Translations under genes and position numbers: made by a program
Notes under the pieces: model-generated
What the model was told of the DNA's origin: nothing
The model's input: the letters and a program-made list of their open reading frames with translations, nothing else
Database searches by the model: none
Shown: in pieces, positions 1 through 64,000 of the stretch
Position numbering within the stretch: the first letter of the stretch is position 1
Layout: the number at the start of each line of letters is the position of its first letter
From: an uncultured Bacilli bacterium
Lineage (GTDB): Bacteria > Bacillota_I > Bacilli_A > RF39 > UBA660
Direction of reading: 5' to 3'
Assembly (NCBI GenBank): GCA_934096605.1
Contig: CAKOMI010000001.1
Location: 11,776 to 75,775, forward strand
DNA length: 64,000 bases

Positions 1-1011
1 ACAATTCATAGGTATCTAAAATGGAATAAAGACACTAATGATTTTGCTATTAATGAGAATAATAAAAATAGACATAAACTTATTATTGTTGATGAAACTA
101 GTATGATTGATGAATATTTATTTGTGTCGTTACTTAAAGGAATCGAAGAAAAGGCTCAGATTGTTTTTGTAGGGGATACATTTCAATTACCAAGTGTAGG
201 GGCAGGGTTAGTTTTAAATGATTTAGTTAGTTCTAAGTTATTTCCATTTACTTCTTTAGAAACTATTTATAGACAAAGTGATAATTCTTATATACCAATA
301 CTTGCTAAGGAAATAAAAGAACATGAAATAGGGGCAGATTTTGATTTAAAGAAAGATGATTATAATTTTATTCCTTGTGAATCAAGAAATTTAAAAGAAA
401 TGTTAAAACAGATTATTCATAAGAGTATTGATAAGGGACTTAAAGCTGATGATGTGCAAATACTTGCCCCAATGTATAAAGGGGAAAATGGGATAGATAA
501 TTTAAATGTTTTATTACAAGATATATTTAATCCTCATGATGAAGAAAAAAAAGAATTTGTTTATTATGATGTTATATATAGAGAAAATGATAAAGTATTA
601 CAGTTAGTTAATAATCCGGATTGTAATGTTTATAATGGCGATATTGGGTATATTGAAAGTATAGAAGAAAAGAATTTTCCTAAGAAGCATTTAGAAATGA
701 CTATTAATTTTGATGGTAATAGAGTTATCTATGGTAAAGAAGATTTAGTTAGTATTAAACATGCTTATGCAATTACAATACATAAAAGTCAGGGTAGTGA
801 GTTTTTACATGTAATATTACCAATAAGTAAAAATTATTATAAAATGCTTTATAATAAACTTATATATACTGGTGTTTCGAGAGCTAAAAAGTCACTCATT
901 ATAATAGGTGAAGAACAAGCTTTTAGAATGGCTATTTTAAATGATTATTCAACTAATAGAAAAACTTCTTTAAAAGAAAGTCTTATGTATACTTTTACTA
1001 AAAAAAGATAA
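1..1011 (+). CDS. recD2: RecD2-like ATP-dependent DNA helicase, C-terminal part (5' partial)
   Basis: The frame is open from base 1. Helicase motif II (KLIIVDETSMID) and the following RecD/UvrD-like C-terminal domain are present. It ends KKR-TAA. Confidence 0.75.
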   Translation, partial: TIHRYLKWNKDTNDFAINENNKNRHKLIIVDETSMIDEYLFVSLLKGIEEKAQIVFVGDTFQLPSVGAGLVLNDLVSSKLFPFTSLETIYRQSDNSYIPILAKEIKEHEIGADFDLKKDDYNFIPCESRNLKEMLKQIIHKSIDKGLKADDVQILAPMYKGENGIDNLNVLLQDIFNPHDEEKKEFVYYDVIYRENDKVLQLVNNPDCNVYNGDIGYIESIEEKNFPKKHLEMTINFDGNRVIYGKEDLVSIKHAYAITIHKSQGSEFLHVILPISKNYYKMLYNKLIYTGVSRAKKSLIIIGEEQAFRMAILNDYSTNRKTSLKESLMYTFTKKR

Positions 1012-1031
1012 ACTAAACATGAGGTGATAAA

Positions 1032-1199
1032 ATGAAAAACATGATGATTGGAGCTTGTGTTGGCGTGTCTTGTGGCATGGGTGTTATGGCTTATTGCTTA
1101 ACAAATCCTAAAACTAAACAAACTGCTGATAAGATGCTTAATAAAGCCATGGATGGTGCAAGTGACATGATGGATAACATGAAAAGAAAGATGAAATAA
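1032..1199 (+). CDS. small glycine-zipper membrane protein (55 aa), hypothetical
   Basis: An ATG lies 6 nt after a GAGGTG RBS. The product has one hydrophobic segment, GACVGVSCGMGVMAY. It is below the ORF-track length cutoff. Confidence 0.4.
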   Translation: MKNMMIGACVGVSCGMGVMAYCLTNPKTKQTADKMLNKAMDGASDMMDNMKRKMK

Positions 1200-1340
1200 G
1201 CTTTCTTTTTTACATAAAAGATAAATTTAAGTCAATACAAAAAAGTTCTAAATTACATAAGTTTTTGTACTAGACTACAAAAACTTTACTTTTACGTTAA
1301 TATCAATTATAATATATAAGAACTAGTAGGAGGCGATTAT

Positions 1341-2546
1341 GTGATAGCTAGAGATGAATATTTGAATGTGTTAAAAAGATTCAAAGATAAGCAATTAATA
1401 AAAGTTGTTACTGGAATAAGAAGATGCGGTAAATCTACTTTACTTGAAATGTTTCAAGAATATTTAAAAGAAAATGGTGTAGAAGAAAGCCAAATAATAA
1501 GTATTAATTTAGAAGATTTAGAGTATAATTTTGTTGTTGACTATATGACATTATATAAATATATAAATGAGCAATTAAAGAATAATAAAAAATATTATAT
1601 ATTTATAGATGAGGTGCAAAAAGTGGATATGTTTCAAAAAGCAGTTGATAGTTTATATATAAAGAAAAATGTTGATTTGTATATAACTGGTTCGAATGCG
1701 AATCTTTTATCAAGTGAGCTTGCAACACTTTTATCGGGTAGATATATAGAAATAAAAATGTTACCATTATCTTTTAAAGAATATAAAGAAGCTTATAAGG
1801 AACTAAATAATGATGATTTATATCAAAAATATATTTCTGTGGGATCGTTACCTTACACTACTGCATTAGATACTGAAGATGATGTAAGTATGTATTTAGG
1901 CAGTATATATAATGACATAATAATAAAAGATGTTATGTCAAGAAAAAAGATACAAGATGAAACATTACTTAGAAATGTTGCCAATTTTGCTATGGATAAT
2001 ATTGGTAATCTTTTATCAACAAATAATATAGCAAATACGATGGTGAGTGATGGTAAAGATATAAATGTAAGAACAGTTGAAAGATACTTAGAAGGATTTG
2101 TAGAAAGTTTCTTTTTGTATAAGGCTTCAAGGTATGATATAAAAGGAAAAGAATATTTAAAGACACAAGGGAAATATTATGTTTCAGATTTAGGCTTTAG
2201 ATATTTTATGCTTGGGAGAAAAATTGGGGATTTTGGTCATATACTAGAAAATGTTGTATATTTTGAACTTTTAAGAAGAAATTTTGAGGTATATATAGGA
2301 AAAATTGATGAATACGAGGTAGACTTTGTTGCTATAAATAAAAATGGAAAAATGTATGTTCAAGTAGCTGAAACTTTAAAAGGAACAGATACAAACGATA
2401 CAAGAATATTAGATCGAGAATTACGACCATTAAAGAAAATAAGTGATAATTATGAAAAAATAATATTAACTTTAGATAAGATACCTGTTTCTAATGAAGA
2501 TGGCATAAAAATTAGGAATGTCTTAGAGTGGTTACTTGATAAATAA
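1341..2546 (+). CDS. AAA+ ATPase of the DUF4143 family
   Basis: A Walker A motif GIRRCGKST sits in the N-terminal P-loop domain. The long C-terminal domain is typical of DUF4143 ATPases. Confidence 0.7.
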   Translation: MIARDEYLNVLKRFKDKQLIKVVTGIRRCGKSTLLEMFQEYLKENGVEESQIISINLEDLEYNFVVDYMTLYKYINEQLKNNKKYYIFIDEVQKVDMFQKAVDSLYIKKNVDLYITGSNANLLSSELATLLSGRYIEIKMLPLSFKEYKEAYKELNNDDLYQKYISVGSLPYTTALDTEDDVSMYLGSIYNDIIIKDVMSRKKIQDETLLRNVANFAMDNIGNLLSTNNIANTMVSDGKDINVRTVERYLEGFVESFFLYKASRYDIKGKEYLKTQGKYYVSDLGFRYFMLGRKIGDFGHILENVVYFELLRRNFEVYIGKIDEYEVDFVAINKNGKMYVQVAETLKGTDTNDTRILDRELRPLKKISDNYEKIILTLDKIPVSNEDGIKIRNVLEWLLDK

Positions 2547-2680
2547 TTTATAAGAAAATACGCTGTTTGTGTAGATATAAAATAATACAATTACTATTCT
2601 TCTTTTATAGAGAAAGATTGATTAGTCTTTCTTTTTTCGTAGTTTCATGGTACTATTTTATAGTAGGAAAGAGGCTAAAT

Positions 2681-5600
2681 ATGAATAGGAAAAGGACATT
2701 GTTGATAGTAATAGTATTTTTATTGGCTGTTAGTGTAATAGGTGCTTCATATGCCTATTTTGCAGCGACCACAAGTAATAAAGGTAATGATGAAATAACA
2801 GAAATAACTACGGAAGAATTAGGAAGTATTAAGTGGGAAGGTACTAAGGTTTATGAAAGTGGTGATTCCTTACCTGGTGAAATAGGAATTCAGACTTTTA
2901 AAGTATCTAAAAATAGTGATAATGGAAAAGGCATTTATGAAATAGACTTAGAAGGAATTATTGATGAAGCATTTAATGAAGACGTTTTGATAAGTTTATA
3001 TAAGACTACTGAACCTGATAAAAATTATGTTAAAGTAACAGAAGGTGAAAGTACAATTACAGGTGATGATGATACCAAAATGTATTATAAAGAGGATAAG
3101 TTACAAGCAGTAGGAACACCAGAGTTAGTCTATGGACCAAGAGCTTTAGAAACAAAAGATCCAATCATTTTGTATCAAGCTGACTTTGATAATACTAATT
3201 TTCCCGAAACAACATTTTATTTAGTATATGAGTATTTAAATAAAGATAATCAAGATGCAGAGCAAGGTAAAAGTTTTAGTGGTACTATAAATGTAAGATT
3301 AATACTTGAAAAAATAATAGGCGAAGAAAGTGATATCGATATTACATATACCTCTAATAGAAATGATTATGTAAATACAGATGAAACACTTACTATAACA
3401 GCTACAAGTGAAAAATATAATATAGCACGTTATAGTTTTGATAATATTATCTATACACCAGTAGATAATCCAAGTAAAACAGTAACAATAACTAAAACAT
3501 ATACTGAAGAAAAAGATAATATCATTTATTTTAAAGATGACGTTGGTAATACTAAAAGTAAAACACTAGATTTATTCTTAGATAAAACTGGACCTAGTAT
3601 TACTGCTAAAACAACTTTGGAATGGGATAAAACTAATACGATAAGTATTACTTTAGAAGATGAGAAATCTGGGTTAGCTGGATATGCTTTAACAGAGACT
3701 GAAACAGACCCTAGCGAATGGACAAGCATTACTGGAAAAAGTACAACTATAGCAAAAGACGTTACAAGTAATAAAAAATATTATGTATATGCTAAAGATG
3801 TTTTAGGTAATATTAGTCATAAAGACGTTGAGGTAAGTCATGTTGATGAAACTGCACCAGTAATTAATGAGATAAATGAGCAGGAAAATTATGGTGCCAC
3901 TAGTGTGATTTCTGTTAGTGTTAAAGATAATGAAACTGGTATAGTAGGTTATGCCTTTACAACTACAAATGAAGAACCGACTGAGTGGACAAGTGTTGAT
4001 AATGTTATAACTGAAGAAAAATATACGTATGAAGCTTCTAGTAATGGAACAATTTATTTTTGGGTTAAGGATAGAGTTGGTAATATTACTAGTAAACCAA
4101 TAAATGTTACAAAGGTTGATACAACAGCTCCAACTATTACATTGAGTTTAAGTGATGAATTAACTTGGACCTCTTCTAAAACATTAACAATGAATTTTAG
4201 CGATGATGAATCGGGACTTTTGGGATATAAAGTGACTCGTGATGATTCTGAGCCAACTGAATGGTTGAGTATAACTGGTTTTAAGATAACTAAGACTGAA
4301 ACAATTATCGGAAATGGCTTATATTATATATGGGTAAAAGATAAGGCGGGATTAGTTACTTGTGTAACTAAATTTGTGTCATACGCTGATTCAGAAAAGC
4401 CAGTTGCTAGTATGAAATTAACGTCAACTAGTGACTCTATAACTATTGATGCTAGTTCTTCTATTGATACTGAAAGTGGAATAGTGTCATATGAATATAG
4501 TTTAGATGACATTCATTATTATTATTCTATGAATCCAATATACACTTTTACAGATTTAGCAATAGGTGAATATACAGTTTATTTGAAAGTTCGTGATAAA
4601 ACTGGTAATGAAGGTTTTAGTAAAATGAATGTTGGTGTTTATCAAACATTTACAAATGAGCTTAAAACTCTTGCAAGTACAGATACAACAAATTTAATGG
4701 CTGATGATTATGAAAATTTAAGATATGTTGGTGATAACCCTAGCAATTACGTAAAAATAGGGGATAGTACGCTTGGTTTTGATTTGTATGAATTTTATTA
4801 TAATGGTGAAAAACAAGGAAATGAATTAATGTATTCGGAGGAATGTAACCAATTACTTAGTGGGTACATGGACATGATGGATTATAATGCTACATGTGAA
4901 CTAGCACATTCTTATAATGAACCAATTTTGTGGCGGGTTATTGGAGTTATAAAAGACGTAGATGATGGTAATGGTAATAAAAGTGATCGTGTTAAATTGA
5001 TTAGACAATTTCCAATTGGCAATTATTCATGGGATACTAGTTTGAGTGCCGTAAATGGTGGCTATGGTGTTAATGAATGGAGTTTAGCTGATATAATGAA
5101 ACTATTAAATCCTGGCTATGAAAATAATAAAGATAAAGAGCGATACAATACTGAAGTTACCGTTAATAATAGCTTGTTTTGGAATAAAGAAAGTGGATTA
5201 TGTTTTACCTATTCTAATAATACTGTTGGTACTAGTTCTGATGGTGGTAGTATGTGCGATTTTAAACAAAATGGGTTGTCTGATGAATTAAAAAGTATGA
5301 TTGATGCTGCTGTATGGAATACAGGTGCTATTACAAATTTGAGTAGTTTGACAAGCAGTTTTTATGAACAAGAAAGAAGCACAAGTAATGGTAAAATTTG
5401 TACTAGTGGTAACTATTGTAATGATACAATCGGAAGAACTTCTAGCTGGACTGGTAAAGTTGGTTTAATGTATCCAAGTGACTATGGCTATGCCATAGGA
5501 GGAAGTAGTAGAGATAAATGCTTAAAATCAGTTACATTAGATAAATGGAAATCAAATAATGATTGTAGTAATGGTAACTGGCTGCTTAATGTTAGTGAAG

Positions 5601-5794
5601 AAGGAGCAACCATGACACCTGGTGCCGCGTCTAATTATGCTACAAATGTTTATTCTATTAGTACTAGTGGTTATGCATATTCAGGCTATGCTTATTATAA
5701 ACACGCTATAAGTCCAGTAGTCTATTTAAAGACTAATGTTAAAGTTACTGGGGGAGATGGTTCAATAGACAATCCCTTTACTTTAGAAAATTGA
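2681..5794 (+). CDS. large secreted/surface protein, paralog A: N-terminal signal anchor, Ig-like repeats, conserved Cys-containing C-terminal domain
   Basis: An ATG with a GGAAAGAGG RBS is followed by K/R-rich residues and a hydrophobic segment. That segment ends SYAYFAA. Four to five repeats of about 95 aa carry D-x-T-A/G-P-x-I, SGL/I-x-GY and EWTS motifs. The last 380 aa or so are homologous to the C-termini of the ORFs at 27968, 29507 and 57095. The stop is TGA. Confidence 0.8.
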   Translation: MNRKRTLLIVIVFLLAVSVIGASYAYFAATTSNKGNDEITEITTEELGSIKWEGTKVYESGDSLPGEIGIQTFKVSKNSDNGKGIYEIDLEGIIDEAFNEDVLISLYKTTEPDKNYVKVTEGESTITGDDDTKMYYKEDKLQAVGTPELVYGPRALETKDPIILYQADFDNTNFPETTFYLVYEYLNKDNQDAEQGKSFSGTINVRLILEKIIGEESDIDITYTSNRNDYVNTDETLTITATSEKYNIARYSFDNIIYTPVDNPSKTVTITKTYTEEKDNIIYFKDDVGNTKSKTLDLFLDKTGPSITAKTTLEWDKTNTISITLEDEKSGLAGYALTETETDPSEWTSITGKSTTIAKDVTSNKKYYVYAKDVLGNISHKDVEVSHVDETAPVINEINEQENYGATSVISVSVKDNETGIVGYAFTTTNEEPTEWTSVDNVITEEKYTYEASSNGTIYFWVKDRVGNITSKPINVTKVDTTAPTITLSLSDELTWTSSKTLTMNFSDDESGLLGYKVTRDDSEPTEWLSITGFKITKTETIIGNGLYYIWVKDKAGLVTCVTKFVSYADSEKPVASMKLTSTSDSITIDASSSIDTESGIVSYEYSLDDIHYYYSMNPIYTFTDLAIGEYTVYLKVRDKTGNEGFSKMNVGVYQTFTNELKTLASTDTTNLMADDYENLRYVGDNPSNYVKIGDSTLGFDLYEFYYNGEKQGNELMYSEECNQLLSGYMDMMDYNATCELAHSYNEPILWRVIGVIKDVDDGNGNKSDRVKLIRQFPIGNYSWDTSLSAVNGGYGVNEWSLADIMKLLNPGYENNKDKERYNTEVTVNNSLFWNKESGLCFTYSNNTVGTSSDGGSMCDFKQNGLSDELKSMIDAAVWNTGAITNLSSLTSSFYEQERSTSNGKICTSGNYCNDTIGRTSSWTGKVGLMYPSDYGYAIGGSSRDKCLKSVTLDKWKSNNDCSNGNWLLNVSEEGATMTPGAASNYATNVYSISTSGYAYSGYAYYKHAISPVVYLKTNVKVTGGDGSIDNPFTLEN

Positions 5795-5850
5795 TATGTA
5801 ATAAGCATATCTTTTTTTGTATATTTTAAATATTTAATACCATTATATAA

Positions 5851-6300
5851 ATGGGTGATACGATGAATAAAGATGAATATCAAAAAATGGTTAAAGAATT
5901 TACACCTAAAGAAAATAAGATTAAAAAAGCTTTTATTTCTTTTTTAGTGGGTGGTTCTTTAGGTTTTGCAAGTGAGGTTGTAGTGAATATTTTAGTTAAC
6001 TCGTTTGGGATGGAAATTAGTGAAGCATATGTTTATTTATGTGTTTTATTGATCTTAATAGCTAGCTTTTTAACAGCTTTAGGTTTTTTTGATAACTTAG
6101 TTAGTAAAGTTGGGGCGGGGTTATTTTTGCCTACTACAGGTTTTGCCCATTCAATAACCTCTTCGGCATTGGATTATAAAAAAGATGGCATGATTACTGG
6201 TCTTGGATCTAGCTTTTTTAAATTAGCTGGAAGTGTTTTATTGTATGGTATTTTAGGTGGATTTTTCTTTGCGATATTAGGGGTGATCATTTATGGCTAG
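5851..6300 (+). CDS. spoVAC: stage V sporulation protein AC (SpoVAC/SpoVAEB family)
   Basis: There is strong similarity to the SpoVAC pattern (FLVGG...GAGxxxPxTGFAxxxxSxAL, a 4-TM protein of about 150 aa). An alternative start at ATG 5863 follows a GGGTGA RBS. Confidence 0.85.
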   Translation: MGDTMNKDEYQKMVKEFTPKENKIKKAFISFLVGGSLGFASEVVVNILVNSFGMEISEAYVYLCVLLILIASFLTALGFFDNLVSKVGAGLFLPTTGFAHSITSSALDYKKDGMITGLGSSFFKLAGSVLLYGILGGFFFAILGVIIYG

Positions 6301-7273
6301 TAAAAAATTAAATAATATTTTTATAAAAGATGCGTTTTCAGTAGCAGGTCCTGTTGAAAGAAAAGGTTCGATTAAGAACTATGACTTGGAGATGGATGAT
6401 TATTATTATAAAGAAAAAACTTTTGAACAAGCAGAAATTAAAATGCAAAGAGTTGTTATTGATAATGTTTTACAAAAGAATCATTTATTAAATAAGGATA
6501 TTGATGTTTTAGTAAGTGGTGATTTATCAAATCAAATAAGTGTTTCTTGTTATGCAGCAAGTCATTATAAAATACCTTTTTTTGGCGTTTATTCAGCTTG
6601 TGCATCGTTTGTAGAATCTTTAATTGTAGCTAGTGAGTTAATTGAAAATAAACGAAATGCTTATGCTATATGTGTTACTAGTTCTCATAATTTAAATGCA
6701 GAAAAGCAGTTTAGGTATCCAATAGAATATGGGGCTCCTAAACCACTTACGACAACTTTTACAGCAACGGGAGCAGTGGCAACATGCTTATCTAAAGAAA
6801 AAACAAATGTTAAAGTTGAGAGTTACACTATGGGTGAGGTCATAGATAAGGGTATTAAAGATGCTTCTTTTATGGGAGCGGTTATGGCCCCTGCAGCGGC
6901 CCATGTACTTGTTAAACACTTAGAAGAAATGAAAAGAAATGTTGATTATTATGACTTGATTTTATCAGGTGATTTGGGTTGTGTAGGAGCATCTATATTA
7001 AAGGAATATTTAAAAAGAGCTTATAATATAAAAATGAAAAAGTATTTAGATAGTGGATGTGAATTATATTTAAAAAGCCAGGAAGAAACTTTTTCAGGAG
7101 CAAGTGGACCTGTCGCTTTACCGCTTTACTTATTTAATAAAATTTTAAAAGAAAAAAAATATAGTAAGATATTAATTATTGGTACGGGTTCTTTACATAA
7201 CCCGACGATCGTTAATCAAAAGATGAGTATACCAGCGGTTGCACATGCTATTTCTTTGGAGGTGACAAAATGA
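6293..7273 (+). CDS. spoVAD: stage V sporulation protein AD (thiolase-like fold)
   Basis: SpoVAD signature blocks are present: SSHNxNAEKQFRYPxEYG, MAPAAA and DYYDLILSGDLG. It overlaps the upstream gene, consistent with operon structure. Confidence 0.9.
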   Translation: MASKKLNNIFIKDAFSVAGPVERKGSIKNYDLEMDDYYYKEKTFEQAEIKMQRVVIDNVLQKNHLLNKDIDVLVSGDLSNQISVSCYAASHYKIPFFGVYSACASFVESLIVASELIENKRNAYAICVTSSHNLNAEKQFRYPIEYGAPKPLTTTFTATGAVATCLSKEKTNVKVESYTMGEVIDKGIKDASFMGAVMAPAAAHVLVKHLEEMKRNVDYYDLILSGDLGCVGASILKEYLKRAYNIKMKKYLDSGCELYLKSQEETFSGASGPVALPLYLFNKILKEKKYSKILIIGTGSLHNPTIVNQKMSIPAVAHAISLEVTK

Positions 7274-7620
7274 TATTTTTATATGCGTTTTTAATTGCAG
7301 GGCTTTTTTGTATGAGTGCACAGATTTTGCTTGATAATACTAAGCTTACACCAGGACATATTACTAGTATTTATACTGTTTTGGGAGCTTGTTTATCATT
7401 CCTAGGAATTTATCAAAAATTAATTGATTTAGGTGGAGCTGGGGCAACAATTTTAATATCTAACTTTGGTCACTTATTATATCAAGGGGGTTATAGTGGT
7501 TTTCATGAGTTTGGTTTTATTGGCTTTTTTAGTGGACTTTTAGTAAAATCAAGTGCGGCTATTGTAGCGGCGGTGGTGTTTTCTTTCATATTTGCTTTGA
7601 TATTTAAACCTAAAAATTAG
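7270..7620 (+). CDS. spoVAEB: stage V sporulation protein AEB
   Basis: It is a 116-aa polytopic membrane protein with SpoVAE-like sequence. It overlaps spoVAD by 4 nt. Confidence 0.8.
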   Translation: MIFLYAFLIAGLFCMSAQILLDNTKLTPGHITSIYTVLGACLSFLGIYQKLIDLGGAGATILISNFGHLLYQGGYSGFHEFGFIGFFSGLLVKSSAAIVAAVVFSFIFALIFKPKN

Positions 7621-7682
7621 AGAAAAGTTCTTTTTCTTTTTCTTATCATTTGTTATAATATTGTTAGGAAAATGGTGATTAA

Positions 7683-8627
7683 ATGAAAAAGAATAAAAAG
7701 AATAAAAATGAGAAAGTTATTTTAAATCATGAAGAATTAATGCCTACAACAATTGGAGTGCTTGATGAAAAAGATAATGGTGTTTTAGGAGTTGTTTTAA
7801 TAATTGGCTTATTTCTAGCTTGTATTTTCTTATTACCATATATAACGGAATGGTATAAAGATTTTACTAGTAAGCCAGATGTAACAGTAGCACCTAATAA
7901 TAATAAAACTAATTCAACAGATAATGATGAACAAAATACAGAAGTAACATATTCTAAGATTGATAACAATTTAAATATAACAGTTGATGACTATAAATTT
8001 ACTGGCTTTACTGTAAGTAATAATAAAATATCATTTAAAGTAACACCTAATAGTAAGGATAGTAATTACTTTATAAATCATAATTACTATTTTGAACTTT
8101 TTGATGAATCTAAGAAAATGTTACAAAGAATTAAATTTTCAAATACGGCTATTACAAAAGATATGACTTATACTTATGATATAAATGCTAGTTATAGTAA
8201 GGACGTTTATTATTTAACTTTTAGAGAAATAACTGATGATATGATACCTAATGTAACTTTAAGTAATAATACTTTAATTTGTACTAAGGGTAATGATGAA
8301 ATAGCTTATACTTTTATTAATAAAGATAAACAGAATATATTAAATAAAATAAAGATTACAACTAAAGTATTAGATACGGTAAGTGATTATGAAAGTATAT
8401 TAAATAAATATACAAAATTAGTTGATAGTACTAAAAGTGTAGAAGGAATTAGTACAACTTTAACACCAACTTTAAATGGCTTTAATTATGAAGCAAATAT
8501 TAATCTAGATGAAGCAAGTACAAGTGATATTATAAGACTATTTAATGGGGACTACATTTATTCTAAAGATAGTGTAGCTAAAGTTATTTCTTTTGAACTT
8601 AGCTCTCTTAATTATAATTGCAAATAG
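7683..8627 (+). CDS. hypothetical membrane-anchored extracellular protein
   Basis: It has a basic N-terminus and one TM helix, followed by an Asn/Thr-rich region. No motif was recognised. Confidence 0.4.
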   Translation: MKKNKKNKNEKVILNHEELMPTTIGVLDEKDNGVLGVVLIIGLFLACIFLLPYITEWYKDFTSKPDVTVAPNNNKTNSTDNDEQNTEVTYSKIDNNLNITVDDYKFTGFTVSNNKISFKVTPNSKDSNYFINHNYYFELFDESKKMLQRIKFSNTAITKDMTYTYDINASYSKDVYYLTFREITDDMIPNVTLSNNTLICTKGNDEIAYTFINKDKQNILNKIKITTKVLDTVSDYESILNKYTKLVDSTKSVEGISTTLTPTLNGFNYEANINLDEASTSDIIRLFNGDYIYSKDSVAKVISFELSSLNYNCK

Positions 8628-8695
8628 ATGCTTAAAAAAGTGTCTTTTTCTTTAATATTTTAATGTTTTTTGATACAATTAGGTAGGTGATTTAG

Positions 8696-9424
8696 ATGGA
8701 TTTAGTAGTTCATTTAGAAAATTTTGATGGACCAATGGATTTGCTTTTACATTTGGTAAAAGAGACTAAGCTAGATATATATGAAATTGAAATGACTAAG
8801 ATAATAGAAAGTTATTTAGAGACAATAAGAAATTTACAAGATTTAAATATTGATATTGGTAGTGAATTTCTTTTGATGGCATCTAGTTTATTACATTTAA
8901 AGAGTAAAATGTTAATAGGAAAGACTAGTGAAAATGAAGAAGCTAGTGATGAATACGATATTACTAGTGAAGATGATTTAAAAAGAAGAATACTAGAATA
9001 TGAACAAATTAAAAATGTTACTAGTGATTTAAAAACTTTAGAAGAAAAAAGAAAAGATATTTATACTAAGTATCCTGAAAATTTAAAAGAGTATGGGGTA
9101 GAAAGTGAATTGTTTAATGAACTAGGTCTTAATGGAATTGATTTAAAGGGGGCTTTAGATAATGTTTTGAAAAGACTACATTATAAAGAACCTACAGAAA
9201 CAAAGATTACTAGTAAAGAGGTTAGTGTTAAAGATAGAACTGATTATATAAAGGATGTACTTAGTAGGAAAAGAAAAGTATGTTTTACTGATTTATTTGA
9301 ATATAGTACAAAAAAGTATATAATTGCTACGTTTTTGGCAGTTTTAGAAATGTGTAAAAGACATGAGATATTATTAGAACAAAAAAGTATTAATGATGAA
9401 ATATATGTGGAGGCGATAGAATGA
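8696..9424 (+). CDS. scpA: segregation and condensation protein A
   Basis: The N-terminus (LENFDGPMDLLLHLVKETKLDIYEIEM) is typical of ScpA. It is followed by scpB. Confidence 0.85.
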   Translation: MDLVVHLENFDGPMDLLLHLVKETKLDIYEIEMTKIIESYLETIRNLQDLNIDIGSEFLLMASSLLHLKSKMLIGKTSENEEASDEYDITSEDDLKRRILEYEQIKNVTSDLKTLEEKRKDIYTKYPENLKEYGVESELFNELGLNGIDLKGALDNVLKRLHYKEPTETKITSKEVSVKDRTDYIKDVLSRKRKVCFTDLFEYSTKKYIIATFLAVLEMCKRHEILLEQKSINDEIYVEAIE

Positions 9425-9993
9425 ATTTGTTAGGCGCTTTAGAAGGACTTTTGTTTGTAGTTGGTGATGAGGGAATAACGCTTGATAGTATATGTGATAT
9501 TTTAGAGTTAGATATGGATGAAGCTAAAAAGTTATTACTTGAATTAAAGCAAAGTTATGAAGATGAAAAAAGAGGGCTTAGAATTAGATTTTTGGGGAAT
9601 GCTTTTAAACTTACAACAAAAGAAGAACATAAACCATATTATCAAAAGTTGGTTACAGTGCATGATGATAATACCCTTAGTAATGCGGCTTTAGAGGTTT
9701 TAGCTATTGTCGCTTATAATGAACCAATTACAAGAGCCGAGATAGATGAGTTAAGAGGGGTATCTTCTGATTATACTTTAAGAAAGTTATTAGCAAAAGG
9801 ACTATTAAAAGAAGCGGGTAAAAGTACGATGCCTGGTCGGCCTAATTTGTACGCGACAACCCATGAGTTTTTAGATTACTTTGGTCTTGCAACATTAGAA
9901 GATTTGCCACCTTTAGAACAAATGGAATTTAGTGGTGATGAAACAGAATTATTTACCTCAATATATAAAGAAGAAGAATCGGTTAATGAGTAA
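9421..9993 (+). CDS. scpB: segregation and condensation protein B
   Basis: ScpB-like winged-helix sequence is present (LEGLLFVxGDEGITL, ALEVLAIVAYNEPITRAEI). It overlaps scpA by 4 nt. Confidence 0.85.
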   Translation: MNLLGALEGLLFVVGDEGITLDSICDILELDMDEAKKLLLELKQSYEDEKRGLRIRFLGNAFKLTTKEEHKPYYQKLVTVHDDNTLSNAALEVLAIVAYNEPITRAEIDELRGVSSDYTLRKLLAKGLLKEAGKSTMPGRPNLYATTHEFLDYFGLATLEDLPPLEQMEFSGDETELFTSIYKEEESVNE

Positions 9994-10042
9994 TTTAAAA
10001 AGAACTAAATATTAATAGTTCTTTAGATAGACTTTAAAGGCT

Positions 10043-10074
10043 AAAAAAAACATCCTTGAATAAAGGATTTTTTT
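10043..10074. terminator. bidirectional rho-independent terminator between scpB and rpmB
   Basis: An A-run is followed by the hairpin ATCCTT-gaata-AAGGAT and a T7 run. Confidence 0.6.
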
Positions 10075-10231
10075 AACTTAATTTTTTTGCTTCACGTGCA
10101 CTAATGATTACTTTTTCTCCATTAATTGTTTTCTTTTGTAAATTAGGTTTTTGAACTCTTTTTGTAGCATTACATGCTTTACTTCTTGAATTAACACTTA
10201 AAGGTTTTTTCGTTGATACTTTTTTAGCCAT
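10073..10231 (-). CDS. rpmB: 50S ribosomal protein L28 (52 aa)
   Basis: The reverse-strand translation is MAKKVSTKKPLSVNSRSKACNATKRVQKPNLQKKTINGEKVIISAREAKKLS. This matches the L28 pattern (SHA-N-TKR...PNLQ). It is not in the ORF track. Confidence 0.8.
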   Translation of the reverse strand: MAKKVSTKKPLSVNSRSKACNATKRVQKPNLQKKTINGEKVIISAREAKKLS

Positions 10232-10329
10232 TGTTTTCACCTCCACGTTTTCTTTTTCTTTAAAGATTTTAACAAAATATTACTTTAAAGTCAAATATTT
10301 CTTAGTCAAAATATTTATTTTAGCAAATT

Positions 10330-10360
10330 TATAGTAATAATTCTTTTACTTTGGTATAAT
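10330..10360 (+). promoter_or_regulatory. putative sigma-A promoter with extended -10 (TGGTATAAT) for dnaE
   Basis: TGnTATAAT lies at 10352-10360, 25 nt before the ATG at 10386. Confidence 0.35.
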
Positions 10361-10385
10361 AAATTTGGAAATGAGGGATAAAGTT

Positions 10386-13295
10386 ATGCGAAATCCATTA
10401 AATGTTTGTACTGATTATTCTTTAATGCAAAGCTTAATAACTATCCCTAGACTTATGGATGCTCTATCTAAAACAAATTCCTATGTATGTGGGATATGCG
10501 ATGATAATTTATATGGGGCGATGGAATTTTTTTTAGCGTGTAAAAGTCATAATATCAAACCACTTATAGGCTTAAAGATAAAACTTAATGATACATACTT
10601 ATATTTATATCCTAAAAATAATATAGGGTATAAAAGACTCTTAAAAATTAATACTTTAAAAGAAGAAAACAATTTAGTATTAAGTGATATATTAAAGGAT
10701 TCTCATGAACTATTAATTGTTGTACCAGTACTTTTTATGAATGCTTATGAAGAGTTTGTTAATCTTGCTAATACATATGTTGCTTATACAAGTGAAATAG
10801 AAAAATACAAAGCTTTAGAGTTTACAAGTAGAGTTATATTTATGCCAGAAATTAATCTTTTTAATAGTAGTGATTCTAGTTATTTAAGACTTTTAAAAGC
10901 AATAGATAATAATACTTTATTTAAAAGTGTATTAGAAGAAGATAATAAGCATCATGCTTGGGATTTTTATACAACCAACACTGAGATAGAAGAAGAAATA
11001 AAGAGTTTTGCTTCCTTAATTGAACTTGATTTAAGTAGTAAAAAAAGATATATTCCAAGGTATGATGAAAGTATAGATTCTAATAAGTTTTTACAAACGT
11101 TAGCGCTTAAAGGACTTCAAAAAAGACTTAATGGTAAAGAAGTAAGTGCATATCAACAAAGACTTACATATGAACTTAATGTTATTGAAAGTATGGGCTT
11201 TAGTGACTACTTTTTAATCGTATATGACTATGTTTTATTTGCAAAGAAAAATGGCATTTTAGTAGGCCCAGGCCGTGGTAGTGCGGTTGGTAGTTTAGTT
11301 AGTTATTCCATTGGTATTACGGATGTTGACCCTTTAGAGTATAATTTGATTTTTGAAAGATTTTTAAATCCTTCTAGAGTAACGATGCCGGATATTGATA
11401 TAGATTTTGAAGAAACAAGAAGAGGCGAGGTTGTAGAGTACGTAAAAAAAAAATATGGTGAAAAAAATGTTTCTGGTATTATTACCTTTGGAACATTAAA
11501 AAGCAAACTTGTTTTAAGATGTGTATCTAAAGCCTTAGGCCTTGATACTGAGATGGATAAATTCATCAATATGTTTTCACCTAACTTATCTTTAAAGGAT
11601 AATTTAAAAGATGAAAGTATTAGAAATACCCTTAAAGAAAATGAATCATTTTTAGAAGTAGTTAAGTTATCCCTTAAATTAGAAGGTTTAAAAAAGCATA
11701 CATCTAGTCATGCTGCCGGTATTGTTATAGCAAGTGTACCATTAGATGAACTAATACCAGTCCATGTTGATGGAAGTGATTTACTTGCTGGTTTTACAAT
11801 GAATTATTTAGAAGATTTAGGCCTTTTAAAAATGGACTTTTTATCACTTCGTAATTTAACAACTGTAAAAAATATTCTTAGTCTTATAAAAAAAGACTTA
11901 GGCATAACTATTAATTTAAATAAAATACCTTTAGATGATAAAGATACTTATAAGGCTTTTTCACTTGGTAAAACAATGGGTGTTTTTCAATTTGAAAGTG
12001 AAGGCATGAAAAACTTTTTAAAAAAGTTAAAACCAGATAGATTTTCTCTTTTAGTCGCAGCTATTGCTCTATATAGACCAGGACCAATGGAAAATATTGA
12101 TGAATTTATTAGAAGAAAAGAAGGTAAAGTAAGTGTTACATATATCCATAAATCATTAGAGCCAATCTTAAAAGAAACATATGGTATTATTATCTATCAA
12201 GAACAAGTTATGCAAATACTTGTAAGTGTTGGGGGATTTTCTAATGCCGAATCAGATACCATAAGAAGAGCTATGAGTAAAAAGAAAAAAGAAATTATTA
12301 CTAGTTATGCAGAAAAATTTGTGTGTGGGGCTATAAACCAAGGGATAAGTGAAAATATTGCCAAAGAAATATACGCTTTAATACTAAAATTTGCCGGTTA
12401 TGGCTTTAATAAATCACACTCAGTATCTTATTCTTTACTAGGATATCAAATGGCTTATTTAAAAGTACATTACTTTTTATACTTTATTACAAATGCTTTG
12501 AATAACGTTTCTACTAATCCTTTAAAAACTAAAGAATATTTAGCTATGGCTAAACAAAATAAAATTAAAATATATCCGCCAGATATTAATTCAAGTACTG
12601 ATACTTATCAAATAGAAAATGGGGCTATTAGATTACCTCTTTCAGTAATAAAAGGCCTAGGAGCTATGGCAATTAAAGAAATAACAGAAGAAAGAAAGAA
12701 AAAACTTTTTACGGACTTTTTTGATTTTACTAGCAGGGTATATGGCAAAAGCGTTAATAGTAATACTTTAAAACTTTTAATTATATCTTCTGCATTTGAT
12801 ACATTTAAGGTTAATCATAAAACTCTACTTCAAGCTATTCCTGAGGCTATAAACTATGCCACTTTATCTAGTGGGATAGCTGAATCATTACTAGAAAAAC
12901 CAGATTTAATATATCAAGAGGATAGTACTGATAATGAGAAAAGAAATGAAGAAATGGAAGCATTTGGCTTTTATTTAAGTAATCATCCTGCTAGTAAGTA
13001 TATTAGTAAAGATATTTTGAAATTAGAAAATGTAAGTAACTATTTTCTTAAAAATGTGATATGTGTAGTTTTAATAGAAAATATAAGAGTTATTAAAACA
13101 AAAGACAATAAGGATATGGCTTTTCTTCGTGCCAGTGATGAGACTGGTGAATTAGAATTTGTTGTTTTTCCAAATACCATTAAGGAGTTAGAAAATATAA
13201 GTGTATCTTCACTAGCCTTAATAAGAGGTAAAGTATCAAAGCGATTTGATGCTTATCAAATAACAGTTAATAAAATAGAAAAAATACAAAATTAA
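10386..13295 (+). CDS. dnaE: DNA polymerase III alpha subunit, DnaE-type
   Basis: It has a PHP domain and the polymerase core (GRGSAVGSLVSYSIGITDVDPL, PDIDIDF). An ATG at 10386 with a GAGGG RBS is the preferred start. The ORF track instead opens at TTG 10365. Confidence 0.9.
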   Translation: MRNPLNVCTDYSLMQSLITIPRLMDALSKTNSYVCGICDDNLYGAMEFFLACKSHNIKPLIGLKIKLNDTYLYLYPKNNIGYKRLLKINTLKEENNLVLSDILKDSHELLIVVPVLFMNAYEEFVNLANTYVAYTSEIEKYKALEFTSRVIFMPEINLFNSSDSSYLRLLKAIDNNTLFKSVLEEDNKHHAWDFYTTNTEIEEEIKSFASLIELDLSSKKRYIPRYDESIDSNKFLQTLALKGLQKRLNGKEVSAYQQRLTYELNVIESMGFSDYFLIVYDYVLFAKKNGILVGPGRGSAVGSLVSYSIGITDVDPLEYNLIFERFLNPSRVTMPDIDIDFEETRRGEVVEYVKKKYGEKNVSGIITFGTLKSKLVLRCVSKALGLDTEMDKFINMFSPNLSLKDNLKDESIRNTLKENESFLEVVKLSLKLEGLKKHTSSHAAGIVIASVPLDELIPVHVDGSDLLAGFTMNYLEDLGLLKMDFLSLRNLTTVKNILSLIKKDLGITINLNKIPLDDKDTYKAFSLGKTMGVFQFESEGMKNFLKKLKPDRFSLLVAAIALYRPGPMENIDEFIRRKEGKVSVTYIHKSLEPILKETYGIIIYQEQVMQILVSVGGFSNAESDTIRRAMSKKKKEIITSYAEKFVCGAINQGISENIAKEIYALILKFAGYGFNKSHSVSYSLLGYQMAYLKVHYFLYFITNALNNVSTNPLKTKEYLAMAKQNKIKIYPPDINSSTDTYQIENGAIRLPLSVIKGLGAMAIKEITEERKKKLFTDFFDFTSRVYGKSVNSNTLKLLIISSAFDTFKVNHKTLLQAIPEAINYATLSSGIAESLLEKPDLIYQEDSTDNEKRNEEMEAFGFYLSNHPASKYISKDILKLENVSNYFLKNVICVVLIENIRVIKTKDNKDMAFLRASDETGELEFVVFPNTIKELENISVSSLALIRGKVSKRFDAYQITVNKIEKIQN

Positions 13296-13343
13296 AAAAT
13301 TTACTAGACAAATAAAGCTATACATGTTATAAAACAAAAGGAA

Positions 13344-16300
13344 GTGATTAAAGTGCAAAATGATGTGACAAGATTTTTAGATAGTATAAGTTATCCAAGT
13401 GAGCGTGAAGAACTTAAAAATATAGAAATAGAAAAAGTTTTATTGCACCGAAAAGATAGTTATTTTGAGGTTTACTTAAAAGGGGATGTACCACTGCCAT
13501 ATAATAAAGCCCGCGAATTACTTGCGTGTGCTAGTAATGGTATTCATGGAACAGAGAAGTGTTATGTTGTTTTTCATTATCAAGCTGTTCTTGATAGTGA
13601 TATCTCTTTATATATAGAAGGACTATTGAAAGATTTAATTATTAAAAAGCCATCTTTAAGTAGTGTTTTAGAAGTACCAGTCATAGTAAATGATGATATT
13701 ATAACGATTAATTGTTTTAATAAGATGATTTTAAATGAACTAAAAAAAGAAACGAAAGAATTACAAAAAAGTATGCTTATGTATGGTTTAAAAGAAGTGG
13801 AATTTAACTTAGTATTAAATGAAGAAATGATGGCCAGCATAAAAGAAGAAATAAAAAGTGCTAAAGAAGAGGTTAAAAAGATAGAAGAGCCCAAAAAAGT
13901 AGTCGGTGACATTATCCTTGGCAAAGAAATAACTGGTGAAGTAAGTGCCATTGCAAGTACTACTGGGGAACAAAAAGGTGTTGTCTTTGAGGCCTATATA
14001 TTTGGTATTGATACTTTAGAAAGAGATAATATAAATATTATTACATTAAAGATTAGTGATAAAACTAATTCTATTATTGCAAAGATCTTTAAAAAGGATA
14101 AAGCTGAATATAAAGCTGTTTTAACTAGTTTAAAGGTTGGTAATTGGTATAAGTTTTATGGTAATGTTGAATTTGATAATTTTTCTAAAGATTTTGTAAT
14201 GTCAGTTCGTTCTTTAATGAAAACTACTAGTAAAGATGAGGCTGTAGTAGATGAGGCAGAAACCCCAAGAGTTGAGCTTCACATGCATACGATGATGAGT
14301 GCGATGGACGGAGTAATACCAGCGGCTTCTTTAGTTAAAAAAGTAAGTGATATGGGAATGCATGCTTTGTGCGTTACAGATCATAACTGTGTTCAAGCAT
14401 TTCCTGAGTTATTTCATGCCGTAGAAGATTATAACAAGAAAAAAGAAGGGGCCGATCGCTTTAAAGTTTTATATGGGGCAGAGATGAACATTGTTAATGA
14501 TGACGTTGATATTGTTTTTAATCCCAAAACTTATAACTTACTAGAAGACACATTTGTTGTATTTGATACAGAGACAACTGGTTTTTATGCAGGTTCTGAT
14601 CAAATGATTGAAATTGGTGCGGTAAAGATTCAAAATGGTAAAATTTTGGATCGCTTTGATGAGTTAATTGACCCACATAGACCAATTCCTAAGAAGATTA
14701 CCGAACTTACTTTTATTACTGATGAAATGGTAAGGGGTTGTGATACCGAAGAAAATGTAACCAAAAGATTTTTAGAATGGGCTAGTGATAACCCAATGGT
14801 GGCCCATAACGCTAAGTTTGATATATCTTTTATGAAAGCTGCTTGTCAAAAATATGATTTAGGTGAATTTAACTATACAGTATTAGATACAATGAGTATT
14901 GCAAGAATGCTTCATCCTGAATGGCCTAATCATAAACTACAAACACTTACTAAAAAACTAGATGTCCCTTGGGATGAAGATAAACATCACCGGGCTGATT
15001 ATGATGCGGAAGGAACAGCTATTGCTTTTTATAAGATGAGTACATCTTTATCTAATCAAAGTATTAATACAACTGATGAACTTTTAGATAATATTGATAT
15101 GGAATCATTAGTTAGGTTTGCTTTTCCTTTTCACGCGACGATGATTGCCCAAAATAGAGAAGGCTTAAAAAATCTCTTTAAAATTGTGTCAATTGCTAAT
15201 ACGAAATATTTATATAAAAATGAACAGCCCAAAATACCAAGAAGAGACGTTTTAAAATTAAGGAGTGGTCTTTTAATTGGTTCTGGTTGTATTCATGGAG
15301 AAATTTTTGATAAAGCTGCGGGTAAAGAAGATGAAGAACTAGTTAATATGATGAGTTTTTATGATTATATTGAAGTTCAACCTATTAGTTCATTTGCCCA
15401 TTTGATAGGACCTGAGGCTAAGTTTTCTAATGTCTATGAAGCAGAAGAATATATAAAAAGAATTGTAAGAGTTGCTAAAGAAGCAGGAAAGCCCGTAGTG
15501 GCAACAGGAGACGTGCATAATTTTAGTAAAGATGATTTGATTTACCGAGAAATAATTATTAATCAAAAATTCAATGGTAAGTTACATCCTTTAAATAGAA
15601 GAGGCTTAAAAGTGCCTAATCAGTATTTTAAAACAACAAAAGAAATGCTTGATGATTTTAAATTCTTAGGTGAAGATGTGGCCTACGAAATTGTCGTTAC
15701 GAATACTAATAAAATTGCTAGTATGGTCGAAGAAATTGAGGTTATTATTGATACGGGTGGTATTCCTTTTGCACCAAAGATTGAAAATTCCCAAATGATT
15801 GTAACGGATATGGTTTATAAAAAAGCCCGTGAGTGGTATGGCGAACCGTTGCCATTCCACATTGAAGAGCGAATTGCCCTTGAGTTATACGGGGCACCTT
15901 TCATTGAAGCCGTTAAGAAAAATGCCGGTGAGGAAGATGCGGTGATTTATAAAAGACTACATGACGTAGTAACAAAAGGACCAGATGCGGTCCAAGAAGA
16001 AATTGCCCAAGCAATTTTGGTAGATGAACCGGAGAAAGATAAAGAAGAGGCTTTAAAAGAAGCTAAGGATAAAATGACTGCGATTATCGGAGCTAATTTC
16101 GACGTTATTTATCTTATTGCCCAAAAGTTAGTTAAACACTCTAATGATGAAGGGTTCTTAGTTGGTAGTCGTGGTTCGGTTGGTTCTTCTTTTGTAGCTA
16201 ACTTAATGGGTATCACTGAGGTTAATAGCCTAGCTCCACATTATCGTTGTCCTAAGTGTCAATTTAGTATTTTTGAGGGTGATGATGGCGAACCACTTGG

Positions 16301-17867
16301 TAATAACTATAAATGTGGTTTTGATTTGCCAGATAAAAAATGTCCTAAATGTGATACGCTTATGCATAAAGATGGTCATGATATACCATTTCAAACTTTC
16401 TTAGGTTTTAATGCTGATAAAGTACCAGATATTGATTTAAATTTTAGTGATTTAAACCAAGCAAGTGCGCATGAATATACCAAGGTATTGTTCGGTGTTG
16501 ATAATGTTTACCGGGCAGGAACAATCGGAACAGTTGCTGAGAAAACGGCTTATGGTTATGTTAAAGGCTATTGTGAAAATAAAAATATTATTATGCGTAG
16601 TATTGAGATTGAACGTCTTGCTATTGGTTGTACGGGTGTTAAAAGAACAACTGGTCAACATCCAGGTGGTATTGTTGTAATACCGGGCTATATGGAAGTC
16701 TATGATTTTACGCCATTTCAGTATCCCGCTGAAGACCCAACTAGTGCTTGGCGAACAACCCATTTTGATTACCATGCCATCGATCAAGACGTTTTGAAAC
16801 TAGATATTTTAGGTCATACCGATCCGACTCAGTTAAGAATGATTCAAGACTTAACGGGTGATGATATAACTAAAGTGCCACTTGACGATAAAGAAACAAT
16901 GAGTATTTTTACGAGTACTAAAGCTCTTGGTGTCACCAAAGAACAAATTATGTGTGATACAGGAACACTTGGCGTACCAGAGTTTGGAACACCATTCACC
17001 ATTCAACTTGTTAAAGATACAAAACCAACAACGTTTGCCGAGTTAGTAAAAATATCTGGTCTTGCCCATGGAACTGACGTATGGCTTGGTAATGCCCAAG
17101 AGTTAATTCAAAAGAATGTTGTCCCTTTTTCCAAAGTAATTGGTTGTCGTGATGACATTATGGTTGAGCTTATGTATGGTGGACTTGAACCTTTTAAGGC
17201 CTTCAAAATTATGGAATTTGTTCGTAAAGGAAAGGCTAGTAAAGACCCAGCTACTTGGGAAGGCTATGTCGAAACAATGAAAAAAGCAAATATTCCTGAT
17301 TGGTTTATTACATCTTGTCATAAAATAAAGTACATGTTCCCAAAAGCCCATGCTGCTGCCTATGTTACAAGTGCCTTTAGAATTGCTTGGTATAAAGTAC
17401 ATAAACCACTTGTTTATTATTGTACGTATTTTTCCACACGTTTCCAAGATTTTGATATTGATGCCATGTGTAGTGGTTATGATGCTATAAAGAAAAAAAT
17501 GATTGAATTACAAAGTAAAGGTTATGATATGACTAATAAAGAATCGTCTTTACTTGAAACTTTGAAATTAGCCTTAGAAGCTACTGCAAGAGGTGTATCA
17601 TTTAAAACAATCGATATTGAAAAAAGTGATGGTAATAATTTTGTGATGGATGAAAGTTCTAATAGTTTAATAATGCCATTTCGTAGTCTAGATGGTCTAG
17701 GGGATTCAGTTGCTACAAAGATTATTGAAGAACGTAACCAAAAGGCTTTTTATAGTATTGAAGATTTTGCTAGCCGTGGTAAAGTTAATCAAACAACTGT
17801 TGATAAAATGCGAACAATGGGTATTTTTGGTAGTATGCCAGAGACAAGTCAATTAAGTTTATTTTAA
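13344..17867 (+). CDS. polC: DNA polymerase III PolC-type
   Basis: The product is 1507 aa. It has the PHP motif (ELHMHTMMSAMDG), a 3'-5' exonuclease insertion (VVFDTETTGF) and a Zn-finger (CPKCQ...CPKCD). The start is ambiguous between GTG 13344, GTG 13353 and ATG 13359. Confidence 0.95.
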   Translation: MIKVQNDVTRFLDSISYPSEREELKNIEIEKVLLHRKDSYFEVYLKGDVPLPYNKARELLACASNGIHGTEKCYVVFHYQAVLDSDISLYIEGLLKDLIIKKPSLSSVLEVPVIVNDDIITINCFNKMILNELKKETKELQKSMLMYGLKEVEFNLVLNEEMMASIKEEIKSAKEEVKKIEEPKKVVGDIILGKEITGEVSAIASTTGEQKGVVFEAYIFGIDTLERDNINIITLKISDKTNSIIAKIFKKDKAEYKAVLTSLKVGNWYKFYGNVEFDNFSKDFVMSVRSLMKTTSKDEAVVDEAETPRVELHMHTMMSAMDGVIPAASLVKKVSDMGMHALCVTDHNCVQAFPELFHAVEDYNKKKEGADRFKVLYGAEMNIVNDDVDIVFNPKTYNLLEDTFVVFDTETTGFYAGSDQMIEIGAVKIQNGKILDRFDELIDPHRPIPKKITELTFITDEMVRGCDTEENVTKRFLEWASDNPMVAHNAKFDISFMKAACQKYDLGEFNYTVLDTMSIARMLHPEWPNHKLQTLTKKLDVPWDEDKHHRADYDAEGTAIAFYKMSTSLSNQSINTTDELLDNIDMESLVRFAFPFHATMIAQNREGLKNLFKIVSIANTKYLYKNEQPKIPRRDVLKLRSGLLIGSGCIHGEIFDKAAGKEDEELVNMMSFYDYIEVQPISSFAHLIGPEAKFSNVYEAEEYIKRIVRVAKEAGKPVVATGDVHNFSKDDLIYREIIINQKFNGKLHPLNRRGLKVPNQYFKTTKEMLDDFKFLGEDVAYEIVVTNTNKIASMVEEIEVIIDTGGIPFAPKIENSQMIVTDMVYKKAREWYGEPLPFHIEERIALELYGAPFIEAVKKNAGEEDAVIYKRLHDVVTKGPDAVQEEIAQAILVDEPEKDKEEALKEAKDKMTAIIGANFDVIYLIAQKLVKHSNDEGFLVGSRGSVGSSFVANLMGITEVNSLAPHYRCPKCQFSIFEGDDGEPLGNNYKCGFDLPDKKCPKCDTLMHKDGHDIPFQTFLGFNADKVPDIDLNFSDLNQASAHEYTKVLFGVDNVYRAGTIGTVAEKTAYGYVKGYCENKNIIMRSIEIERLAIGCTGVKRTTGQHPGGIVVIPGYMEVYDFTPFQYPAEDPTSAWRTTHFDYHAIDQDVLKLDILGHTDPTQLRMIQDLTGDDITKVPLDDKETMSIFTSTKALGVTKEQIMCDTGTLGVPEFGTPFTIQLVKDTKPTTFAELVKISGLAHGTDVWLGNAQELIQKNVVPFSKVIGCRDDIMVELMYGGLEPFKAFKIMEFVRKGKASKDPATWEGYVETMKKANIPDWFITSCHKIKYMFPKAHAAAYVTSAFRIAWYKVHKPLVYYCTYFSTRFQDFDIDAMCSGYDAIKKKMIELQSKGYDMTNKESSLLETLKLALEATARGVSFKTIDIEKSDGNNFVMDESSNSLIMPFRSLDGLGDSVATKIIEERNQKAFYSIEDFASRGKVNQTTVDKMRTMGIFGSMPETSQLSLF

Positions 17868-17937
17868 GAGTAGTGTAATAAGCATTGCTCTTTTAATTAA
17901 CTAAAAAATGACACTTGATGATAAATAGTTTATAATA

Positions 17938-19197
17938 ATGATAAGGATGATGATTATGAAAGAATATATACCAAGAATTATAGATAAGACTTTGCAAGGA
18001 AAAATGAAAAATTATGGTGTTGTTATAATTGAAGGATGCCGATGGTGTGGTAAATCCTTTACTGCTAAACAACTAGCGGCTAGTTATATTGATTTAAAAG
18101 AGCTAGATATAAATTTAAGATATGAAAAACCAACATTATTATTAAAGGGAGATAAACCAAGGCTATTAGATAGCTTAGAAGTAAATTTTGATATTTGGGA
18201 GAATATTAAAAGAAATATTAATAGAACAGATAGTAAGGGACAATATATTTTAACGAGATCCATTAAGGAAAGTAATGATGATATTACAAGTAATGGTAGG
18301 GTTGTAAAACTTTTGATGCGACCAATGTCTTTGTATGAATCAAAAGAATCAAGTGGGACTGTTTCATTGCAAGATATTATTGATGGCAAGGAAATAAAAG
18401 GTGTTTCTACACTTAGTTTTGATGGATTAACAAATGCGATGATGCGTGGTGGCTGGCCAAAAACTTTAGATTGTTCTTTTGATAATGCATATGGGTTAGC
18501 TAAAGAATATGTTAATAGTGTTTTAAAGGAAGGTATTAAATATGTAGATAATACGGATGATTGTCAATTTTTAATGCAAGTAGTTTTAGAAAATATAGCT
18601 AAAAATAGTTTTAAAATGGTTAGTGAACCAGAACTTCTGGAAGAGGTAAACAATAAATATTTTAAAAATATAACCAGAAAAACTTTGGATAGTTATTTAA
18701 AAGTTTTAGAAAGACTTTATATTTTAGAGTATGTACCAGCAACAAGTATAAGTATGCGAACTAAAACACCTCTTTATATACTTCCTAAATTAGTGTTAGT
18801 AGATCCATCTATTGGGGTAGCTTTATTAGATTTAAAAAAAGAGGATTTAGTAAGGAATGCAAAATTTACCAAGGCTATGTTTGAAAATCTTTGTATAAGA
18901 GATTTAAAAATATATGCTGAATCTTTAGGGGTAAAACTAGCGTATTACTTAGATACAAAAGCCAAGGAGACTGCCTTTATTTTGACAATGCCTGATGGTA
19001 AGTGGGGGTTAGTTACAATAGAACTTGACCCTTTAAAGCTTTCTAGAACTATAGAAAGATTACTTCTATTTAAAGAAAATGTTGATAGTTACAAGTATGG
19101 AAACCCCGCGTTTTTAATGGCTTTAACTGGTGATAATAAATCTTACAAGCGTGATGATGGCGTTTATGTAGTGGCAATTAGTGCTTTAAAAAATTAA
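17938..19197 (+). CDS. AAA+ ATPase of the DUF4143 family (second copy)
   Basis: It has a Walker A motif EGCRWCGKSF and the same architecture as the gene at 1341. Confidence 0.65.
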   Translation: MIRMMIMKEYIPRIIDKTLQGKMKNYGVVIIEGCRWCGKSFTAKQLAASYIDLKELDINLRYEKPTLLLKGDKPRLLDSLEVNFDIWENIKRNINRTDSKGQYILTRSIKESNDDITSNGRVVKLLMRPMSLYESKESSGTVSLQDIIDGKEIKGVSTLSFDGLTNAMMRGGWPKTLDCSFDNAYGLAKEYVNSVLKEGIKYVDNTDDCQFLMQVVLENIAKNSFKMVSEPELLEEVNNKYFKNITRKTLDSYLKVLERLYILEYVPATSISMRTKTPLYILPKLVLVDPSIGVALLDLKKEDLVRNAKFTKAMFENLCIRDLKIYAESLGVKLAYYLDTKAKETAFILTMPDGKWGLVTIELDPLKLSRTIERLLLFKENVDSYKYGNPAFLMALTGDNKSYKRDDGVYVVAISALKN

Positions 19198-19217
19198 AAT
19201 TATAATGCAGAAAAATA

Positions 19218-19247
19218 TTGACATACATTTGTTTTTGCAAGTATAAT
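19218..19247 (+). promoter_or_regulatory. putative sigma-A promoter (TTGACA-18-TATAAT) for the liaF-like operon
   Basis: TTGACA lies at 19218-23 and TATAAT at 19242-47. A small hairpin CATCTTgaaaaaaGAAGATG follows. Confidence 0.45.
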
Positions 19248-19383
19248 AATAACCATCTTGAAAAAAGAAGATGATTTAATATTGTGGTAATATTATTTTA
19301 GGTATAAATTGCTAACAAGTTAAAATTTAGTTTTAAAATTAGATTAGACATGTTAGAATGGTGTTAAGAAAGTGAGTGGGAAT

Positions 19384-20052
19384 ATGAGAAAAATTGAAAG
19401 TATTTTATGGGGGTTAGTTTTAATAATAGTAGGGGTTATTATTGGGTTAAATACGACTGGTATTACGAATATTAATATTTTCTTTGATGGCTGGTGGACA
19501 TTATTTATTATTGTGCCTTCTTTTATAGGTATGTTTAATGATAATGATAAGACTGGTAATATTATTGGGTTAGTAGTAGGTTGCTCTTTACTTTTAGCTT
19601 GTCAAAACTTGATTGATTTTGAAATTTTATGGAAATTGTTATTACCAATGATTTTAATAGTGATAGGTGTATCTATTATAGTTAAAAATGTTTTTGGCGA
19701 TAGAGAAAGTTTTAGAAAAAGTATTGTTACTGATGATAATACTTATTATGCAACTTTTGCGGAACAAAATTTAAAATTTGACAATGAAATGGTAAAAGAC
19801 ATGAGTTTAAACGCTACATTTGGTGGAGTTAAATGTGATTTAAGAGAAGCTATTATTAATGAAGACATTGTTATTAATGCTAGTGCAATTTTTGGGGGAA
19901 TTGAAATACTTGTTCCTGAAAATGTCCAAATCAAGGTTAAATCTGTACCTATTTTTGGGGGTGTAGACAACAAAGTACAAAATAATGAAGCAGATGAACA
20001 CACTATATATGTTAAGGCTACTTGTATGTTTGGTGGGGTTGATATTAAATGA
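19384..20052 (+). CDS. LiaF-like membrane protein (cell wall-active antibiotic response, DUF2154 C-terminal domain)
   Basis: It has four N-terminal TM helices. The C-terminal beta-rich domain carries FGGxxxDL and FGGIEILVP repeats. The preferred start is ATG 19384; the ORF track starts at GTG 19372. Confidence 0.6.
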   Translation: MRKIESILWGLVLIIVGVIIGLNTTGITNINIFFDGWWTLFIIVPSFIGMFNDNDKTGNIIGLVVGCSLLLACQNLIDFEILWKLLLPMILIVIGVSIIVKNVFGDRESFRKSIVTDDNTYYATFAEQNLKFDNEMVKDMSLNATFGGVKCDLREAIINEDIVINASAIFGGIEILVPENVQIKVKSVPIFGGVDNKVQNNEADEHTIYVKATCMFGGVDIK

Positions 20053-20864
20053 TGCAATTACAAAAATGTATAAAATATTTAGCTATGGCATTAGCAATCC
20101 TAATTATAGTTAGTATGGTTAATTTAGTTATTGGGTGCTTTTATTTAGTTAGTCAGGTGTTTAGTTTAAAGAATGTTAGTGATGAATATGCTATAACAGA
20201 AAATTTTACAACTAAAAATATTGATATAGAACTTAAATATGCTGATTTAGTAATTCAACAAGGACAAACATTAAAACTAACTACTAATAAAACGTATGTT
20301 AGTAGTGAAGAAAAAGATGGGACATTAATAGTTAAAGAAAATAAACGAGGTTGGGCTTTAAGAAAAAATAAGAGTGAGGTTTTATTAGAAATTCCTAGTG
20401 ATATAGAATACGAAAATATTAAAATTGAAGCTGGAGCTGGGACAATTATAATTAAATCTTTAAATACTAAAGAACTTTCGTTAGAATTAGGTGCTGGAGT
20501 AACGACGATTGAAGACATTAATGTTAAAGATAAATGTTCTATTGAAAGTGGAGCTGGTAAATTAACGCTTAGTGGTGGCATTATTAATAATTTATCACTT
20601 GATATGGGTATTGGTGAAGCAAATATTGAAGCTTTACTTACTGGTGATAGTAATATTGATTCAGGAATTGGTAAATTAGGCCTTCAAGTTCTAGGCAAAG
20701 AAAATGATTATAAACTTAATATAAGTAAGGGTATTGGTGATATTACGCTTAATGGTAAAGGTGTAAACGGTGACTATAAGACCGAAAGTGGTAAACATAG
20801 TATTGTAGTAAATGGCGATATTGGGTTAGTTGATATTTCTTTTCTACAAGATAAGGAAATTTAA
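20049..20864 (+). CDS. DUF4097 beta-helix repeat protein (LiaG-like putative adhesin)
   Basis: It has an N-terminal TM helix and repeated G-x-G-x-(I/L) beta-strand motifs (AGAGTIIIKS, GAGVTTIED, SGAGKLTLSG). It overlaps the liaF-like gene. Confidence 0.6.
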   Translation: MMQLQKCIKYLAMALAILIIVSMVNLVIGCFYLVSQVFSLKNVSDEYAITENFTTKNIDIELKYADLVIQQGQTLKLTTNKTYVSSEEKDGTLIVKENKRGWALRKNKSEVLLEIPSDIEYENIKIEAGAGTIIIKSLNTKELSLELGAGVTTIEDINVKDKCSIESGAGKLTLSGGIINNLSLDMGIGEANIEALLTGDSNIDSGIGKLGLQVLGKENDYKLNISKGIGDITLNGKGVNGDYKTESGKHSIVVNGDIGLVDISFLQDKEI

Positions 20865-20890
20865 GAAAAATATAGTATTATAAATAAATA

Positions 20891-20940
20891 GAGAGAAAAA
20901 GTAGGTTGATTTTAAAGTTGCACAGCTTTTTCTCTTTTTC
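20891..20940 (+). terminator. rho-independent terminator
   Basis: The stems GAGAGAAAAAG and CTTTTTCTCTC are followed by a T-run. Confidence 0.55.
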
Positions 20941-21018
20941 TAAAACACAATTTTTGCTTGAACTTAGGTTTTAACTATGCTAAAATACTAATAGTTTTGA
21001 TGTAAGGAGGTTATATTT

Positions 21019-21192
21019 ATGGCTAAAAATGAAAACAGACAATTTTTTGGATTAAAGTGTTCTCGTTGTGGTAAACAAATTCGCCCAACTATTAAAAATA
21101 AAAAGAATACTCCAGATAAAATGGAAATGAAAAAATATTGTCCTACTTGTCATCAAGTAACAGTATTTAAAGAAACAAAACTTGGAAAATAA
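21019..21192 (+). CDS. rpmG: 50S ribosomal protein L33 (Zn-ribbon form, 57 aa)
   Basis: The translation is MAKNENRQFFGLKCSRCGKQIRPTIKNKKNTPDKMEMKKYCPTCHQVTVFKETKLGK. It has a GGAGG RBS. It is not in the ORF track. Confidence 0.85.
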   Translation: MAKNENRQFFGLKCSRCGKQIRPTIKNKKNTPDKMEMKKYCPTCHQVTVFKETKLGK

Positions 21193-21204
21193 TGAGGTGA
21201 AACA

Positions 21205-21765
21205 ATGAATATTAATATTAATGATATTAAAAATGGTATGACAATTATTATTGATGGTAATTTATGTCAAATCGTTGAGTTTCAACATGTAAAACCTGGT
21301 AAAGGTAGTGCATTTGTTAGAATGAAACTTAAAAATTTAAGAACAGGCGCTATTGTTGAAAATTCTTATAATACAAATATTAAGATTGAAAGAGCTAGAG
21401 TTGAACATAATCCAATGCAATTTTTATATGCAGATGACGATAATTATGTGTTTATGAACACAGAGACATATGATCAAGTTGAGGTTCCAGTTAGTAAGTT
21501 AGAATATGAAAAGAAATTTATTAAAGAGGGAATGGAAATTAAACTAGATTATTATGAAGGTGAATTATTAGGGGTTACTTTACCTGAAAAAGTTGAATAT
21601 GAAATTATTGAAACTGAACCAGCTGTTAAAGGAAATACTACTAATAATGCAATGAAAGATGCGACTATCGAAACTGGTTATGTTGTAAAAGTACCTTTAT
21701 TTATTGGTCAAGGAGAAAGAATTATTATTTCCACTGGTGATGGAAAATATTCTAGTAGAGCTTAA
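21205..21765 (+). CDS. efp: elongation factor P
   Basis: It is 186 aa and carries the KPGKG motif with the conserved Lys loop (VKPGKGSAFVRMKLKN). Confidence 0.9.
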   Translation: MNININDIKNGMTIIIDGNLCQIVEFQHVKPGKGSAFVRMKLKNLRTGAIVENSYNTNIKIERARVEHNPMQFLYADDDNYVFMNTETYDQVEVPVSKLEYEKKFIKEGMEIKLDYYEGELLGVTLPEKVEYEIIETEPAVKGNTTNNAMKDATIETGYVVKVPLFIGQGERIIISTGDGKYSSRA

Positions 21766-21778
21766 GCTCTTTTTTTTC
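21757..21778 (+). terminator. rho-independent terminator after efp
   Basis: The palindrome AGAGCTTAAGCTCT is followed by a T8 run. Confidence 0.6.
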
Positions 21779-21807
21779 TATATAATTTAATGGGTTAGGT
21801 GGTTTTG

Positions 21808-23445
21808 ATGAAAGAAAAATTAAATAAACATTATGTAATGGTGATAGGGATATTATTAGTGTCATTGTTATTTTGTATACCATTATTTATTAATCCTTAT
21901 CATGTTAATAACGATACACTTTTTCATGTTAGTAATGTAAGTGTTATAGTAGAGGCTATAAAAACTAATTTTTTAAATGGTATTATTATGCGAATTATGC
22001 CTAATATAGCTAATAACTTTGGTTATGGGACAAGGCTTTTTTATCCGCCTTTAACACATACATTGACGGCGTATTTAGCATATGGATTAAGCTTTTTTAA
22101 TGTATCAGTAATAGACACGATGAAAGTTATGCATTTGTTAGTTTTATTTTTAAGCGGTTTAAGTATGTATTTTTGTGCGTATAGATTTTCACATAATAAA
22201 TTACTTAGTTTTATATCTTCTTTGATTTATATGGGTAGTAGTTATCATATTGATGAAATATATGTAAGAGATAGTGAAGCAGAAGCTTTATTGTTTGTAT
22301 TCTTGCCACTTATAATCACGGCGGTTAAAGAACTACTAGAAGGCAATAAAAAACTATTTTATCCTTTATTTATAATTGGGTATGTTGGTGGTATACTATC
22401 ACATTTTACAATGATGATATATTTTACTTTAATACTAGGCGCTTGTATGTTGTTCTTTTATAAAAAAGTGTTTAGAAAAGAATTTTTAATACCATTTATT
22501 AAAGCATCGATTTTAGTTTTATTGTTAACTTTATTTTTCTTTGAACCTTTATTTGAACATAAGCTATTTGGTAATTACCGAGTTTATCAAAAATGGGTTA
22601 TGTCTTTAGGGATTCAACATACGGCTCTTTGGGGATTTGAATATTTCATTCCTTTTGATAAAAGTGAAATATATTTTTATTTAAGTATAATAACAATTGT
22701 TTTGTTAGTAGCATTCTTTAAATATTATCGTAAGGATTTGAAAGATGAAAAAGTTAAATTAGTATTCATTTTTACATGCTTTAGTTTATGGCTTTCAACG
22801 GTATATTTTCCCTGGATTATTATGCCTTATACAATGTTTATGATTCAATTTGGGTGGCGTCTTGTGGCCTTAGTTATTTTAGGGGTATCTTTTATAGCAC
22901 CTATGGCTTTAAAGGAATCTAAAAGTAAGATTATTTACGGAGTAGTTATTTTAGGTCTTATTATATCTGGTTTTACGGCAATTCATTTTGCTAGTGATGA
23001 TATAGTGGATATTAATTCTTTAAATTATGTTTACGGTATGGGCTGGCAAAGAGAGTATTTGCCTGTTGATATGGAAACTAATTTAGATTATTACAATAAT
23101 AGAGGACAAGACGTAGTGGTAACAGAAGGAAAAGGTAGCGTTGAAACTACTTTAAATAATGTACCTGATTTAGAGTTTAAAGTTACTAGTGATGATAGTG
23201 TAACGATTGAAATGCCAAGAATATTTTACTTTGGTTATGAGTTAACTCGTGAAGATGGAGAAGTAATACCTTTGTTTTCCAATGGCAATGGCTTTTTAGC
23301 TAGTCACGTTACAAGTGGTAGTTATAAATTAAAATATAAGGGTACCATTACATACAGAATATGTATATATATTTCACTTACAACATTAGGGGTATTACTT
23401 CTTTATGTATTAGTTAAAGTAATTAAGATAAAAATTTTAAAATAA
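21808..23445 (+). CDS. large polytopic membrane protein, possible glycosyltransferase or YfhO-like
   Basis: It has at least 10 TM helices and a C-terminal extracytoplasmic domain. An ATG at 21808 follows a GGTGG RBS. Function is not resolved. Confidence 0.4.
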   Translation: MKEKLNKHYVMVIGILLVSLLFCIPLFINPYHVNNDTLFHVSNVSVIVEAIKTNFLNGIIMRIMPNIANNFGYGTRLFYPPLTHTLTAYLAYGLSFFNVSVIDTMKVMHLLVLFLSGLSMYFCAYRFSHNKLLSFISSLIYMGSSYHIDEIYVRDSEAEALLFVFLPLIITAVKELLEGNKKLFYPLFIIGYVGGILSHFTMMIYFTLILGACMLFFYKKVFRKEFLIPFIKASILVLLLTLFFFEPLFEHKLFGNYRVYQKWVMSLGIQHTALWGFEYFIPFDKSEIYFYLSIITIVLLVAFFKYYRKDLKDEKVKLVFIFTCFSLWLSTVYFPWIIMPYTMFMIQFGWRLVALVILGVSFIAPMALKESKSKIIYGVVILGLIISGFTAIHFASDDIVDINSLNYVYGMGWQREYLPVDMETNLDYYNNRGQDVVVTEGKGSVETTLNNVPDLEFKVTSDDSVTIEMPRIFYFGYELTREDGEVIPLFSNGNGFLASHVTSGSYKLKYKGTITYRICIYISLTTLGVLLLYVLVKVIKIKILK

Positions 23446-23447
23446 TG

Positions 23448-23475
23448 TCAACTTTCATGTAAAGTTGATTTTTTT
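23448..23475 (+). terminator. rho-independent terminator
   Basis: The hairpin TCAACTTTcatgtAAAGTTGA is followed by T7. Confidence 0.55.
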
Positions 23476-23568
23476 ATGTTTATATATTGGACTAAAACTT
23501 TACAAAAAGGGAAAAAAAAGATAAGATAATTATGGAAAGTGGTAGATTGTGGGAGAAAGTGGTGATTT

Positions 23569-24031
23569 TATGTTCATGGGGGAATATCATCATAATCTTG
23601 ATGAAAAGGGTCGTGTTGTTATACCTTCTAAGTTTAGGGGTCTATTAGGTACAGACTTTATTATTACAAAGGGTATTGAAAAGTGCTTGTATGTTTATAG
23701 TGCAGAGGCTTGGCAAGAAATTGTTAATAAGTTAAAGACACTCCCATTTACTAAGAAAGATGCAAGGGCTATTATGCGAAGCTTTTTTGCTAGTGCCACT
23801 TTAGGTGTAACGGACAAACAAGGCAGAGTTATGCTTAGTAGTCCACTTATTAGTTATGCTAATTTATCTTTGGCATGTGTTGTTATAGGTGTTAATGATC
23901 ACGTAGAAATATGGAACTTAGAAGATTACACTAAAATGATGAACGAAACAGAAGAACATTTAGAGGATATCGCTGAAAATATGCTAGAAATAGGAGGGTC
24001 TTATGAAACATTACACAGTTTTGAAGAATGA
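23569..24031 (+). CDS. mraZ: transcriptional regulator MraZ
   Basis: The N-terminus MFMGEYHHNLDEKGRVVIPSKFR is the MraZ signature. It heads the dcw cluster. The ORF track starts at 23549. Confidence 0.9.
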
Positions 24032-24923
24032 GTCAATTGAAGGGCTTAATATACATGCTGATAGCGTTATTGTGGATGGGACACTTGGTTATGCGGGTGA
24101 TTCTAGTGCGATATTAAAAAGAATAAATGAGGGGTTCTTATTCGCCTTTGATCGTGATAATGATGCAATTCTTTATTCTAAAGAAGTATTAGAAAAAATA
24201 GGCTCTAACTTTGAAATAATTCATTCATCTTTTTCTAAAATACCAGAGGTTTTAAAAGAAAAAGGAATAACACATGTTGATGGATTTTTGTTTGACTTAG
24301 GTGTTAGTTCACCCCAGTTAGATGAAAATAGAGGCTTTTCTTTTATGCGTGATGAAAGACTTGATATGCGCATGGATAAAGATGCACTACTAAGTGCTTA
24401 TGAGGTAGTAAATAACTATTCTTATGAAAAATTAAAAAATATATTTTATCGTTATGGGGAAGAAAAGAAAAGTGCTTTTATTGCTAAAGAAATAGTAAAG
24501 ACAAGAGATAATGAAAGTATTAAAACAACGATGGAGTTATGTGAAATTATTAAAAAAGCTGTTGGGGCTAATTACTATTATAAGAATCACCCAGAAAGAC
24601 AAATATTTCAAGCTATTAGAATAGAGGTAAATGCTGAATTAAAAGAAATAGAAACAGTTTTACCAGAATGTATTAAGATGCTTGATAAAGGGGGAAGAAT
24701 AGTTGTTGTTACTTTTCATTCTTTAGAAGATAGGATTGTTAAACAAATATTTAAAAAATATAGTGAAGTTGATGAAATGGTTAAGGGAATCCCAGAAATA
24801 CCTCTTGAGTATAAACCACTTATTAAACTTGTGAATAGAAAACCAATTTTGCCAAGTGAAGAAGAATTAAAGGAAAATTCGCGTAGCGCTAGTGCTAAAT
24901 TAAGAATTGTAGAAAGGATATAA
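24003..24923 (+). CDS. rsmH: 16S rRNA (cytosine1402-N4)-methyltransferase RsmH
   Basis: It has the SAM-binding motif DGTLGYAGDS and the typical length and position after mraZ. Confidence 0.9.
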   Translation: MKHYTVLKNESIEGLNIHADSVIVDGTLGYAGDSSAILKRINEGFLFAFDRDNDAILYSKEVLEKIGSNFEIIHSSFSKIPEVLKEKGITHVDGFLFDLGVSSPQLDENRGFSFMRDERLDMRMDKDALLSAYEVVNNYSYEKLKNIFYRYGEEKKSAFIAKEIVKTRDNESIKTTMELCEIIKKAVGANYYYKNHPERQIFQAIRIEVNAELKEIETVLPECIKMLDKGGRIVVVTFHSLEDRIVKQIFKKYSEVDEMVKGIPEIPLEYKPLIKLVNRKPILPSEEELKENSRSASAKLRIVERI

Positions 24924-24926
24924 CAT

Positions 24927-25220
24927 ATGAAAAAAAGAAATAAAAGAGTAAAAATATTAAAAGGTGAAAAGATGATCTATACATTAATATTACTTGCTGT
25001 TATATCTTTTCCAATGGCAACAGTTTTTACGAAAGCTAAGTTATCAGAAACTAATATTGCTCTAGAACAAATTAAAAGTAAAGTAAGTACCCAAGAAGGT
25101 ATTAATGAATCATTAAGTATGCAAGTAGATGAACTTGCTAGTCTTGATAAAATTGAATCAGTTGCAACAGAGAAAGGATTGTCTTATAATAATAACAATA
25201 TTAAAAATATAAACGAATAA
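24927..25220 (+). CDS. ftsL: cell division protein FtsL-like
   Basis: It is a 97-aa bitopic protein with a coiled-coil, sitting between rsmH and the PBP gene. Confidence 0.65.
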   Translation: MKKRNKRVKILKGEKMIYTLILLAVISFPMATVFTKAKLSETNIALEQIKSKVSTQEGINESLSMQVDELASLDKIESVATEKGLSYNNNNIKNINE

Positions 25221-25233
25221 TTTAGGAGAGAGT

Positions 25234-27375
25234 ATGAAAAAAATGAACCCAAAAAACAGGAAAATTAAACTTAATGTAAAACTTACAATGCTTGTTGTTG
25301 GGTTCTTTTTCTGTCTAATAATAATTAAACTATGTTATGTTGTGCTATCACCAAGTGTGGATGGTATTGATTTAACAAGTTTTGCAAATAATAGGAATAC
25401 GACACATGAAACGCTTTATGCTTCAAGAGGTATTATCTATGATAAAGATGGAAAACCACTGGCTAAGAATGCTAATTCATATAAAGTGGTGGCTATTTTA
25501 TCACCTTCTAGGACAACGGATATGGCAAATCCCCAGCATGTCGTTGATAAGGATAAAACAGCAACTAGCTTATGTGGAGTCCTTGCAAGTGATGAGAATA
25601 AAGCAAAATGTATAGAAGATATAACTAAATATTTAAATCAGAATTTATATCAAGTTGAACTTGGTAATTGGGGTAAGATAAGTGAAGATGAAAGACAAGC
25701 GATTTTGGCGTTAGATTTGCCGGGAATTATATTTGAAACGTTAGCTAAGAAAAGACAATATATTAATTCTTCTTGGGCGTCATATATTTTGGGTTATGCA
25801 AGAGTAAATGATGAAGACGAAATAAAAGGGGAGATGGGAATCGAATCTTATTTTGATGAACAACTTTCTGGTAGTAATGGTTATGTAGAGTATCAAAAAG
25901 ATGCATATGGCTATAAAATGGCTACTTCTAGTGAAATTAGGGAAGATGCGGTAAGCGGTAGTGACATTTATTTATCTATTAATAGTGATGTACAAAACAT
26001 TTTAGAAAATGCCGTGACTAATTTTACAAAGGATGAGAGTCAAGCTTGGACTATTTTTACAGTAATGGATGCGAAAACTGGGGCCATAGTGGGGAGCGCT
26101 ACAAACCCTAATTTTAATCCAAATACATTAGATAATTTAACAAGTTATTTAAATCCACTAGTAGCTTATCAATATGAACCTGGTAGTACAATGAAGATAT
26201 TCTCTTGGCTAGCAGCGATGGAAAATGGTGTTTATAATGGCAAAGAAGATTATTTATCTGGTACTATAACGCTTCAAGATGGACAAACCAAAATAAAAGA
26301 CTTCAACAATGTTGGATGGGGTAACATTTCTTATGATACTGGTTTTGCATATTCATCTAATGTCGCGGCTACTAATTTGGCTTTAAAACTTGGATCGGCA
26401 AAACTAAGCGATTTTTATGATTTATGTGGCTTTGGTAAGAAAACAGGTATAACTTTACCAGGTGAAGCAAGTGGTAGTATTGATTTTACTTATGAATCAG
26501 AACTTGCTAATGCTTCTTTTGGACAAGGTATAAGTGTTACACCAATTCAACTTTTACAAGCAATGAGTGCTTTTGCTAATGATGGGGTGATGGTAAAACC
26601 TTATATAGTTTCTAAAATGGTTGATGCTAGTGGTAAAGTAGTGATGGAAGGCAAAAGAACTGAGGTAGGAACAATTGGCTCGAAAGAAAATATTGAAGCA
26701 ATGAAAAGTCTTATGTATAACGTAGTATATAATAGTTTTCTTTATAACAAAAATTATGCTCCTAGTAATGTTACTATTGCTGGAAAAACTGGAACAGCCC
26801 AAATAGCAAGTCCTAGTGGTGGTTATTTAACTGGGTCTACTGATTATATTAAATCTTTTTTAGGTTTATTTCCTTATGAAAATCCTCAATATGTATTTTA
26901 TTTTGCTACTAAACAATTTAAAGGTAATTCTAATAAAATATATAGTGTAGTAAGTAACACGATTAAGGACGTGGCTAATATAGTCGAGGTTACTAATGAA
27001 GAGAGTTCAGTTGATAAAACAATGATTATTGATTTAGCACAGTATATTTCTAAAGAAACAACTGTGACGGTAGAAGAACTAAAAAAAATAGGTTTAACAC
27101 CAATAGTAATAGGAAATGGTAAATATGTTACAAATCAATATCCTTTAAATAAGGCTAGGGTAATAAAGGGTTCAAAAGTATTTATTAAGACAAATGATGA
27201 CGTGGTAACAATGCCTAATATGACTGGTTGGAGTGAAAATGAAGTTATAAGATATTGTAATTTTGTAGGTCTTAGTTATAAATTAGAAGGCTATGGCAAA
27301 GTAGTGAGTCAAAGTATAAAAGTAAATACAATAGTAGATAAAAGCATGACTTTAGAAATTAATTTGACTGTTTAA
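25234..27375 (+). CDS. pbpB: penicillin-binding protein 2B (FtsI-type transpeptidase with two C-terminal PASTA domains)
   Basis: It has an N-terminal TM helix and the transpeptidase motifs STMK, SSN and KTGTA. Two PASTA repeats are present. Confidence 0.9.
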   Translation: MKKMNPKNRKIKLNVKLTMLVVGFFFCLIIIKLCYVVLSPSVDGIDLTSFANNRNTTHETLYASRGIIYDKDGKPLAKNANSYKVVAILSPSRTTDMANPQHVVDKDKTATSLCGVLASDENKAKCIEDITKYLNQNLYQVELGNWGKISEDERQAILALDLPGIIFETLAKKRQYINSSWASYILGYARVNDEDEIKGEMGIESYFDEQLSGSNGYVEYQKDAYGYKMATSSEIREDAVSGSDIYLSINSDVQNILENAVTNFTKDESQAWTIFTVMDAKTGAIVGSATNPNFNPNTLDNLTSYLNPLVAYQYEPGSTMKIFSWLAAMENGVYNGKEDYLSGTITLQDGQTKIKDFNNVGWGNISYDTGFAYSSNVAATNLALKLGSAKLSDFYDLCGFGKKTGITLPGEASGSIDFTYESELANASFGQGISVTPIQLLQAMSAFANDGVMVKPYIVSKMVDASGKVVMEGKRTEVGTIGSKENIEAMKSLMYNVVYNSFLYNKNYAPSNVTIAGKTGTAQIASPSGGYLTGSTDYIKSFLGLFPYENPQYVFYFATKQFKGNSNKIYSVVSNTIKDVANIVEVTNEESSVDKTMIIDLAQYISKETTVTVEELKKIGLTPIVIGNGKYVTNQYPLNKARVIKGSKVFIKTNDDVVTMPNMTGWSENEVIRYCNFVGLSYKLEGYGKVVSQSIKVNTIVDKSMTLEINLTV

Positions 27376-27413
27376 AAAACAAACATTTTAGATATAGTAT
27401 GTTTGTTTTTTTC
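27375..27413 (+). terminator. rho-independent terminator after the PBP gene
   Basis: AAAAAACAAACAT pairs with ATGTTTGTTTTTT and a T-run follows. Confidence 0.6.
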
Positions 27414-27416
27414 TTA

Positions 27417-27731
27417 TTATACTAAATTAAAATAGTAAACGTCCTGGATATTGTCATTTTCTTTATTACAAGTAGTAAGGATTAATCTTTTTTCATTACG
27501 ACTTATGATACTTAAATTTCCATTTTTAGTTATATGATCTATTTTTATTAACTTATAATTATAGATATTTTTATTATAGTAAATAGTAGCTTTATCTTTT
27601 AAATATAGCTTATCTAAATTTTTAAAAAAGAAAACATTACTAGTACCAGAATGACTGGCTAAGATAAAGCCATAGTTATTATTTGGAGTACATTCTTTAG
27701 AAATAACGGTGACTAGGCGATTTTCTTTTTT
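27417..27731 (-). pseudogene. sortase-like C-terminal remnant (about 104 codons, no start codon)
   Basis: The minus-strand frame is open from a TAA stop. It encodes ...ILASHSG...YNYKLIKIDHITKNGNLSIISRNEKRLILTTCNKEND..., matching the sortase His and TLxTC active-site region. It has no N-terminal TM or His region and no ATG/GTG/TTG start. A T8 tract sits at its 5' edge. Confidence 0.35.
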
Positions 27732-27858
27732 TTAAGATAAATTTTTTAAAAAAATGTATATAGTAAGTATTTTATTTGTTTTTTGTTTATGCTAAAATTA
27801 AAGTATATTAAAGTAGAAAAGGAGGATGGTTAGCACAAGAATGTGTTAATTAAAGATT

Positions 27859-27897
27859 ATGAGATTAATTAAAAATAGGTTGGGGGGGGGGTTCTAG
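27859..27897 (+). CDS. upstream uORF MRLIKNRLGGGF* terminating just after the G10 tract
   Basis: The ATG at 27859 reads through the G-run as GGG x3 and stops at TAG 27895-97. With G9 it would fuse to the main ORF. Confidence 0.4.
   Translation: MRLIKNRLGGGF
27882..27891 (+). repeat. G10 homopolymer, a putative slipped-strand phase-variation tract
   Basis: Ten consecutive G residues in a genome of roughly 28% GC. They lie between the upstream ATG and the paralog B ORF. Confidence 0.85.
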
Positions 27898-27967
27898 TAA
27901 TAAGGATAAGATAGAACTTCAGGTATTTAGAGAACCTAATAAAAAAAGAAAAATTATATTAATAACT

Positions 27968-29287
27968 GTGTTATTTAGTATGTTAGCATTATCTTGTATG
28001 TACTTATATAAAACATATGCGGTGTTTACAGAAGAGAAACACTTTAATGTAATCAATGGAACTGTTCAAGATCCAGGAGATATTTATTTTGCATATTATG
28101 TAGATAATACAATAACAAGGGAAATGCCTAAGAAAGGAACAGGCTATACATTAGATATCGAAAAAAGCAATTGTACAAATGGAGTAACAGTAGGTTGGAA
28201 TCAAGATAAGTGGACAGCTCTAGTTAACTATGAAAACTATAATGCCACTGATTATACAAGAACAAAATGTAATTTGTATTTTAAACAAGTAACATATTGC
28301 GATTTGCATTCCGAGACAATGGCTTGTCAAATAACAAAGTTGGCAACAACAGAAACTACAAGCTTAGCCATAGATGACTATGGCAATACAAGATATATAG
28401 GAGCAGATCCAAACAACTATGTAAGCGTAGATGGTGATATATGGCGTATCATCGGTGTTATGAAGGACATAGATGATGGTACAGGTAATAAAAGTGACAG
28501 GGTAAAATTAATAAGAGCTGATTCAATAGGTGATTATTCATGGGACACAAGTGAAAGTTCTGTAAACGAAGGATATGGAGTAAACGAATGGAGCCAAGCA
28601 GATTTAATGAAATTATTAAATCCTGGCTATGAAAGCGTGACAGTAGGTGGCTCATTATACTGGAATAATGGAACAGGCACATGCTATAATAACAGAGCTA
28701 ATGTAGCTGCTAGTTGTAATTTCACAAGTATGGGTATCAGAGAAAAATTAAAAACACTAATAAGTGATGTCGTATGGAACACAGGCAGTCAAGGAACAAA
28801 TAATTATCAAAGCACTGGTGGAGGATTAGTAAAACATTTCTATACCTATGAAAGAGGTAATAATACTGGCAAAATTTGTTCAAGCGGCAACTATTGCAAT
28901 GACTTTGTGACAAGAACAACGACATGGACAGGAAAAGTTGGCTTAATGTATCCAAGCGACTATGGCTATGCCACAAGTGGAGAAAGTATAACAAACCGAG
29001 CAACATGTCTGAATACATATTTAAATAACTGGGGTAGCAGTAGTGTAAGTGACTGCAAAAATGGTGATTGGCTATTTAATAGTAGCAGTTCCCAATGGAC
29101 ATTATCGTCAGGTGCTTACTCTTCTGTTGCTGACTTTGTGTTCTTTGTGCATAGTAGTGGAATTATCAATTTTGATTATGCATATGACACTAATGCAGTT
29201 CGTCCTGTTGTTTACCTTTTGTCATCAGTAAAAATAGTATCGGGTGATGGTTCTTCTTCAAATCCATATGTCTTATCTGGCAGCTAG
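27968..29287 (+). CDS. surface protein paralog B with the conserved C-terminal domain; the 5' end may extend to ATG 27859 after a -1 G slip
   Basis: The ORF-track ORF opens at GTG 27968. Upstream in frame, and free of stops back to TAA 27866, lies ...GGSSNKDKIELQVFREPNKKRKIILITV. The C-terminal 320 aa are homologous to the other three paralogs (WRIIGVMKDIDDGTGNKSDRVKLIR, GVNEWSQADLMKLLNPGYE, ICSSGNYCND, TWTGKVGLMYPSDYGYA, VRPVVYL...SGDGSSSNPY). Confidence 0.8.
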   Translation: MLFSMLALSCMYLYKTYAVFTEEKHFNVINGTVQDPGDIYFAYYVDNTITREMPKKGTGYTLDIEKSNCTNGVTVGWNQDKWTALVNYENYNATDYTRTKCNLYFKQVTYCDLHSETMACQITKLATTETTSLAIDDYGNTRYIGADPNNYVSVDGDIWRIIGVMKDIDDGTGNKSDRVKLIRADSIGDYSWDTSESSVNEGYGVNEWSQADLMKLLNPGYESVTVGGSLYWNNGTGTCYNNRANVAASCNFTSMGIREKLKTLISDVVWNTGSQGTNNYQSTGGGLVKHFYTYERGNNTGKICSSGNYCNDFVTRTTTWTGKVGLMYPSDYGYATSGESITNRATCLNTYLNNWGSSSVSDCKNGDWLFNSSSSQWTLSSGAYSSVADFVFFVHSSGIINFDYAYDTNAVRPVVYLLSSVKIVSGDGSSSNPYVLSGS

Positions 29288-29397
29288 TTAAAAAAATAAA
29301 TACATATTTTATTGTTTTAAAAGTTATGTTAAAATACGAAATATAAATAAAGTAGAAAAGGAGGATAGTTAGCACGTGAATGTGTTAATTAAAGATT

Positions 29398-29436
29398 ATG
29401 AGATTAATTAAAAATAGGTTGGGGGGGGGGTTCTAA
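29398..29436 (+). CDS. upstream uORF MRLIKNRLGGGF* (second copy)
   Basis: The ATG at 29398 reads through the G10 tract and stops at TAA 29434-36. Confidence 0.4.
   Translation: MRLIKNRLGGGF
29421..29430 (+). repeat. G10 homopolymer, second putative phase-variation tract
   Basis: Ten consecutive G residues, in the same context as 27882-27891. Confidence 0.85.
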
Positions 29437-29506
29437 TAATAGAGGCGAGATAGAACTTCAGGCTTTTAGAGAACCTAATAAAAAAAGAAAAATTATATTA
29501 GCAACT

Positions 29507-30805
29507 ATGTTGTTTAGTATGTTAGTATTATCTTGTATGTACTTATATAAAACATATGCCGTGTTTACAGAAGAAAAACACTTTAATGTGATAAATGGTG
29601 AGGTGCAAGATCCAGGAGATATCTATTTTGCTTATTATGCAGATAATACAATAACAAGGAGTATGCCTAAGAAAGGAACAGGCTATACTTTAGATACCGA
29701 AAAAAGTAATTGTACTAATGGAGTCATACCAAAATGGGATAATGGCGGTTGGCAATTTATAGGTGATTATAGTGATTATAATGCAACAGATTACACCAGA
29801 ACCAGATGCAATTTGTATTTTAAAAAAATAGATATAACGGCTGTTGATTATATTAAAGAGTTGGCTAAATACGATACAGAAACACTTGCTACAGATGAAG
29901 CTGGAGGTAATGTTAGGTATATAGGAAAATCTCCTGATAATTATGTAAATATTGATGGCGATATATGGCGTATCATTGGCGTTATGAAAGATATAGATGA
30001 TGGTACAGGAAAAAAGAGTGACAGAGTAAAATTAATAAGATCTTCTTCAATAGGAAAATATTCATGGGATAGTAGTGATTCAAAAGTTAATTATGGCAAG
30101 GGTGTTAATGAATGGAGTCAGGCCGATTTAATGAAACTTTTAAATCCTGGGTATGAAAGTGAGTCAGTAGGAGGCTCATTATATTGGAATGGCAAGTCGG
30201 GTACATGTTATAGTGATCAAAAAAATATTACAACAAGTTGTGATTTTACAAGTACAGGCATAAAAGATAAGTTGAAAAGATTAATAGGTAATGTTAATTG
30301 GGGGCTTGGGTCTGTTGATGGAGTAACTTATACATTTGCTAATATTTCTACCATTAAGTCATATGAATTTGAACAAAGTACTAATACGGGTAAAATTTGC
30401 GATGGGACGTATCAAGGAGGTATATACTGTACAGACACAGTAATAAGAACAACAACCTGGACCGGAAAAGTAGGCTTAATGTATCCTTCTGATTATGGTT
30501 ATGCGACAAGTGGTGGTAGTACAATTGATAGAGCAAAATGTTTAAAAGCTGCGATGCATTCTTGGAACAACGATTTGAATTTTTGCTATGAAAATAACTG
30601 GTTATCATGTGGCATTGATGAATTTACTTTAACTCCATCTCCTAGACCTGAATTTGATTATGATATTTTTTCTATTCATAATAAGGTTATTGATAGTTAT
30701 AGTGCGAATGCCTACATAAATGTTCGCCCTGTAGTATATTTAAAACCATCTGTATCTATTCAAAGCGGAGATGGCTCAGAAAATAGTCCTTTTATACTAG
30801 AATAA
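29507..30805 (+). CDS. surface protein paralog C with the conserved C-terminal domain; the 5' end may extend to ATG 29398 after a -1 G slip
   Basis: It has the same architecture as paralog B. The first 70 or so aa are nearly identical to B. The middle region is divergent. The C-terminal domain is conserved. Confidence 0.8.
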   Translation: MLFSMLVLSCMYLYKTYAVFTEEKHFNVINGEVQDPGDIYFAYYADNTITRSMPKKGTGYTLDTEKSNCTNGVIPKWDNGGWQFIGDYSDYNATDYTRTRCNLYFKKIDITAVDYIKELAKYDTETLATDEAGGNVRYIGKSPDNYVNIDGDIWRIIGVMKDIDDGTGKKSDRVKLIRSSSIGKYSWDSSDSKVNYGKGVNEWSQADLMKLLNPGYESESVGGSLYWNGKSGTCYSDQKNITTSCDFTSTGIKDKLKRLIGNVNWGLGSVDGVTYTFANISTIKSYEFEQSTNTGKICDGTYQGGIYCTDTVIRTTTWTGKVGLMYPSDYGYATSGGSTIDRAKCLKAAMHSWNNDLNFCYENNWLSCGIDEFTLTPSPRPEFDYDIFSIHNKVIDSYSANAYINVRPVVYLKPSVSIQSGDGSENSPFILE

Positions 30806-30845
30806 TTCTTTTGAAAAGAAAATAATACTTATTTCTTTTTCTAGT

Positions 30846-30885
30846 AAAGCCTAATAAATACTGCAGCTTATTAGGCTTTATTAAA
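30846..30885 (+). terminator. rho-independent terminator after the paralog pair
   Basis: AAAGCCTAATAA pairs with TTATTAGGCTTT and a weak T/A run follows. Confidence 0.5.
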
Positions 30886-30906
30886 AATATAGAAAGGTTT
30901 TTGTAT

Positions 30907-31455
30907 ATGAATAAAAAAGGTTTTGTGTTTATTGAAACTATAATAGTTATATCAATACTTTTAGCATCTTTGATGATTGTGTATTCTTTATATGTTTCAT
31001 CTATTAATAAAGAAAATAAAAGATTAAGATATGATGATCCAGTTAAATTATATCAAACGTTTTATATGAAACAATATTTAAATAGTTTTCGTCTTAATGA
31101 ATTAGAGAAAAATATTACTAATGAAAATCCATATATTAATATATATGGACAAAGTGATTTATTTGGTGGATCTTTTAGTAATGAAAAAAAGTTTTTTGAA
31201 AGAATTACAGATGAACTTAATATTGAAACAATTTTACTTACTACTTACGATGTGTCTTTATTAACTGATTGCAAAGAAAATAGAAATATGCTTTGTACTA
31301 ATAATAATTTAATCGAGTACTTAAATACTTTAGATAATGATGGAAAAAGTGGCTATAGGTTAATTATTGAGTATAAAGAACAGTTGAATGGTAAGAAATG
31401 TGAAAATAAAAAAGATTGTTATTCTTTCTATTCAAATGTATGGGTAGGTGATTAA
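30907..31455 (+). CDS. type IV prepilin-like protein (pilin or pseudopilin)
   Basis: The N-terminus MNKKG|FVFIETIIVISILLASLMIVY is a class III signal with G|F and Glu at +5. The C-terminal part has paired cysteines. Confidence 0.75.
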   Translation: MNKKGFVFIETIIVISILLASLMIVYSLYVSSINKENKRLRYDDPVKLYQTFYMKQYLNSFRLNELEKNITNENPYINIYGQSDLFGGSFSNEKKFFERITDELNIETILLTTYDVSLLTDCKENRNMLCTNNNLIEYLNTLDNDGKSGYRLIIEYKEQLNGKKCENKKDCYSFYSNVWVGD

Positions 31456-32060
31456 TGATGAAAAGTAAGGGATTTACATTAGTAGAAATTATTGTAAGTG
31501 TAGCACTTATTTCTATTGTGTTACTTTTATTATTCCAATTAATGACTGATATGGAGTATGATTCTTTAACTTCTATGTTTGCTAGTGATAATCAGGTGAA
31601 TAGAGCGACTATCATAAAAAGAATTGACAAGGATTTAATGGATTATGGTCTTAAAAGTATACCTAGTATTAACAATATTACTAATGGTAAACAAATTAAG
31701 CTTAGTTTTAGTAATGGTAGTAGTAAAGATATTATTGTAACTTCTAGTACACTTACATATGATGGGGAAAGTTATACAGTTTCTTCTGGTGGTTCTTATG
31801 ATATTAATAATATAAAGATTGTATCTATACCTAGTAATTCAGAGAAACTTTGTTCTTATATGTTAAATATTGATACAAATAACGATGGTGTATGTGATGC
31901 GAACTGTGGAACTAATGAGAGTAATATGACGAAGAAAAATGATAATTATGTATATTGTCCTATTTATCAAGCTATAAAAATAGTTATACCTGTTTTGTTT
32001 AGTGAAGATGATGTGGCACTTGATGATATAGAAATATTTTATATTGGAAAATTAAGTTAG
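31455..32060 (+). CDS. type IV prepilin-like protein (pilin or pseudopilin)
   Basis: The N-terminus MMKSKG|FTLVEIIVSVALISIVLLLLFQLM is a canonical prepilin signal. Cysteines are present in the C-terminal region. Confidence 0.75.
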   Translation: MMKSKGFTLVEIIVSVALISIVLLLLFQLMTDMEYDSLTSMFASDNQVNRATIIKRIDKDLMDYGLKSIPSINNITNGKQIKLSFSNGSSKDIIVTSSTLTYDGESYTVSSGGSYDINNIKIVSIPSNSEKLCSYMLNIDTNNDGVCDANCGTNESNMTKKNDNYVYCPIYQAIKIVIPVLFSEDDVALDDIEIFYIGKLS

Positions 32061-32128
32061 ATTATAGCTTAATTTTTTTCTTTTACTTTTAAACAAATGT
32101 ATGTTATTATGTTGGTGGTGATTTAAAA

Positions 32129-32683
32129 ATGTATAATTATATAGTTGGAAAAATAACAGATATAGAAGCTAGTTATATAGTACTAGAGTGTAGTGGGATA
32201 GGATATCAAATTTATGTTTCTAATCCTTATCAATTTGAAATTAATAGTGAAACTAAGGTATATGTATATACACAGATAAAGGAAGATGAACATAATTTAT
32301 ATGGTTTTAAAACTAAAGAAGAAAAGGAATTGTTTTTGAGACTTATTAATGTTAAAGGGGTTGGGCCAAAGCTTGTGATGCCAATGCTTGCAACTGGTAG
32401 TGTTAATGGGATTATTGACGCGATAGATAGAGAAAATATTTTATATTTAAAGAAATTTCCTAAAGTAGGAGAGAAAGTGGCAAGACAAATTATTCTTGAT
32501 TTAAAAGGTAAACTTGCTAAAACAGGTGATACGCCTAGTATTGGTGGTTTTGAAGAGTTAGTAAGTGTCTTAGAAGGACTTGGGTATAAAACGGCTGATA
32601 TTAAGAAAATACTACCTAATTTAAATATAAATGATGAGATAGAGGTGCAAGTAAAAGAAGCATTAAAATTATTACTTAAATAG
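32129..32683 (+). CDS. ruvA: Holliday junction DNA helicase RuvA
   Basis: It is 184 aa with an OB-fold N-terminus and HhH motifs ([12 protein letters not shown]). Confidence 0.9.
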
Positions 32684-32691
32684 GAGGATAT

Positions 32692-33699
32692 ATGGAAGAT
32701 GAAAAAATATTAGAAGCTGAAGAACAAGAGATAGATAACAGCTTACAAAATATTAGACCACAAAGTTTAGATGAATATGTTGGACAAAAAGAAATTACTG
32801 ATAATTTAAGAGTATTTATTCAAGCAAGTAAAATAAGAAATGAATCGCTTGATCACGTGCTTTTATATGGACCACCCGGTTTAGGTAAAACAACGCTTGC
32901 CCACATTATAGCTAATGAACTTGGCGTTGGTATTAAGACAGCATCAGGTCCTTCAATTGAAAAAAGCGGGGACTTGGCTGCGGTTTTATCAACACTTGAG
33001 CAAGGTGACGTATTGTTTATTGATGAGATTCATCGGATGCCTAAATTTATTGAAGAAATACTTTATCCTGCTATGGAAGACTTTGAAATGGATTTAGTTT
33101 TAAATAATGATGGTAAAAGTAGAAATATAAAAATTGATTTACCACCATTTACTTTAGTTGGGGCAACTACTAGGGCTGGTGATATTTCATCACCACTAAG
33201 AGATAGATTTGGTATTATTTCTAAATTACAATATTATACAGAGGATGAATTATTACAGATAGTTACAAGAACAAGTAAAGTACTTAATATGCCAATTGAT
33301 GAAGATGCTGCGAGATTAATTGCTAAACGTTGTCGTAAAACGCCAAGAATTGCCAATCGTTTGTTTAAACGTGTACGTGATTTTGCTTTAGTAAGTGGGG
33401 CAGATAAAATAGAATATGATATGGCTAACGAATCTTTAAAACGCTTAAAAGTAGATGAATATGGTCTTGATTCCATTGATATTGAATACTTAAAAAGTTT
33501 AATTACTAAGTTTAATGGCGGCCCTGTTGGTGTTGAAACAATCGCTACTAGTATAGGTGAAGAGGTTTCAACAATAGAAGATGTTGTAGAACCATTTTTA
33601 TTGCAAGAAGGCTTTATTAAAAGAACACCAAGAGGACGTATGGCCGAAGAAAAAGCATATGATCATTTAAAGATTGATCACATGACTTCACTATTTTAA
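32692..33699 (+). CDS. ruvB: Holliday junction DNA helicase RuvB
   Basis: It has the Walker A motif [11 protein letters not shown] and the RuvB sensor motifs. Length is 335 aa. Confidence 0.95.
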
Positions 33700-33716
33700 A
33701 AGTAATACCTATATAG

Positions 33717-33830
33717 AAAAATAAACCAGTTATTGATGAAAGATTTTGTGGGAGTGGACGCAAATATAAAATATGTTGTGGCAAATAAGCTCACAAAGCC
33801 TTATAAATAAAAGGTTTGTGGGCTTTTTGC
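33717..33830 (+). repeat. SEC-C-motif relic (…RFCGSGRKYKICCGK*) followed by a terminator hairpin; repeat family member 1
   Basis: An open frame without a start codon encodes a CGSG-KYK-CCG tail. It contains a 14-mer, TGTGGGAGTGGACG, that also occurs at 36967. A hairpin GCTCACAAAGCCTT...AAGGTTTGTGGGC is followed by T5. Confidence 0.5.
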
Positions 33831-33910
33831 TACTTACAATTTAGGTAATTTTACCTCAAAAAAACGTTTAGAATGGAAACAAAGAGATAAAAAATTTAAG
33901 GAGGCATATT

Positions 33911-34717
33911 ATGATAATTGATAATAAGCTTTTAGAAAATGATATTATTAAATCTTTTATGAAAAAATATAAAATTCCAAAAGAATTAAGTATTAAAATC
34001 ATAATTACTGATGATATGGAAAAAGAGTATAAGCATCAATTGAATAAATTTAATAAAAGGTATGATTACATTAGCCCGATTGATTATAATGGTATTACTT
34101 GTGTTCCAAATAGTATCGATGAAGAAACTATAATTTTAATAAATTATGATAGAGTTAAAGATATAAAGTCTAATAATGCTGAAGTAATTTGTACAATTTT
34201 TCATGAATTGATTCATGCAAAGGATTATTATTTTTATTATAAAAATTATTGCAACGGATTATATGATTCTTCAAAGAATAGAGATAGTCAATATGGATTT
34301 ATGAATTGGTCAGAATTTAATGCTAAAAAAATATCTTATCTTGAGTATTGTAAATTATTGCATAGTGAAAAGCTTTATAAAGACGAAGAATTAGAAAATA
34401 TAAAGAGAAATGAATGGCCAATTAAAAACAAAGAAATAGTAGACATTTTAAATAATAAAGATTCAGATATGGAATATATTATATATAATTTAATGCTTTA
34501 TTTAGGGCGTTATTCCATATGGGAAGAATTATTTTTTGGAGAATTTAATAATGGTAATAAATTTCCAGAAGAACTAAATATGTATAAACCAGTAATAGAT
34601 GAATTATATAAAGTTTTAAAAAATAATGCTGGTAAAATAGAAGATTATATAGAAATTAAAAAATTAATAAATTATTTTAAAGGTGCGTGGGTAAACATAA
34701 TGCGTGATAGAAGTTAA
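33911..34717 (+). CDS. hypothetical protein with an HExxH motif (HELIH)
   Basis: It is 268 aa with no signal peptide. FHELIHAKDYYFYY suggests a Zn-metallopeptidase or ImmA-like fold. No further assignment is possible. Confidence 0.4.
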   Translation: MIIDNKLLENDIIKSFMKKYKIPKELSIKIIITDDMEKEYKHQLNKFNKRYDYISPIDYNGITCVPNSIDEETIILINYDRVKDIKSNNAEVICTIFHELIHAKDYYFYYKNYCNGLYDSSKNRDSQYGFMNWSEFNAKKISYLEYCKLLHSEKLYKDEELENIKRNEWPIKNKEIVDILNNKDSDMEYIIYNLMLYLGRYSIWEELFFGEFNNGNKFPEELNMYKPVIDELYKVLKNNAGKIEDYIEIKKLINYFKGAWVNIMRDRS

Positions 34718-34835
34718 AATAAATCTTTTATTTTAGATAAGTTTTAGATAAGTATTTCAAAGTATTGAAAGTGCTTCAATCCCTTATAAAATAAGGTTAA
34801 AATGCTTATAAAATTAGATAAGCTTTTTGTGGGAT

Positions 34836-34864
34836 TTGCCAAATTACAAGAAAAGTGCTATAAT
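34836..34864 (+). promoter_or_regulatory. sigma-A promoter TTGCCA-17-TATAAT
   Basis: It has 17-bp spacing and lies upstream of the T-box leader of metG. Confidence 0.5.
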
Positions 34865-34894
34865 TTACTCATTCACAAAGCCATTGCGAGGAAG

Positions 34895-35165
34895 AGTAAA
34901 AAAATATAAAGCATTTTAGAGAACTCTGTTAGGTGAAAAAGAGGATGTAAGTATTTTTTGAACATGGCCCTCAAGGCGAATGACTGAAATACTCTTAGTA
35001 GGTCATTACGGGGATGCCCGTTATAGCAGATACCTATAACTATGCAAAAGACATAAGTAGGTTAGTGAGTTTAATACAGTAATGTATTAATAAATAAGAG
35101 TGGTAACGTGAATATATTCACCTCTTAGAGACTTAGTGTTTCTAAGAGGTTTTTTGTTTAAAGAA
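34895..35165 (+). promoter_or_regulatory. T-box riboswitch leader (probable Met specifier) controlling metG
   Basis: The T-box-like sequence AATAAGAGTGGTAACGTG overlaps an antiterminator. The terminator CCTCTTAGAGA...TCTAAGAGG plus T6 lies just before the RBS. Confidence 0.55.
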
Positions 35166-35178
35166 AGAGGGAGATAAT

Positions 35179-36810
35179 ATGAATATTATAATTGGAATTA
35201 GTTGGCCTTTTGCAAATGGGGAACTCCATATAGGTCATGCAGCAAGTAGTTTACCAGGAGATGTTATAGCTAGATACCATAGACTTAAAGGAGATAAAGT
35301 TATATTAGTATCTGGTACTGATTGTCATGGTACACCGACTGAAGTAAAAGCATTGCAAGAAAATAAAAGTCCAAAAGAAATAGTAGATGATTGCCATGTT
35401 TCATTTTCTAAAGATTTTAAAGACTTTGGTATAAGTTTTGACTTATACAATAGAACAGATGATCCTTATCATAAAGAGTTTGTTCGGGAACAATTTGTTA
35501 AATACTACAACAATGGTTATTTAGAAGAAAAGGAGGAAGAACAATTATATTGTGATCACTGCAAATTATTTTTAACAGATCGTTACATTATTGGTATTTG
35601 TCCTAAATGTGGATCTGAAATAAAAGGTGATGAATGTGAAAAATGTGGAAGTTTACTTACAATCGATGAAGTAAAAGAAACTAAATGTGCTATATGTGGT
35701 AATAAGGCATCATATAAGAAAAATAGAAATTTATATTTTAAACTTTCAATCTTTCAAGACAATATAAAAGAATTATTAGACTCTAAAAGAAATGATTGGA
35801 GAGAAAATGCTGTTAATTTTACTGAAAGATATCTTAAAGAAGGAATACCAGATAGATGTGCATCTCGTACTTTAAACTATGGTATTGATATTCCAATAGA
35901 TGGATTTAAAGATAAAAAGCTATATGGTTGGTTTGAAAATGTATGGGGATATGTAACTGCTAGTAAAAAATATGCTGAAGAAAATAAATTAAATTGGGAA
36001 GATTTTTGGAAAGGGAATAATAGCAAAATATATTTAGTTCATGCAAAAGATAATATTCCATTTCATACAGTTATATTTCCATCATTATTACTAGCAACCA
36101 ATGATAATTATAGATTGCCTGATAAAATAGTGTCAGATGAATATATAACTATTGAAGGAGAAAAATTATCCAAGAGCAAAGGTAACTATATTACATTAAG
36201 ACATTTATTAGATAATTATCCAGTAGATGCTATTAGATATTATTTTAGTATTTATAATCCTGAAACAAGAGATTTCAATTTCACTTATGAAGGTTTTATC
36301 AATTCTATTAATGGAGAATTACTTGGTAAATGGGGTAACTTTGTTAATAGAACATTGCAATTTATTAATAAATCATTTTATGGTAATTTAAGCAGTAGTA
36401 ATATTGATTCAACAATTGAAGCAAAGTTAAAAGATTTATATATTAATATTGGTAATGATATTGATAATGGAGATACAAAAGAAGGCTTATCAAAAATATT
36501 TGATTTTATAAACTATTCAAATAAGTATTTTGATGAAAATGAACCATGGAAATTAGCTAAAGAAGATGTAATCAAATGTGAAGATATTTTATATAATTGT
36601 TGTAATATTATATTTAATATAAATAATTTACTTAAACCATACTTTGTAGAAACAACAAAAAAGGTAGAAGAATATTTAAATAGCAATATTAGCAGCTGGA
36701 ATTATCAAAAATTAGAAAAGGTTGAATTATCAGAAGAAATAAAACCATTATTTATCAGATATGATAAAAAAGTAATTGTTCAAGAAAGAGAATTTCTAAA
36801 TAAAAATTAA
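35179..36810 (+). CDS. metG: methionyl-tRNA synthetase, short form without the C-terminal tRNA-binding extension
   Basis: It has the class I HIGH motif (ELHIGHAAS), GTDCHG, a CPKC...CEKC zinc knuckle and KLSKSKG (the KMSKS motif). Length is 543 aa. Confidence 0.75.
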   Translation: MNIIIGISWPFANGELHIGHAASSLPGDVIARYHRLKGDKVILVSGTDCHGTPTEVKALQENKSPKEIVDDCHVSFSKDFKDFGISFDLYNRTDDPYHKEFVREQFVKYYNNGYLEEKEEEQLYCDHCKLFLTDRYIIGICPKCGSEIKGDECEKCGSLLTIDEVKETKCAICGNKASYKKNRNLYFKLSIFQDNIKELLDSKRNDWRENAVNFTERYLKEGIPDRCASRTLNYGIDIPIDGFKDKKLYGWFENVWGYVTASKKYAEENKLNWEDFWKGNNSKIYLVHAKDNIPFHTVIFPSLLLATNDNYRLPDKIVSDEYITIEGEKLSKSKGNYITLRHLLDNYPVDAIRYYFSIYNPETRDFNFTYEGFINSINGELLGKWGNFVNRTLQFINKSFYGNLSSSNIDSTIEAKLKDLYINIGNDIDNGDTKEGLSKIFDFINYSNKYFDENEPWKLAKEDVIKCEDILYNCCNIIFNINNLLKPYFVETTKKVEEYLNSNISSWNYQKLEKVELSEEIKPLFIRYDKKVIVQEREFLNKN

Positions 36811-36955
36811 GATTATTTAAAAATTGTAAAAAATTAAAATCAATTTATTTTAGATAAGTTATGCTAGGTTTGCCTGGTGCTCCGGAGTGCTCTGGGGTGC
36901 AACCAAGTGCCGAATTAACGAGCCAAGTGCTCCAAAAAGCTCCCAAAATTCCTAA

Positions 36956-37055
36956 TGCCAAAAGCTGTGTGGGAGTGGACGATGGTATGAACAATGTTGT
37001 GGTAAATAACTCGCACACCCCAATAAAATAAGGGGAAAAGCGAGTTTTTCTTTTT
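36956..37055 (+). repeat. SEC-C-motif relic (…KLCGSGRWYEQCCGK*) plus terminator hairpin; repeat family member 2
   Basis: It has the same 14-mer and the same ATGTTGTGGyAAATAA core as 33741-33788. The terminator is CTCGC...GCGAG plus a T-run. Confidence 0.5.
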
Positions 37056-37170
37056 TACTAAAAATACCTCCAAAATAAGGGTTGGAGCCACTTTGGAGCC
37101 ATTTTGATTTAAATATTGGACTATACAAGTAAAATTTATTAGGGTTTCATGGTATAATTATGTATGAAAG

Positions 37171-37659
37171 TTGGTGATTAAATTGAATTATGAAATAATT
37201 GATGTAAAACAAGAGGAAAAAGAAAAGTTATATAAATTATTACAGTATGCTTTATATGATGGTTCGCAATATATTGATAATGACATAAATGAAGATTGTA
37301 TATTTGAATATAGATGGTTTGATAATTATTTTACCGATAATGATCGAGATGCATATTTTATTAAAAGTGGAAATGCCTATGTAGGAATGGTTATGGTAAA
37401 CGAGAATTTGAAATTTAATAAAGACGGTAAATGCATTGCCGAGTTCCTAATAATGCCAAGATTCAGAAGAAATCATATTGGTAAAAAGGTTGCATATGAA
37501 ATATTTGAAAAATTTAAGGGCAATTGGGAAGTTCAATCGATGGAGAATAATCCTATTGCGCATTCATTTTGGAAGAATATTATATCAGAATATACAAATG
37601 GTAATTATATAACTAAAAATGATGGAATAGGGGATGTATTCATTTTTAATAATAAATAG
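37171..37659 (+). CDS. GNAT family N-acetyltransferase
   Basis: It has the acetyl-CoA binding motif RRNHIGKKVA. Length is 162 aa. Confidence 0.65.
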   Translation: MVIKLNYEIIDVKQEEKEKLYKLLQYALYDGSQYIDNDINEDCIFEYRWFDNYFTDNDRDAYFIKSGNAYVGMVMVNENLKFNKDGKCIAEFLIMPRFRRNHIGKKVAYEIFEKFKGNWEVQSMENNPIAHSFWKNIISEYTNGNYITKNDGIGDVFIFNNK

Positions 37660-37671
37660 AGGTGTTAATTT

Positions 37672-38154
37672 ATGCAAATAGTAGAATATGAAAATAAGTA
37701 TTTAGAAGATGTCAAAGACTTATTAGTAGAACTTGAAGAGTATATTGTATCAATAGATAAAGATCATTTGGATCAAGTTCATCCTGAATATAGGGAAAAA
37801 ATGGCAGTTTTAGATTTAGAAAAAGTTAATAAGAACAAGGGTAAATGTTATTTGGCATTAGAAAATAATAAAGCAATTGGCTTAATCATGGGTTGCATAT
37901 TCCCATATGATGAATATGATTATCTAGACTATAAATGTCCAAAAAGAGGAGAAATTACAGAATTAATCGTTACAAATAAAATTAGAAGTAAAGGCATAGG
38001 TCAAGAACTAATAAATAAAATGGAAGAATACTTTAAATCCGTTGGATGTGAATATGTAATAGTTGATGTATTCGCCTACAATGATATTGGTAAAAATTTT
38101 TATACTAAAAAAGATTATCATGCAAGAATGGAAACAATGATAAAGAAAATATAG
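37672..38154 (+). CDS. GNAT family N-acetyltransferase
   Basis: It has the motif IRSKGIGQELINKME. Length is 160 aa. Confidence 0.7.
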   Translation: MQIVEYENKYLEDVKDLLVELEEYIVSIDKDHLDQVHPEYREKMAVLDLEKVNKNKGKCYLALENNKAIGLIMGCIFPYDEYDYLDYKCPKRGEITELIVTNKIRSKGIGQELINKMEEYFKSVGCEYVIVDVFAYNDIGKNFYTKKDYHARMETMIKKI

Positions 38155-38171
38155 TAAGGGAAGTAAACAAT

Positions 38172-38507
38172 ATGAAACATGAAATGAAATTAAACAATGG
38201 ATCATTTGAACGAATAAAAAATGGAACAAAGACTATAGAATTAAGATTAAATGATGAAAAAAGACAATTGCTAAAAATTAAGGATTTAATAGAATTTACT
38301 AATAGAACTAACAGCGAAAAAATGTTAGTTGAAATCGCAAACTTATATCATTATCCATCATTCGAAGAATTATATAAACATTTTGATAAGGTAGCAATGG
38401 GATATGATGAAGATGATATAGCTGATCCGAAAGATATGGAAGAATATTATTTGCCAGAAGAACAATCTAAATATGGTGTACTAGGTATTAAAATTAAAAA
38501 AATGTAA
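38172..38507 (+). CDS. ASCH domain protein
   Basis: It is 111 aa. The PUA-like ASCH pattern includes the sequence SFERIKNGTKTIELRL. Confidence 0.55.
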   Translation: MKHEMKLNNGSFERIKNGTKTIELRLNDEKRQLLKIKDLIEFTNRTNSEKMLVEIANLYHYPSFEELYKHFDKVAMGYDEDDIADPKDMEEYYLPEEQSKYGVLGIKIKKM

Positions 38508-38666
38508 TTTTATTATTAAAATATGCCAAGTTGGGTGTAGGCAAAAATATAATAAGAAATTAAAAAAGGCTTAGTAAAATAAGGGAAAACTAAGTCTTTT
38601 CGTTTTATTAAAAACAATGATTTTATATTCTGGAGCCACTTGTAGAGTCATATTAACAAAAAAGAG

Positions 38667-38855
38667 CTAGTGTTCCACAGTGCTTCTAGCTCGATTGATC
38701 ATATTAATTACTTCAGAAGATGTTATATTAAATAAGTGAAAATAAGTGTTTAATGTTTCACTTGAATTAGAATGCCCAAGATATTTAGAAACCATAGTAT
38801 CAGGAGCTTCATTATTAAATAAGAAAGAAGCACAGCTATGTCTAAAATCACTATG
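38667..38855 (-). pseudogene. tyrosine recombinase/phage integrase C-terminal remnant (62 codons)
   Basis: The minus-strand frame encodes HSDFRHSCASFLFNNEAPDTMVSKYLGHSNSSETLNTYFHLF. This matches the integrase R-H...LGH...Y catalytic tail. It has no start and lies immediately after the stop of the CYTH gene. Confidence 0.6.
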
Positions 38856-38858
38856 TTA

Positions 38859-39428
38859 CTAAATACAGTTATTTTTTTCCATTACAAGTTGTGGATATCC
38901 TGCAAATATTTGATTTCCAACTTTAATGCCTAATTCTTCTATAGTATCCATAATATATTTCATACTCTCATCTTCGTTATCATATAAATTTGTTTTGAAT
39001 TCTAATTCTATGAAGTCTCCTAAGTTTTCTATGGAATCAATTGATATAATAATATTATTATATTCAAATGAATTTCTTGTTTTTTCAACAACTATTATTT
39101 GCTTAAAATCTAAGGCATTTAACATTTCAAGCATTCCGTTATAGTCATCAATTCCAACTTCAATTTCTTTACAGGAAATTTTATTATTACCATCATGATT
39201 ACCCCAGTTTTTGTAATTAATGGTTTTTTCTTCCTTTGTATCTCTTACTCTAAGCCATTCTGAAATAGGTTTTTTTTCAAGGAAATTTTCGTGTGCTGGT
39301 GTATAGTATATATCTTTTTGATAATTGTTTTCTTCGGTTGTTTGACCTAATTTTTTTAATTTTGATAATGTTTCTTTTTTATTATACAAAGGAAATTTTG
39401 CTTCAATTTCAATTCTTTTTCTTTCCAT
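38859..39428 (-). CDS. CYTH domain protein (CyaB-like class IV adenylyl cyclase/triphosphatase family)
   Basis: It begins M-E-R-K-R-IEIEAKF, the typical EIEXKF start of CYTH. Length is 189 aa. Confidence 0.6.
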   Translation of the reverse strand: MERKRIEIEAKFPLYNKKETLSKLKKLGQTTEENNYQKDIYYTPAHENFLEKKPISEWLRVRDTKEEKTINYKNWGNHDGNNKISCKEIEVGIDDYNGMLEMLNALDFKQIIVVEKTRNSFEYNNIIISIDSIENLGDFIELEFKTNLYDNEDESMKYIMDTIEELGIKVGNQIFAGYPQLVMEKNNCI

Positions 39429-39559
39429 CTCATACCTCCATAAGAATTATATAATATATTAATTTTTTATGTCAATTAACTAATTTAGTTGATTTTCTAA
39501 ATTTCTTGTATTATTCATACAATGTGTTATAATAATTGATACAAGGAAAGAGGAAAATT

Positions 39560-40144
39560 ATGGCTTTAATGGAAAAAAATAAGTATTATAAAATGAGTTT
39601 GTGTTTAATTCCTGATGATGAGGTAGCAATACAAGGCGATAAGTTTCATAAATATTATTCATCTGTTGATGGCATTTTTACACCAAATGAAAAGTTTTTT
39701 GTGCAAGATAGTATTATTGTTAAAAGAGAAGGGGCTAAGCATCATGTTACTGCAGTAGGAACGGATATTGATATTCCGTGTGTTATTTTAGAGATTGAAA
39801 ATGTTTTGAATAGAAATGAATATGATAGTAATGCTAATATCGTTAAGTATTCATCTTTAGTTGAGGGTAAAACAGATAGAATGCTAGTTGCTTTTGCTGT
39901 TAGTAAAATAGGAGATGTGCCATTGATGGAACATGAAGAAGAATTTATTCTTAGAGAAGCTAGTGAAGAAGAGGTAGATAATCAAATTAAAAGTGTTCTT
40001 TATTATAATTTTGGGGAAGAATTGCAAACATTAATTGATGGCTCTAGAGCTAAAGAGGTTAGAGCTTTAAGAACTTATAAAAATAATTTGAAAAATGAGA
40101 AAAGAAATAGAATGACAAGAACAATTAAAAAAATCTTGCCTTAA
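39560..40144 (+). CDS. hypothetical protein
   Basis: An ATG at 39560 follows an AGGAAAGAGGAAA RBS. The product has no recognised motifs and a basic C-terminus. Confidence 0.4.
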   Translation: MALMEKNKYYKMSLCLIPDDEVAIQGDKFHKYYSSVDGIFTPNEKFFVQDSIIVKREGAKHHVTAVGTDIDIPCVILEIENVLNRNEYDSNANIVKYSSLVEGKTDRMLVAFAVSKIGDVPLMEHEEEFILREASEEEVDNQIKSVLYYNFGEELQTLIDGSRAKEVRALRTYKNNLKNEKRNRMTRTIKKILP

Positions 40145-40149
40145 TAATA

Positions 40150-40306
40150 AATTTTTTGATACAATGATTATGTTGATGATGATGCTGCCTTACAACCAGT
40201 GGAGTCAAAGCGTAAGATATACGTTACATTCAAAATAAAGATAGTTAGATTCTATGAATTAGGGTGGTACCACGGCATATTCGTCCCTACTGATGGAATC
40301 TTTTTT
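40150..40306 (+). promoter_or_regulatory. T-box riboswitch leader (probable Tyr specifier) for the aminopeptidase-tyrS operon
   Basis: It contains the canonical T-box AATTAGGGTGGTACCACGG at 40256-40274. A terminator with a T7 run lies immediately before the RBS. Confidence 0.75.
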
Positions 40307-40318
40307 TGTTAGGAGGAA

Positions 40319-41518
40319 ATGATGGATAATTTAAAAAGAAAATATGCTCGCTTTTTACTAGAATATTGTTTACAATTAAAAAATGATGATAAAGTATTTA
40401 TTATTGGTTCTAAAGAGATTATAGATTTTATTGATATTTTAATAGATGAAGCAAGTAATATGCATTTAATCGTAAAAACTTATATTAATGATTATCAAAG
40501 GCAAAGAGAACTATTAATGAGTAAAGATTATGAGTATTTAATTAAAGATGAAAATTTTGATAAAACAATTTATAATGAATTAGCAAAATCTGGTTATGCT
40601 TTTTTAAGTCTTTCTTCGCCAATGCCTGATTATTTTTCTGGGATTGATGATGCCTTATTAAGTTGTGTTAATGCGTATCAACAAAGCAGTATTAGTTTGT
40701 ACAGGCGTATGCAACTTGATGGTTCTTTAAAGTGGAATATTAGTGCGGTTCCAAATCCTTATTGGGCAAAAAGTCTTAATATTACAGTAGATGAGTTATG
40801 GAATATGCTATTTTCTATATGTGGCATAACAAGAGAAAGTGATTCAGCATCTATCTGGAATGATAAATTGAAAAAACTTAATCAAAGAAAAGATTACTTA
40901 AATAGTTTAGATATTTCACACTTACATTATACGAATAGTTTAGGAACTGATTTATTCATATATTTACCAGAAGATTATTTGTTTTGTGCAGCTGATGAAG
41001 GCAATTTAGTTAACTTGCCAACTGAAGAGGTTTTTTCAAGTCCACTTGCTTTTTTAACAAAGGGAATTGTGTATGCTTCTAAGCCGCTTATTTATAACGG
41101 GATTACGATTAGTGATTTTTATTTAGAGTTTTCTGAAGGCCAAGTTATTAATTACGGGGCAAAAGAAGGACTTGCTACTTTAAAAGGTATTTTAGATACT
41201 GATGAAGGTAGTAAATATTTAGGTGAGGTAGCCTTAGTTGATAATACGTCTTCTATTGCTAAAATGAACTTTTTATTTAAGAATACTCTTCTAGATGAAA
41301 ACTCAAGTTGCCACTTAGCTTTAGGGGATGGATTCATGGAATGCCGTAAAAATGGGTATTCTATGAGTGAAGAAGAATTACATAAAAGTGTTAATCATTC
41401 TATAAATCATGTTGACTTTTTTATCGGGACTAATGATTTAAATATTACAGCAACCTTAAGAAATAAAAAAGAAATTGTTATAATGGAAAATGGATTATTT
41501 AAAGGAGAGATGAGATAA
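40319..41518 (+). CDS. aminopeptidase of the M29 family (AmpS/PepS-like)
   Basis: Conserved M29 blocks are present: LPTEEVFSSP, LDTDEGSKYLGEVALV, LLDENSSCHLALG and VNHVDFFIG. Confidence 0.7.
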   Translation: MMDNLKRKYARFLLEYCLQLKNDDKVFIIGSKEIIDFIDILIDEASNMHLIVKTYINDYQRQRELLMSKDYEYLIKDENFDKTIYNELAKSGYAFLSLSSPMPDYFSGIDDALLSCVNAYQQSSISLYRRMQLDGSLKWNISAVPNPYWAKSLNITVDELWNMLFSICGITRESDSASIWNDKLKKLNQRKDYLNSLDISHLHYTNSLGTDLFIYLPEDYLFCAADEGNLVNLPTEEVFSSPLAFLTKGIVYASKPLIYNGITISDFYLEFSEGQVINYGAKEGLATLKGILDTDEGSKYLGEVALVDNTSSIAKMNFLFKNTLLDENSSCHLALGDGFMECRKNGYSMSEEELHKSVNHSINHVDFFIGTNDLNITATLRNKKEIVIMENGLFKGEMR

Positions 41519-42735
41519 TGACAAATTTTGAAGAATTACAAAAAAGAGGTTTAATTAAAGATGTAGCAGGTGAAGGCATTGAAGAACTTATTAATAAAGG
41601 TGGAGTTACATTTTACTGGGGAACAGATCCAACGGCTGATTCCTTGCACCTAGGCCATTATAGTTCTTTAGTAACGGCTAAAAGATTAATGAAAATGGGC
41701 CATCACCCAATTTTACTTTGTGGGGGCGCAACGGGAAGAATAGGCGACCCTAGACCTACTAGTGAAAGAGAAATTATTGATATAGATGTTTTAAATCATA
41801 ATATTGAATGTATTAGAAAACAAATTGATGAAATATTTGATGGTTCGGCTCGTCTTGTAAATAACTATGAATGGTTTAAAGACTACAACTACTTAGATTT
41901 CTTAAGAGATATTGGTAAATATATTAATGTTAACTATATGTTAAGTAAAGATATTATTAATAGAAGACTAGAAACAGGTATTACTTATGCTGAATTTAGT
42001 TATATGTTAATTCAAGGGTATGACTTTTTACATATGTATCAAGATTTAGGCTGTACTATGCAAGTTGAAGGAAGTGATCAGTGGGGTAATATTACGACTG
42101 GTATTGAACTAATTAGAAAAATATTAGGCCGTGAAGCTTATGGATTTACGATGCCATTAATACTTGATAGCAATGGCAAAAAATTTGGTAAAAGTGAAGG
42201 CAATGCGTTATGGCTTGATAAAAATAAAACTAGTAGTTATGAATTATACCAATACTTAATTAATACTGATGATAGTAAAGTAGAAGAATATCTAAAAGTG
42301 TTTACTTTCCTAAGCTTAGATGAAATAGATGCCATTATGGCTCGTCATAAAGAGACCCCAGAACAAAGGATGGCTCAAAAAGAACTGGCTAAACAAATTA
42401 TTACTGATTTAAGAGGAGAAAGCGAATTTCTACATGCTAAAGAAGTAAGTGAATCCTTATTTACGGGTAACATAAAAAACTTAACAGATAATGAGATTAA
42501 AGAAGTCTTTAAAGGCGTGCCTACTATCACTTATGAAGATAAAGATTTAATTGACATTTTAGTTAGTGGTGGTATTACTGCATCTAAAAGAGAAGCAAGA
42601 GAGTTTTTATCTAGTGGCGCAATACTTGTAAATGGCCTTGTTGTTCATGAAGAAAATTATCATTTAGAAAATAAAACATATAATATTATTCGTCGTGGGA
42701 AAAAGAAATATTATTTAGTAGTAAAAGAGGGATAA
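41518..42735 (+). CDS. tyrS: tyrosyl-tRNA synthetase
   Basis: It has the HIGH-type motif (SLHLGHY), KFGKSEG (the KMSKS motif) and a C-terminal S4 domain. Length is 405 aa. Confidence 0.9.
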   Translation: MTNFEELQKRGLIKDVAGEGIEELINKGGVTFYWGTDPTADSLHLGHYSSLVTAKRLMKMGHHPILLCGGATGRIGDPRPTSEREIIDIDVLNHNIECIRKQIDEIFDGSARLVNNYEWFKDYNYLDFLRDIGKYINVNYMLSKDIINRRLETGITYAEFSYMLIQGYDFLHMYQDLGCTMQVEGSDQWGNITTGIELIRKILGREAYGFTMPLILDSNGKKFGKSEGNALWLDKNKTSSYELYQYLINTDDSKVEEYLKVFTFLSLDEIDAIMARHKETPEQRMAQKELAKQIITDLRGESEFLHAKEVSESLFTGNIKNLTDNEIKEVFKGVPTITYEDKDLIDILVSGGITASKREAREFLSSGAILVNGLVVHEENYHLENKTYNIIRRGKKKYYLVVKEG

Positions 42736-42736
42736 T

Positions 42737-43330
42737 ATGTTAGAAACTGTATTAGTAAGTATTAAAAAGAGCGTTTGGGAGTCGTTTATTGCAAGTTTAC
42801 TTTTAATAGTTTTTGCTTTAGTTCTTTTATATAATCCAGAGAACTTTTTAGAATCTTCTATTACTATGTTTGGTTATATTGGTTTCTTTTTAGGAATTAT
42901 GGATATGCTAATTTATTTTAAGACGCCAGAAGAAAAAAGAATATATAAAAACAATTTACAAGCCGGTTTAATATTAATAAGTGCGAGTGTTATAGCTTTC
43001 TTTAAAACAAGTGTAATTAAAGAGTTTATTGCCTTTATTTTAGGAGGCTACTTAATTTACCGAGGTAGTATAAGAGCAAATATTGGTTTTAATTTAAAGG
43101 AATATCATAATAAAACATGGATAGTAATTTTTATACTTGCTTTAATTAATATGGTACTTGGTGTTGTAATGATTTTAAACCCTTTTGCTAGTTTAATAAA
43201 AATAAATGAACTAATGGCTATTTTAATTATTGTTAATGAGACAATCTATATAATAGAAAATATTGTAATATTAATAATTTTAAAAAAGATAAATAAGTTG
43301 ACAGTGAGTGAAAAAGAAATTCAAGAATAA
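42737..43330 (+). CDS. hypothetical polytopic membrane protein
   Basis: It is 197 aa with 5-6 TM helices. Confidence 0.4.
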   Translation: MLETVLVSIKKSVWESFIASLLLIVFALVLLYNPENFLESSITMFGYIGFFLGIMDMLIYFKTPEEKRIYKNNLQAGLILISASVIAFFKTSVIKEFIAFILGGYLIYRGSIRANIGFNLKEYHNKTWIVIFILALINMVLGVVMILNPFASLIKINELMAILIIVNETIYIIENIVILIILKKINKLTVSEKEIQE

Positions 43331-43372
43331 GAAAAAATTATAGTATAATAGTTATATAAGGATGTTGATAGA

Positions 43373-44449
43373 ATGAATATTATTATTTCAGCTGGGGGAA
43401 CAATGGGACACATAAATCCAGCGTTAGCTATTATTGATGAATTTAAAAAAAGAGAAAAGAATTTAAATGTCTTATATATTGGTACACATAATAGAATGGA
43501 AAAAGATATTGTTCCAAAGAAGAATATTAAGTATGAAGAAATTGAAATATATGGTTTAAGTAAGGATATAAAAAGAGATATTAAAAATATTTTTTGTATA
43601 AGAGAATCTTATCATAAGTGTTTGAAAATTATGAGAGATTTTAAACCAGATGTTGTAATAGGTGTTGGTGGATACGTTACTTATCCAGTTTTGAAAGCAG
43701 CCCATAAACTTCATGTTAAAACAGTCATTCATGAACAAAATAGTATACCTGGTAAAAGTAATATGTTTATTAGTAAATATGCAGATTTAGTTTTACTTAC
43801 TTTTGATTCTTCTAAAAAATATTTTAAAAACAATAAAAGAGTTATTACTTCTGGTAACCCTTGTGCTTCTAATGCTCTAACATCTTTACGGATAAAAAAA
43901 GAGAGCCTAGGATTTAACAAGGATTTACCACTTCTTGTAATCGTGGCTGGTTCTTTAGGGAGTACGTCTTTGAACAATAAATTTAAAGAATTTTTTAAAC
44001 AAGAAAAAATTGAAAATTATCAAGTTTGTTTTATAACTGGTAAGAGTTATTATGATGAGTTTATTCAGGATTGTAAGCAAATAGAAAATGTAAAAGTATT
44101 TCCTTTTATGGATAATTTACCTGGTTTGTTAAAGGATAGTCAAGCTGTAATATCAAGAGCTGGAGCGGGTAGTTTAACAGAAATTATGGCTATTCATGTA
44201 CCATCTATCATTGTACCTAGTCCATATGTTGCTAATAATCATCAATACTATAATGCTTTAGAATTAAAAGAAAAAAATTGTATTTTGTTATTAGAAGAAA
44301 AAGATGTTAATAATGATAGTTTAAAGAAAATGATTAATTTAGTATTATTTGATAAGAAAAAAAGAGAAGAATTAGAAAGCAATATGAATCTTTTAAAGAC
44401 TAGCGATAGTGCTAATATTATATATAAGGAAATTAAAAAGATATTGTAA
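43373..44449 (+). CDS. murG: UDP-N-acetylglucosamine--N-acetylmuramyl-(pentapeptide) pyrophosphoryl-undecaprenol N-acetylglucosamine transferase
   Basis: It has an N-terminal GGTMGHINPAL motif. Length is 358 aa. It is followed by ftsQ/divIB. Confidence 0.9.
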   Translation: MNIIISAGGTMGHINPALAIIDEFKKREKNLNVLYIGTHNRMEKDIVPKKNIKYEEIEIYGLSKDIKRDIKNIFCIRESYHKCLKIMRDFKPDVVIGVGGYVTYPVLKAAHKLHVKTVIHEQNSIPGKSNMFISKYADLVLLTFDSSKKYFKNNKRVITSGNPCASNALTSLRIKKESLGFNKDLPLLVIVAGSLGSTSLNNKFKEFFKQEKIENYQVCFITGKSYYDEFIQDCKQIENVKVFPFMDNLPGLLKDSQAVISRAGAGSLTEIMAIHVPSIIVPSPYVANNHQYYNALELKEKNCILLLEEKDVNNDSLKKMINLVLFDKKKREELESNMNLLKTSDSANIIYKEIKKIL

Positions 44450-44468
44450 GAGAAATTAAGGGGCTATT

Positions 44469-45176
44469 ATGATAAGAAAAAAGAAAGTGATAAAAAGAAG
44501 GTTTAAATGGAAAACATTTTTTAAGTTTTTAATCTTTTTAAGTGTTTGCTCTTTATTAGTTAGTGGTATTCTAAATATTCCAACAAAACAGATTATTATT
44601 ACAGGAAATGAAGTCGTAAGTGATAATGAGATTATTATGGCTAGTCAGTATCAATTTTATCCTAAGCTTTTTAGTAAAAGATATGATGATATAAAAAAAG
44701 ATATTTTAAATTTAGATTATGTTAGTAATGTAAAAATACATCGTAGTTTATTTGGGGTGTTAAAATTAGAAATAACAGAAGATAAACCTTTGTTTTATAA
44801 TAAAGCATCAGGAAAATTAGTTTTGATGAGTGGTAAGGAGATAGATTCTAGTAATTATAATGGTGTACCTATTTTAATTAATAATGTACCAGAGCCTTAC
44901 TATGAAAGGTTTATTAGTAAGTTATCACAAATAAAAAGAGATGTTTTAATGCTTATTAGTGAAATACAATATGATCCTTGGAAAAGTAATGATATTACAA
45001 TTGATGAAACACGATTTGTGCTTAGAATGAATGATGGTAATATTGTTTATGTAAATTTAATTCATATGGATAAGTTAGATAATTATATTGAAATATTTGC
45101 TTCATTAGAAAATCAGAAGGGAACATTATATTTAGATTCTTCAAGTGATAAGATATCGTTTAGTTTAAATAAGTAG
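44469..45176 (+). CDS. divIB: cell division protein FtsQ/DivIB
   Basis: It is a bitopic protein with a POTRA-like region. It follows murG, as in dcw clusters. Confidence 0.6.
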   Translation: MIRKKKVIKRRFKWKTFFKFLIFLSVCSLLVSGILNIPTKQIIITGNEVVSDNEIIMASQYQFYPKLFSKRYDDIKKDILNLDYVSNVKIHRSLFGVLKLEITEDKPLFYNKASGKLVLMSGKEIDSSNYNGVPILINNVPEPYYERFISKLSQIKRDVLMLISEIQYDPWKSNDITIDETRFVLRMNDGNIVYVNLIHMDKLDNYIEIFASLENQKGTLYLDSSSDKISFSLNK

Positions 45177-45187
45177 GAGGTGATAGT

Positions 45188-45652
45188 ATGTTATTAAGAA
45201 AAGCAAACTTGCAAGACGTTCATAATAACCTTGCTAATATTTTTATTGATGCTTTTAATTTACATTTGAGGTGTAGACCAGATATTTTTGGCAGTTCTAA
45301 AAGTGACGAAGAACTAAAAAATGAATTAATTAACATTATTGAAAACGATAATAACATTATCGTTTGTGAATATGATGGAATTGTGGTTGGCTATATAATG
45401 TATAAAATTAATGCGAAAAAAAGTAAGGTTTTGTGGATAGATCAACTTGCTGTAGATGAGGATCAAAGAGGTAAAGGAATAGCAAAATTACTAATTAATA
45501 AAGTAAGAAATTTAGCTAATGAAGAAAATTGCGATAGAGTTGAACTTTGTTGTTGGGACTTTAACGATAATGCGATGGAAATGTATAAACATTTAGGATT
45601 TAAAACTCAAAGAGTTATTTTTGAAGAATGGTGCAATAAAGACATCATATAA
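45188..45652 (+). CDS. GNAT family N-acetyltransferase
   Basis: It has the motif QLAVDEDQRGKGIAKLL. Confidence 0.7.
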   Translation: MLLRKANLQDVHNNLANIFIDAFNLHLRCRPDIFGSSKSDEELKNELINIIENDNNIIVCEYDGIVVGYIMYKINAKKSKVLWIDQLAVDEDQRGKGIAKLLINKVRNLANEENCDRVELCCWDFNDNAMEMYKHLGFKTQRVIFEEWCNKDII

Positions 45653-45776
45653 AGATATGGATGAAAATGATATATATAAATATACTTATTTCTTAACAAA
45701 AGAAATGCTTTTAGAAAGACTATTTGAATTAGAAAAAGATAATCAAAACAAATTAAAATAATTGTAGTTGAGATAG

Positions 45777-46199
45777 ATGGAATATAAATTATTAGAAGAA
45801 CAAGATTTAGAACTTATGCCAGATTTTATTGATGATGAAAATACTAAATATAGTATAGATGTCTTAAAAAAGTTTATGGATGAAAATAATAATTTTGGAT
45901 TTATTGCAAAAACAAATAATAAAGTGGTAGGGTTTGCTTTTGTGTCTATATATCTATACTAACACCAGGTATTCTATCTTGACGCCATTGATGTTATGTC
46001 AGAGTATCAAGGAAAAGGTTATGGAACAGGTTTAATATCATTTGCTCGTGATTATGCTAAAACTATTAACTGTTATAAAATGTATTTGATAACGAATAGA
46101 AGTAATGTATCTGCTTGTAAATGCTATGAAAAGGCAGGAGGCATAAATAAAGCAGATGATGAAATTATTTATGTTTATGATTTTAAGGAGAAAAAATAA
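45777..46199 (+). pseudogene. GNAT acetyltransferase interrupted by an in-frame TAA at 45960-45962
   Basis: The ORF-track ORFs 45777-45962 and 45996-46199 are in the same frame. The GNAT motif A (VMSEYQGKGYGTGL) lies downstream of the stop. Confidence 0.6.
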
Positions 46200-47095
46200 T
46201 GGATATAAAAAAGATTATAGAAGAAAAATGTAATATAAATATTGATAGTATAAAGTTAATAGGCGAAGGATATGACAGTAAAGCATACATTGTAAATAAT
46301 GAATATATTTTTAAAATAAAGTTTAGTGCTAATAAGAAAAAAGGATATGAAAAAGAAAAAGCAATATATGATTTTTTAAATAAAAAATTGAATACAACAA
46401 TAAATATTCCTAATATTGAATATTCGTATATAAGTGATGATATTTCTATATTAGGGTATAAAGAAATTAGAGGAACATTTTTAACACCAGAGATATATTT
46501 TTCTCTACCACAAGATAAACAAGAATTGTTAAAAAAAGATATTGCTATGTTTTTAAGACAAATGCACGATTTAGATTATAGTGAAATAAGTTCTTATACA
46601 ATAGATAACAAACAAAATGTTTTAGAAGAATATCAATTATTAAGAGATACTATTTATGATAGTCTAACTGATATTGAAAAGAAATATGCAGAAGATTTTA
46701 TGCAAAGATTACATAGTACAACAATATTTGATGGAAGAAAATGTTTATGCCATAATGATTTTAGTTGTAATCATTTATTACTTGATGATGATAATAAATT
46801 ATGTGGTGTAATTGATTTTGGAGATTCTGGAATTATAGATGAATATTGTGATTTTATATATTTACTAGAAGATAGTGAAGAAGAAATTGGTGTTTCTTTT
46901 GGAGAAGATATATTAAGATTATATGGAAATATAGATATTTCAAAAGCTAAAGAATATCAAGATGTTGTAGAACAATATTATCCAATAGAAACTATTGTAT
47001 ATGGAATTAAAAATAATAGACCTGATTTTATAGAAAAAGGCAGAAAAGAAATTTATATAAGAACTCATAAAGCTGAAAAATTAAGGAAGAGATGA
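46199..47095 (+). CDS. aminoglycoside/macrolide phosphotransferase (APH) family protein
   Basis: It has the catalytic loop [10 protein letters not shown] and the metal-binding DFGDSG, both typical of the APH/Mph kinase fold. Its ATG overlaps the upstream stop. Confidence 0.7.
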
Positions 47096-47096
47096 T

Positions 47097-47183
47097 ATGG
47101 GAAAAGTAATATTAGTTTGTGGAAAAATATGTAGTGGTAAAAGCTATTATTCAAAATATGTAAATAAAAAAAACAAAAATTAA
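47097..47183 (+). pseudogene. truncated P-loop kinase/NTPase fragment (28 codons)
   Basis: It encodes MGKVILVCGKICSGKSYYSKYVNKKNKN*. A Walker A motif is present and the frame ends in an A-rich tract. Confidence 0.45.
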
Positions 47184-47298
47184 ATATGTAAGTAATAAGT
47201 ATCTTAATGTAAAATAATATATTCTTAAAGAAAAAGTTTCTGACTTTTAAGTAGTGGTATAGAGATTTATCATTACTTTTTTTGACTTTGGGTAGTTT

Positions 47299-47982
47299 GT
47301 GTGTTATTCTAATAACAAGAAAGCGAGGGTTTACATTCTGAAAAAGTTAATTTTAGGTGTAGAGATAATATATAACGAAGAACGTTATAATGTTAGTAGT
47401 GATCGCAGTATTGATTTTACTGATTTAAAAAGTAAAAATCATTTTAGTTTTAGTTCGAATCATAAGTTTATTTATCAAGTTGCTAGTCATGAGTTTTTAG
47501 CACTTGAATATTATGAAGATACCTTATGGCTTAAACATTATTATGTTAGTAAAGGTGGTATGAAACTAATAGAAGGTTTCAAGGTAAGGGGGTGCCAGGT
47601 GTTAGACCGATATCATTTGGTGCTAAATGTTGATGATAGAATAACGGTTCTTTATTCAACTAAAGAAAGAAGCAAGTTTATTTATGCTAATTTGACAGGT
47701 GTTGAAAGACTTCTTAATGTTTTTGTAGGTAGGACACAAGTTTTAGATGATGAGGTAACAATTACCTTTAATAGTGCATTTAGACCAATAAGTCTTTATT
47801 CTACAACACTTAACCGAGAAATACCGGTTCTTACTTATGAAGAATATGAAAATATTTTTGGTAAGCGTAATGTTAGTGAGGAAGATTTATTTTTGTATAC
47901 AATTTATGAGTTACAACAAGAACTTATGAATAATAAAGAGATAAGTAAAAGGGTGAGAAAAGTAAAAGATGGAAAAAGTTAA
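47299..47982 (+). CDS. hypothetical protein
   Basis: It is a 227-aa ORF. The start is uncertain (GTG) and no motifs were recognised. Confidence 0.35.
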   Translation: MCYSNNKKARVYILKKLILGVEIIYNEERYNVSSDRSIDFTDLKSKNHFSFSSNHKFIYQVASHEFLALEYYEDTLWLKHYYVSKGGMKLIEGFKVRGCQVLDRYHLVLNVDDRITVLYSTKERSKFIYANLTGVERLLNVFVGRTQVLDDEVTITFNSAFRPISLYSTTLNREIPVLTYEEYENIFGKRNVSEEDLFLYTIYELQQELMNNKEISKRVRKVKDGKS

Positions 47983-48601
47983 TTATGATAAAAAAATGAT
48001 GGAGATTATTAATTCTTTTGGTGGGCAAAGGCCCACTTTACTTTTGCATACTTGTTGTGCACCTTGTTCAACCGCGGTTATTGAAAGATTAAGTGAGTAT
48101 TTTGATATAACAGTGTTTTACTATAATCCTAATATTGAGCCTTATGAAGAATATTTAAAAAGAAAAGAAGAACAAAAGAGATTACTTAGAGAATATAAAA
48201 GTATAAGACCTATTAAATTTTTGGATTGCGATTATGAAAATGAAGAGTTTTCTAAGTTCGCGTGTGACCTAGCAGAGTCTCATGAAGGCGGGAAAAGATG
48301 CATGTTATGCTTTCATTTAAGACTTGCCAAAACGGCTATGACTGCTAAGAAAAAACATTTTGATTATTTTGGCACTAGTTTAACAGTCAGTCCTTATAAA
48401 AGTGCTTATCATGTTAATAGTATTGGTCTTGCTTTAGAGAAAAAGCAAGGTGTTAAATATTTAGTTAGTGATTTTAAAAAACATGATGGGTATAAACGAA
48501 GTATTATTTTAGCAAAAGAATATCATTTATATAGACAGGATTATTGTGGTTGTAAGTATTCAAAAGAGGAAAGAGAGGAATATAAGAAAAGTAAAATTTA
48601 A
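47969..48601 (+). CDS. queH: epoxyqueuosine reductase QueH
   Basis: It has the LLLHTCCAPCS motif and the C-terminal DYCGCKYS of the DUF208/QueH family. Confidence 0.8.
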   Translation: MEKVNYDKKMMEIINSFGGQRPTLLLHTCCAPCSTAVIERLSEYFDITVFYYNPNIEPYEEYLKRKEEQKRLLREYKSIRPIKFLDCDYENEEFSKFACDLAESHEGGKRCMLCFHLRLAKTAMTAKKKHFDYFGTSLTVSPYKSAYHVNSIGLALEKKQGVKYLVSDFKKHDGYKRSIILAKEYHLYRQDYCGCKYSKEEREEYKKSKI

Positions 48602-48623
48602 CTGTATTTAGGGGGTATTTATT

Positions 48624-49334
48624 TTGGATATAGAAAAAGAATTAGAAAAAGAAAAACAAAGACTTTTGTTTATTAAGAAACATTATAAGTTTTTTAATGT
48701 AAGAAATATATGTATATGTAAGATTGTAAATAAGTTATATGGTTTTAAAAATTACTATCCTTTTGTTTTAAGTTTAATCATGTCTTCTATGACTTTAAAA
48801 GGAGTTATCAGTTATGATTATGAAAAAAATGTTATAACAAAAGAAGGCTTAGAAAAGAGTAGTGCAACAGAGTATGGTGATGATGAGATGCTCTTTACTG
48901 AACCATATTACGTATTAGATGATAAACAATTTTATAAGCAAACAATTTATCAGGATTTTAATAAAGAAAAAATAAATTATTATTTTACTTTAAGTAAGGA
49001 AGAATTGGATAGTTTATTAGAAATAAAAGAAATATGTGTTACAGGAGATACGAAATTTTCGGGACTTAGTTATACAACGTATCAAAAACGTATGTATATA
49101 AATGAAAAGAAAGTATTATTAGCCTCTTTAGAATTCTTACTTATGACTTTGTTTAATTTCTTTATGCTTGGGCTTGGAGATGCGTTATTTATAGCTGATT
49201 TTGTAAAAAAAATTGATGAACAATATGATGAGTTAGATGAGAATGATTTTGAAATGATTGATTATTATCTTCAGATGATTGAAGAAAATATTAATGCTTT
49301 AGGGGTATATGATGATGCAGTTAAAAAAAGATGA
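48624..49334 (+). CDS. hypothetical protein, translationally coupled to the downstream ligase
   Basis: It is 236 aa and overlaps the next gene by 26 nt. Confidence 0.4.
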   Translation: MDIEKELEKEKQRLLFIKKHYKFFNVRNICICKIVNKLYGFKNYYPFVLSLIMSSMTLKGVISYDYEKNVITKEGLEKSSATEYGDDEMLFTEPYYVLDDKQFYKQTIYQDFNKEKINYYFTLSKEELDSLLEIKEICVTGDTKFSGLSYTTYQKRMYINEKKVLLASLEFLLMTLFNFFMLGLGDALFIADFVKKIDEQYDELDENDFEMIDYYLQMIEENINALGVYDDAVKKR

Positions 49335-50247
49335 GTTAAATAGAATTCTTAATACCAAACTTGTGTATCGAGAGACTTTGAATTTGCCAAGTAATGTTTT
49401 ATTTGGAATAGAAATTGAAAGCGAACGAATTAATTGTAGTAAAATTAAAGAGAGTCTTATGGAAAATGGTTTAGAATGGCTTGCTGGCATTGATTTAAGT
49501 GTTTATTCGGGGGCTGAAGTGGTAAGTCCTGTTTTAAAAGATGAAGAAAAAACTTGGGAAGAACTAAAAATAGTTTGTGAATTGATGCGAAAAAACCACG
49601 CTAAAATAACACCATGTTCTGGTTGGCATGTCCACGTAGGAGCTCATGTCTTGGATGGGGATATTGATGCTTTTAAAATTTTTTTGAAAACTTACATGAT
49701 CTATGAACCTATAATATTAAGATTTTGGTATGGAGAATATTTAACTGGCCGATCTGGCATGAGAAATTATGCCAATCAAATACAACATTTTTTATATGAT
49801 AATATGGAGTTCATTATGAAATGTGATAATTTAAAAGAAATACTTAGTTTACTTAAATTTTCTAATAAGTATTGTGCGGTTAATTTTCTTAATATGATTG
49901 ATATTAAAACTTATTCTTTTAGAAATACAATTGAATTTAGAGGCGGTAATGGTACACTTGAACCAGTTATTTGGCAAAATTATGTTAATCTGGCAACAAA
50001 ACTATTATTGTTTGTTAAAAGAAAAGATATTGATATTGATTTTTTAGATTGGAAAGTTAGAAATTTAGTCTTAAGCAATTCTCTTTATATGCTTTATGAG
50101 GGAATAGATTTAAAAGAGATGATTGAATTTGTTAATTTGATATTTACTAGGGAAATAGATAAGTTATATTTTGCCAGACAATATTTAAAAGATATGCGTT
50201 TCGGGTATGGGAATGAGGCTAAATTAAGTCGTAAATTTATTAAATAA
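49309..50247 (+). CDS. carboxylate-amine ligase of the GCS2/YbdK-like amidoligase family
   Basis: An N-terminal FGIEIESERI is followed by SGWHVHVGAHV, matching the GCS2 pattern. Confidence 0.55.
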   Translation: MMMQLKKDELNRILNTKLVYRETLNLPSNVLFGIEIESERINCSKIKESLMENGLEWLAGIDLSVYSGAEVVSPVLKDEEKTWEELKIVCELMRKNHAKITPCSGWHVHVGAHVLDGDIDAFKIFLKTYMIYEPIILRFWYGEYLTGRSGMRNYANQIQHFLYDNMEFIMKCDNLKEILSLLKFSNKYCAVNFLNMIDIKTYSFRNTIEFRGGNGTLEPVIWQNYVNLATKLLLFVKRKDIDIDFLDWKVRNLVLSNSLYMLYEGIDLKEMIEFVNLIFTREIDKLYFARQYLKDMRFGYGNEAKLSRKFIK

Positions 50248-50267
50248 AAAAGACATATAGATGGTGT

Positions 50268-50993
50268 TTATATGTCTTCATTTAATAAATTTTTTTTATA
50301 TTCATTATAAGCTTTGATTTCATTTTTATCATGATATTCTTGATATTCTATTTTTTTCTCTTTTAATATTTGTTTTACTAAGTATTCAGTAAAATAAGGA
50401 TTTCTAATTAGAATGGGACCAAGTATATATGTACCATAGAAATTGTTTTTATGAATGCCTTCAGAAGGAGATTTTGGCTGGTAGCCTGTACCAGATTTGA
50501 TATCAAATAGATGGGGGTCTTTAACGAATTTCAAAACGGAACTACGATTTTGGAAACCAATAATTTCTTCTTGAAAGTTTTTCATTGTGGCCACGGTTTC
50601 GCCGACAATTCGAAAATCAGTTTCATGGGCTTCATAATTAAATAATCCGAGGGTTTCTTTTTTGATATCATCTTTAGTGTAGTAGGCTTTACCAAAGAAA
50701 TCTAAAGCGTTACCAGTAATAATAAAGAATTTGTTTTCTTTGTAAGATTTTATAAATTCACTTTTATGCTTCAACATGTTATCTAAAACAAATAAGAAAT
50801 TTTCTTTATTACCACTGCCAATGTAGAAAATATCATATTTAGAAAAATCAATGTTATCTTCTACCGATAAGTAATGAGTAATAACTCTTACTTTATGGTT
50901 TTCTAAGTGGTGTGCAAGGGCAAGTATATTTCCATGTTCGCCATAAAGATTCATTAAGTCATAGTATAAATGGGCTATTTTAATCGTTTCCAT
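50268..50993 (-). CDS. gatD: lipid II isoglutaminyl synthase glutaminase subunit GatD (CobQ-type glutamine amidotransferase)
   Basis: It is 241 aa and begins IAHLYYDLMNLYGEHGN. It overlaps the upstream murT. Confidence 0.75.
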   Translation of the reverse strand: METIKIAHLYYDLMNLYGEHGNILALAHHLENHKVRVITHYLSVEDNIDFSKYDIFYIGSGNKENFLFVLDNMLKHKSEFIKSYKENKFFIITGNALDFFGKAYYTKDDIKKETLGLFNYEAHETDFRIVGETVATMKNFQEEIIGFQNRSSVLKFVKDPHLFDIKSGTGYQPKSPSEGIHKNNFYGTYILGPILIRNPYFTEYLVKQILKEKKIEYQEYHDKNEIKAYNEYKKNLLNEDI

Positions 50994-52329
50994 TTGCGGC
51001 CTCCTTAAATTTTGTTTTTAAAACAGACGTCATATCAAAGCAAACCATTGTATAAATATCACCTTTAGTTTCATTTAAAAGGATTTTATTTATGTCATTT
51101 AGATCATCGACCATGATAATTTTATCTTCTTTTATTTTAGCATAGTTTAATCTGACTAAAATGTCCCATTTGAAACGGCCAATTAAAACAATATGCTTGA
51201 TAGATTCTTCATTTAATAATTCAAAGTCAACGTCCCATAACCAAGATAAATCATTATATTTGTATCTTCTTGAAACATTATCAAAACCTAAGATAACGGT
51301 TTTTTCGCCATCAGCTTCGGCAATATATTTAAGACTTTGATAGTAACTTAAAGCATTTTCATTTTTACTTTCAAGCATCGTAATATCACGATCTAAAAGT
51401 TTTAATTCTTTACCTCGTTTAGTACTAACTTTATCTTTATTTAGAGCATATAAGATTTTGTTTTTCTTAATGCCAATAGAGTTACATAAAGCGTAGGCGG
51501 CAACCTCAGCATAAACAGTGAATAAAAAGTTTTTATTTAAAGAAATGGTTTCATTATCAATAGTAAATGTTTTATTTTTAAAATCAACGTTTTTAGCTAA
51601 ATAATCAGGATTACCTCTTTTAAAGTCACAGCCTGGGCAATAATATGAACCAATATGACCATAATGATAATAATAATAAATTAGTTTTCTATGGCATACT
51701 GGACAATAAGCGTTATCTAAACTAAAGTTATCTTTTTTGTTATAAGAAAGACTAGTTTTGGCAACACCATAGGTAATAACTTTACCTTTGAACATTTCTT
51801 TAGATTTCATAAGACCTGGGTCATCAGCATTTAAAATAAGCGTGGTTGATTCATCAATTGCATTAAATATTGCGTCATATACTATATCAGGAGAACCATT
51901 ACGGGCTGGTTGATCTCTTGTAATATTTGTTACAACCAAGTGAGTCATCTTATTTTTGCCAAACGCTAAATGCAAGTGTTTTTCATCTAATTCAAGTAGT
52001 AAAACGTCATGTTTAAAACGACCAAAGATAGTACAATTATTTAAAATAAGAGTTGTAATACCGCGAATACCATTACTACCACTTTCATTATAAACAACGT
52101 CTAAACCAGCATCTTTTAAAATATGATAAATAAAGTTAGTAGTTGTTCCTTTACCACTAGAACCAGTAACACCAATAACATATTTAGGATATTTTATTTT
52201 TTCTAGGACACGCTGATTCATATTGTAACTAATAGAACCAGGAAATTGGGTACCATTTTTTTTAAATAGTTTACATATATATGTTAAAATTTTATTGACT
52301 ATAATTTGTAAAGTCATCATGTTAATCAC
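50980..52329 (-). CDS. murT: lipid II isoglutaminyl synthase ligase subunit MurT
   Basis: It has the Mur ligase P-loop VIGVTGSSGKGTTT. A Cys4 zinc ribbon (CPVCH...CPGCD) and a DUF1727-like C-terminus are also present. Confidence 0.8.
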   Translation of the reverse strand: MINMMTLQIIVNKILTYICKLFKKNGTQFPGSISYNMNQRVLEKIKYPKYVIGVTGSSGKGTTTNFIYHILKDAGLDVVYNESGSNGIRGITTLILNNCTIFGRFKHDVLLLELDEKHLHLAFGKNKMTHLVVTNITRDQPARNGSPDIVYDAIFNAIDESTTLILNADDPGLMKSKEMFKGKVITYGVAKTSLSYNKKDNFSLDNAYCPVCHRKLIYYYYHYGHIGSYYCPGCDFKRGNPDYLAKNVDFKNKTFTIDNETISLNKNFLFTVYAEVAAYALCNSIGIKKNKILYALNKDKVSTKRGKELKLLDRDITMLESKNENALSYYQSLKYIAEADGEKTVILGFDNVSRRYKYNDLSWLWDVDFELLNEESIKHIVLIGRFKWDILVRLNYAKIKEDKIIMVDDLNDINKILLNETKGDIYTMVCFDMTSVLKTKFKEAANGND

Positions 52330-52438
52330 TCCTTAAACCTTATTATAGCACGGGGTTATAGTCTTTTTATAAAAAAATACTAAAAAAACTCTTATTTGAC
52401 GACTTTTTTTATATTTGGTATATTTATTAAGAGGTCAT

Positions 52439-53317
52439 ATGGAAAAATTAGTTAAAGAATATTTAGATTATTTAAAATATATAAGAGGGTATCAAGAAAA
52501 CACTATTAATTCTTATTTAATAGAACTTACTAAGTACTCATCTTATTTAAAAGAAAAAAAGATTAATTATCTTATAATTAGTAAAGATGAAATATATGCT
52601 TATTTAAAATATTTAGATGATTTAGGTTATAAAAAAGTTTCTGTTGCAAGGCATTTAAGTGCTTTAAGAGGCTTTTATGATTATTTGAAAAGAGAAGGGC
52701 TTATAAAGACTAATATATATAAGTTAATTAAGAATCCTAAATTAGAGAAGAAGTTACCTAATGTTTTAAATGATGAAGAAATAGATAAGATTTTTGCTTT
52801 TCCAAAAGATGAAAAACCAAAGAATGCGATAACTCGTGTTTTATTTGAGGTTATATACGCAACTGGTATTAGAATATCCGAATTTATCAATATTAAAGAA
52901 AATGATATTGATTTTAATGATGGTAGTATTAGAATACTTGGAAAAGGCAAAAAGGAACGAATTGTGTATTTTGGGGAGTATGCTCGGGAGGCCCTTAAAG
53001 ATTACTTAATAGTAAGAGAAAAGATTAAGAAGGAAGATACGGATTATTTATTTTTGAATGTTAGCGGTTATAGATTAAAAAGAAGAAGTGCAGAACAAAT
53101 TGTTTATGATTGGATTGATAGGGTTTCAATAAATCATCATATTTCACCGCATACCCTAAGGCATACTTTCGCGACCAGTCTTCTTACACACGGAGCAGAT
53201 ATTAGAACAGTGCAAGAGCTATTAGGGCACGAAAAACTAGGAACAACGCAGATATATACGCATCTTACTAGTGATTACTTAAAAGAAGAGTATTTTAAAA
53301 AAATGAAACGAGAATAA
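52439..53317 (+). CDS. site-specific tyrosine recombinase XerC/XerD family
   Basis: It has the catalytic tail RHTFATSLLTHGADIRTVQELLGHEKLGTTQIYTH and a core-binding N-terminal domain. Confidence 0.85.
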   Translation: MEKLVKEYLDYLKYIRGYQENTINSYLIELTKYSSYLKEKKINYLIISKDEIYAYLKYLDDLGYKKVSVARHLSALRGFYDYLKREGLIKTNIYKLIKNPKLEKKLPNVLNDEEIDKIFAFPKDEKPKNAITRVLFEVIYATGIRISEFINIKENDIDFNDGSIRILGKGKKERIVYFGEYAREALKDYLIVREKIKKEDTDYLFLNVSGYRLKRRSAEQIVYDWIDRVSINHHISPHTLRHTFATSLLTHGADIRTVQELLGHEKLGTTQIYTHLTSDYLKEEYFKKMKRE

Positions 53318-53323
53318 ACTCTT

Positions 53324-53941
53324 TTGGTTTCAATTGACTTTTCTAAGTATTATGCTAAAATAAATGGCGTATTGAAAGGGAATTTAAAAATGAGTGAAGA
53401 AGAAAGATTAAAAAAATTAGAGACAATGTTAAAAGAATTAAAAGAAACCGTTCGATTATATAACGAGTTAAATCCACAAGGAAAGATTGAAATTGTACCT
53501 AGTTTAGAAGATGTAAGTCAGGTAGTTATTTGTACGCATGACGATGGACATATTGGCCTATTTAAGAAAATTAATTGCTTTGAAAAAGTTATTGGCAATA
53601 ATAAGTATAAGATAGGTACTATTTATAAGGGAATGGATTCTAGTTGTGTAGCTCTAAAAACATTTCATAAAAAATCGGCGTTTCTTGATTATTTTATGGC
53701 TAGTGGAACAGGTGTTTGTTTAGAAAATGGCTCATATGTGGCTAATTGTGTTATAGATAATGAAATGAGTTTTGATGATATGCGGCAAATTATGCGTGAT
53801 AATGGTGAAATTGAAAGTTTTCAATATGGTAAAGCTTCAAAAGAAGAAATGGTCTTTGTTTTAGCATATGCTACTAAGTACTATAATTTATCTTCTGAAA
53901 AATTAAAAAGAGAAAAAAATGATGCAATAAGTAGGAAATAA
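53324..53941 (+). CDS. hypothetical protein
   Basis: It is 205 aa. A likelier start is the ATG at 53390 (MSEEERLKK). Confidence 0.35.
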   Translation: MVSIDFSKYYAKINGVLKGNLKMSEEERLKKLETMLKELKETVRLYNELNPQGKIEIVPSLEDVSQVVICTHDDGHIGLFKKINCFEKVIGNNKYKIGTIYKGMDSSCVALKTFHKKSAFLDYFMASGTGVCLENGSYVANCVIDNEMSFDDMRQIMRDNGEIESFQYGKASKEEMVFVLAYATKYYNLSSEKLKREKNDAISRK

Positions 53942-54027
53942 CCTACTTTTTATATTGGAGTAAATAAAAGTATTGAATGTTTTTTAAAACTCAAGTAAAA
54001 TAATAGAAACAAAAGGAGGCGGCTAAA

Positions 54028-55302
54028 ATGTTTGTTGATGAAGTAAAAATGGAACTTTATGCTGGTCGTGGTGGCGATGGCTGTACGTCTTTTAGACGAG
54101 AAAAATATATTCCGATGGGGGGGCCTGATGGTGGTTCTGGTGGTAAAGGGGGCGACATTATTTTTGTAGCATCTAAAGATTTAAAGACCTTAGTTGATTT
54201 AAAGTATCACCGAATTATGAAAGCCGATAAAGGAATGAATGGTAAAGGAAAAAATAGAAAAGGAAAAGATGCTGATAATATTGTAGTTAAAGTACCACTT
54301 GGCACAACTGTTATAGATGATGATACAGGACTTGTGATGGCTGATTTGACGCATGATAAAGAAGAGTTAGTTGTGGCAGAAGGTGGACGCGGAGGCCGTG
54401 GTAACGTAGCTTTTGCAACACATGAAAAACCAGCACCAGAGTTTTCAGAGCTTGGTGAACCTGGAGAGGTTAGATATATTAAATGTGAATTAAAAGTGTT
54501 AGCAGATGTGGGATTAGTCGGAATGCCAAGTGTTGGCAAAAGTTCTATTTTGGCGGCTGTTTCTAGTGCGACGCCTAAAATTGCGGCCTATCATTTTACA
54601 ACTTTAACGCCTAACTTAGGGGTAGTAAATCTTAAAAATGGTCAAAAATTTGTTCTAGCTGATTTACCAGGAATGATTGAAGGAGCTAGTGAAGGTGTTG
54701 GTCTTGGTGATCGCTTTTTAAAACATGCCAAAAGAACAAGAATTTTAGCTCATGTTCTTGATATGGCTGGTAGTGAGGGAAGAGATCCGATAGATGACTA
54801 TGAAATTATTAGAAAAGAAATAGTTAATTATAATGATGATTTAGCTAATAAGTTAGAAATAGTTGTAGCCAATAAAATGGATATGCCAGACTTTAAAGAA
54901 AATTTAGAAAGATTTAAAGCTAAATATCCGGATAAACAAGTATATGCTGTAAGTGCAATAAATAATGAAGGCTTAGATGAATTAATGAATGGGCTTAGTG
55001 CTTCTTTAGAAAAAATTGAAAGTACAGATTTATATACAGAAGAAGATTATGAAAGTACCATTGTTTATAAATTTAAAAATGAAAAACCATATACAATTAC
55101 AAAAGAGAATGGTATATGGGTATTAAGAGGAAAAGAAATTGAAAAATTATTTGCTATGACAAGATTTACAGAACAAGAAGGAGTTATGCGTTTTGCAAGA
55201 AAATTAAAAGGTATGGGCGTTGAGGATGAGTTAGAACGACTTGGAGCAAAACGAGGCGATGAGGTCCAAATTTTAGATTATATTTTTGAATTTAAAGATT
55301 AG
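54028..55302 (+). CDS. obg: GTPase Obg
   Basis: It has the Gly-rich N-terminal domain (GGPDGGSGGKGGD) and the G1 motif GMPSVGKSS. A C-terminal OCT domain is present. Confidence 0.95.
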   Translation: MFVDEVKMELYAGRGGDGCTSFRREKYIPMGGPDGGSGGKGGDIIFVASKDLKTLVDLKYHRIMKADKGMNGKGKNRKGKDADNIVVKVPLGTTVIDDDTGLVMADLTHDKEELVVAEGGRGGRGNVAFATHEKPAPEFSELGEPGEVRYIKCELKVLADVGLVGMPSVGKSSILAAVSSATPKIAAYHFTTLTPNLGVVNLKNGQKFVLADLPGMIEGASEGVGLGDRFLKHAKRTRILAHVLDMAGSEGRDPIDDYEIIRKEIVNYNDDLANKLEIVVANKMDMPDFKENLERFKAKYPDKQVYAVSAINNEGLDELMNGLSASLEKIESTDLYTEEDYESTIVYKFKNEKPYTITKENGIWVLRGKEIEKLFAMTRFTEQEGVMRFARKLKGMGVEDELERLGAKRGDEVQILDYIFEFKD

Positions 55303-55625
55303 TCTTTAAACTTTAAAACTGAACCAACATGTAAAGAGGTACCAACATTTTTAGGTAACTCTAGAATGCTGGTTTTTTTTGAGTCATCACTTACTTTGAC
55401 AATTTTGTTTTTAGGAACGTCTAAATAAATAAAGATAACTTGATTGTCTTTATTTAGACCAAATACATTAATATTTTCTTTCATAAAAAAGGTATGAATC
55501 GCGTTACAATTGGGAAAAAGAATTCCTTTTTGAATATTTTTTTGGCCCATAAGGCCTAGTAGTCTTGTTTTAAAATCTTTGGCAATAGTAATTTCAATAT
55601 TTTTATTATTTAATTTTAATGTCAT
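55299..55625 (-). CDS. DUF192 domain protein
   Basis: It has the DUF192 signature LLGLMG...HTFFM. Length is 108 aa. Confidence 0.55.
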   Translation of the reverse strand: MTLKLNNKNIEITIAKDFKTRLLGLMGQKNIQKGILFPNCNAIHTFFMKENINVFGLNKDNQVIFIYLDVPKNKIVKVSDDSKKTSILELPKNVGTSLHVGSVLKFKD

Positions 55626-55707
55626 GGTTATCTCCTTTTTAATTAATTTTATGTGTAAATATAATATATATTCTAAAAAAAGAAAGATTTAAATTTTTTC
55701 TTTCTTT

Positions 55708-56994
55708 TTAAATATCTAGAGTTTCAATAGATTTATTTTCATCAAGTTTTTTGCCATAGATGGCATTTTTAAGTTCTTTTTGTTCTTCACCTAAATCATC
55801 TTCGACGTCAATTACTCTTAAAACTTCCTCAAAACTGGTTAAGCCATTGATAACTTTGATTAAACCATCATCAAGTAAGCTAGTAGTATTGCCACTTTTG
55901 TAGATCAATTCTCTTATTTGTTCTTTTGGAGTGTTATTTACAATAGCGTCTCTGATATCTTGGTTAAGTAGTAAAACCTCATGAAGAGCAATACGTCCTT
56001 TATAACCTTTGTAACATGAATCACAACCAACAGGTTTATATATTTTTTCAATATCCATGCCAAGCGCTTCTTTAAAAACTCTTTTTTCATAAGGAGTTGT
56101 TTCTCTTTCGGAACGACATTTAGGACATAGTTTTTTACATAGCCTTTGGGAGATTATAGCTTCTAGAGCTGAACCTAGTAAGTATCTTTCTACATCCATA
56201 TCAGTAAGTCTTTCAATAGTGGTAAGCGAGTTATTAGTGTGGATTGTTGATAATACTAAGTGACCAGTGATAGAGGCACGAACAGCAATTTTGGCTGTTT
56301 CACTGTCTCTTATCTCACCAATCATGATGATATCAGGGTCTTGTCTTAAGATTGAACGAAGTGCACTAGCAAAAGTAAGACCAATTTCACTCATAACTTG
56401 TACTTGGTTAATACCAGATAGTTTCATTTCAACTGGGTCTTCAACAGTAATAATATTTCTTTCAATTGTATTTAGAGCTTGGAGCATAGCGTAAACAGTA
56501 GTTGATTTACCAGTACCGGTAGCACCAGTAACTAAGATAATACCATTTGGTTTAGCCATTGTTTTTTTGACTTTTTCTAAGTTTTTATCAGAGAAACCCA
56601 AGGATTCTAGTGTACTTAGTGTTGAACTATAATCTAAAAGACGAATAACGACCTTTTCACCATAGACAATTGGTAGGGTAGAAACACGAAGATCTAAGTC
56701 TTTGCCATCAACTTGCATTTTAATCGCGCCGTCTTGCGGAATACGTGATTCAGTGATATTCATACCAGAAATAATTTTAACTCTGGTTACTAAGTTTTTC
56801 TTAACAGCCTCTGGAACAGTTGCATAAAGTATCAATTCACCATCAACTCTAATACGAACATTTAAAATTGTTGGCGTAGGATCAAAGTGAATATCACTTG
56901 CTCTTTTTCTAGCAGCATCAATAAGCATATTATTAACTATATCTACTATAGGTTGATTTTGATAATCATATTCTGTAAACATACTAGTCACCAA
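55708..56994 (-). CDS. type II/IV secretion ATPase (PilB/GspE/ComGA-like)
   Basis: It has the Walker A motif VTGATGTGKSTT, Asp/His boxes and the tetracysteine motif CPKC...CDSC. Confidence 0.85.
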   Translation of the reverse strand: MVTSMFTEYDYQNQPIVDIVNNMLIDAARKRASDIHFDPTPTILNVRIRVDGELILYATVPEAVKKNLVTRVKIISGMNITESRIPQDGAIKMQVDGKDLDLRVSTLPIVYGEKVVIRLLDYSSTLSTLESLGFSDKNLEKVKKTMAKPNGIILVTGATGTGKSTTVYAMLQALNTIERNIITVEDPVEMKLSGINQVQVMSEIGLTFASALRSILRQDPDIIMIGEIRDSETAKIAVRASITGHLVLSTIHTNNSLTTIERLTDMDVERYLLGSALEAIISQRLCKKLCPKCRSERETTPYEKRVFKEALGMDIEKIYKPVGCDSCYKGYKGRIALHEVLLLNQDIRDAIVNNTPKEQIRELIYKSGNTTSLLDDGLIKVINGLTSFEEVLRVIDVEDDLGEEQKELKNAIYGKKLDENKSIETLDI

Positions 56995-57094
56995 TCCTTT
57001 TATTCTTTAATAATTTTATCATGAATTGATAAGGAATACAATTCTATTAATGATAAAAGTTTTTTCTTGACAATTCTTTTGGGAGGAGGGTACA

Positions 57095-58912
57095 ATGATG
57101 ACATATATTAGAATAGAGGTATTGGTTATGAATAGTAAGAAAAGTTGGTCAAAAAAAATATTATTAGCTCTTGGCATATTAATAGGGTTAGTAGGCGTAA
57201 GTTATGCTTTATGGCATATAACACTTAGTGGTACAAATAATAATACAATTACAGCCACATGCTTTAATGTGTCTTTTACAGATCAAAATAATATTAGTAT
57301 TGAAAAAGCCTATCCTTTATTAGATGAAGAAGGAAAGAAATTAACACCTTATGAATTTACAATAACTAACAACTGTGATACATACGTTAAATATGATATT
57401 AACTTAGAAATATTAAATAATTCAACATTAACAAATATGGATTACATAAAATTAATGTTAGATGATGAGACACCTGCCTTAGTATCAAGTTATGATGTAA
57501 CAACAAAAACACTTAGTAATGCAAGTACAGCCTATAAAATTAAAATGAGTTATTTAAATGCTAAAGAAAGTAAAACCTATTATTTAAGATTATGGTTAGA
57601 TGAAAATGTTACTGGTGAAACAGAAGGAGTCCAAAATAATACCTTTATTTCTAAGATAACAGTAAACGCAAGTTATGCTGAAAGTGCTCCTGAATATTGT
57701 GAATTAAATCCAAATACAGCTGCATGTCAAATTGAAACATTAGCTGAAACTGACACAACTAATTTAGCAGTAGATGACTATGGCAATACAAGATATATCG
57801 GAGCGAATCCAAATAATTATGTCAGAGTAGAAGGAGAAGAATATACAAGTGATGTTTATTATGGTTATAACGGTTCTGATACTTCTTCTTATAGGGAGTA
57901 TTCTAGTTTAGATAAATGCACTCATTCCAGTACTTATTCTGCTAATTGTACATTAGTACCTAAAGGTACACCAATTTTATGGCGTATTATCGGTACAATG
58001 AAAGATATAGATGATGGTACCGGCAACAAGAGTGACAGATTAAAATTGATAAGAAATGATTCAATAGGCGAGTATTCATGGGACACAAGTGACTCAAGTG
58101 TTAATAGTGGCAATGGTGTCAATGAATGGAGCCAAGCAGATTTAATGAAGCTCTTAAATCCAGGTTATGAAAATGAAGAAATTGGTGGTTCATTATATTG
58201 GAATAATAAAAATGGTACATGCTATTACTCTTCCAATAATAAAACAACAAGTTGTGATTTCACAAATAGAGGCATAAATGGTAAATTGAAGTCATTAATA
58301 GGTAATGCCGTATGGAATACTGGTGCAAATGATGGAACAACGTATACGTATAAAAATATGAATGCTTCAGAATTTTATCAGTTAGAGAGAAGCAAGAATA
58401 TTGGTAAAATTTGCACAAGTGGCGATTATTGCAATGACTCAGTAGAAAGAACAACGACATGGACCGGTTTAGTTGGACTTATGTATTCGAGTGACTATGG
58501 ATATGCGACAAGTGGCGGCAGTACTACAGACAGAGCAACGTGTTTAAATGGTAATCTTAGTCATTGGAGTAAAAATTTTGAGTCTAACACTAATCAACAA
58601 ATTGTTACTGGATTTGAAGATTGTGTAATAAATAATTGGATATTTGATTCGTTTCTGCCACCACAGTGGACTATTTCATCAGCAAATGAGGTGTATAGTA
58701 AGGCAACTCAAGTATTTCTTGTTTGGCAATGTGTTTCCCCAAGTCCTGCAAGTAATGCTAGGCGTAAATATAACATAGATAATGATGGCCTTTCGGAAGA
58801 GACCACTTCTGGTATTGGCGCTGATGTTTTTCCAACTGTATATTTAAAATCATCTGTAAAAATTGCGTCTGGAAGTGGTTCAAAAGAGGACCCATTTGTT
58901 TTAGGAAATTGA
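57095..58912 (+). CDS. surface protein paralog D with the conserved C-terminal domain
   Basis: It has a strong GGAGGAGGG RBS. A basic-TM N-terminus ends VSYALW. A unique N-terminal module of about 190 aa is followed by the C-terminal domain. That domain is near-identical to B at DNA level over DDYGNTRYIG. The stop is TGA. Confidence 0.8.
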   Translation: MMTYIRIEVLVMNSKKSWSKKILLALGILIGLVGVSYALWHITLSGTNNNTITATCFNVSFTDQNNISIEKAYPLLDEEGKKLTPYEFTITNNCDTYVKYDINLEILNNSTLTNMDYIKLMLDDETPALVSSYDVTTKTLSNASTAYKIKMSYLNAKESKTYYLRLWLDENVTGETEGVQNNTFISKITVNASYAESAPEYCELNPNTAACQIETLAETDTTNLAVDDYGNTRYIGANPNNYVRVEGEEYTSDVYYGYNGSDTSSYREYSSLDKCTHSSTYSANCTLVPKGTPILWRIIGTMKDIDDGTGNKSDRLKLIRNDSIGEYSWDTSDSSVNSGNGVNEWSQADLMKLLNPGYENEEIGGSLYWNNKNGTCYYSSNNKTTSCDFTNRGINGKLKSLIGNAVWNTGANDGTTYTYKNMNASEFYQLERSKNIGKICTSGDYCNDSVERTTTWTGLVGLMYSSDYGYATSGGSTTDRATCLNGNLSHWSKNFESNTNQQIVTGFEDCVINNWIFDSFLPPQWTISSANEVYSKATQVFLVWQCVSPSPASNARRKYNIDNDGLSEETTSGIGADVFPTVYLKSSVKIASGSGSKEDPFVLGN

Positions 58913-59048
58913 TATGTTAGGGGCATATCTTTTTTTCTTTGATAGTATAATTAAATATGATAAAAAAATATAAAAATATTGCCGTTTTCATCTTTTTCTT
59001 TTGGAGATATTTTGTTATAATACGTTTTGTATGGAGGGCGGTGTTAAG

Positions 59049-59546
59049 ATGACAAAAAAAATGACTAAAAAAGTAAGAGAATTGTTTGTTTTGTTTTTTA
59101 TTATTTTGTCTTTTGCCCTTATTCTTACATCTCTTGCAATGCAAAAATACTTATATGATATTCAAGTTAATGAAAGACTTTCTAAAGTAGAAGATTATGA
59201 AGATTATTCTGTTATGTTAAAGTTACAAAAAAGAGACAAGAGACATAAATATTTAACTTTAGATAATGATACATATTATTTAGATGGTGTAGAAGAGGTT
59301 TATATAAAGTATGGTTCTACTGTTGCTTTTTTAAGTGATGTTTTAGAAAAGAAATATTTAAGTATTGATGACTTAATTAAGAATATGAAAGAGGTTAATA
59401 CTACAAGTGATGATGATACCTTTTATTTTCATAAACCAAATAAAAATAATGAAGGGTATATAATTGAAATAATAAATAATAATGATAAACGAGATATTAT
59501 TGTTTATCCTTATGAAAATAAAATATTACCAGGACTTTTAGATTAA
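59049..59546 (+). CDS. hypothetical membrane-anchored protein
   Basis: An ATG at 59049 follows a GGAGGG RBS. The product has MTKKMTKK and then a TM helix. Confidence 0.4.
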   Translation: MTKKMTKKVRELFVLFFIILSFALILTSLAMQKYLYDIQVNERLSKVEDYEDYSVMLKLQKRDKRHKYLTLDNDTYYLDGVEEVYIKYGSTVAFLSDVLEKKYLSIDDLIKNMKEVNTTSDDDTFYFHKPNKNNEGYIIEIINNNDKRDIIVYPYENKILPGLLD

Positions 59547-60832
59547 AGTTCTTTTTTTAATGTTTTAGCACTTTTTATAACAACATAGAAGATATTTACT
59601 ATTTCACTAATTAAAAGAGAATACATACCTATTTTTAAAAGAGAGGTTAAGGCCATAGTACTTAGTTTTATTGTGCTACCTATAAGAGTTATTTTAGCAC
59701 TTTCTTTAGCGTGACCCATAGCTTGCAAGGTACTTGTTAATGGTGCTTCTAAGTAAAAAAGGGTAAATACTGGCGCAAGTAGCAATATATAATTAGAACC
59801 ACTAGTTGTTTTATATAAAATATTTAAGAGATTATCTCTAAATATAAGAATTAAAAAAGAAGATATAAAACCAATTATAAATGAGTATTTTAAAGACTGA
59901 GATATTCTTCTTTTTAACATAAATTTATTATTTAGACTACTGTATTTACTTACTTCAGGTATTAGTATTTGACATATGGCTGCAATAAAGAAAGAAGGCA
60001 TCGTAAGAATACCTATGACATAGGCATTAAAAATGGCATATTCACTTTGAATATAAGAAGTTGTATAACCCATTAATAGTAAGATATTAGTTAAAATAAT
60101 TGGTTCTAGGAAGAAAGAGATGTTACCTATTAAACGACTAGATAAAGCAGGAATACTAGTATTTAGAACCTCTTTAATAATAGATGGTTCAAAGTTTCTT
60201 TCTTTTAAATTAATACTAGTTTTTTTAGGGAGGAAAAGAAGAAAAACAATAGTGCTTACTGTTTCAGTTATGATACTTATTAAAATGAAAGATAATAGAC
60301 CTAAGTAGTTATTTATAAGTAGTATTTTAGGGAAGAGATAAAGTAAAAAAAGAATTCTAATTGTTTGTTCTATTATATTAGATAGAGTATTAGGTAGGAC
60401 TTTTAATTTACCTAGAAAGTAGCCTTTTAAAATAGAAGAAATACTTATAAATGGTAAGGTACTAAGCATGGCAATAAGAATTAATTTGATATTTGGTTCG
60501 TGAAGGAGATATTCACTTATAAAAGGAATTAGAAATAAGAAGATAATGATAAATATTAAGTTAAATAGTAAGATAAATAAGGTAGTAGAAAGAATTATGT
60601 CACTAGATCTTCTTCCACCTTCACTCACTAGTTTGGAAATAGATATGGGAAGAGCAAAAATAGCTATACTTATCATAAGGGAATAAGTAGGCATAGCAAG
60701 AGTGTAAAGGGAAAGACCCTCACTGCCAATCATTCTAGTAAATAATATTTTGATAACAAAACCCATGATTTTGGTAATAAAACCACCTATTAATAAAATT
60801 AGTATGGATATTTTAAATGTGTCTTTTTGCAA
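59543..60832 (-). CDS. MOP-superfamily flippase (SpoVB/MurJ-like polysaccharide or lipid II exporter)
   Basis: It is a 12-TM protein with the N-terminal pattern KILFTRMIGSEGLSLYTLAMPTY...PISISKLV, seen in SpoVB and MurJ. Confidence 0.6.
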   Translation of the reverse strand: MQKDTFKISILILLIGGFITKIMGFVIKILFTRMIGSEGLSLYTLAMPTYSLMISIAIFALPISISKLVSEGGRRSSDIILSTTLFILLFNLIFIIIFLFLIPFISEYLLHEPNIKLILIAMLSTLPFISISSILKGYFLGKLKVLPNTLSNIIEQTIRILFLLYLFPKILLINNYLGLLSFILISIITETVSTIVFLLFLPKKTSINLKERNFEPSIIKEVLNTSIPALSSRLIGNISFFLEPIILTNILLLMGYTTSYIQSEYAIFNAYVIGILTMPSFFIAAICQILIPEVSKYSSLNNKFMLKRRISQSLKYSFIIGFISSFLILIFRDNLLNILYKTTSGSNYILLLAPVFTLFYLEAPLTSTLQAMGHAKESAKITLIGSTIKLSTMALTSLLKIGMYSLLISEIVNIFYVVIKSAKTLKKEL

Positions 60833-60911
60833 ATAATCACTTTCCTAATCTAAATCTTTATTATATAATAATTTATGTAAGAAGAAAAAAATTAGAAGGG
60901 ATTACAATCTT

Positions 60912-61157
60912 ATGAATGATGAAAAGTTTTCTAGTTTAAGTGAATTATATCAAAGACTAACACCAGCTTTAAAATGTAAATGTAATGAGATGGGAAGAGC
61001 CCATATGATAATAAGTGAGGCAGAACTTTGGAACTATTTATGTACGAATGTTTGGAAAGATAAAAATGGTCTTACATTGGGTGAGATGGTTGATAATATT
61101 TTGAATACTGATAGTTTTACTATTTTTAGTGAGGTGAAAAATAATGGAACCAATTAG
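60912..61157 (+). CDS. post-transcriptional regulator ComN/YrzD-like
   Basis: It is 81 aa. The pattern L-x-x-LYQRLTPAL...E-x-x-W-x-x-L...W...L...V-x-x-IL matches the ComN family. Confidence 0.45.
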   Translation: MNDEKFSSLSELYQRLTPALKCKCNEMGRAHMIISEAELWNYLCTNVWKDKNGLTLGEMVDNILNTDSFTIFSEVKNNGTN

Positions 61158-61788
61158 TGTTAATATGCAAAGTAGTATTAGGATAAGTGGTAGTAAGGTT
61201 TTATATTTTGACCCCCTAGAAAGAAGTGAGAAACATGATGCTGATTATATATTTATTACACATCCGCATTATGATCATTTTTCACTTTTATCTATTTTAG
61301 AACTAAAAAAAGATAATACGGTTTTTATAACACCTAAAGACATTGTAGAAGAGTTATTATCAATTGGTATTAGTGAAGAATATATATGTGTTGTAAAACC
61401 TTGTATGACTTATAGTTTTAAAAATTTAGAAATTAAAACAATTCCAGCTTATAACTTACATAAGAGTTTTCATCCTAAGGCTAATGATTGGGTAGGTTAT
61501 GTCGTTGATTTTGATGGCCTTACTTATTGTGTTTCAGGAGATACTGATGTAACAAGTTATTTAAAAAGTGTTAAATGTGATGTTTTATTTTTAGCTATAG
61601 GGGGGACCTATACTATGGATTGTTTGGAAGGAGCAAGTCTTTGTAATATTATTAATCCTAAACTTGTAATACCTACACATTATGGGTATGCAGCAGGGAC
61701 TTACAAAGATGCTTTAGTATTTAAAAAAAAATTAAACCATGGTATTCATTGTAAACTTTTAATACCAAAGAAAGCAGAAAAGGAGTAA
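61144..61788 (+). CDS. MBL-fold metallo-hydrolase
   Basis: It has the motif ITHPHYDHF. Confidence 0.7.
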   Translation: MEPISVNMQSSIRISGSKVLYFDPLERSEKHDADYIFITHPHYDHFSLLSILELKKDNTVFITPKDIVEELLSIGISEEYICVVKPCMTYSFKNLEIKTIPAYNLHKSFHPKANDWVGYVVDFDGLTYCVSGDTDVTSYLKSVKCDVLFLAIGGTYTMDCLEGASLCNIINPKLVIPTHYGYAAGTYKDALVFKKKLNHGIHCKLLIPKKAEKE

Positions 61789-61795
61789 TTTTTTT

Positions 61796-63928
61796 ATGTT
61801 AGATTTAGATAGGGAATATCACCAGTTTATTGATGCTTGTGCGAGTGTTTTTACAGGTGAAGAAATGCATGAGATAGAAAAATCTTATAAATTTGGAATA
61901 GAGAAGCATGGCGATCGAATCCGCCTTAATGGGACACCTTATATGTCACATCCTTTGGGAGTAGCTCTAATATTACTTGATCTAAATGTTGATGCAGTTA
62001 CTATAACGGCTAGTTTAATTCATGAGACAATTAATCATGCAGGGGCTACTAAAGAAGAAATAGAAAGTCTTTTTGGTAGTGAGGTGGCTAATATTGTAAG
62101 TGTAATTTCTAAATTAAACAGATTGGAGTTACAAGATGATTCGGAATATCAAGCGATGAATTTAAGAAAAATTTTAGTTGGTATGAGTGAAGATGTAAGA
62201 GTACTTTTCTTGAAACTTGCTGATCGCTTACATAACCTAAGAACAGCTGATGCGTTAGATGCCGAAGACCGTAAAAGAAAAGTAAATGAGACTATGACAG
62301 TTTTAATACCGATAGCCCATCGTCTTGGTTTATATAAAATAAAGGGTGAGATGGAAGACTTGTGTTTAAAATATAGTAAACCAGATGTTTATGCGGATAT
62401 TTTAGAAAGACTTAATGCGACTGAAAGTGAACTAAAAGATAGTTTAACGGAAATGGAAGAAAGTATTAGTGAGATTTTAATGGAACAAAATATTCCTTTT
62501 AAAATTAAAAGTCGAGTAAAAAGTGTTTATAGTATTTATAATAAACTTAATAATGGCAAGAAATGGGAAAATATTTATGATATATTAGCCCTTAGAGTAA
62601 TTGTGGAAAAGGTAAGTGAATGCTATTTAAGTATCGGTCTTATTCATGCTAAATATAGACCGATTCCAGGACGTTTTAAAGATTATATTGCTAATCCTAA
62701 GGCTAATATGTATCAGAGTTTACATACAGGGGTTTTTGGTAGTGATGGCAATCGTTATGAAATTCAAATCAGAACAGAAGAAATGGATGAATTTGCAGAA
62801 AAAGGGGTAGCTAGTCACTTTGCTTATAAAGAAAAACATTACATGAAAAATATCATGGAACAAAAACTAGAAATATTAAGAAATTTAATTGAAGCAAATG
62901 ATAATTTATCTGATATTGAATTTGAAAATAGTTTAAAAGAAGAAGCTTTAAATGATAGTATTTATGTATTTACACCTAAGGGGGATGTTTTAGAACTACC
63001 TAAAGGGTCAACACCACTTGATTTTGCTTACCGGATCCATAGTGACGTTGGTAATAAAACTGTACAAGCTTTAGTAAACGATATAAGTGTACCATTAAAC
63101 TATGAATTACATAATGATGATATTGTAAGAGTTAGAACAAGTCCTACGGGAACGCCTTCTAAAGAATGGCTAAATTTTGTAAAGAGTAGTCATGCTAAAA
63201 ATAAAATAAAGGCTTATTTTAGTAAACAAGATAAAGAAATATATACAGAAAAAGGTAAAACTATTTTACAAAATGAACTTAGAAAGAAGAAACTTTCTTT
63301 TGATGAAATTTTAAGTAATGAAAATGTTAAAAATATTTGTAAAGAACTTAAATTAGAGACTTTGGATGATATATATTTTTCAATTGGTAGTTTAAGATTT
63401 ACGGCTACATATATAATAAGTTTAGTGACTGAAGATAAAAAGGACGTCAGAGACGTTTACTTAGAAAAGGTAGAAAATAGAAAGAGTAAAAATACACCAG
63501 TTAATTCTGATATTTTAGTAGGTGGAGAAACAAATATATTAACAAGCCTTGCTAAGTGTTGTAGACCAGTATTTGGTGATGATATAAAGGGCTTTATTAC
63601 CAAAGGGGAAGGCGTCAGTGTTCATAGAAGTGATTGTGTAAATATCAAGGGACGGGAGAGTAGATTTGTTGACGTTGCTTGGAATAGCAAAGATAGTGTT
63701 TATTATACTGGTGTTGCTGTTGAAACAGATAAAAATAAGAATTATTTATTAGATATTATAAGTAAGGCAACAGCTAAGAATATTTATGTTGATTCTTTTA
63801 AAACAAAGAATGGTAATGATAAAACAACTTATGAAATAATTGTTAAAGTAAAAGATAAAAATACTTTAGATGATTTTATTGCTAGTTTGTATAGTTACAC
63901 ATTTGTAATTGAGGCAAGAAGAATATGA
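61796..63928 (+). CDS. relA: bifunctional (p)ppGpp synthetase/hydrolase RelA/SpoT
   Basis: It has the HD hydrolase domain, the synthetase domain (RVKSVYSIYNKL), and TGS and ACT domains. Length is 710 aa. Confidence 0.95.
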   Translation: MLDLDREYHQFIDACASVFTGEEMHEIEKSYKFGIEKHGDRIRLNGTPYMSHPLGVALILLDLNVDAVTITASLIHETINHAGATKEEIESLFGSEVANIVSVISKLNRLELQDDSEYQAMNLRKILVGMSEDVRVLFLKLADRLHNLRTADALDAEDRKRKVNETMTVLIPIAHRLGLYKIKGEMEDLCLKYSKPDVYADILERLNATESELKDSLTEMEESISEILMEQNIPFKIKSRVKSVYSIYNKLNNGKKWENIYDILALRVIVEKVSECYLSIGLIHAKYRPIPGRFKDYIANPKANMYQSLHTGVFGSDGNRYEIQIRTEEMDEFAEKGVASHFAYKEKHYMKNIMEQKLEILRNLIEANDNLSDIEFENSLKEEALNDSIYVFTPKGDVLELPKGSTPLDFAYRIHSDVGNKTVQALVNDISVPLNYELHNDDIVRVRTSPTGTPSKEWLNFVKSSHAKNKIKAYFSKQDKEIYTEKGKTILQNELRKKKLSFDEILSNENVKNICKELKLETLDDIYFSIGSLRFTATYIISLVTEDKKDVRDVYLEKVENRKSKNTPVNSDILVGGETNILTSLAKCCRPVFGDDIKGFITKGEGVSVHRSDCVNIKGRESRFVDVAWNSKDSVYYTGVAVETDKNKNYLLDIISKATAKNIYVDSFKTKNGNDKTTYEIIVKVKDKNTLDDFIASLYSYTFVIEARRI

Positions 63929-64000
63929 AAGTAGTAGTGCAAAGAGTAAGTAAGGCTAGTGTTTCGGTAGATAACCAGGTAGTTGGTAGTATAGATGAAG
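63925..64000 (+). CDS. dtd: D-aminoacyl-tRNA deacylase (5' end only)
   Basis: It begins MKVVVQRVSKASVSVDNQVVGSIDE, matching the Dtd N-terminus. It overlaps the relA stop. Confidence 0.7.
   Translation, partial: MKVVVQRVSKASVSVDNQVVGSIDE

What the first reader, a model, noticed from the sequence alone, without database searches (positions are those of the whole stretch)
29398..29530. Second identical G10 switch on the tandem paralog C, in the same OFF register
The leader is repeated 1.5 kb downstream. The ATG at 29398 gives the identical uORF MRLIKNRLGGGF* (TAA 29434). G10 lies at 29421-29430. The main ORF (ATG 29507) is again one G out of frame and is preceded by an in-frame stop-free SNNRGEIELQAFREPNKKRKIILATM. 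The two leaders differ at several nucleotides: GGATAAG vs AGGCGAG, GTA vs GCT. Every difference keeps the extension frame open, which argues that the extension is translated in some cells. Two independent tracts could generate four combinatorial expression states of two antigenically different surface proteins.
Basis: seen in the sequence. Interest (0 to 1): 0.8.

Follow-up and report, generated by a model that had tools for sequence, protein, structure and literature searches.

The report
Poly-G on/off switch, secreted protein genes
Two neighbouring genes for secreted lectin-like proteins of an uncultured gut bacterium each carry a run of ten G's just after the start codon. Gut samples from different hosts show that gaining or losing a single G turns each gene on or off independently, which is a classic phase-variation switch found here in a new gene family and lineage.

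Summary
G10 lies at 29421-29430, and ATG 29398 gives MRLIKNRLGGGF followed by TAA at 29434. Removing one G fuses this to an open 25-codon extension and the 432-codon ORF. An identical arrangement sits 1.5 kb upstream, with G10 at 27882-27891.

The "uORF" is really the true N-terminus of the protein, cut short by the frameshift. The extension encodes the charged part of the signal peptide.

Tract length varies between samples. Metagenome contigs from other samples are 100% identical over 3.5 kb except for one G in one tract. All four states occur: G10/G10, G9/G10, G10/G9 and G9/G9. About 16-18% of assemblies carry an ON (G9) allele.

Half of 68 homologous genes in related gut genomes assembled from metagenomes carry G8-G13. 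The tract lies either in the same coding position or between promoter -35 and -10 hexamers.

The protein has a signal anchor, a beta domain and a large C-type-lectin-like domain. That domain most resembles what is probably the N-terminal domain of the Thomasclavelia ramosa IgA protease.

The gene family and the lineage are new for it. Switching rate and within-sample heterogeneity remain untested.

The parts
29327..29335 (+). Promoter-like extended -10 element of copy C (TGTTAAAAT). Inferred.
   Evidence: It is conserved with TGCTAAAAT at 27790-27798 of copy B in the leader alignment. The simple -35/-10 scan did not report it, so this is an inference only.
29358..29364 (+). Shine-Dalgarno sequence AAGGAGG of copy C, 33 nt upstream of ATG 29398.
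   Evidence: It is identical in both leaders and in all same-species contigs.
29366..29391 (+). Predicted 10-bp RNA hairpin between the SD and the start codon. It would loop out 26 nt, giving an effective SD-to-AUG spacing of about 7 nt, and it sequesters the mini-ORF ATGTGTTAA (29380-29388).
   Evidence: strand folding gives dG -9.3 kcal/mol and z -4.1. The same hairpin is predicted in copy B (27827-27852; -9.6, z -5.5) and in a third allele (-8.7, z -5.0). The relative L017 lacks the 18-nt duplication and has its SD 9 nt from the ATG.
29398..29400 (+). True start codon of copy C.
   Evidence: G9 alleles were called from this ATG as 468-aa proteins (P0001, P0126) in other assemblies.
29421..29430 (+). 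G10 tract of copy C, the switch. G9 is ON and G10 is OFF.
   Evidence: Searches give the tract. It is G9 in L001, L002, L082, L084 and L085, and G10 in the window, L080 and L081. It is the only difference from the window over 3.5 kb in L001 and L002.
29434..29436 (+). Premature stop (TAA) reached in the G10 register after 12 codons.
29431..29506 (+). N-terminal extension read only in the ON register (SNNRGEIELQAFREPNKKRKIILAT). It holds the cytoplasmic or charged n-region and the beginning of the signal-anchor helix.
   Evidence: It is open in all alleles despite SNPs. It is conserved as protein across homologues. The AF2 helix spans residues 28-54.
29507..30805 (+). Body of copy C: the rest of the signal peptide, a beta domain, and a large C-type-lectin-like domain.
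27859..29287 (+). Copy B with the same switch: ATG 27859, G10 at 27882-27891, TAG at 27895-27897, body to 29287.
   Evidence: Searches give the features. The tract is G9 (ON, 475 aa, P0122) in L081, L082 and L083, and G10 elsewhere.
27819..27852 (+). SD (27819-25) and leader hairpin (27827-52) of copy B.

Best explanation
Genes B (27859-29287) and C (29398-30805) are contingency loci. Each is switched by slipped-strand mispairing of a poly-G tract that lies in the part of the gene coding for the cytoplasmic end of the signal peptide.

- **ON state (G9).** The ribosome starts at ATG 29398 (27859 for B). It reads MRLIKNRLGGG-SNNRGEIELQAFREPNKKRK, then the hydrophobic helix, then a probable signal-peptidase site (KTYA/VF). 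It goes on through a beta domain and a roughly 300-residue C-type-lectin-like domain. The product is exported or anchored at the cell surface.
- **OFF state (G10, as in this window).** Translation stops after 12 codons. The body of the gene has no ribosome-binding site of its own and would lack the charged n-region, so little or no exported protein is made.
- **Switching.** Replication slippage adds or removes one G, and the two tracts change independently. A population therefore holds cells expressing neither, either or both of two proteins that are 59% identical.

What is shown:
- the frames;
- the length polymorphism between otherwise identical contigs;
- all four states;
- conservation of the tract across a large gene family.

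What is inferred:
- that the variation arises by slippage at high rate and reversibly within a lineage;
- that the proteins are surface-exposed ligand binders;
- that the pay-off is immune, phage or niche evasion.
For: 1. The tracts are far beyond chance and are the only long G runs in the window.
2. A change of one G toggles between a 12-aa and a 468- or 475-aa product.
3. Over 3,501 nt, L080 is 100% identical to the window. L081, L001 and L002 have 0 mismatches and exactly one 1-nt gap, which is the tract (B in L081; C in L001 and L002).
4. Exact-sequence counts give B OFF on 32 contigs and ON on 7. C OFF is on 35 contigs, plus 39 and 7 for allelic variants. C ON is on 2 contigs, plus 11, 1 and 1 for variants. 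No G12 forms are on record.
5. All four combinations are seen: window and L080 G10/G10, L081 G9/G10, L001 and L084 G10/G9, L082 G9/G9. Rough state counts of 22, 5, 11 and 1 are compatible with independence (Fisher p = 0.64).
6. The tract is conserved while its flanks diverge. Of the top 120 homologue clusters, 34 have a full N-terminus with GGG and 17 were called from inside the signal peptide. GGG is the rarest Gly codon here, at 13%.
7. In representative genomes assembled from gut metagenomes, 34 of 68 family genes have G>=8 at the 5' end. In each coding-type tract followed by enough sequence to read, a change of 1-2 G restores a 460-487 aa ORF. Roughly one third are in frame.
8. Other paralogues in the window have an ordinary charged N-terminus followed by a hydrophobic helix at the position that B and C only obtain in the ON frame.
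9. Alleles without the internal ATG exist.
Against: - No reads were available, so heterogeneity within a sample, the switching rate and reversibility are not shown.
- The differences are between consensus assemblies from different samples.
- ON alleles are a minority (about 16-18%), so expression may be rare or costly.
- Transcriptional slippage on G10 could leak some product from OFF alleles and blur the switch.
- The SD lies 33 nt from the start codon. Efficient initiation depends on a predicted hairpin that is not tested.
- Export and surface location rest on a predicted helix only. No Pfam or NCBIfam signal or family model matched.
Confidence: 0.85

Rival explanations
1. Recoding at the RNA level. 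G10 is the functional genotype. Full-length protein is made by RNA-polymerase slippage on the G run, or by ribosomal frameshifting, so the DNA "OFF" state is really a low constitutive ON.
For: G10 is the majority consensus in this species. Most coding-type tracts in relatives are also out of frame. From general knowledge, long homopolymers do cause transcriptional slippage.
Against: In-frame G9 alleles exist in several samples and in both genes. Among relatives some tracts need +1 and others -1 to restore the frame, and about a third are in frame. That pattern fits random length drift and not a fixed recoding signal. No slippery heptamer or strong downstream structure was seen. This rival could coexist with the DNA switch as leakiness.
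Confidence: 0.08
2. Homopolymer sequencing or assembly error. The true length is the same everywhere and G9/G10 calls are noise.
For: Homopolymers of 9-10 nt are error-prone in most platforms, and some contigs have low coverage (about 6-20x by their names).
Against: Only G9 and G10 are seen. The same call recurs on many independent contigs. B and C differ in state on the same contig. The same tract class is found in assemblies from many projects and assemblers, with lengths from 8 to 13. Consensus calls average many reads.
Confidence: 0.03
3. Decaying pseudogenes. B and C were inactivated by a frameshift in this strain, and the G9 alleles are simply the intact ancestral form.
For: Both genes are out of frame in the window and in most assemblies.
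Against: There are no other lesions. Both bodies are open for 432-439 codons and the extension is open in every allele. The frameshift is always at the tract. ON and OFF forms occur on otherwise identical sequence, for B in one sample and for C in another, which needs repeated recent events at two tracts. The tract is kept across species using a rare codon.
Confidence: 0.03
4. A regulatory uORF, which is the literal reading of the first reader's wording. MRLIKNRLGGGF is a leader peptide, and the protein proper starts at ATG 29507 (GTG 27968 in B).
For: There is a short ORF with a start and a stop upstream of a long ORF.
Against: There is no SD before ATG 29507. That ATG is replaced by GTT in the L082, L084 and L085 alleles. 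A protein starting there would lack the charged n-region that all paralogues and homologues have. The intervening 25 codons are conserved as protein.
Confidence: 0.01

Closest known systems
Poly-G contingency genes of Campylobacter jejuni, and poly-G in the signal-peptide coding region of Neisseria pilC (from general knowledge; C. jejuni SSR phase variation also in PMC8437040, seen)
   Same: An AT-rich genome carries isolated G8-G13 runs in the 5' coding region of genes for surface-related products. A change of one G toggles the frame, and several loci switch independently to give combinatorial states.
   Different: The host is an uncultured Gram-positive-type gut bacillus and not a proteobacterial pathogen. 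The target is an undescribed family of secreted proteins with a C-type-lectin-like domain. Switching rate and phenotype are unknown.
Bifidobacterium breve sortase-dependent pilus G-tract switch (PMC9187656, abstract seen)
   Same: It is a gut commensal in which an intragenic G tract and replication slippage control expression of a surface structure ON/OFF.
   Different: The gene family, the position of the tract and the phylum all differ. There the switch was measured by deep sequencing. Here only differences between samples are seen.
Mycoplasma hyorhinis vlp-type promoter homopolymer switches (from general knowledge)
   Same: In relatives of this window, many paralogues carry the homopolymer between a TTGAC(A/G) -35 hexamer and a TAnnAT -10 hexamer. 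This makes a multigene family of variable secreted proteins in a reduced-genome Bacillota lineage.
   Different: The window's own genes use the coding-region version. The tract is poly-G and not poly-A. The spacers found (18-22 nt) are longer than the 17-nt optimum, and which length is ON is unknown. The proteins are not lipoproteins.
N-terminal C-type-lectin-like domain of Thomasclavelia ramosa IgA metallopeptidase IgAse (PDB 9qa6; PMC12237041)

Membership tests
Homopolymer (simple-sequence-repeat) contingency locus / slipped-strand phase variation | Homopolymeric tract long enough to be hypermutable (>=8 nt) and far above chance | tested here: met
   There are two G10 runs and the next longest is G7. 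About 0.002 are expected.
Homopolymer (simple-sequence-repeat) contingency locus / slipped-strand phase variation | Tract placed so that a change of one unit switches expression of a downstream ORF | tested here: met
   G9 or G12 gives 468-476 aa. G8, G10 and G11 give 12-18 aa.
Homopolymer (simple-sequence-repeat) contingency locus / slipped-strand phase variation | Tract-length polymorphism between closely related genomes with otherwise identical flanks | tested here: met
   L081, L001 and L002 show 0 mismatches over 2.5-3.5 kb and one 1-nt gap at the tract.
Homopolymer (simple-sequence-repeat) contingency locus / slipped-strand phase variation | ON and OFF alleles coexist in the species, and separate loci vary independently | tested here: met
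   All four B/C states are. Independence is not rejected.
Homopolymer (simple-sequence-repeat) contingency locus / slipped-strand phase variation | Tract maintained at the nucleotide level across diverged homologues | tested here: met
   G8-G13 is present in 34 of 68 family genes of related metagenome-assembled genomes. GGG is seen in 34 of 120 homologue N-termini although it is the rarest Gly codon.
Homopolymer (simple-sequence-repeat) contingency locus / slipped-strand phase variation | High-frequency, reversible switching within a clonal population (mixed lengths in reads or colonies) | not testable with these tools
   No reads or cultures were available. Only consensus assemblies could be compared.
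Programmed ribosomal frameshift or transcriptional-slippage recoding site | Out-of-frame arrangement fixed, and in the same direction, in all homologues | tested here: not met
   In-frame alleles exist. Relatives need +1 in some loci and -1 in others.
Programmed ribosomal frameshift or transcriptional-slippage recoding site | Stimulatory element (slippery heptamer, downstream structure or internal SD) | tested here: inconclusive
   Only a weak 5-bp stem overlaps the tract in the leader fold. This was not examined further.
Regulatory upstream ORF / leader peptide | Main ORF has its own conserved start codon and ribosome-binding site downstream of the uORF | tested here: not met
   No SD is present. 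The ATG is absent in the L082, L084 and L085 alleles. The signal-peptide n-region lies upstream of it.
C-type-lectin-like domain proteins (IgAse N-terminal-domain-like) | Fold similarity to solved C-type-lectin-like domains | tested here: met
C-type-lectin-like domain proteins (IgAse N-terminal-domain-like) | Sequence-level membership (Pfam, NCBIfam or PDB profile match) | tested here: not met
   There are no Pfam or NCBIfam hits. There is no PDB hit with a profile of 82 sequences.
Promoter-spacer homopolymer switch (Vlp/porA type), for relatives only | Tract lies between the -35 and -10 hexamers of the gene's promoter | tested here: not met
   This is not the case in the window, where the tract is 23 nt inside the coding sequence. 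It is met by pattern in about 40 tracts of related genomes: TTGACN, spacer 18-22, TAnnAT. The effect on transcription is not testable.

The most novel reading that the evidence does not exclude
The two tracts are the local tip of a lineage-wide system. An undescribed family has thousands of members: 7,705 database proteins at E<=1e-5, a count that also takes in proteins sharing only the C-terminal domain. These are secreted proteins with a C-type-lectin-like domain, found in uncultured, reduced-genome gut Bacilli of humans, rabbits and chickens. The relevant records are labelled 'Tenericutes' or Candidatus Ventrenecus. On this reading the family is governed by poly-G contingency tracts that have moved between two positions, the promoter spacer and the signal-peptide coding region. 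That would give these cell-walled commensals a mycoplasma-style variable surface. In the window species the switch is combined with a split ribosome-binding site, in which a hairpin bridges a 33-nt gap between SD and AUG.
Probability: 0.5. Interest if true: 0.6.

Novelty: new member of a known kind. Interest (0 to 1): 0.5.

Why it matters
Phase variation by repeat slippage is mostly documented in cultured pathogens. Here public metagenome assemblies alone show it operating in an uncultured gut commensal lineage. The evidence is single-G differences on otherwise identical sequence, and all four states of a two-gene pair.

It has four practical consequences:
- It marks a large unannotated family as the likely variable surface of these bacteria.
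- It explains why gene callers truncate many of its members, which matters for annotation of metagenome-assembled genomes.
- It links the family structurally to what is probably the N-terminal domain of a gut IgA protease, a domain of unknown function.
- It offers defined loci for read-level studies of within-host switching, for example against IgA or phage pressure.

Tried and rejected
- **Family searches.** Pfam and NCBIfam scans of B and C found nothing, including no SipW-type signal model that I had suspected from the YAVFTEE motif.
- **RNA families.** An Rfam scan of the leaders at E<=1 found nothing, so this is not a known riboswitch or leader.
- **Structure and profile searches.** Foldseek against the PDB found no significant match. 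The AFDB library was unavailable. A profile search of PDB sequences gave only a chance hit.
- **Wider DNA scan.** A DNA-pattern scan of JGI metagenomes for the leader gave 0 hits. The species is present in ENA human-gut assemblies instead.
- **Gene-call lookup.** A lookup of the 432-aa ORF from ATG 29507 found it is not on record. Gene callers used the next ATG, giving 428 aa.
- **Promoter and terminator scan.** The simple scan around the genes was uninformative.
- **Literature.** Searches for the taxon or for a described phase-variable family in it found nothing relevant.
- **G7 at 54117.** I considered it as a third switch and rejected it. It lies in frame in the glycine-rich N-domain of Obg.
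- **Two-colour-chemistry poly-G artefacts.** I rejected these because the tracts are internal, short and positionally conserved.

Full report
**1. The observation**

The window is 28.9% G+C, and G outnumbers C on the + strand (18.3% vs 10.5%). It holds exactly two G runs longer than 7. These are G10 at 27882-27891 and G10 at 29421-29430. About 0.002 such runs are expected from composition.

At the second tract, ATG 29398 opens MRLIKNRLGGGF and stops at TAA 29434-29436. The frame reached by dropping one G is open from the tract. It reads SNNRGEIELQAFREPNKKRKIILATM and runs into the 432-codon ORF 29507-30805. Copy B, 1.5 kb upstream, has the same leader.

**2. What the short ORF really is**

The other two paralogues in the window start at ATG 2681 and at 57095. 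Each begins with a short charged stretch and a hydrophobic helix followed by YA(Y/L)F/W. B and C get this layout only in the shifted frame, as ...EPNKKRK-IILATMLFSMLVLSCMYLY-KTYAVFTEE.

An AlphaFold model of the G9 form has mean pLDDT 85.6 and was built from 82 homologues. It shows:
- residues 1-24 disordered;
- one long helix at 28-54;
- a low-confidence linker;
- a beta domain at 75-143;
- a large alpha/beta domain from about 160 to 468.

Three further facts argue against a start at ATG 29507. It has no Shine-Dalgarno sequence. In the alleles of L082, L084 and L085 that codon is GTT. The extension is conserved as protein across dozens of homologues, as KLQKFKENNSKRK and similar. So the "uORF" is the first 11 codons of the real protein plus one out-of-frame codon, and the G10 state is a frameshift-truncated (OFF) allele.

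**3. Direct evidence that the tract length varies**

The G9 version of C that I built by hand already exists in the protein collection as P0001, with 100% identity over 468 aa. The contigs that encode it carry G9 at the C tract.

Exact-sequence look-ups gave these contig counts:

| Gene | OFF form | ON form |
|---|---|---|
| B | 32 (435 aa) | 7 (475 aa, G9) |
| C, window allele | 35 (428 aa) | 2 (468 aa) |
| C, allelic variants in the same 90% cluster | 39 and 7 | 11, 1 and 1 |

No G12 forms are on record.

Reading the DNA of the contigs shows all four combinations:

| State (B / C) | Contigs |
|---|---|
| G10 / G10 | window, L080 |
| G9 / G10 | L081 |
| G10 / G9 | L001, L084 |
| G9 / G9 | L082 |

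The strongest evidence comes from comparing 3,501 nt (window 27400-30900). L080 is 100% identical. L081 and L001 have no mismatch at all and a single 1-nt gap, and L002 shows the same over the 2,477 nt it covers. That gap is the B tract in L081 and the C tract in L001 and L002. The tracts are therefore the only sites that differ between samples carrying this strain.

Rough state counts from the contig look-ups are at least 22 OFF/OFF, 5 ON/OFF, 11 OFF/ON and 1 ON/ON. These do not depart from independence (Fisher p = 0.64).

**4. The tract is a family trait**

A scan of one genome per species found 77 loci encoding relatives. All are in uncultured gut genomes assembled from metagenomes. Their records are titled Tenericutes, Bacilli, Firmicutes or Candidatus Ventrenecus, and they come from humans (including Hadza), rabbits and chickens. 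There are several paralogues per genome.

Those loci hold dozens of G runs of 8 nt or more, almost all on the sense strand at the 5' end of a family gene. Of the 68 focal genes with upstream sequence, 34 have such a tract. Two architectures occur.

- **(a) Coding-region tract.** As in the window, the tract lies a few codons after the ATG and encodes GGG. Each such tract with enough downstream sequence to read is restorable to a 460-487 aa ORF by a change of 1 or 2 G. About 8 are out of frame and 3-4 are in frame. Some need +1 and others -1.
- **(b) Promoter-spacer tract.** The tract lies between TTGAC(A/G) and TA(T/A/C)AAT, giving spacers of 18-22 nt with G9-G13. It is often followed by a TGn extended -10, and an SD and ATG come about 25 nt further on.

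Paralogues with identical promoter flanks differ by one G, for example L064, L066, L067, L069 and L073. Two genes have interrupted tracts: GGGGAGGGGG in L036 and GGGAGGGGGG in L065.

Among the 120 best homologue clusters, 34 start with a full N-terminus containing GGG. Another 17 were called from inside the signal peptide, which is the signature of OFF alleles. GGG is the rarest glycine codon in the window, at 13%. Three in a row, kept while the neighbouring residues change, points to selection on the DNA tract and not on the peptide.

**5. Mechanism**

The best explanation is classical slipped-strand mispairing at a homopolymer in the 5' coding region, with G9 ON and G10 OFF for both genes. 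It is a shown fact that length differs between otherwise identical sequences and that both genes vary separately. It is inferred that this happens at high rate and reversibly within a lineage.

Each gene has its own conserved leader of about 130 nt, with a TGnTAAAAT element and an AAGGAGG. Independent transcription is therefore plausible but not shown.

An oddity is that the SD lies 33 nt from the start codon. An 18-nt tandem duplication separates them (ATGTGTTAATTAAAGATT / ATGAGATTAATTAAAAAT). The relative L017 has one copy, with its SD 9 nt from the ATG. In all three alleles tested, a 10-11 bp hairpin is predicted exactly between the SD and the ATG. Its dG is -8.7 to -9.6 kcal/mol, with z -4.1 to -5.5. 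The hairpin would loop out 26 nt and leave about 7 nt of effective spacing. The A/G difference between B and C in the stem keeps the pair (A-U vs G-U). This split ribosome-binding site is an inference. From memory, phage T4 gene 38 is a precedent.

**6. What the proteins are**

No Pfam or NCBIfam family matches them, and sources name them only as hypothetical. Foldseek against the PDB found nothing.

The paper on that structure describes an N-terminal domain (A31-A321). It is an oversized C-type-lectin-like domain whose closest relative is that same Lcl domain. It is not required for IgA cleavage and its function is unknown (PMC12237041). I infer that the match is to this domain. B and C contain no protease domain.

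B and C are 59% identical. The first ~110 residues are nearly the same and the lectin-like part is divergent. A ligand-binding, surface-exposed role is plausible but untested.

Two genes for ComGE/ComGF-like minor pilins follow directly (30907-31455 and 31455-32060). This order is kept in every same-species contig.

**7. Rivals**

- **RNA-level recoding.** It cannot be the main story. In-frame DNA alleles exist, and relatives need shifts in both directions. It may add leakiness.
- **Sequencing error.** It is unlikely. Calls recur on many contigs, B and C differ on the same contig, and the tract class appears across projects.
- **Pseudogene decay.** It does not fit. The lesion is always at the tract, the rest of both genes is intact, and ON and OFF forms occur on identical backgrounds at two different tracts.
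- **A true regulatory uORF.** This is excluded by point 2 above.

**8. Comparison and novelty**

Functionally this is the same device as the poly-G contingency genes of Campylobacter jejuni, the G tract in the signal-peptide region of Neisseria pilC (general knowledge), and the Bifidobacterium breve pilus G tract (PMC9187656). The promoter-spacer version in relatives parallels mycoplasma vlp and meningococcal porA/opc.

All testable defining features of a contingency locus are met. Clonal switching could not be tested. No paper in the library describes this family or phase variation in this lineage.

I rate it a new member of a known kind. It is well supported and useful, but mechanistically unsurprising. 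Interest is 0.5.

Noticed in passing
L011, L014, L019, L022, L030, L041, L042, L046-L048, L057, L059-L062, L064, L066-L073, L077 (about 50-100 nt upstream of each family gene): In related genomes the poly-G (G9-G13) lies in the promoter and not in the gene, between TTGAC(A/G) and TAnnAT. The spacers are 18-22 nt, often with a TGn extended -10. Paralogues with identical flanks differ by one G. Which length is ON is unknown, and all spacers exceed the 17-nt optimum.
   Followed up: partly
L036 (about 4900-4960) and L065 (about 230-260): Interrupted tracts (GGGGAGGGGG, GGGAGGGGGG) sit in the same promoter position, each giving a 19-nt spacer. They may be 'locked' versions of the switch.
   Followed up: no
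window 27827-27852 and 29366-29391: A predicted 10-11 bp hairpin lies exactly between the SD (AAGGAGG) and the start codon of both leaders (z -4 to -5.5). It is associated with an 18-nt tandem duplication that put the SD 33 nt from the ATG. It would restore about 7 nt of effective spacing and bury a mini-ORF (ATG TGT TAA).
   Followed up: partly
window 2681-5794 and 57095-58912: Two further paralogues share the C-terminal lectin-like domain (45-50% identity) but have no G tract and ordinary N-terminal signal anchors. The first is 1,037 aa and has a PKD domain.
   Followed up: partly
window 30907-31455 and 31455-32060: Two genes for ComGE/ComGF-like minor pilins (prepilin N-methylation motif) lie directly downstream of copy C. 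This order is conserved in all same-species contigs. Whether B and C have anything to do with the pilus is unknown.
   Followed up: no
L082 vs L081 and L084: L082 combines the window-type B allele with the L084-type C allele. Some database homologues (for example P0004) share C's N-terminus but diverge later. This suggests recombination or mosaicism between alleles or paralogues.
   Followed up: no
L003 6710-6719; L045 4427-4435 (- strand); L078 2640-2649: These loci hold G9-G10 tracts that are not at the focal family gene. One lies in a promoter-like context after a family gene. One lies in a 5' UTR just before an ATG. One lies inside a 269-aa ORF. The genes they control were not identified.
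   Followed up: no
window 34875-35128: A T-box leader (Rfam RF00230, 105 bits) lies upstream of the methionyl-tRNA synthetase gene (35179-36810). This is ordinary.
   Followed up: yes
window 54117-54123: The third-longest G run (G7) lies in frame in the glycine-rich N-domain of Obg GTPase. It is not a switch.
   Followed up: yes
window, whole: The strands are strongly asymmetric (G 18.3% vs C 10.5% on the + strand), and nearly all long ORFs are on the + strand. In the loci examined, all but one of the G tracts of 8 nt or more are G and not C on the strand of the family gene.
   Followed up: no

Follow-up and report, generated by a model that had tools for sequence, protein, structure and literature searches.

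Very few models exist for adhesin presentation by Gram-positive type IV filaments, and these come mainly from Streptococcus sanguinis. The tip complex of that species, PilA-PilB-PilC, is composed of a small minor pilin and of modular pilins that carry lectin and von Willebrand A modules (PMC9934059, PMC8179133). In the Kil pilus of Myxococcus, which is of the Tad type, interchangeable tip clusters that are unlinked from the machine give alternative specificities (PMC12075869). In this study, we analysed a 64-kb stretch of DNA (hereafter the window, at its full length of 64,000 nucleotides) in which two pilin genes, A and B, have large lectin-like paralogs and ruvAB as their neighbours. We propose, with a probability of roughly 60%, that A and B serve as minor pilins at the tip and that the paralogs are detached, phase-variable adhesin modules of a pilus-tip adhesion system; this single estimate also takes in the reading of A and B as a conserved minor-pilin pair specific to one uncultured gut lineage of spore-forming Bacilli with low GC content. 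The locus is made up of the following features:

27859 to 29287, plus strand: paralog 1, a lectin-like surface protein belonging to family profile A3
29398 to 30805, plus strand: paralog 2, not in frame in the window (G10 at 29421-29430)
30846 to 30885, plus strand: AU-rich hairpin of 12-16 bp between paralog 2 and pilin A
30907 to 31455, plus strand: pilin A, a 182-aa prepilin (MNKKG/FVFIET) of a lineage-specific minor-pilin family
31455 (or 31458) to 32060, plus strand: pilin B, a 201-aa prepilin (M(M)KSKG/FTLVEI), the constant partner of pilin A

The reading frames at 30907-31455 and 31455-32060 are real type IV pilin genes. Each encodes Gly at -1, Phe at +1 and Glu at +5, followed by about 20 hydrophobic residues, and a six-frame scan of the whole 64-kb window found prepilin motifs in these two only. 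Pilin B scored above the curated cut-offs of both Pfam N_methyl (29.0 vs 21.2 bits, E 7e-7) and TIGR02532 (23.3 vs 16.3 bits). Pilin A fell slightly under the TIGR02532 cut-off (14.2 vs 16.3 bits) and had no match in a Pfam profile search, and G5, F6 and E10 were invariant in the alignment of its family (57 sequences). A preliminary description of this DNA had named two canonical prepilin frames with class III signals and Glu at +5, and the profile scores of B and the invariant residues of A bear this out. It was also right about cysteines in the C-terminal half, where each protein has four, and about ruvA within 70 bp, the start of which lies 68 nt 3' of pilin B. Among the cysteines, C122 and C130 of pilin A were conserved in at least 90% of the same family alignment, and C150 of pilin B was invariant among 5 sequences. 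The stop of pilin A and the start of pilin B overlap by 1 nt (TAATG).

In the AlphaFold2 model of pilin A (pLDDT 88), an N-terminal helix of 38 residues (3-40) is joined to a four-stranded alpha/beta head, and the two together make a long-helix lollipop fold. The head had no structural match among solved pilins, and profile searches of solved structures, run for A, for B and for the paralog family, returned N-terminal pilin matches or nothing. Pilin B resembles pilin A across the first ~72 residues only. Both genes are under purifying selection, with dN/dS of 0.12-0.28 for pilin A and 0.15-0.29 for pilin B.

The preliminary description had also placed one terminator at 30846-30885. The hairpin there is real and conserved (z = -2.9 in the window, with a counterpart kept in a sister species at z = -5.7 and -6.1), but it has no U-tract and was not called by the terminator scan, and on both grounds a canonical terminator at this place was rejected. 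Because the U-tract is missing, an attenuator or an RNA-stability element is more likely.

Both paralogs that precede the pilins carry a poly-G tract near the 5' end of their coding sequence. In paralog 1, the G10 tract at 27882-27891 separates the ATG at 27859 from the frame of the gene; with G9, the product would have 475 aa, including a charged leader and a membrane helix. The in-frame G9 form of paralog 2 is present in another assembly as P0039, which has 468 aa and is 100% identical. Two further copies lie elsewhere in the window:

2567 to 5794, plus strand: fourth paralog, 1075 aa, matching profile A3 at E 3e-114
57095 to 58912, plus strand: third paralog, 605 aa, matching profile A3 at E 3e-158, with no poly-G tract

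The fourth paralog combines a PKD/OmpL47-type domain with the C-terminal lectin-like module that it shares with the other paralogs. In the six assemblies examined (the window and L005-9), all 11 poly-G tracts were G10, and the tandem paralogs next to the pilins were both out of frame in all six. Relatives carry G8, G9 and G10 tracts and an interrupted allele, GGGGGAGGG, with G8 and G9 in frame. The paralogs thus have a homopolymer in the 5' coding region, and its length, which varies among strains, determines the reading frame. We favour slipped-strand phase variation as the role of these tracts, since in-frame G9 and G8 alleles and an interrupted allele exist; for the same reason, G10 as a programmed frameshift or as a fixed regulatory element is disfavoured.

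The AlphaFold2 model of paralog 2 (pLDDT 83) found its best Foldseek match in the N-terminal domain of the Thomasclavelia ramosa IgA peptidase (E 1.4e-5, probability 1.00, with a TM-score of only 0.30), which its depositors describe as an enlarged C-type-lectin-like domain. On this modelled similarity, the large paralogs may resemble enlarged C-type-lectin-like domains. The module had no Pfam match and no sequence-level match to solved structures, and the family numbers >6,700 detectable members. The paralogs have no class III signal (no Gly at -1, no Glu5), and therefore they are not ordinary pilins and would not undergo pilin processing. A SipW/TasA-type signal, considered for a '...TYAVFTEE' motif, was dropped as it had no NCBIfam match. 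Comparison of the paralog N-terminal helix with the pilin helix by hhalign gave 48% probability (P 2e-4, with a reversed-sequence control of 0.1), which is suggestive only of a degenerate pilin helix.

The strongest tie between pilin and paralog comes from other genomes. An exhaustive HMMER search gathered 121 clusters of the pilin A family, which numbers roughly 580 loci, at E<=1e-30, and ~15% of the top 150 pilin A matches (P0301, P0267, P0348 and ~19 others) carry C-terminal modules. In P0301, pilin A occupies residues 2-197 and the paralog module residues 176-517 (E 6e-72). The same fusion recurs in P0267 (2e-49) and P0348 (3e-39), and six more score weaker. The modules of other pilin A relatives are a glycine-rich domain, DUF285 leucine-rich repeats and Listeria-Bacteroides repeats, and this variety fits a tip pilin that may tolerate bulky cargo. 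Pilin A of the window is bare, its 182 aa holding no such module in the same polypeptide. Fusion in other genomes implies a functional link of pilin A with the module, which falls short of proof of a physical complex here.

Gene order in related lineages points in the same direction. The two pilin genes adjoin each other in ~17 lineages whose flanks vary, and the pair is restricted to uncultured gut Bacilli. The cassette of paralog(s), A and B recurs with different flanks in the window species, in L010/L023-25 and in L038, and in L014 a poly-G paralog lies immediately 3' of B. The pair also occurs without paralogs (in L026, in L037 and, on its upstream side, in L014), and paralogs occur without pilins (L013, and positions 2567 and 57095 of the window). 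The association is therefore frequent and not obligatory. Beside or between A and B, distant relatives encode a protein that is pilin-headed (MNKKGFIS..., without Glu5) and carries a homologous module, which matched the paralogs in hhalign at 95% probability (E 4e-8) and reciprocally in hmmsearch. The preliminary description had suggested that the order paralog-paralog-pilin-pilin marks a functional module, in which minor pilins could go with pilus-associated adhesins, and the recurring cassette, the pilin-headed homologues and the pilin A-module fusions support this view, which the lack of an obligatory association qualifies.

It may be asked whether this adjacency is no more than a historical leftover from a split of the module from the pilin, the paralogs now being autonomous membrane-anchored phase-variable adhesins that have given up the use of any pilus, and A and B serving an unrelated filament function, e.g. 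priming. The paralogs have their own membrane helix, promoter, ribosome-binding region and poly-G switch. At least 6 copies are spread over ~80 kb, the majority of them distant from the pilins, and in L013 four tandem copies stand beside glycan-synthesis genes with no pilins. Moreover, neither pilin-side paralog was in frame in any of the assemblies checked, whereas selection still acts on the pilins. A leftover does not readily account for the repeated occurrence of paralogs and pair together in several arrangements (upstream, downstream and between), for the multiple pilin A-module fusions, or for a third paralog that adjoins a filament ATPase gene, and we consider it rather unlikely. We retain the reading of the paralogs as modules of a tip adhesion system.

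The machinery that would assemble A and B has one candidate component in the window, the second of these two genes:

55299 to 55625, minus strand: DUF192 gene, directly 3' of the ATPase gene
55708 to 56994, minus strand: PilB/GspE-class type IV filament ATPase, 428 aa, matching Pfam T2SSE at 1e-127

The ATPase has a Walker A motif and a CxxC...CxxC zinc motif, and its NCBIfam scores (GspE 5e-150, PilB 7e-145, ComGA 3e-80) are all under the equivalog cut-offs. Its gene lies 24 kb downstream of the pilins, next to the third paralog and divergent from it, an arrangement that is the same in another strain. On sequence grounds it is a candidate motor, without a linked platform or peptidase gene. 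T2SSF, Peptidase_A24 and PilMNO genes were absent from the 64-kb window and from 10 kb past each end, and Tad genes, a platform protein and a prepilin peptidase were likewise not found in these ~84 kb. The earlier statement that no pilus machinery is linked to the pair thus holds locally for T2SSF, Peptidase_A24 and PilMNO, but a PilB/GspE-class ATPase is present in the window beside a paralog, and the statement fails among close relatives, where the cassette lies directly 3' of a tad operon in 5 of 7 lineages.

In these five lineages, a complete flp-tadEFZABC operon stands directly upstream of the pair in the same orientation (loci L010-12 with L023-25, L014, L028, L037 and L038). The gap between tadC and pilin A is 20 nt in L014, and the order in L038 (tad, paralog, A, B, ruvA) is the arrangement of the window with tad added. 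Flp, TadE and TadF, whose N-termini were read at the L010 and L014 loci, have leaders (MNKRG, M(K)NKKG, MDKKG) that resemble those of A and B. In ~10 more distant lineages, no tad genes were within reach of the pair, and comGA/comGB adjoined it in none of the ~17 related loci.

As the arrangement in the window equals that of L038 minus tad and no machinery was found in the ~84 kb examined, the pilins might be orphan relics, left after loss of the tad operon in the window species and no longer assembled. Selection speaks against this: both genes are intact on >100 contigs, and within the species pilin A has dN = 0 at dS 0.02-0.03 and pilin B a dN/dS of 0.23. The overlapping stop and start that couple translation of A and B have also been retained, and the span examined is ~84 kb of the genome only. 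We regard this explanation as very improbable.

A different machine must also be considered, in which A and B belong as minor pilins to a PilB/GspE-type filament (type IVa-like or Com-like) driven by the ATPase at 55708-56994, and the pair follows tad in relatives owing to a common insertion site or to common regulation. Both proteins are of the canonical GFxxxE / N_methyl kind, with weak best named matches to ComGE, ComGF and GspH/I; the zinc-motif ATPase lies in the window and adjoins a paralog; and the clusters of distant relatives hold ComGC-like giant pilins with no tad nearby. In addition, Mob_Pre and resolvase genes flank the tad locus of L010, a sign that this locus may be mobile, and the tad locus of an Erysipelotrichales genome has been called horizontally acquired (PMC12786226). 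Against such a filament, no PilC/ComGB or PilD partner was found within ~30 kb of the ATPase, all ComG equivalog cut-offs were missed widely, and the pair follows tadC directly, with operon-like spacing, in the five close lineages. We hold this alternative, including its account of the position after tad, to be unlikely.

Considering the above, we have proposed a plausible model of a pilus-tip adhesion system. A prepilin peptidase would cut A and B after the leader Gly, and their N-terminal helices would bring them into a type IV filament, in its priming or tip subcomplex. Pilin A serves in many other genomes as a scaffold that carries bulky C-terminal adhesin modules, and one of these is the enlarged C-type-lectin-like module that the upstream large paralogs of the window appear to encode. 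Since pilin A carries the module of the paralogs elsewhere, we read the cassette of the window as a modular-pilin tip adhesin whose parts are encoded separately, in which A and B would be bare pilin adaptors. The paralogs would be detached copies of the module that have their own membrane helix and a poly-G on/off switch, forming a swappable phase-variable binding head; they may dock on A and B at the pilus tip, or contribute to the same adhesion pathway from the cell surface. Assembly would depend on a machine encoded elsewhere, for which Tad/Flp is the most likely candidate, because the cassette forms the 3' end of flp-tadE-F-Z-A-B-C in most of the close lineages, and the PilB/GspE-class ATPase downstream is the alternative. 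Tad peptidases normally have no methyltransferase domain, and the membership of A and B in the GFxxxE / N-methyl class was counted against Tad.

A bolder extension of this model is that the whole lectin-like family might supply interchangeable heads that dock non-covalently on A and B at the tip of a Tad or other type IV filament, where random on/off switching of the individual copies would make adhesion and antigenicity vary combinatorially. We regard it as doubtful and offer it as a speculation. To our knowledge, no mechanism with interchangeable, phase-variable and non-covalently docked tip heads has been described for Gram-positive pili. Within one lineage, the same adhesin module occurs in three states (fused to a pilin, behind a pilin-like signal of its own, and as a detached protein under a phase-variable switch), and this series makes it testable whether a non-pilin membrane-helix protein is handed to a minor-pilin adaptor. 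The system also ties GFxxxE-type pilins to Tad operons and draws attention to a large unannotated family of phase-variable surface proteins in abundant, uncultured Bacilli of the human and animal gut.

Several known systems share features with this locus. ComGE and ComGF are the best named profile matches of A and B, and the host is a Firmicute here too, but A and B lie outside a comG operon and are both larger than their ComG counterparts. Pilin A scored 25.3 bits against ComGE (equivalog cut-off 49) over residues 2-78 only, and pilin B 20.7 bits against ComGF (cut-off 80) over residues 4-76 only; with scores this far under the cut-offs and no comG context, membership in ComG was rejected. 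The Tad/Flp systems are approached by position, the pair standing at the 3' end of flp-tadEFZABC, with A after tadC, in 5 of 7 close lineages. A and B differ from TadE, TadF and TadG in having no TadE domain (PF07811), which the TadE proteins of L010 and L037 do match, in their GFxxxE / N-methyl signature, and in the absence of tadZ/A/B/C from the window and of any tad within reach in the window genome.

The tip complex of S. sanguinis is similar in its single-membrane host, in its pairing of small minor pilins with bulky-module pilins, and in having one lectin-like module. Its bulky-module pilins fit at the filament tip only, and the relatives of pilin A are likewise modular pilins. In the window, by contrast, the module is unfused and encoded by separate genes with a membrane helix and a poly-G switch, it is modelled as an enlarged C-type-lectin-like domain rather than the concanavalin-like fold of S. 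sanguinis, there is no sequence similarity past the N-terminal helix, and the genes lie outside a pil locus. PilY1/PilC of double-membrane type IVa pili offers another parallel, being a large non-pilin adhesin that is encoded beside minor-pilin genes and presented at the tip by minor pilins; PilY1 has been described as absent from single-membrane bacteria, and it differs from the paralogs, which have no homology to it and retain an N-terminal membrane helix. Finally, the poly-G genes of Campylobacter and Neisseria are like the paralogs in having an early coding poly-G tract of strain-variable length that sets the frame. The paralogs are set apart from these by their 29% GC Gram-positive host, by the size of their family, with >6,700 members, and by their evolutionary tie to a pilin module.

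The two ORFs with prepilin signals named in the preliminary description were both found, as a pair in which the stop codon of the first and the start codon of the second share one base (TAATG):

30907-31455: pilin A, 182 aa, N-terminus MNKKG/FVFIET
31455 or 31458 to 32060: pilin B, 201 or 200 aa, N-terminus M(M)KSKG/FTLVEI

A six-frame scan of the 64 kb found no prepilin motif beyond these two. Pilin B cleared both curated cut-offs (Pfam N_methyl and TIGR02532), pilin A fell slightly under the TIGR02532 one, and G5, F6 and E10 were invariant across the pilin A family alignment. The best named profiles for the pilins were ComGE and ComGF, with N-terminal matches only (to about residue 78) and cut-offs missed by far; the similarity between A and B was confined to the first ~72 residues. 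In the pilin A model (pLDDT 88), the N-terminal helix spans 38 residues and the head is small and of alpha/beta type; no match to the head was found among solved structures. Both genes are under purifying selection (at unsaturated distances, dN/dS is 0.12-0.29); comparisons inside the window species gave dN = 0 at dS 0.02-0.03 for pilin A, and the exact A/B sequences were found on >100 metagenomic contigs. On sequence criteria, A and B bear every hallmark of type IV pilins and form a conserved, selected pair. A word-indexed search returned 90 relatives of pilin A and 5 of pilin B, without exception from metagenomes or MAGs labelled 'uncultured Bacilli', and an exhaustive profile search with pilin A, covering 1.84 billion cluster representatives, detected 121 clusters at E<=1e-30, rising to 581 at E<=1e-10. 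Both pilins are lineage-restricted.

The window has a GC content of 28.9%, and its host was identified as a spore-forming Firmicute from the spoVA genes, the presence of both polC and dnaE, and mraZ-rsmH-ftsL-pbp2b. The genes dnaE (10365-13295) and polC (13344-17867) are adjacent on the same strand with a 48 nt gap, an unusual replicative polymerase pairing. Between efp and mraZ, 21799-23445 encodes a conserved 548-aa multi-pass membrane protein with no Pfam or NCBIfam match.

As first described, ruvA lies within 70 bp of the pilins, starting 68 nt past pilin B, and co-transcription of the pilins with ruvAB is possible. The terminator proposed at 30846-30885 held in part: the hairpin is real (z = -2.9) and kept in a sister species (z about -6), but it has no U-tract and was not called by the terminator scan. 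The 68 nt from pilin B to ruvA (32061-32128) contain no hairpin or terminator-like element (z = +0.7).

Among the window ORFs of 90 aa or more, all of which were scanned with Pfam, there was no T2SSF, Peptidase_A24 or PilMNO, and none was found in the 10 kb past either window end. The earlier statement that the pilins have no linked machinery is right for the immediate neighbours but incomplete, because the window encodes one assembly-type ATPase, beside a further relative of the two large, putatively lectin-like surface proteins (paralogs) encoded upstream of pilin A:

55299-55625: DUF192 gene, next after the ATPase gene
55708-56994, minus strand: PilB/GspE-class ATPase with a CxxC...CxxC zinc motif, the sole one found in the window
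57095-58912, plus strand: third paralog, 605 aa, no poly-G tract, divergent from the ATPase gene

The ATPase matched Pfam T2SSE (1e-127), GspE (5e-150), PilB (7e-145) and ComGA (3e-80), reached no equivalog cut-off, and had no platform or peptidase genes nearby. A system built on this PilB-class ATPase is one candidate for assembling the pilins, favored by the N-methyl-type signature of A and B and by the paralog adjoining its gene.

The other candidate is a Tad machine, to which the operon context of the pair in close relatives points. A-B adjacency was seen in about 17 lineages. In five of the seven close lineages, defined by a pilin A at least 46% identical to that of the window, the pair directly follows a complete flp-tadE-tadF-tadZ-tadA-tadB-tadC in the same orientation. 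The five are:

L010-12 and L023-25: tad, 1-2 paralogs, A, B
L014: tad, A (start 20 nt past tadC), B, poly-G paralog
L028: tad, uncharacterized protein of 549 aa, A, B
L037: tad, A, B
L038: tad, paralog of 506 aa, A, B, ruvA, fic, ruvB

The leaders of Flp, TadE and TadF in L010/L014 (MNKRG, M(K)NKKG and MDKKG) also resemble those of A/B (compare MNKKG). No tad genes were found nearby in the window species or in the L026/L004 lineage. Since L038 has the window order with tad replacing pbp2b, the unlinked state of the window cassette looks derived within its clade. In ~10 more distant lineages, the core context of the pair is spoVID-like, ysxE-like, pilins, ylbJ-like (opposite strand) and ylbL, with no tad, T2SSE or T2SSF within reach. 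Mob_Pre and resolvase genes (L010 1-2900) precede the tad locus upstream of the L010 cassette; this tad island may be mobile.

The paralogs upstream of pilin A each carry a homopolymeric tract 23 nt past the ATG:

27882-27891: G10 tract of copy 1 (ATG at 27859)
29421-29430: G10 tract of copy 2 (ATG at 29398)

With G10, both genes are out of frame and the ORF ends after 12 codons, and G9 versions would give products of 475 or 468 aa bearing both a charged leader and a membrane helix. The protein representative P0039 is the G9 allele of copy 2 (100% identical). Six assemblies of the window species together have 11 such tracts, every one of them G10. Among relatives, G8 and G9 are in frame, G9 plus an extra T and G10 are out of frame, and an interrupted allele, GGGGGAGGG, also occurs; the in-frame and interrupted alleles in other assemblies argue for poly-G phase variation in the family. 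The upstream regions (27770-27967 and 29310-29506) are near-identical repeats that contain a small hairpin, UAGUUAGCAC...GUGUUAAUUA, as well as a strong AAGGAGGA ~35 nt before the start ATG. Translation initiation of these genes looks unusual. Tandem copy number differs between strains of one species, with one copy in L008 and two in the window, L005-7 and L009. Further paralogs were located as follows:

2567-5794: 1075 aa, PKD/OmpL47-type domains, N-terminus 'GASYAYFAATT'
L039 12653-16129 and 16233-17603: two poly-G paralogs just past relA-dtd, beyond the window end; the tract is G9 (in frame) in one and G10 (out of frame) in the other

Together with the other paralogs, these two bring the count to at least six within about 80 kb. 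Two AAA_14/DUF4143 ATPase genes are also present, directly upstream of the 1075-aa paralog (1341-2546) and after polC (17938-19197).

No Pfam domain was found in the paralog family, which has >6,700 detectable members. Besides a 29-residue N-terminal helix, the model (pLDDT 83) had two domains, a small beta and a large alpha/beta one, and its sole significant match among solved structures was the IgA peptidase of Thomasclavelia ramosa (E 1.4e-5, 331 aligned columns). Which target residues align is not part of the tool's output; from the ~330 aligned columns and the absence of an HExxH motif in the paralog, the match most likely falls on the peptidase's N-terminal domain, described by its depositors as enlarged C-type-lectin-like and dispensable for catalysis (PMC12237041). 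The paralog helix aligned weakly with that of pilin A (48% probability, P 2e-4; reversed control 0.1), a hint that the paralogs may have descended from a pilin.

The putative pilin-paralog link is supported by three independent lines, namely neighbourhood, pilin-headed homologues and gene fusions. The order paralog(s)-A-B recurs in the window species, L010/L023-25 and L038 with changing flanks, and L014 has A, B, paralog. In the distant L017, L020, L029 and L033, the genes for A and B have beside or between them that of a 300-412-aa protein whose N-terminus is of pilin type (MNKKGFIS..VVY) but lacks Glu5; homology of this protein to the paralogs lies in its C-terminal part (hhalign 95% probability, E 4e-8; hmmsearch matches both ways, 1e-5 to 1e-4), with common motifs including WRI(I/V), CND and RPV..LK..V...G.G...P. 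Among the top 150 pilin A representatives, ~22 have 440-1304 aa, and in 9 of these the paralog module follows the pilin A domain, as in P0301 (pilin A residues 2-197, module 176-517, E 6e-72), P0267 (2e-49) and P0348 (3e-39). In other long homologues, a glycine-rich domain, leucine-rich repeats of the DUF285 type or Listeria-Bacteroides repeats are found instead. By these architectures, pilin A is, in this lineage, a general scaffold on which modular pilins are built. Module fusions including ALK/LTK-type glycine-rich, DUF285 and Listeria-Bacteroides types were seen in L001 8019-9764, P0268, P0278, P0293 and P0357. Distant relatives also encode giant canonical pilins (714-845 aa, GFT[LI][TV]E) within the A/B cluster or close to it:

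L029 4371-6908 and L017 5396-7768: Ig-like, Listeria-Bacteroides-repeat or OmpL47-type domain matches
L035 13665-15809: no Pfam match

We propose that A and B would be cut by a prepilin peptidase and join a tip or priming complex. The paralogs would be detached, phase-variable forms of the adhesin module of pilin A, and would dock on A/B or work in the same adhesion pathway; their display on a pilus is putative. Elsewhere, pilin A is established by its fusion sequences as a module-carrying scaffold, and a pilin tolerating such cargo would be expected at the filament tip, as was argued for the module-bearing pilins PilB and PilC of S. sanguinis (PMC9934059). Three features have no counterpart in the comparison systems or the papers retrieved: the pilin/module split, a module switched by poly-G in a low-GC Gram-positive, and GFxxxE-type pilins appended to tad operons. 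The closest known system is the PilA-PilB-PilC tip complex of S. sanguinis, with parallels in the TadE/F/G tips of Tad pili, the unlinked tip clusters of Myxococcus (PMC12075869) and, in double-membrane bacteria, the combination of minor pilins with PilY1.

Follow-up and report, generated by a model that had tools for sequence, protein, structure and literature searches.

Analysis of a 64,000-nucleotide stretch of DNA from an uncultured Bacilli bacterium (this whole stretch is called the window below) revealed a gene encoding a putative secretion ATPase. The gene lies back to back with a member of a paralogous family (paralog D), and two further members, paralogs B and C, are located next to pilin genes. 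The original prediction read the ATPase-D pair as a second physical link between this family and type IV filament components. The locus raises the question of whether the pairing reflects function or gene order. The features concerned are as follows.

2567-5794, paralog A, with the C-terminal region common to paralogs A to D
27968-29287, paralog B, with the same C-terminal region
29507-30805, paralog C, with the same C-terminal region
30901..32060, plus strand, two prepilin genes (184 aa, leader KKG/FVFIE; 201 aa, leader SKG/FTLVE), just before ruvA
55299..55625, minus strand, DUF192 gene downstream of the ATPase gene (Pfam DUF192, E=1e-7)
55708..56982, minus strand, PilB/GspE-class type IV filament extension ATPase (Pfam T2SSE, motifs, PDB sequence search)
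56983..57045, minus strand, putative promoter and leader of the ATPase gene (read by eye; resembles the upstream regions of orthologs)
57054..57127, plus strand, predicted portable promoter/leader cassette of paralog D (consensus scan and identity to other paralog leaders)
57128..58912, plus strand, paralog D (594 aa when started at ATG 57128; open reading frame from 57095)

The ATPase gene and its surroundings

The open reading frame of the secretion ATPase, from 56994 to 55708 on the minus strand, was confirmed; it encodes 428 aa if started at TTG. Public gene calls start it at ATG 56982, which gives a protein of 424 aa. The public assembly collection contains this exact product in 39 of its blocks, and the same look-up returned no match for the 428-aa form. 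The protein matched the Pfam family T2SSE (PF00437) with E=1.1e-127 and 426 bits (cut-off 24.9) over profile positions 5-370 of 370. It comprises the N2 domain and the C-terminal ATPase domain with its Zn tetracysteine site, and it lacks the N1/MshEN domain, the alignment beginning at position 105 of the GspE profile and position 176 of the PilB profile. The Walker A and tetracysteine motifs named in the original prediction were both located (GATGTGKS at residue 153; CPKC at 286 and CDSC at 320), and a motif scan revealed the Asp box EDPVE at residue 181, the Walker B motif DPDIIMIGEIRD at residue 215, and the His box TGHLVLSTIH at residue 239. The tetracysteine zinc motif separates PilB/GspE from PilT. 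A PDB sequence search gave about 340 to 360 bits for GspE, PilF, and PilB versus about 120 bits for PilT. The T2SSE match and the catalytic and tetracysteine motifs thus bear out the identification as a PilB/GspE-type ATPase. The scores against the NCBIfam models of GspE (TIGR02533; 500 bits), PilB (TIGR02538; 484 bits), and ComGA (NF041000; 269 bits) were under the curated equivalog cut-offs of 630, 676, and 300, respectively, and the protein is therefore placed in none of these three subtypes. Judged from its sequence, the ATPase is an intact, ordinary assembly motor of the PilB/GspE class.

Searches against Pfam and NCBIfam agreed with the prediction that neither neighbor of the ATPase gene (DUF192 gene, paralog D) is a pilus or secretion component. 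The description of the ATPase as an orphan holds at the scale of the window, in which tblastn detected no PilC or prepilin peptidase gene. The DUF192 gene has the same orientation as the ATPase gene, probably by accident, and is probably an ancestral partner of obg and not of the ATPase gene; at one related locus (L008), DUF192 and obg adjoin, and the ATPase gene is not with them.

The pilins said to lie beside paralogs B and C were found as two genes with prepilin leaders, which come after paralog C at 30901-31455 and 31455-32060. A class III signal consists of a short basic leader with Gly at -1, Phe or Met at +1, and Glu at +5; a hydrophobic helix follows the point of cleavage. The motif scan detected such leaders in the window only at 30919 and 31470. 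Both products matched N_methyl/TIGR02532 and, weakly, ComGE/ComGF. The pair lies 24 kb from the ATPase gene. Both pilins are invariant across samples and keep canonical leaders with Glu5, and the exact product of the second was found in 135 blocks of the public assembly collection. These pilins are likely substrates of the system powered by this ATPase.

The region between the ATPase gene and paralog D

The two divergent genes had been described as sharing an intergenic region of 100 bp. The distance from ORF to ORF is exactly 100 bp, but the region consists of two apparently independent modules and not of a shared regulatory region. If each gene is started at its better-supported ATG (56982 for the ATPase, 57128 for D), 145 bp separate the two. 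On the ATPase side, a promoter was read by eye, with a -35 element TTGTAT (57041-57036), a 17-nt spacer, and a TGn-extended -10 element TAAAAT (57018-57013), and the leader ahead of the ATG is AGAATAAAAGGATTGGTGA. A consensus promoter scan missed this promoter because its -35 element is weak. The layout (T)ATAAT - AGAATAAA(A)GG.TTG.GTGA - ATG was found upstream of seven ATPase orthologs (L003, L004, L005, L007, L011, L014, and L015) whose genomic contexts are unrelated. The ATPase upstream region also gave a weak blastn match to that of L004.

The consensus scan found its best match in the region (11/12) on the side of paralog D, with -35 TTGACA at 57067-57072, -10 TACAAT at 57091-57096, and an 18-nt spacer. 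This spacer holds a degenerate poly-G tract, GGGAGGAGGG, at 57081-57090, and a ribosome-binding site, AGAGG, follows at 57115-57119. The D leader was 83-89% identical to paralog leaders at two unrelated loci, one next to asnS (L098) and the other between ftsK and tig (L106); both carry an uninterrupted G8-G10 tract at the site matching GGGAGGAGGG. A reading of GGGAGGAGGG as the Shine-Dalgarno sequence for a start at 57095 was dropped, as the promoter scan and the leader comparison identified it as a promoter-spacer remnant, with the start at 57128. Read in this way, the intergenic sequence is the conserved ATPase promoter and leader abutting a portable paralog cassette, two separate modules.

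Poly-G tracts in the paralog family are placed either in the spacer between -35 and -10 (D-type homologs) or directly after the start codon (B and C); G tracts of the window are located at 27882 and 29421. Tract length varies among samples of one species, which alters spacer length or reading frame; the variation seen is a population polymorphism in assemblies. The tract of paralog C is G9 or G10, depending on the sample. Started at ATG 29507, the product of paralog C gave no match in an exact-product look-up of the public assembly collection. The D-type homologs L098, L099, and L100 carry uninterrupted tracts of G9, G10, and G8, respectively. The D tract, identical in the window and in L001 and L002, is degenerate and fixed. 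Paralog D itself was rejected as a homopolymer-switch gene: it lacks an uninterrupted tract, and switching of D is therefore not expected. A literature search for homopolymer phase variation in these uncultured gut Bacilli found nothing specific.

The closeness of the two -35 elements, about 25 bp apart, would fit a shared operator that switches the ATPase gene and D together without interaction of their products. D is moreover the sole paralog with a decayed, fixed poly-G tract and, with its spacer of 18 nt, could be suited to constitutive expression next to a motor of housekeeping type. However, the ATPase half and the D half each occur elsewhere with other neighbors, no repeat or palindrome was noticed between them, and co-regulation by design is considered very unlikely.

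The ATPase locus in related species

ATPase orthologs from 24 related species were 60-75% identical to the window protein, whether clustered or solitary. A D ortholog was found beside the ATPase gene in none of the 24, and the adjacency was seen in all same-species contigs read. Eleven of the 24 species have pilC-pilD and/or pilin genes beside the ATPase gene, and the other 13 have no partner gene inside the available flanks. Verified partners comprise an A24 peptidase, a protein with two T2SSF domains, and N_methyl pilins. The order dnaG-rpoD-trmK-yqfQ-pilC-pilD, followed by a convergent ATPase gene, was found at L003, L083, L086, and L089-L094, and a pilin pair divergent from the ATPase gene was found at L021-L025. 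The window pair has the same order as the latter and weak similarity to it. The ATPase gene is also positioned near rplU/obg at L007, L008, and L010. A pilC gene was located within 10 kb of the ATPase gene at 7 of 24 clade loci, compared with 52 of 56 outgroup loci; on this gene-order comparison, dispersal of the filament genes is a trait of the lineage. A literature search for RF39 with type IV pili found nothing specific.

The solitary position of the ATPase gene could also mean that it is a true orphan or relic, left to decay or recruited elsewhere after loss of the platform and peptidase. Consistent with this, pilC and pilD are absent from the 64 kb, 13 related species lack a flanking partner, and no same-species PilC was found among the best 120 homologs of the closest relative's platform protein. 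Five PilC candidates (P0133, P0132, P0136, P0125, and P0162) all came from other species; at these five loci, pilD adjoins pilC in four, and three also carry the ATPase gene. A relic is nevertheless unlikely in view of the intact catalytic and zinc motifs, the identity of the ATPase protein over many independent metagenome samples, its 60-75% identity across species in either setting, its conserved promoter and leader, and the invariant, canonical leaders of both pilins. Relatives with long enough contigs retain pilC and pilD, at times kilobases off, as at L009, where pilC lies 8.4 kb from the ATPase gene. A working filament system is presumed in this organism, whose 64-kb window contains neither pilC nor pilD.

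A functional link between the motor and the paralogs would mean that the paralog proteins depend on the filament machine for their display or release, being either adhesins associated with the pilus or pseudopilus cargo similar to that of a type II secretion system (T2SS). Both filament loci of the window adjoin a paralog, for which random gene order gives a nominal P of about 0.01, an estimate that is post hoc and takes the two adjacencies as independent. At L011, the gene directly downstream of the ATPase gene is a genuine, though distant, member of the family, the sole such case among the 24 species; weak family members lie near the ATPase gene at L004 and L006. At L024, a pilin-like protein of 424 aa is encoded beside the ATPase, and hhalign matched it (probability 75%) to the final 67 or so residues of the paralog domain. 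Cargo proteins of T2SS likewise pass Sec first. Large ATPase-linked pilins at L019 and L023 were ruled out as carriers of the paralog domain, and the 741-aa protein after pilC-pilD at L087 is not a family member.

On the other side, D adjacency is missing in all 24 species and at all three paralog loci examined from the paralog side; these D-type homologs (P0002, P0114, and P0102) are surrounded by housekeeping genes, and filament genes are absent within 8 kb of them. Family members are missing from all of the pilC-pilD-ATPase loci L083-L094. The paralogs lack prepilin leaders, and the promoters of the ATPase gene and D are independent modules. Paralogs and filament genes alike are accessory and favor junctions between housekeeping operons. 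The hosts appear to be monoderm, as peptidoglycan genes are present and no outer-membrane components were seen, so that a T2SS-like step would have no obvious barrier to cross. With this evidence taken together, such a link is judged highly improbable. A stronger form of it would make the filament and the phase-variable paralogs one surface module, with the B/C-pilin and D-ATPase groups as halves of a split unit (ATPase on one side, paralog-pilin-pilin on the other). The ancestral unit would have been broken by recombination between paralog copies, the filament would present or release the paralog proteins, and D would have lost its switch through its tie to a constitutive motor. This form, the least probable of all readings considered, would imply that Sec-type adhesins of a monoderm bacterium can take a route that depends on a pilus.

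The second physical link was thus not borne out: the adjacency is confined to one species and joins independent modules, and in relatives the ATPase gene is found with pilC-pilD and/or pilin genes. We consider it likely that the ATPase-D pairing is gene order in one species and that the motor serves a small, often dispersed type IV filament system. According to this preferred reading, a small system would be typical of one clade of gut Bacilli that are uncultured and low in GC. In it, the PilB-like ATPase would act as extension motor, a platform resembling PilC would contribute two T2SSF domains, PilD would serve as prepilin peptidase, and the filament would be built from a pilin pair, with a short major-type pilin in addition in some species. 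As expected from its family, the ATPase hexamer would hydrolyze ATP and, through the platform, drive peptidase-processed pilins from the membrane into the filament. The ATPase gene would form an autonomous unit by itself, served by a conserved promoter and leader of its own and situated near the rplU/obg region in the sub-lineage of the window. Paralog D, from an expanded family of putatively Sec-exported proteins with its own portable cassette, would have landed beside it in this species only, so that the pairing would be a matter of gene order rather than function. Transcription of the two would start from separate promoters placed back to back, and the export routes would differ, with Sec used by D and the prepilin peptidase and platform used by the pilins.

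The pairing therefore provides no argument for placing the paralog family in the type IV filament system. As the filament genes are dispersed and the ATPase gene is self-contained, annotation pipelines that depend on operon context will under-call these systems.

Paralog proteins and known systems

The paralog family proved to be real: over a C-terminal region of 300-400 aa, A, B, C, and D are 42-60% identical, and more than 5,600 homologs were found. Paralog D matched no Pfam or NCBIfam family. It consists of a basic and hydrophobic N-terminal segment, the sequence VSYALW, a beta-sandwich spanning roughly residues 40-185, and a C-terminal domain that is conserved and some 400 aa long. The N-terminal motif was present in 120 of 120 homologs inspected; in these and in D, the hydrophobic core precedes a conserved [ST]-Y-A-x-[FW] motif. 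D was rejected as a type IV pilin or pseudopilin, as it lacks the class III leader G-F-x-x-x-E and has no N_methyl match. The N-terminus that the paralogs carry is, as predicted from these features, of the Sec type. The sequence SYAYF hinted at SipW-dependent proteins of the TasA/camelysin type, a candidate rejected when the SipW-cognate, TasA, and Peptidase_M73 models gave no match at E<=10. TasA has an aromatic residue at P2' of its cleavage site, as does the predicted paralog site (PMC10269814).

AlphaFold models of full-length D and of the C-terminal domain alone reached pLDDT values of 74 and 78 and pTM values of 0.71 and 0.84, respectively. A fold search with full-length D returned only generic beta-sandwich matches (TM <= 0.33). 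The C-terminal domain model gave one significant PDB match, 9qa6 (Foldseek E=4.4e-6, probability 1.00, 360 aligned columns; TM-score [TMq] 0.32, rmsd 10 A), with no match at the sequence level, and the weaker Foldseek matches include canonical C-type lectins. Entry 9QA6 is the IgA peptidase of Thomasclavelia ramosa, which has an N-terminal C-type lectin-like domain (PMC12237041). The tool reports the match for the entry as a whole, and it probably falls on this domain. The paralogs differ from this peptidase in lacking the HExxH catalytic domain and in a TM-score of just 0.32; they are connected with it by the fold match of the C-terminal domain and by a host from a related gut Bacillota lineage. 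The weak resemblance of the modeled domain hints that paralogs may bind glycans or immunoglobulin. The family is large and unannotated, and it carries two kinds of poly-G switch with tract lengths that vary across human gut samples. If its members bind host glycans or immunoglobulin, they would be candidates for variable factors of host interaction in a part of the microbiome about which little is known.

Homopolymer contingency loci are known from the vlp promoter poly-A of Mycoplasma hyorhinis and from poly-G/C tracts that Neisseria and Haemophilus carry in the spacers of promoters or in 5' coding sequence. The paralogs resemble them in having length-polymorphic poly-G in a promoter spacer or 5' coding region and differ in that their hosts are uncultured gut Bacilli and that the D tract of the window is broken (GGGAGGAGGG).

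Comparison of the ATPase with PilB/GspE/PilF proteins (Vibrio cholerae EpsE, 1P9R/4KSR; Thermus PilF, 5IT5; Geobacter PilB, 5TSG) revealed matches over the full length of the N2 domain and the C-terminal ATPase domain and the same Walker A/B motifs, Asp box, His box, and tetracysteine zinc site. In contrast to these proteins, the window ATPase has no N1/MshEN domain, scores under the equivalog cut-offs, and is encoded alone instead of beside pilC. The system differs from the ComGA/ComG pseudopilus of Bacillus and Streptococcus in that no comGA-GG operon is present, the ComGA score (269 bits) is well under the GspE and PilB scores, and the platform protein of the relatives is 520-640 aa long with an N-terminal extension. 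It resembles ComG in its monoderm host, a short ATPase without N1, few pilins with weak ComGE/ComGF-like matches in the window, and a dedicated prepilin peptidase in relatives. For the role of the filament, we lean slightly toward a Com-like DNA-uptake pseudopilus over adhesion.

The ATPase gene and its class

Inspection of the minus strand located the secretion ATPase at the position and on the strand of the original prediction.

55708 to 56994, minus strand: longest ATPase ORF, opening at TTG (428 aa)
55708 to 56982, minus strand: ATPase gene from ATG, its start in public gene calls (424 aa)
57128 to 58912, plus strand: paralog D
30901 to 32060, plus strand: two prepilin genes, after paralog C and before ruvA

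An exact-product look-up in the public assembly collection found the 424-aa product in 39 blocks and the 428-aa form in none. A Pfam search placed the protein in the T2SSE family (E=1.1e-127). A motif scan revealed Walker A, Asp box, Walker B, His box, and a CPKC/CDSC pair, in agreement with the Walker A and tetracysteine motifs claimed earlier. Searching the PDB by sequence revealed full-length matches to GspE, PilF, and PilB (about 340 to 360 bits), which upheld the PilB/GspE-type identification; PilT retraction ATPases scored about 120 bits, far under these extension ATPases. The protein is assigned from its sequence to the extension-ATPase class, with no subtype given because it has no N-terminal N1/MshEN region and scores below the NCBI equivalog cut-offs for GspE, PilB, and ComGA alike. 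It is a further member of an already known kind of protein. The DNA comes from an uncultured gut bacterium of the Bacilli (about 28% GC), and identical copies of the ATPase protein occur in human gut metagenome assemblies, those from Hadza included. Orthologs of 60 to 75% identity occur in 24 species, all MAGs labelled Bacilli or Tenericutes (a few apparently mislabelled); the next homologs have 52% identity or less.

Gene order in the window and in relatives

As predicted, no pilus or secretion component adjoins the ATPase, its neighbors being DUF192 and D, and pilins do lie beside B and C, as two prepilin-leader genes directly after C. No platform or prepilin-peptidase gene was detectable in the 64-kb window. 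The ATPase-D pair had been read as a second physical link between the paralogs and type IV filament components, to be checked for conservation. Window proteins and a family HMM were mapped onto the 10-kb flanks of all 24 orthologs (loci L003-L026). D adjoins the ATPase in every contig read from the window's own species (L001, L002, and 20 similar places) and in 0 of the 24 other species, which leaves the proposed link unsupported. The recurrent neighbors in relatives are filament machinery, which, with the restriction of the D pairing to one species, is the outcome named beforehand as refuting the link.

Filament genes at ATPase loci of public assemblies (pilC, platform gene; pilD, prepilin peptidase gene)
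Prepilin peptidase (A24_N_bact + Peptidase_A24) and platform protein (520 to 640 aa, two T2SSF domains); convergent, downstream of the ATPase; L003, L014, L015, L021, L023, L025
Two-gene pilin operon; divergent from the ATPase; L021-L025
Single pilins; near the ATPase; L007, L019, L024
pilC-pilD/ATPase; beside dnaG-rpoD-trmK-yqfQ; L083, L086, L089-L094

A filament partner lies within 10 kb of the ATPase at 11 of the 24 loci; none does at the other 13, several of which are short contigs. For pilC the count is 7/24 clade loci versus 52/56 outgroup loci (L027-L082, more distant bacteria from the same scan), which argues for a dispersed filament gene set as a trait of this gut Bacilli clade.

Under random order of about 55 window gene units, both filament loci would touch a paralog locus with P ~0.01, a post hoc value that assumes independence of the two adjacencies and would fail if one ancestral adjacency was split by rearrangement. 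At least one contact is expected with P 0.20 under the same model, which ignores the accessory nature of both gene types, found at housekeeping-operon junctions. Because cross-species support is lacking, the adjacencies are taken to reflect gene order where a species is unusually dense in the family (four copies in 64 kb).

The C-terminal region common to A, B, C, and D (300 to 400 aa; about 400 aa in D, 57692-58912) counts over 5,600 homologs among public metagenomes and has no sequence-level match in Pfam, NCBIfam, or the PDB. For the closest D-type homologs from other species, the flanking genes are spoU and rimP-nusA (P0002), a glycosyltransferase gene and asnS (P0114), and ftsK and tig (P0102), with no filament genes within 8 kb. 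The HMM search revealed a true but distant family member immediately downstream of the ATPase in L011 (convergent), two weak matches near the 24 orthologs (L004 and L006), and no members in L083-L094.

The obg-DUF192-ATPase order of the window looks ancestral for the sub-lineage and D a newcomer, because the ATPase lies near obg or rplU in three relatives: obg is 3.5 kb off in L007, 4 kb separate the ATPase from DUF192-obg in L008, and rplU adjoins the ATPase in L010. Filament genes also repeatedly adjoin ruvA/ruvB (window 30901-33699, L007 8251-12353, L011 8285-11509). The ATPase and a pilin lie between ruvB and ruvA in L007, the ATPase stands two genes from ruvB in L011, and the window pilin pair stands directly before ruvA, comparable in position to the L007 pilin. 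This suggests that filament genes were clustered at the ruvA/ruvB site in an older arrangement of the sub-lineage.

Several further features were observed at these loci. PilC-type platform proteins of the clade are long (about 490 to 640 aa), with an N-terminal extension before the two T2SSF domains (L003 12953-14521, L021 12194-14122, proteins P0121-P0240) and, in some, a faint T2SSF_N match. Very large modular pilins are linked to the ATPase at L022 7337-9406 (689 aa; a prepilin leader, then five Listeria-Bacteroides [Flg_new] repeats), L019 11781-13634, L023 8250-9389, and L024 12935-14209; at L024, a pilin-like protein of 424 aa lacks Glu5, and its final ~67 residues are similar to the end of the paralog domain. 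Tandem 430-aa ORFs about 4 kb from the ATPase in L006 (14326-15618 and 15866-17158), identical in their listed N-terminal sequences, are probably insertion sequence copies. A possible small integrated element is present in one species, a few kb away from pilC-pilD-ATPase (L089 17595-21590; L093 7832-8434): it comprises a rolling-circle replication gene (REP_ORF2-G2P) and a series of small genes that lack annotation, and L091 has none of these at the corresponding place.

Promoter modules and homopolymer tracts

The 100-bp ORF-to-ORF gap between the ATPase and D (ORF opening at 57095) was confirmed; its reading as a shared divergent region was not. The D half recurs before paralogs at unrelated loci and the ATPase half before ATPase orthologs, for which reason the region is predicted to be two self-contained promoter modules, back to back. 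The ATPase half resembles sequence upstream of orthologs in quite different contexts, with a common layout of a TATAAT-like -10 box, AGAATAAA(A)GG.TTG.GTGA, and ATG. In the window, the ATPase promoter is TTGTAT, 17 nt, TGn-TAAAAT (57041-57013), and among the clade orthologs compared this promoter/leader is kept wherever the gene sits. From 57054 on, the sequence is 83 to 89% identical to paralog leaders at L098 and L106, and the region's best promoter match (TTGACA, 18 nt, TACAAT, 57067-57096) lies on the D side. Because its -10 box overlaps ATG 57095, the likeliest start codon of D is ATG 57128, behind AGAGG, in agreement with the N-termini of D homologs.

Uninterrupted G tracts in the promoter spacers of D-type paralogs (L098, L099, and L100 are one species, three samples)
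L098, position 5439: G9, spacer 18 nt
L099, position 5163: G10, spacer 19 nt
L100, position 5159: G8, spacer 17 nt
L106, position 8041: G10, spacer 19 nt

The window, L001, and L002 carry GGGAGGAGGG at this position. A ribosome-binding site was rejected, since the homologous position holds these intact G8-G10 tracts; GGGAGGAGGG is better read as a decayed poly-G tract, and the D switch thus looks locked in this window.

Only two G/C runs of at least 8 nt occur in the 64-kb window, both at the 5' ends of paralogs.

27882 to 27891: G10 of B, starting 23 nt downstream of the first base of ATG 27859
29421 to 29430: G10 of C, starting 23 nt downstream of the first base of ATG 29398

As sequenced, B and C are out of frame with these ATGs. 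Removal of one G (G9) gives full-length ORFs of 476 aa (B) and 469 aa (C) that have a proper basic N-terminus and align with homologs from residue 1. Among six same-species sequences, the C tract has G9, which keeps the frame, in two and G10 in four (in other samples, G9 with a called 468-aa product in L104 and L105, G10 in L101-L103); the B tract is G10 in all six. With tracts in D-type promoter spacers and near the ATG of B and C, the family would use two kinds of homopolymer switch, transcriptional and translational. Taken together, the tracts suggest that these gut Bacilli have a large family of surface proteins switched by homopolymers.

A fifth, A-like paralog (1138 aa as called) lies just to the right of the window, beyond relA and dtd (L001 1-2475), giving five members in about 70 kb; near its 5' end is a run of C9, which reads as G9 in the direction of the gene (L001 2443-2451). 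The longest ORF of A opens at TTG 2567 and has a PKD-like domain (residues 612-683); a family-type N-terminus (MNRKRTLL…GASYAYF) begins at ATG 2681, preceded by a AGGAAAGAGG ribosome-binding site.

The D protein and known systems

All 120 inspected homologs carry a basic stretch, about 20 hydrophobic residues, and then a conserved [ST]-Y-A-x-[FW] motif. D was rejected as a prepilin because the hydrophobic core precedes this motif in D and its homologs, and a motif scan found no Gly-Phe-x-x-x-Glu leader in the paralogs; this arrangement points to a Sec-type signal or signal anchor. The motif is reminiscent of the TasA signal, which has an aromatic P2' residue (PMC10269814); curated SipW/TasA models gave no match to the paralogs. 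In AlphaFold models of D (pLDDT 74 and 78), an N-terminal beta-sandwich precedes an alpha/beta domain at the C-terminus. The single significant PDB fold match of the C-terminal domain was the Thomasclavelia ramosa IgA peptidase (9qa6, E=4.4e-6, TMq 0.32). An HExxH motif is absent from the paralogs, and a search of the PDB by sequence gave no match. The N-terminal domain of the peptidase is described as an enlarged C-type lectin-like domain not required for catalysis (PMC12237041), and the modeled fold match probably runs through it. With moderate confidence, D is read as an exported, possibly lectin-like binding protein.
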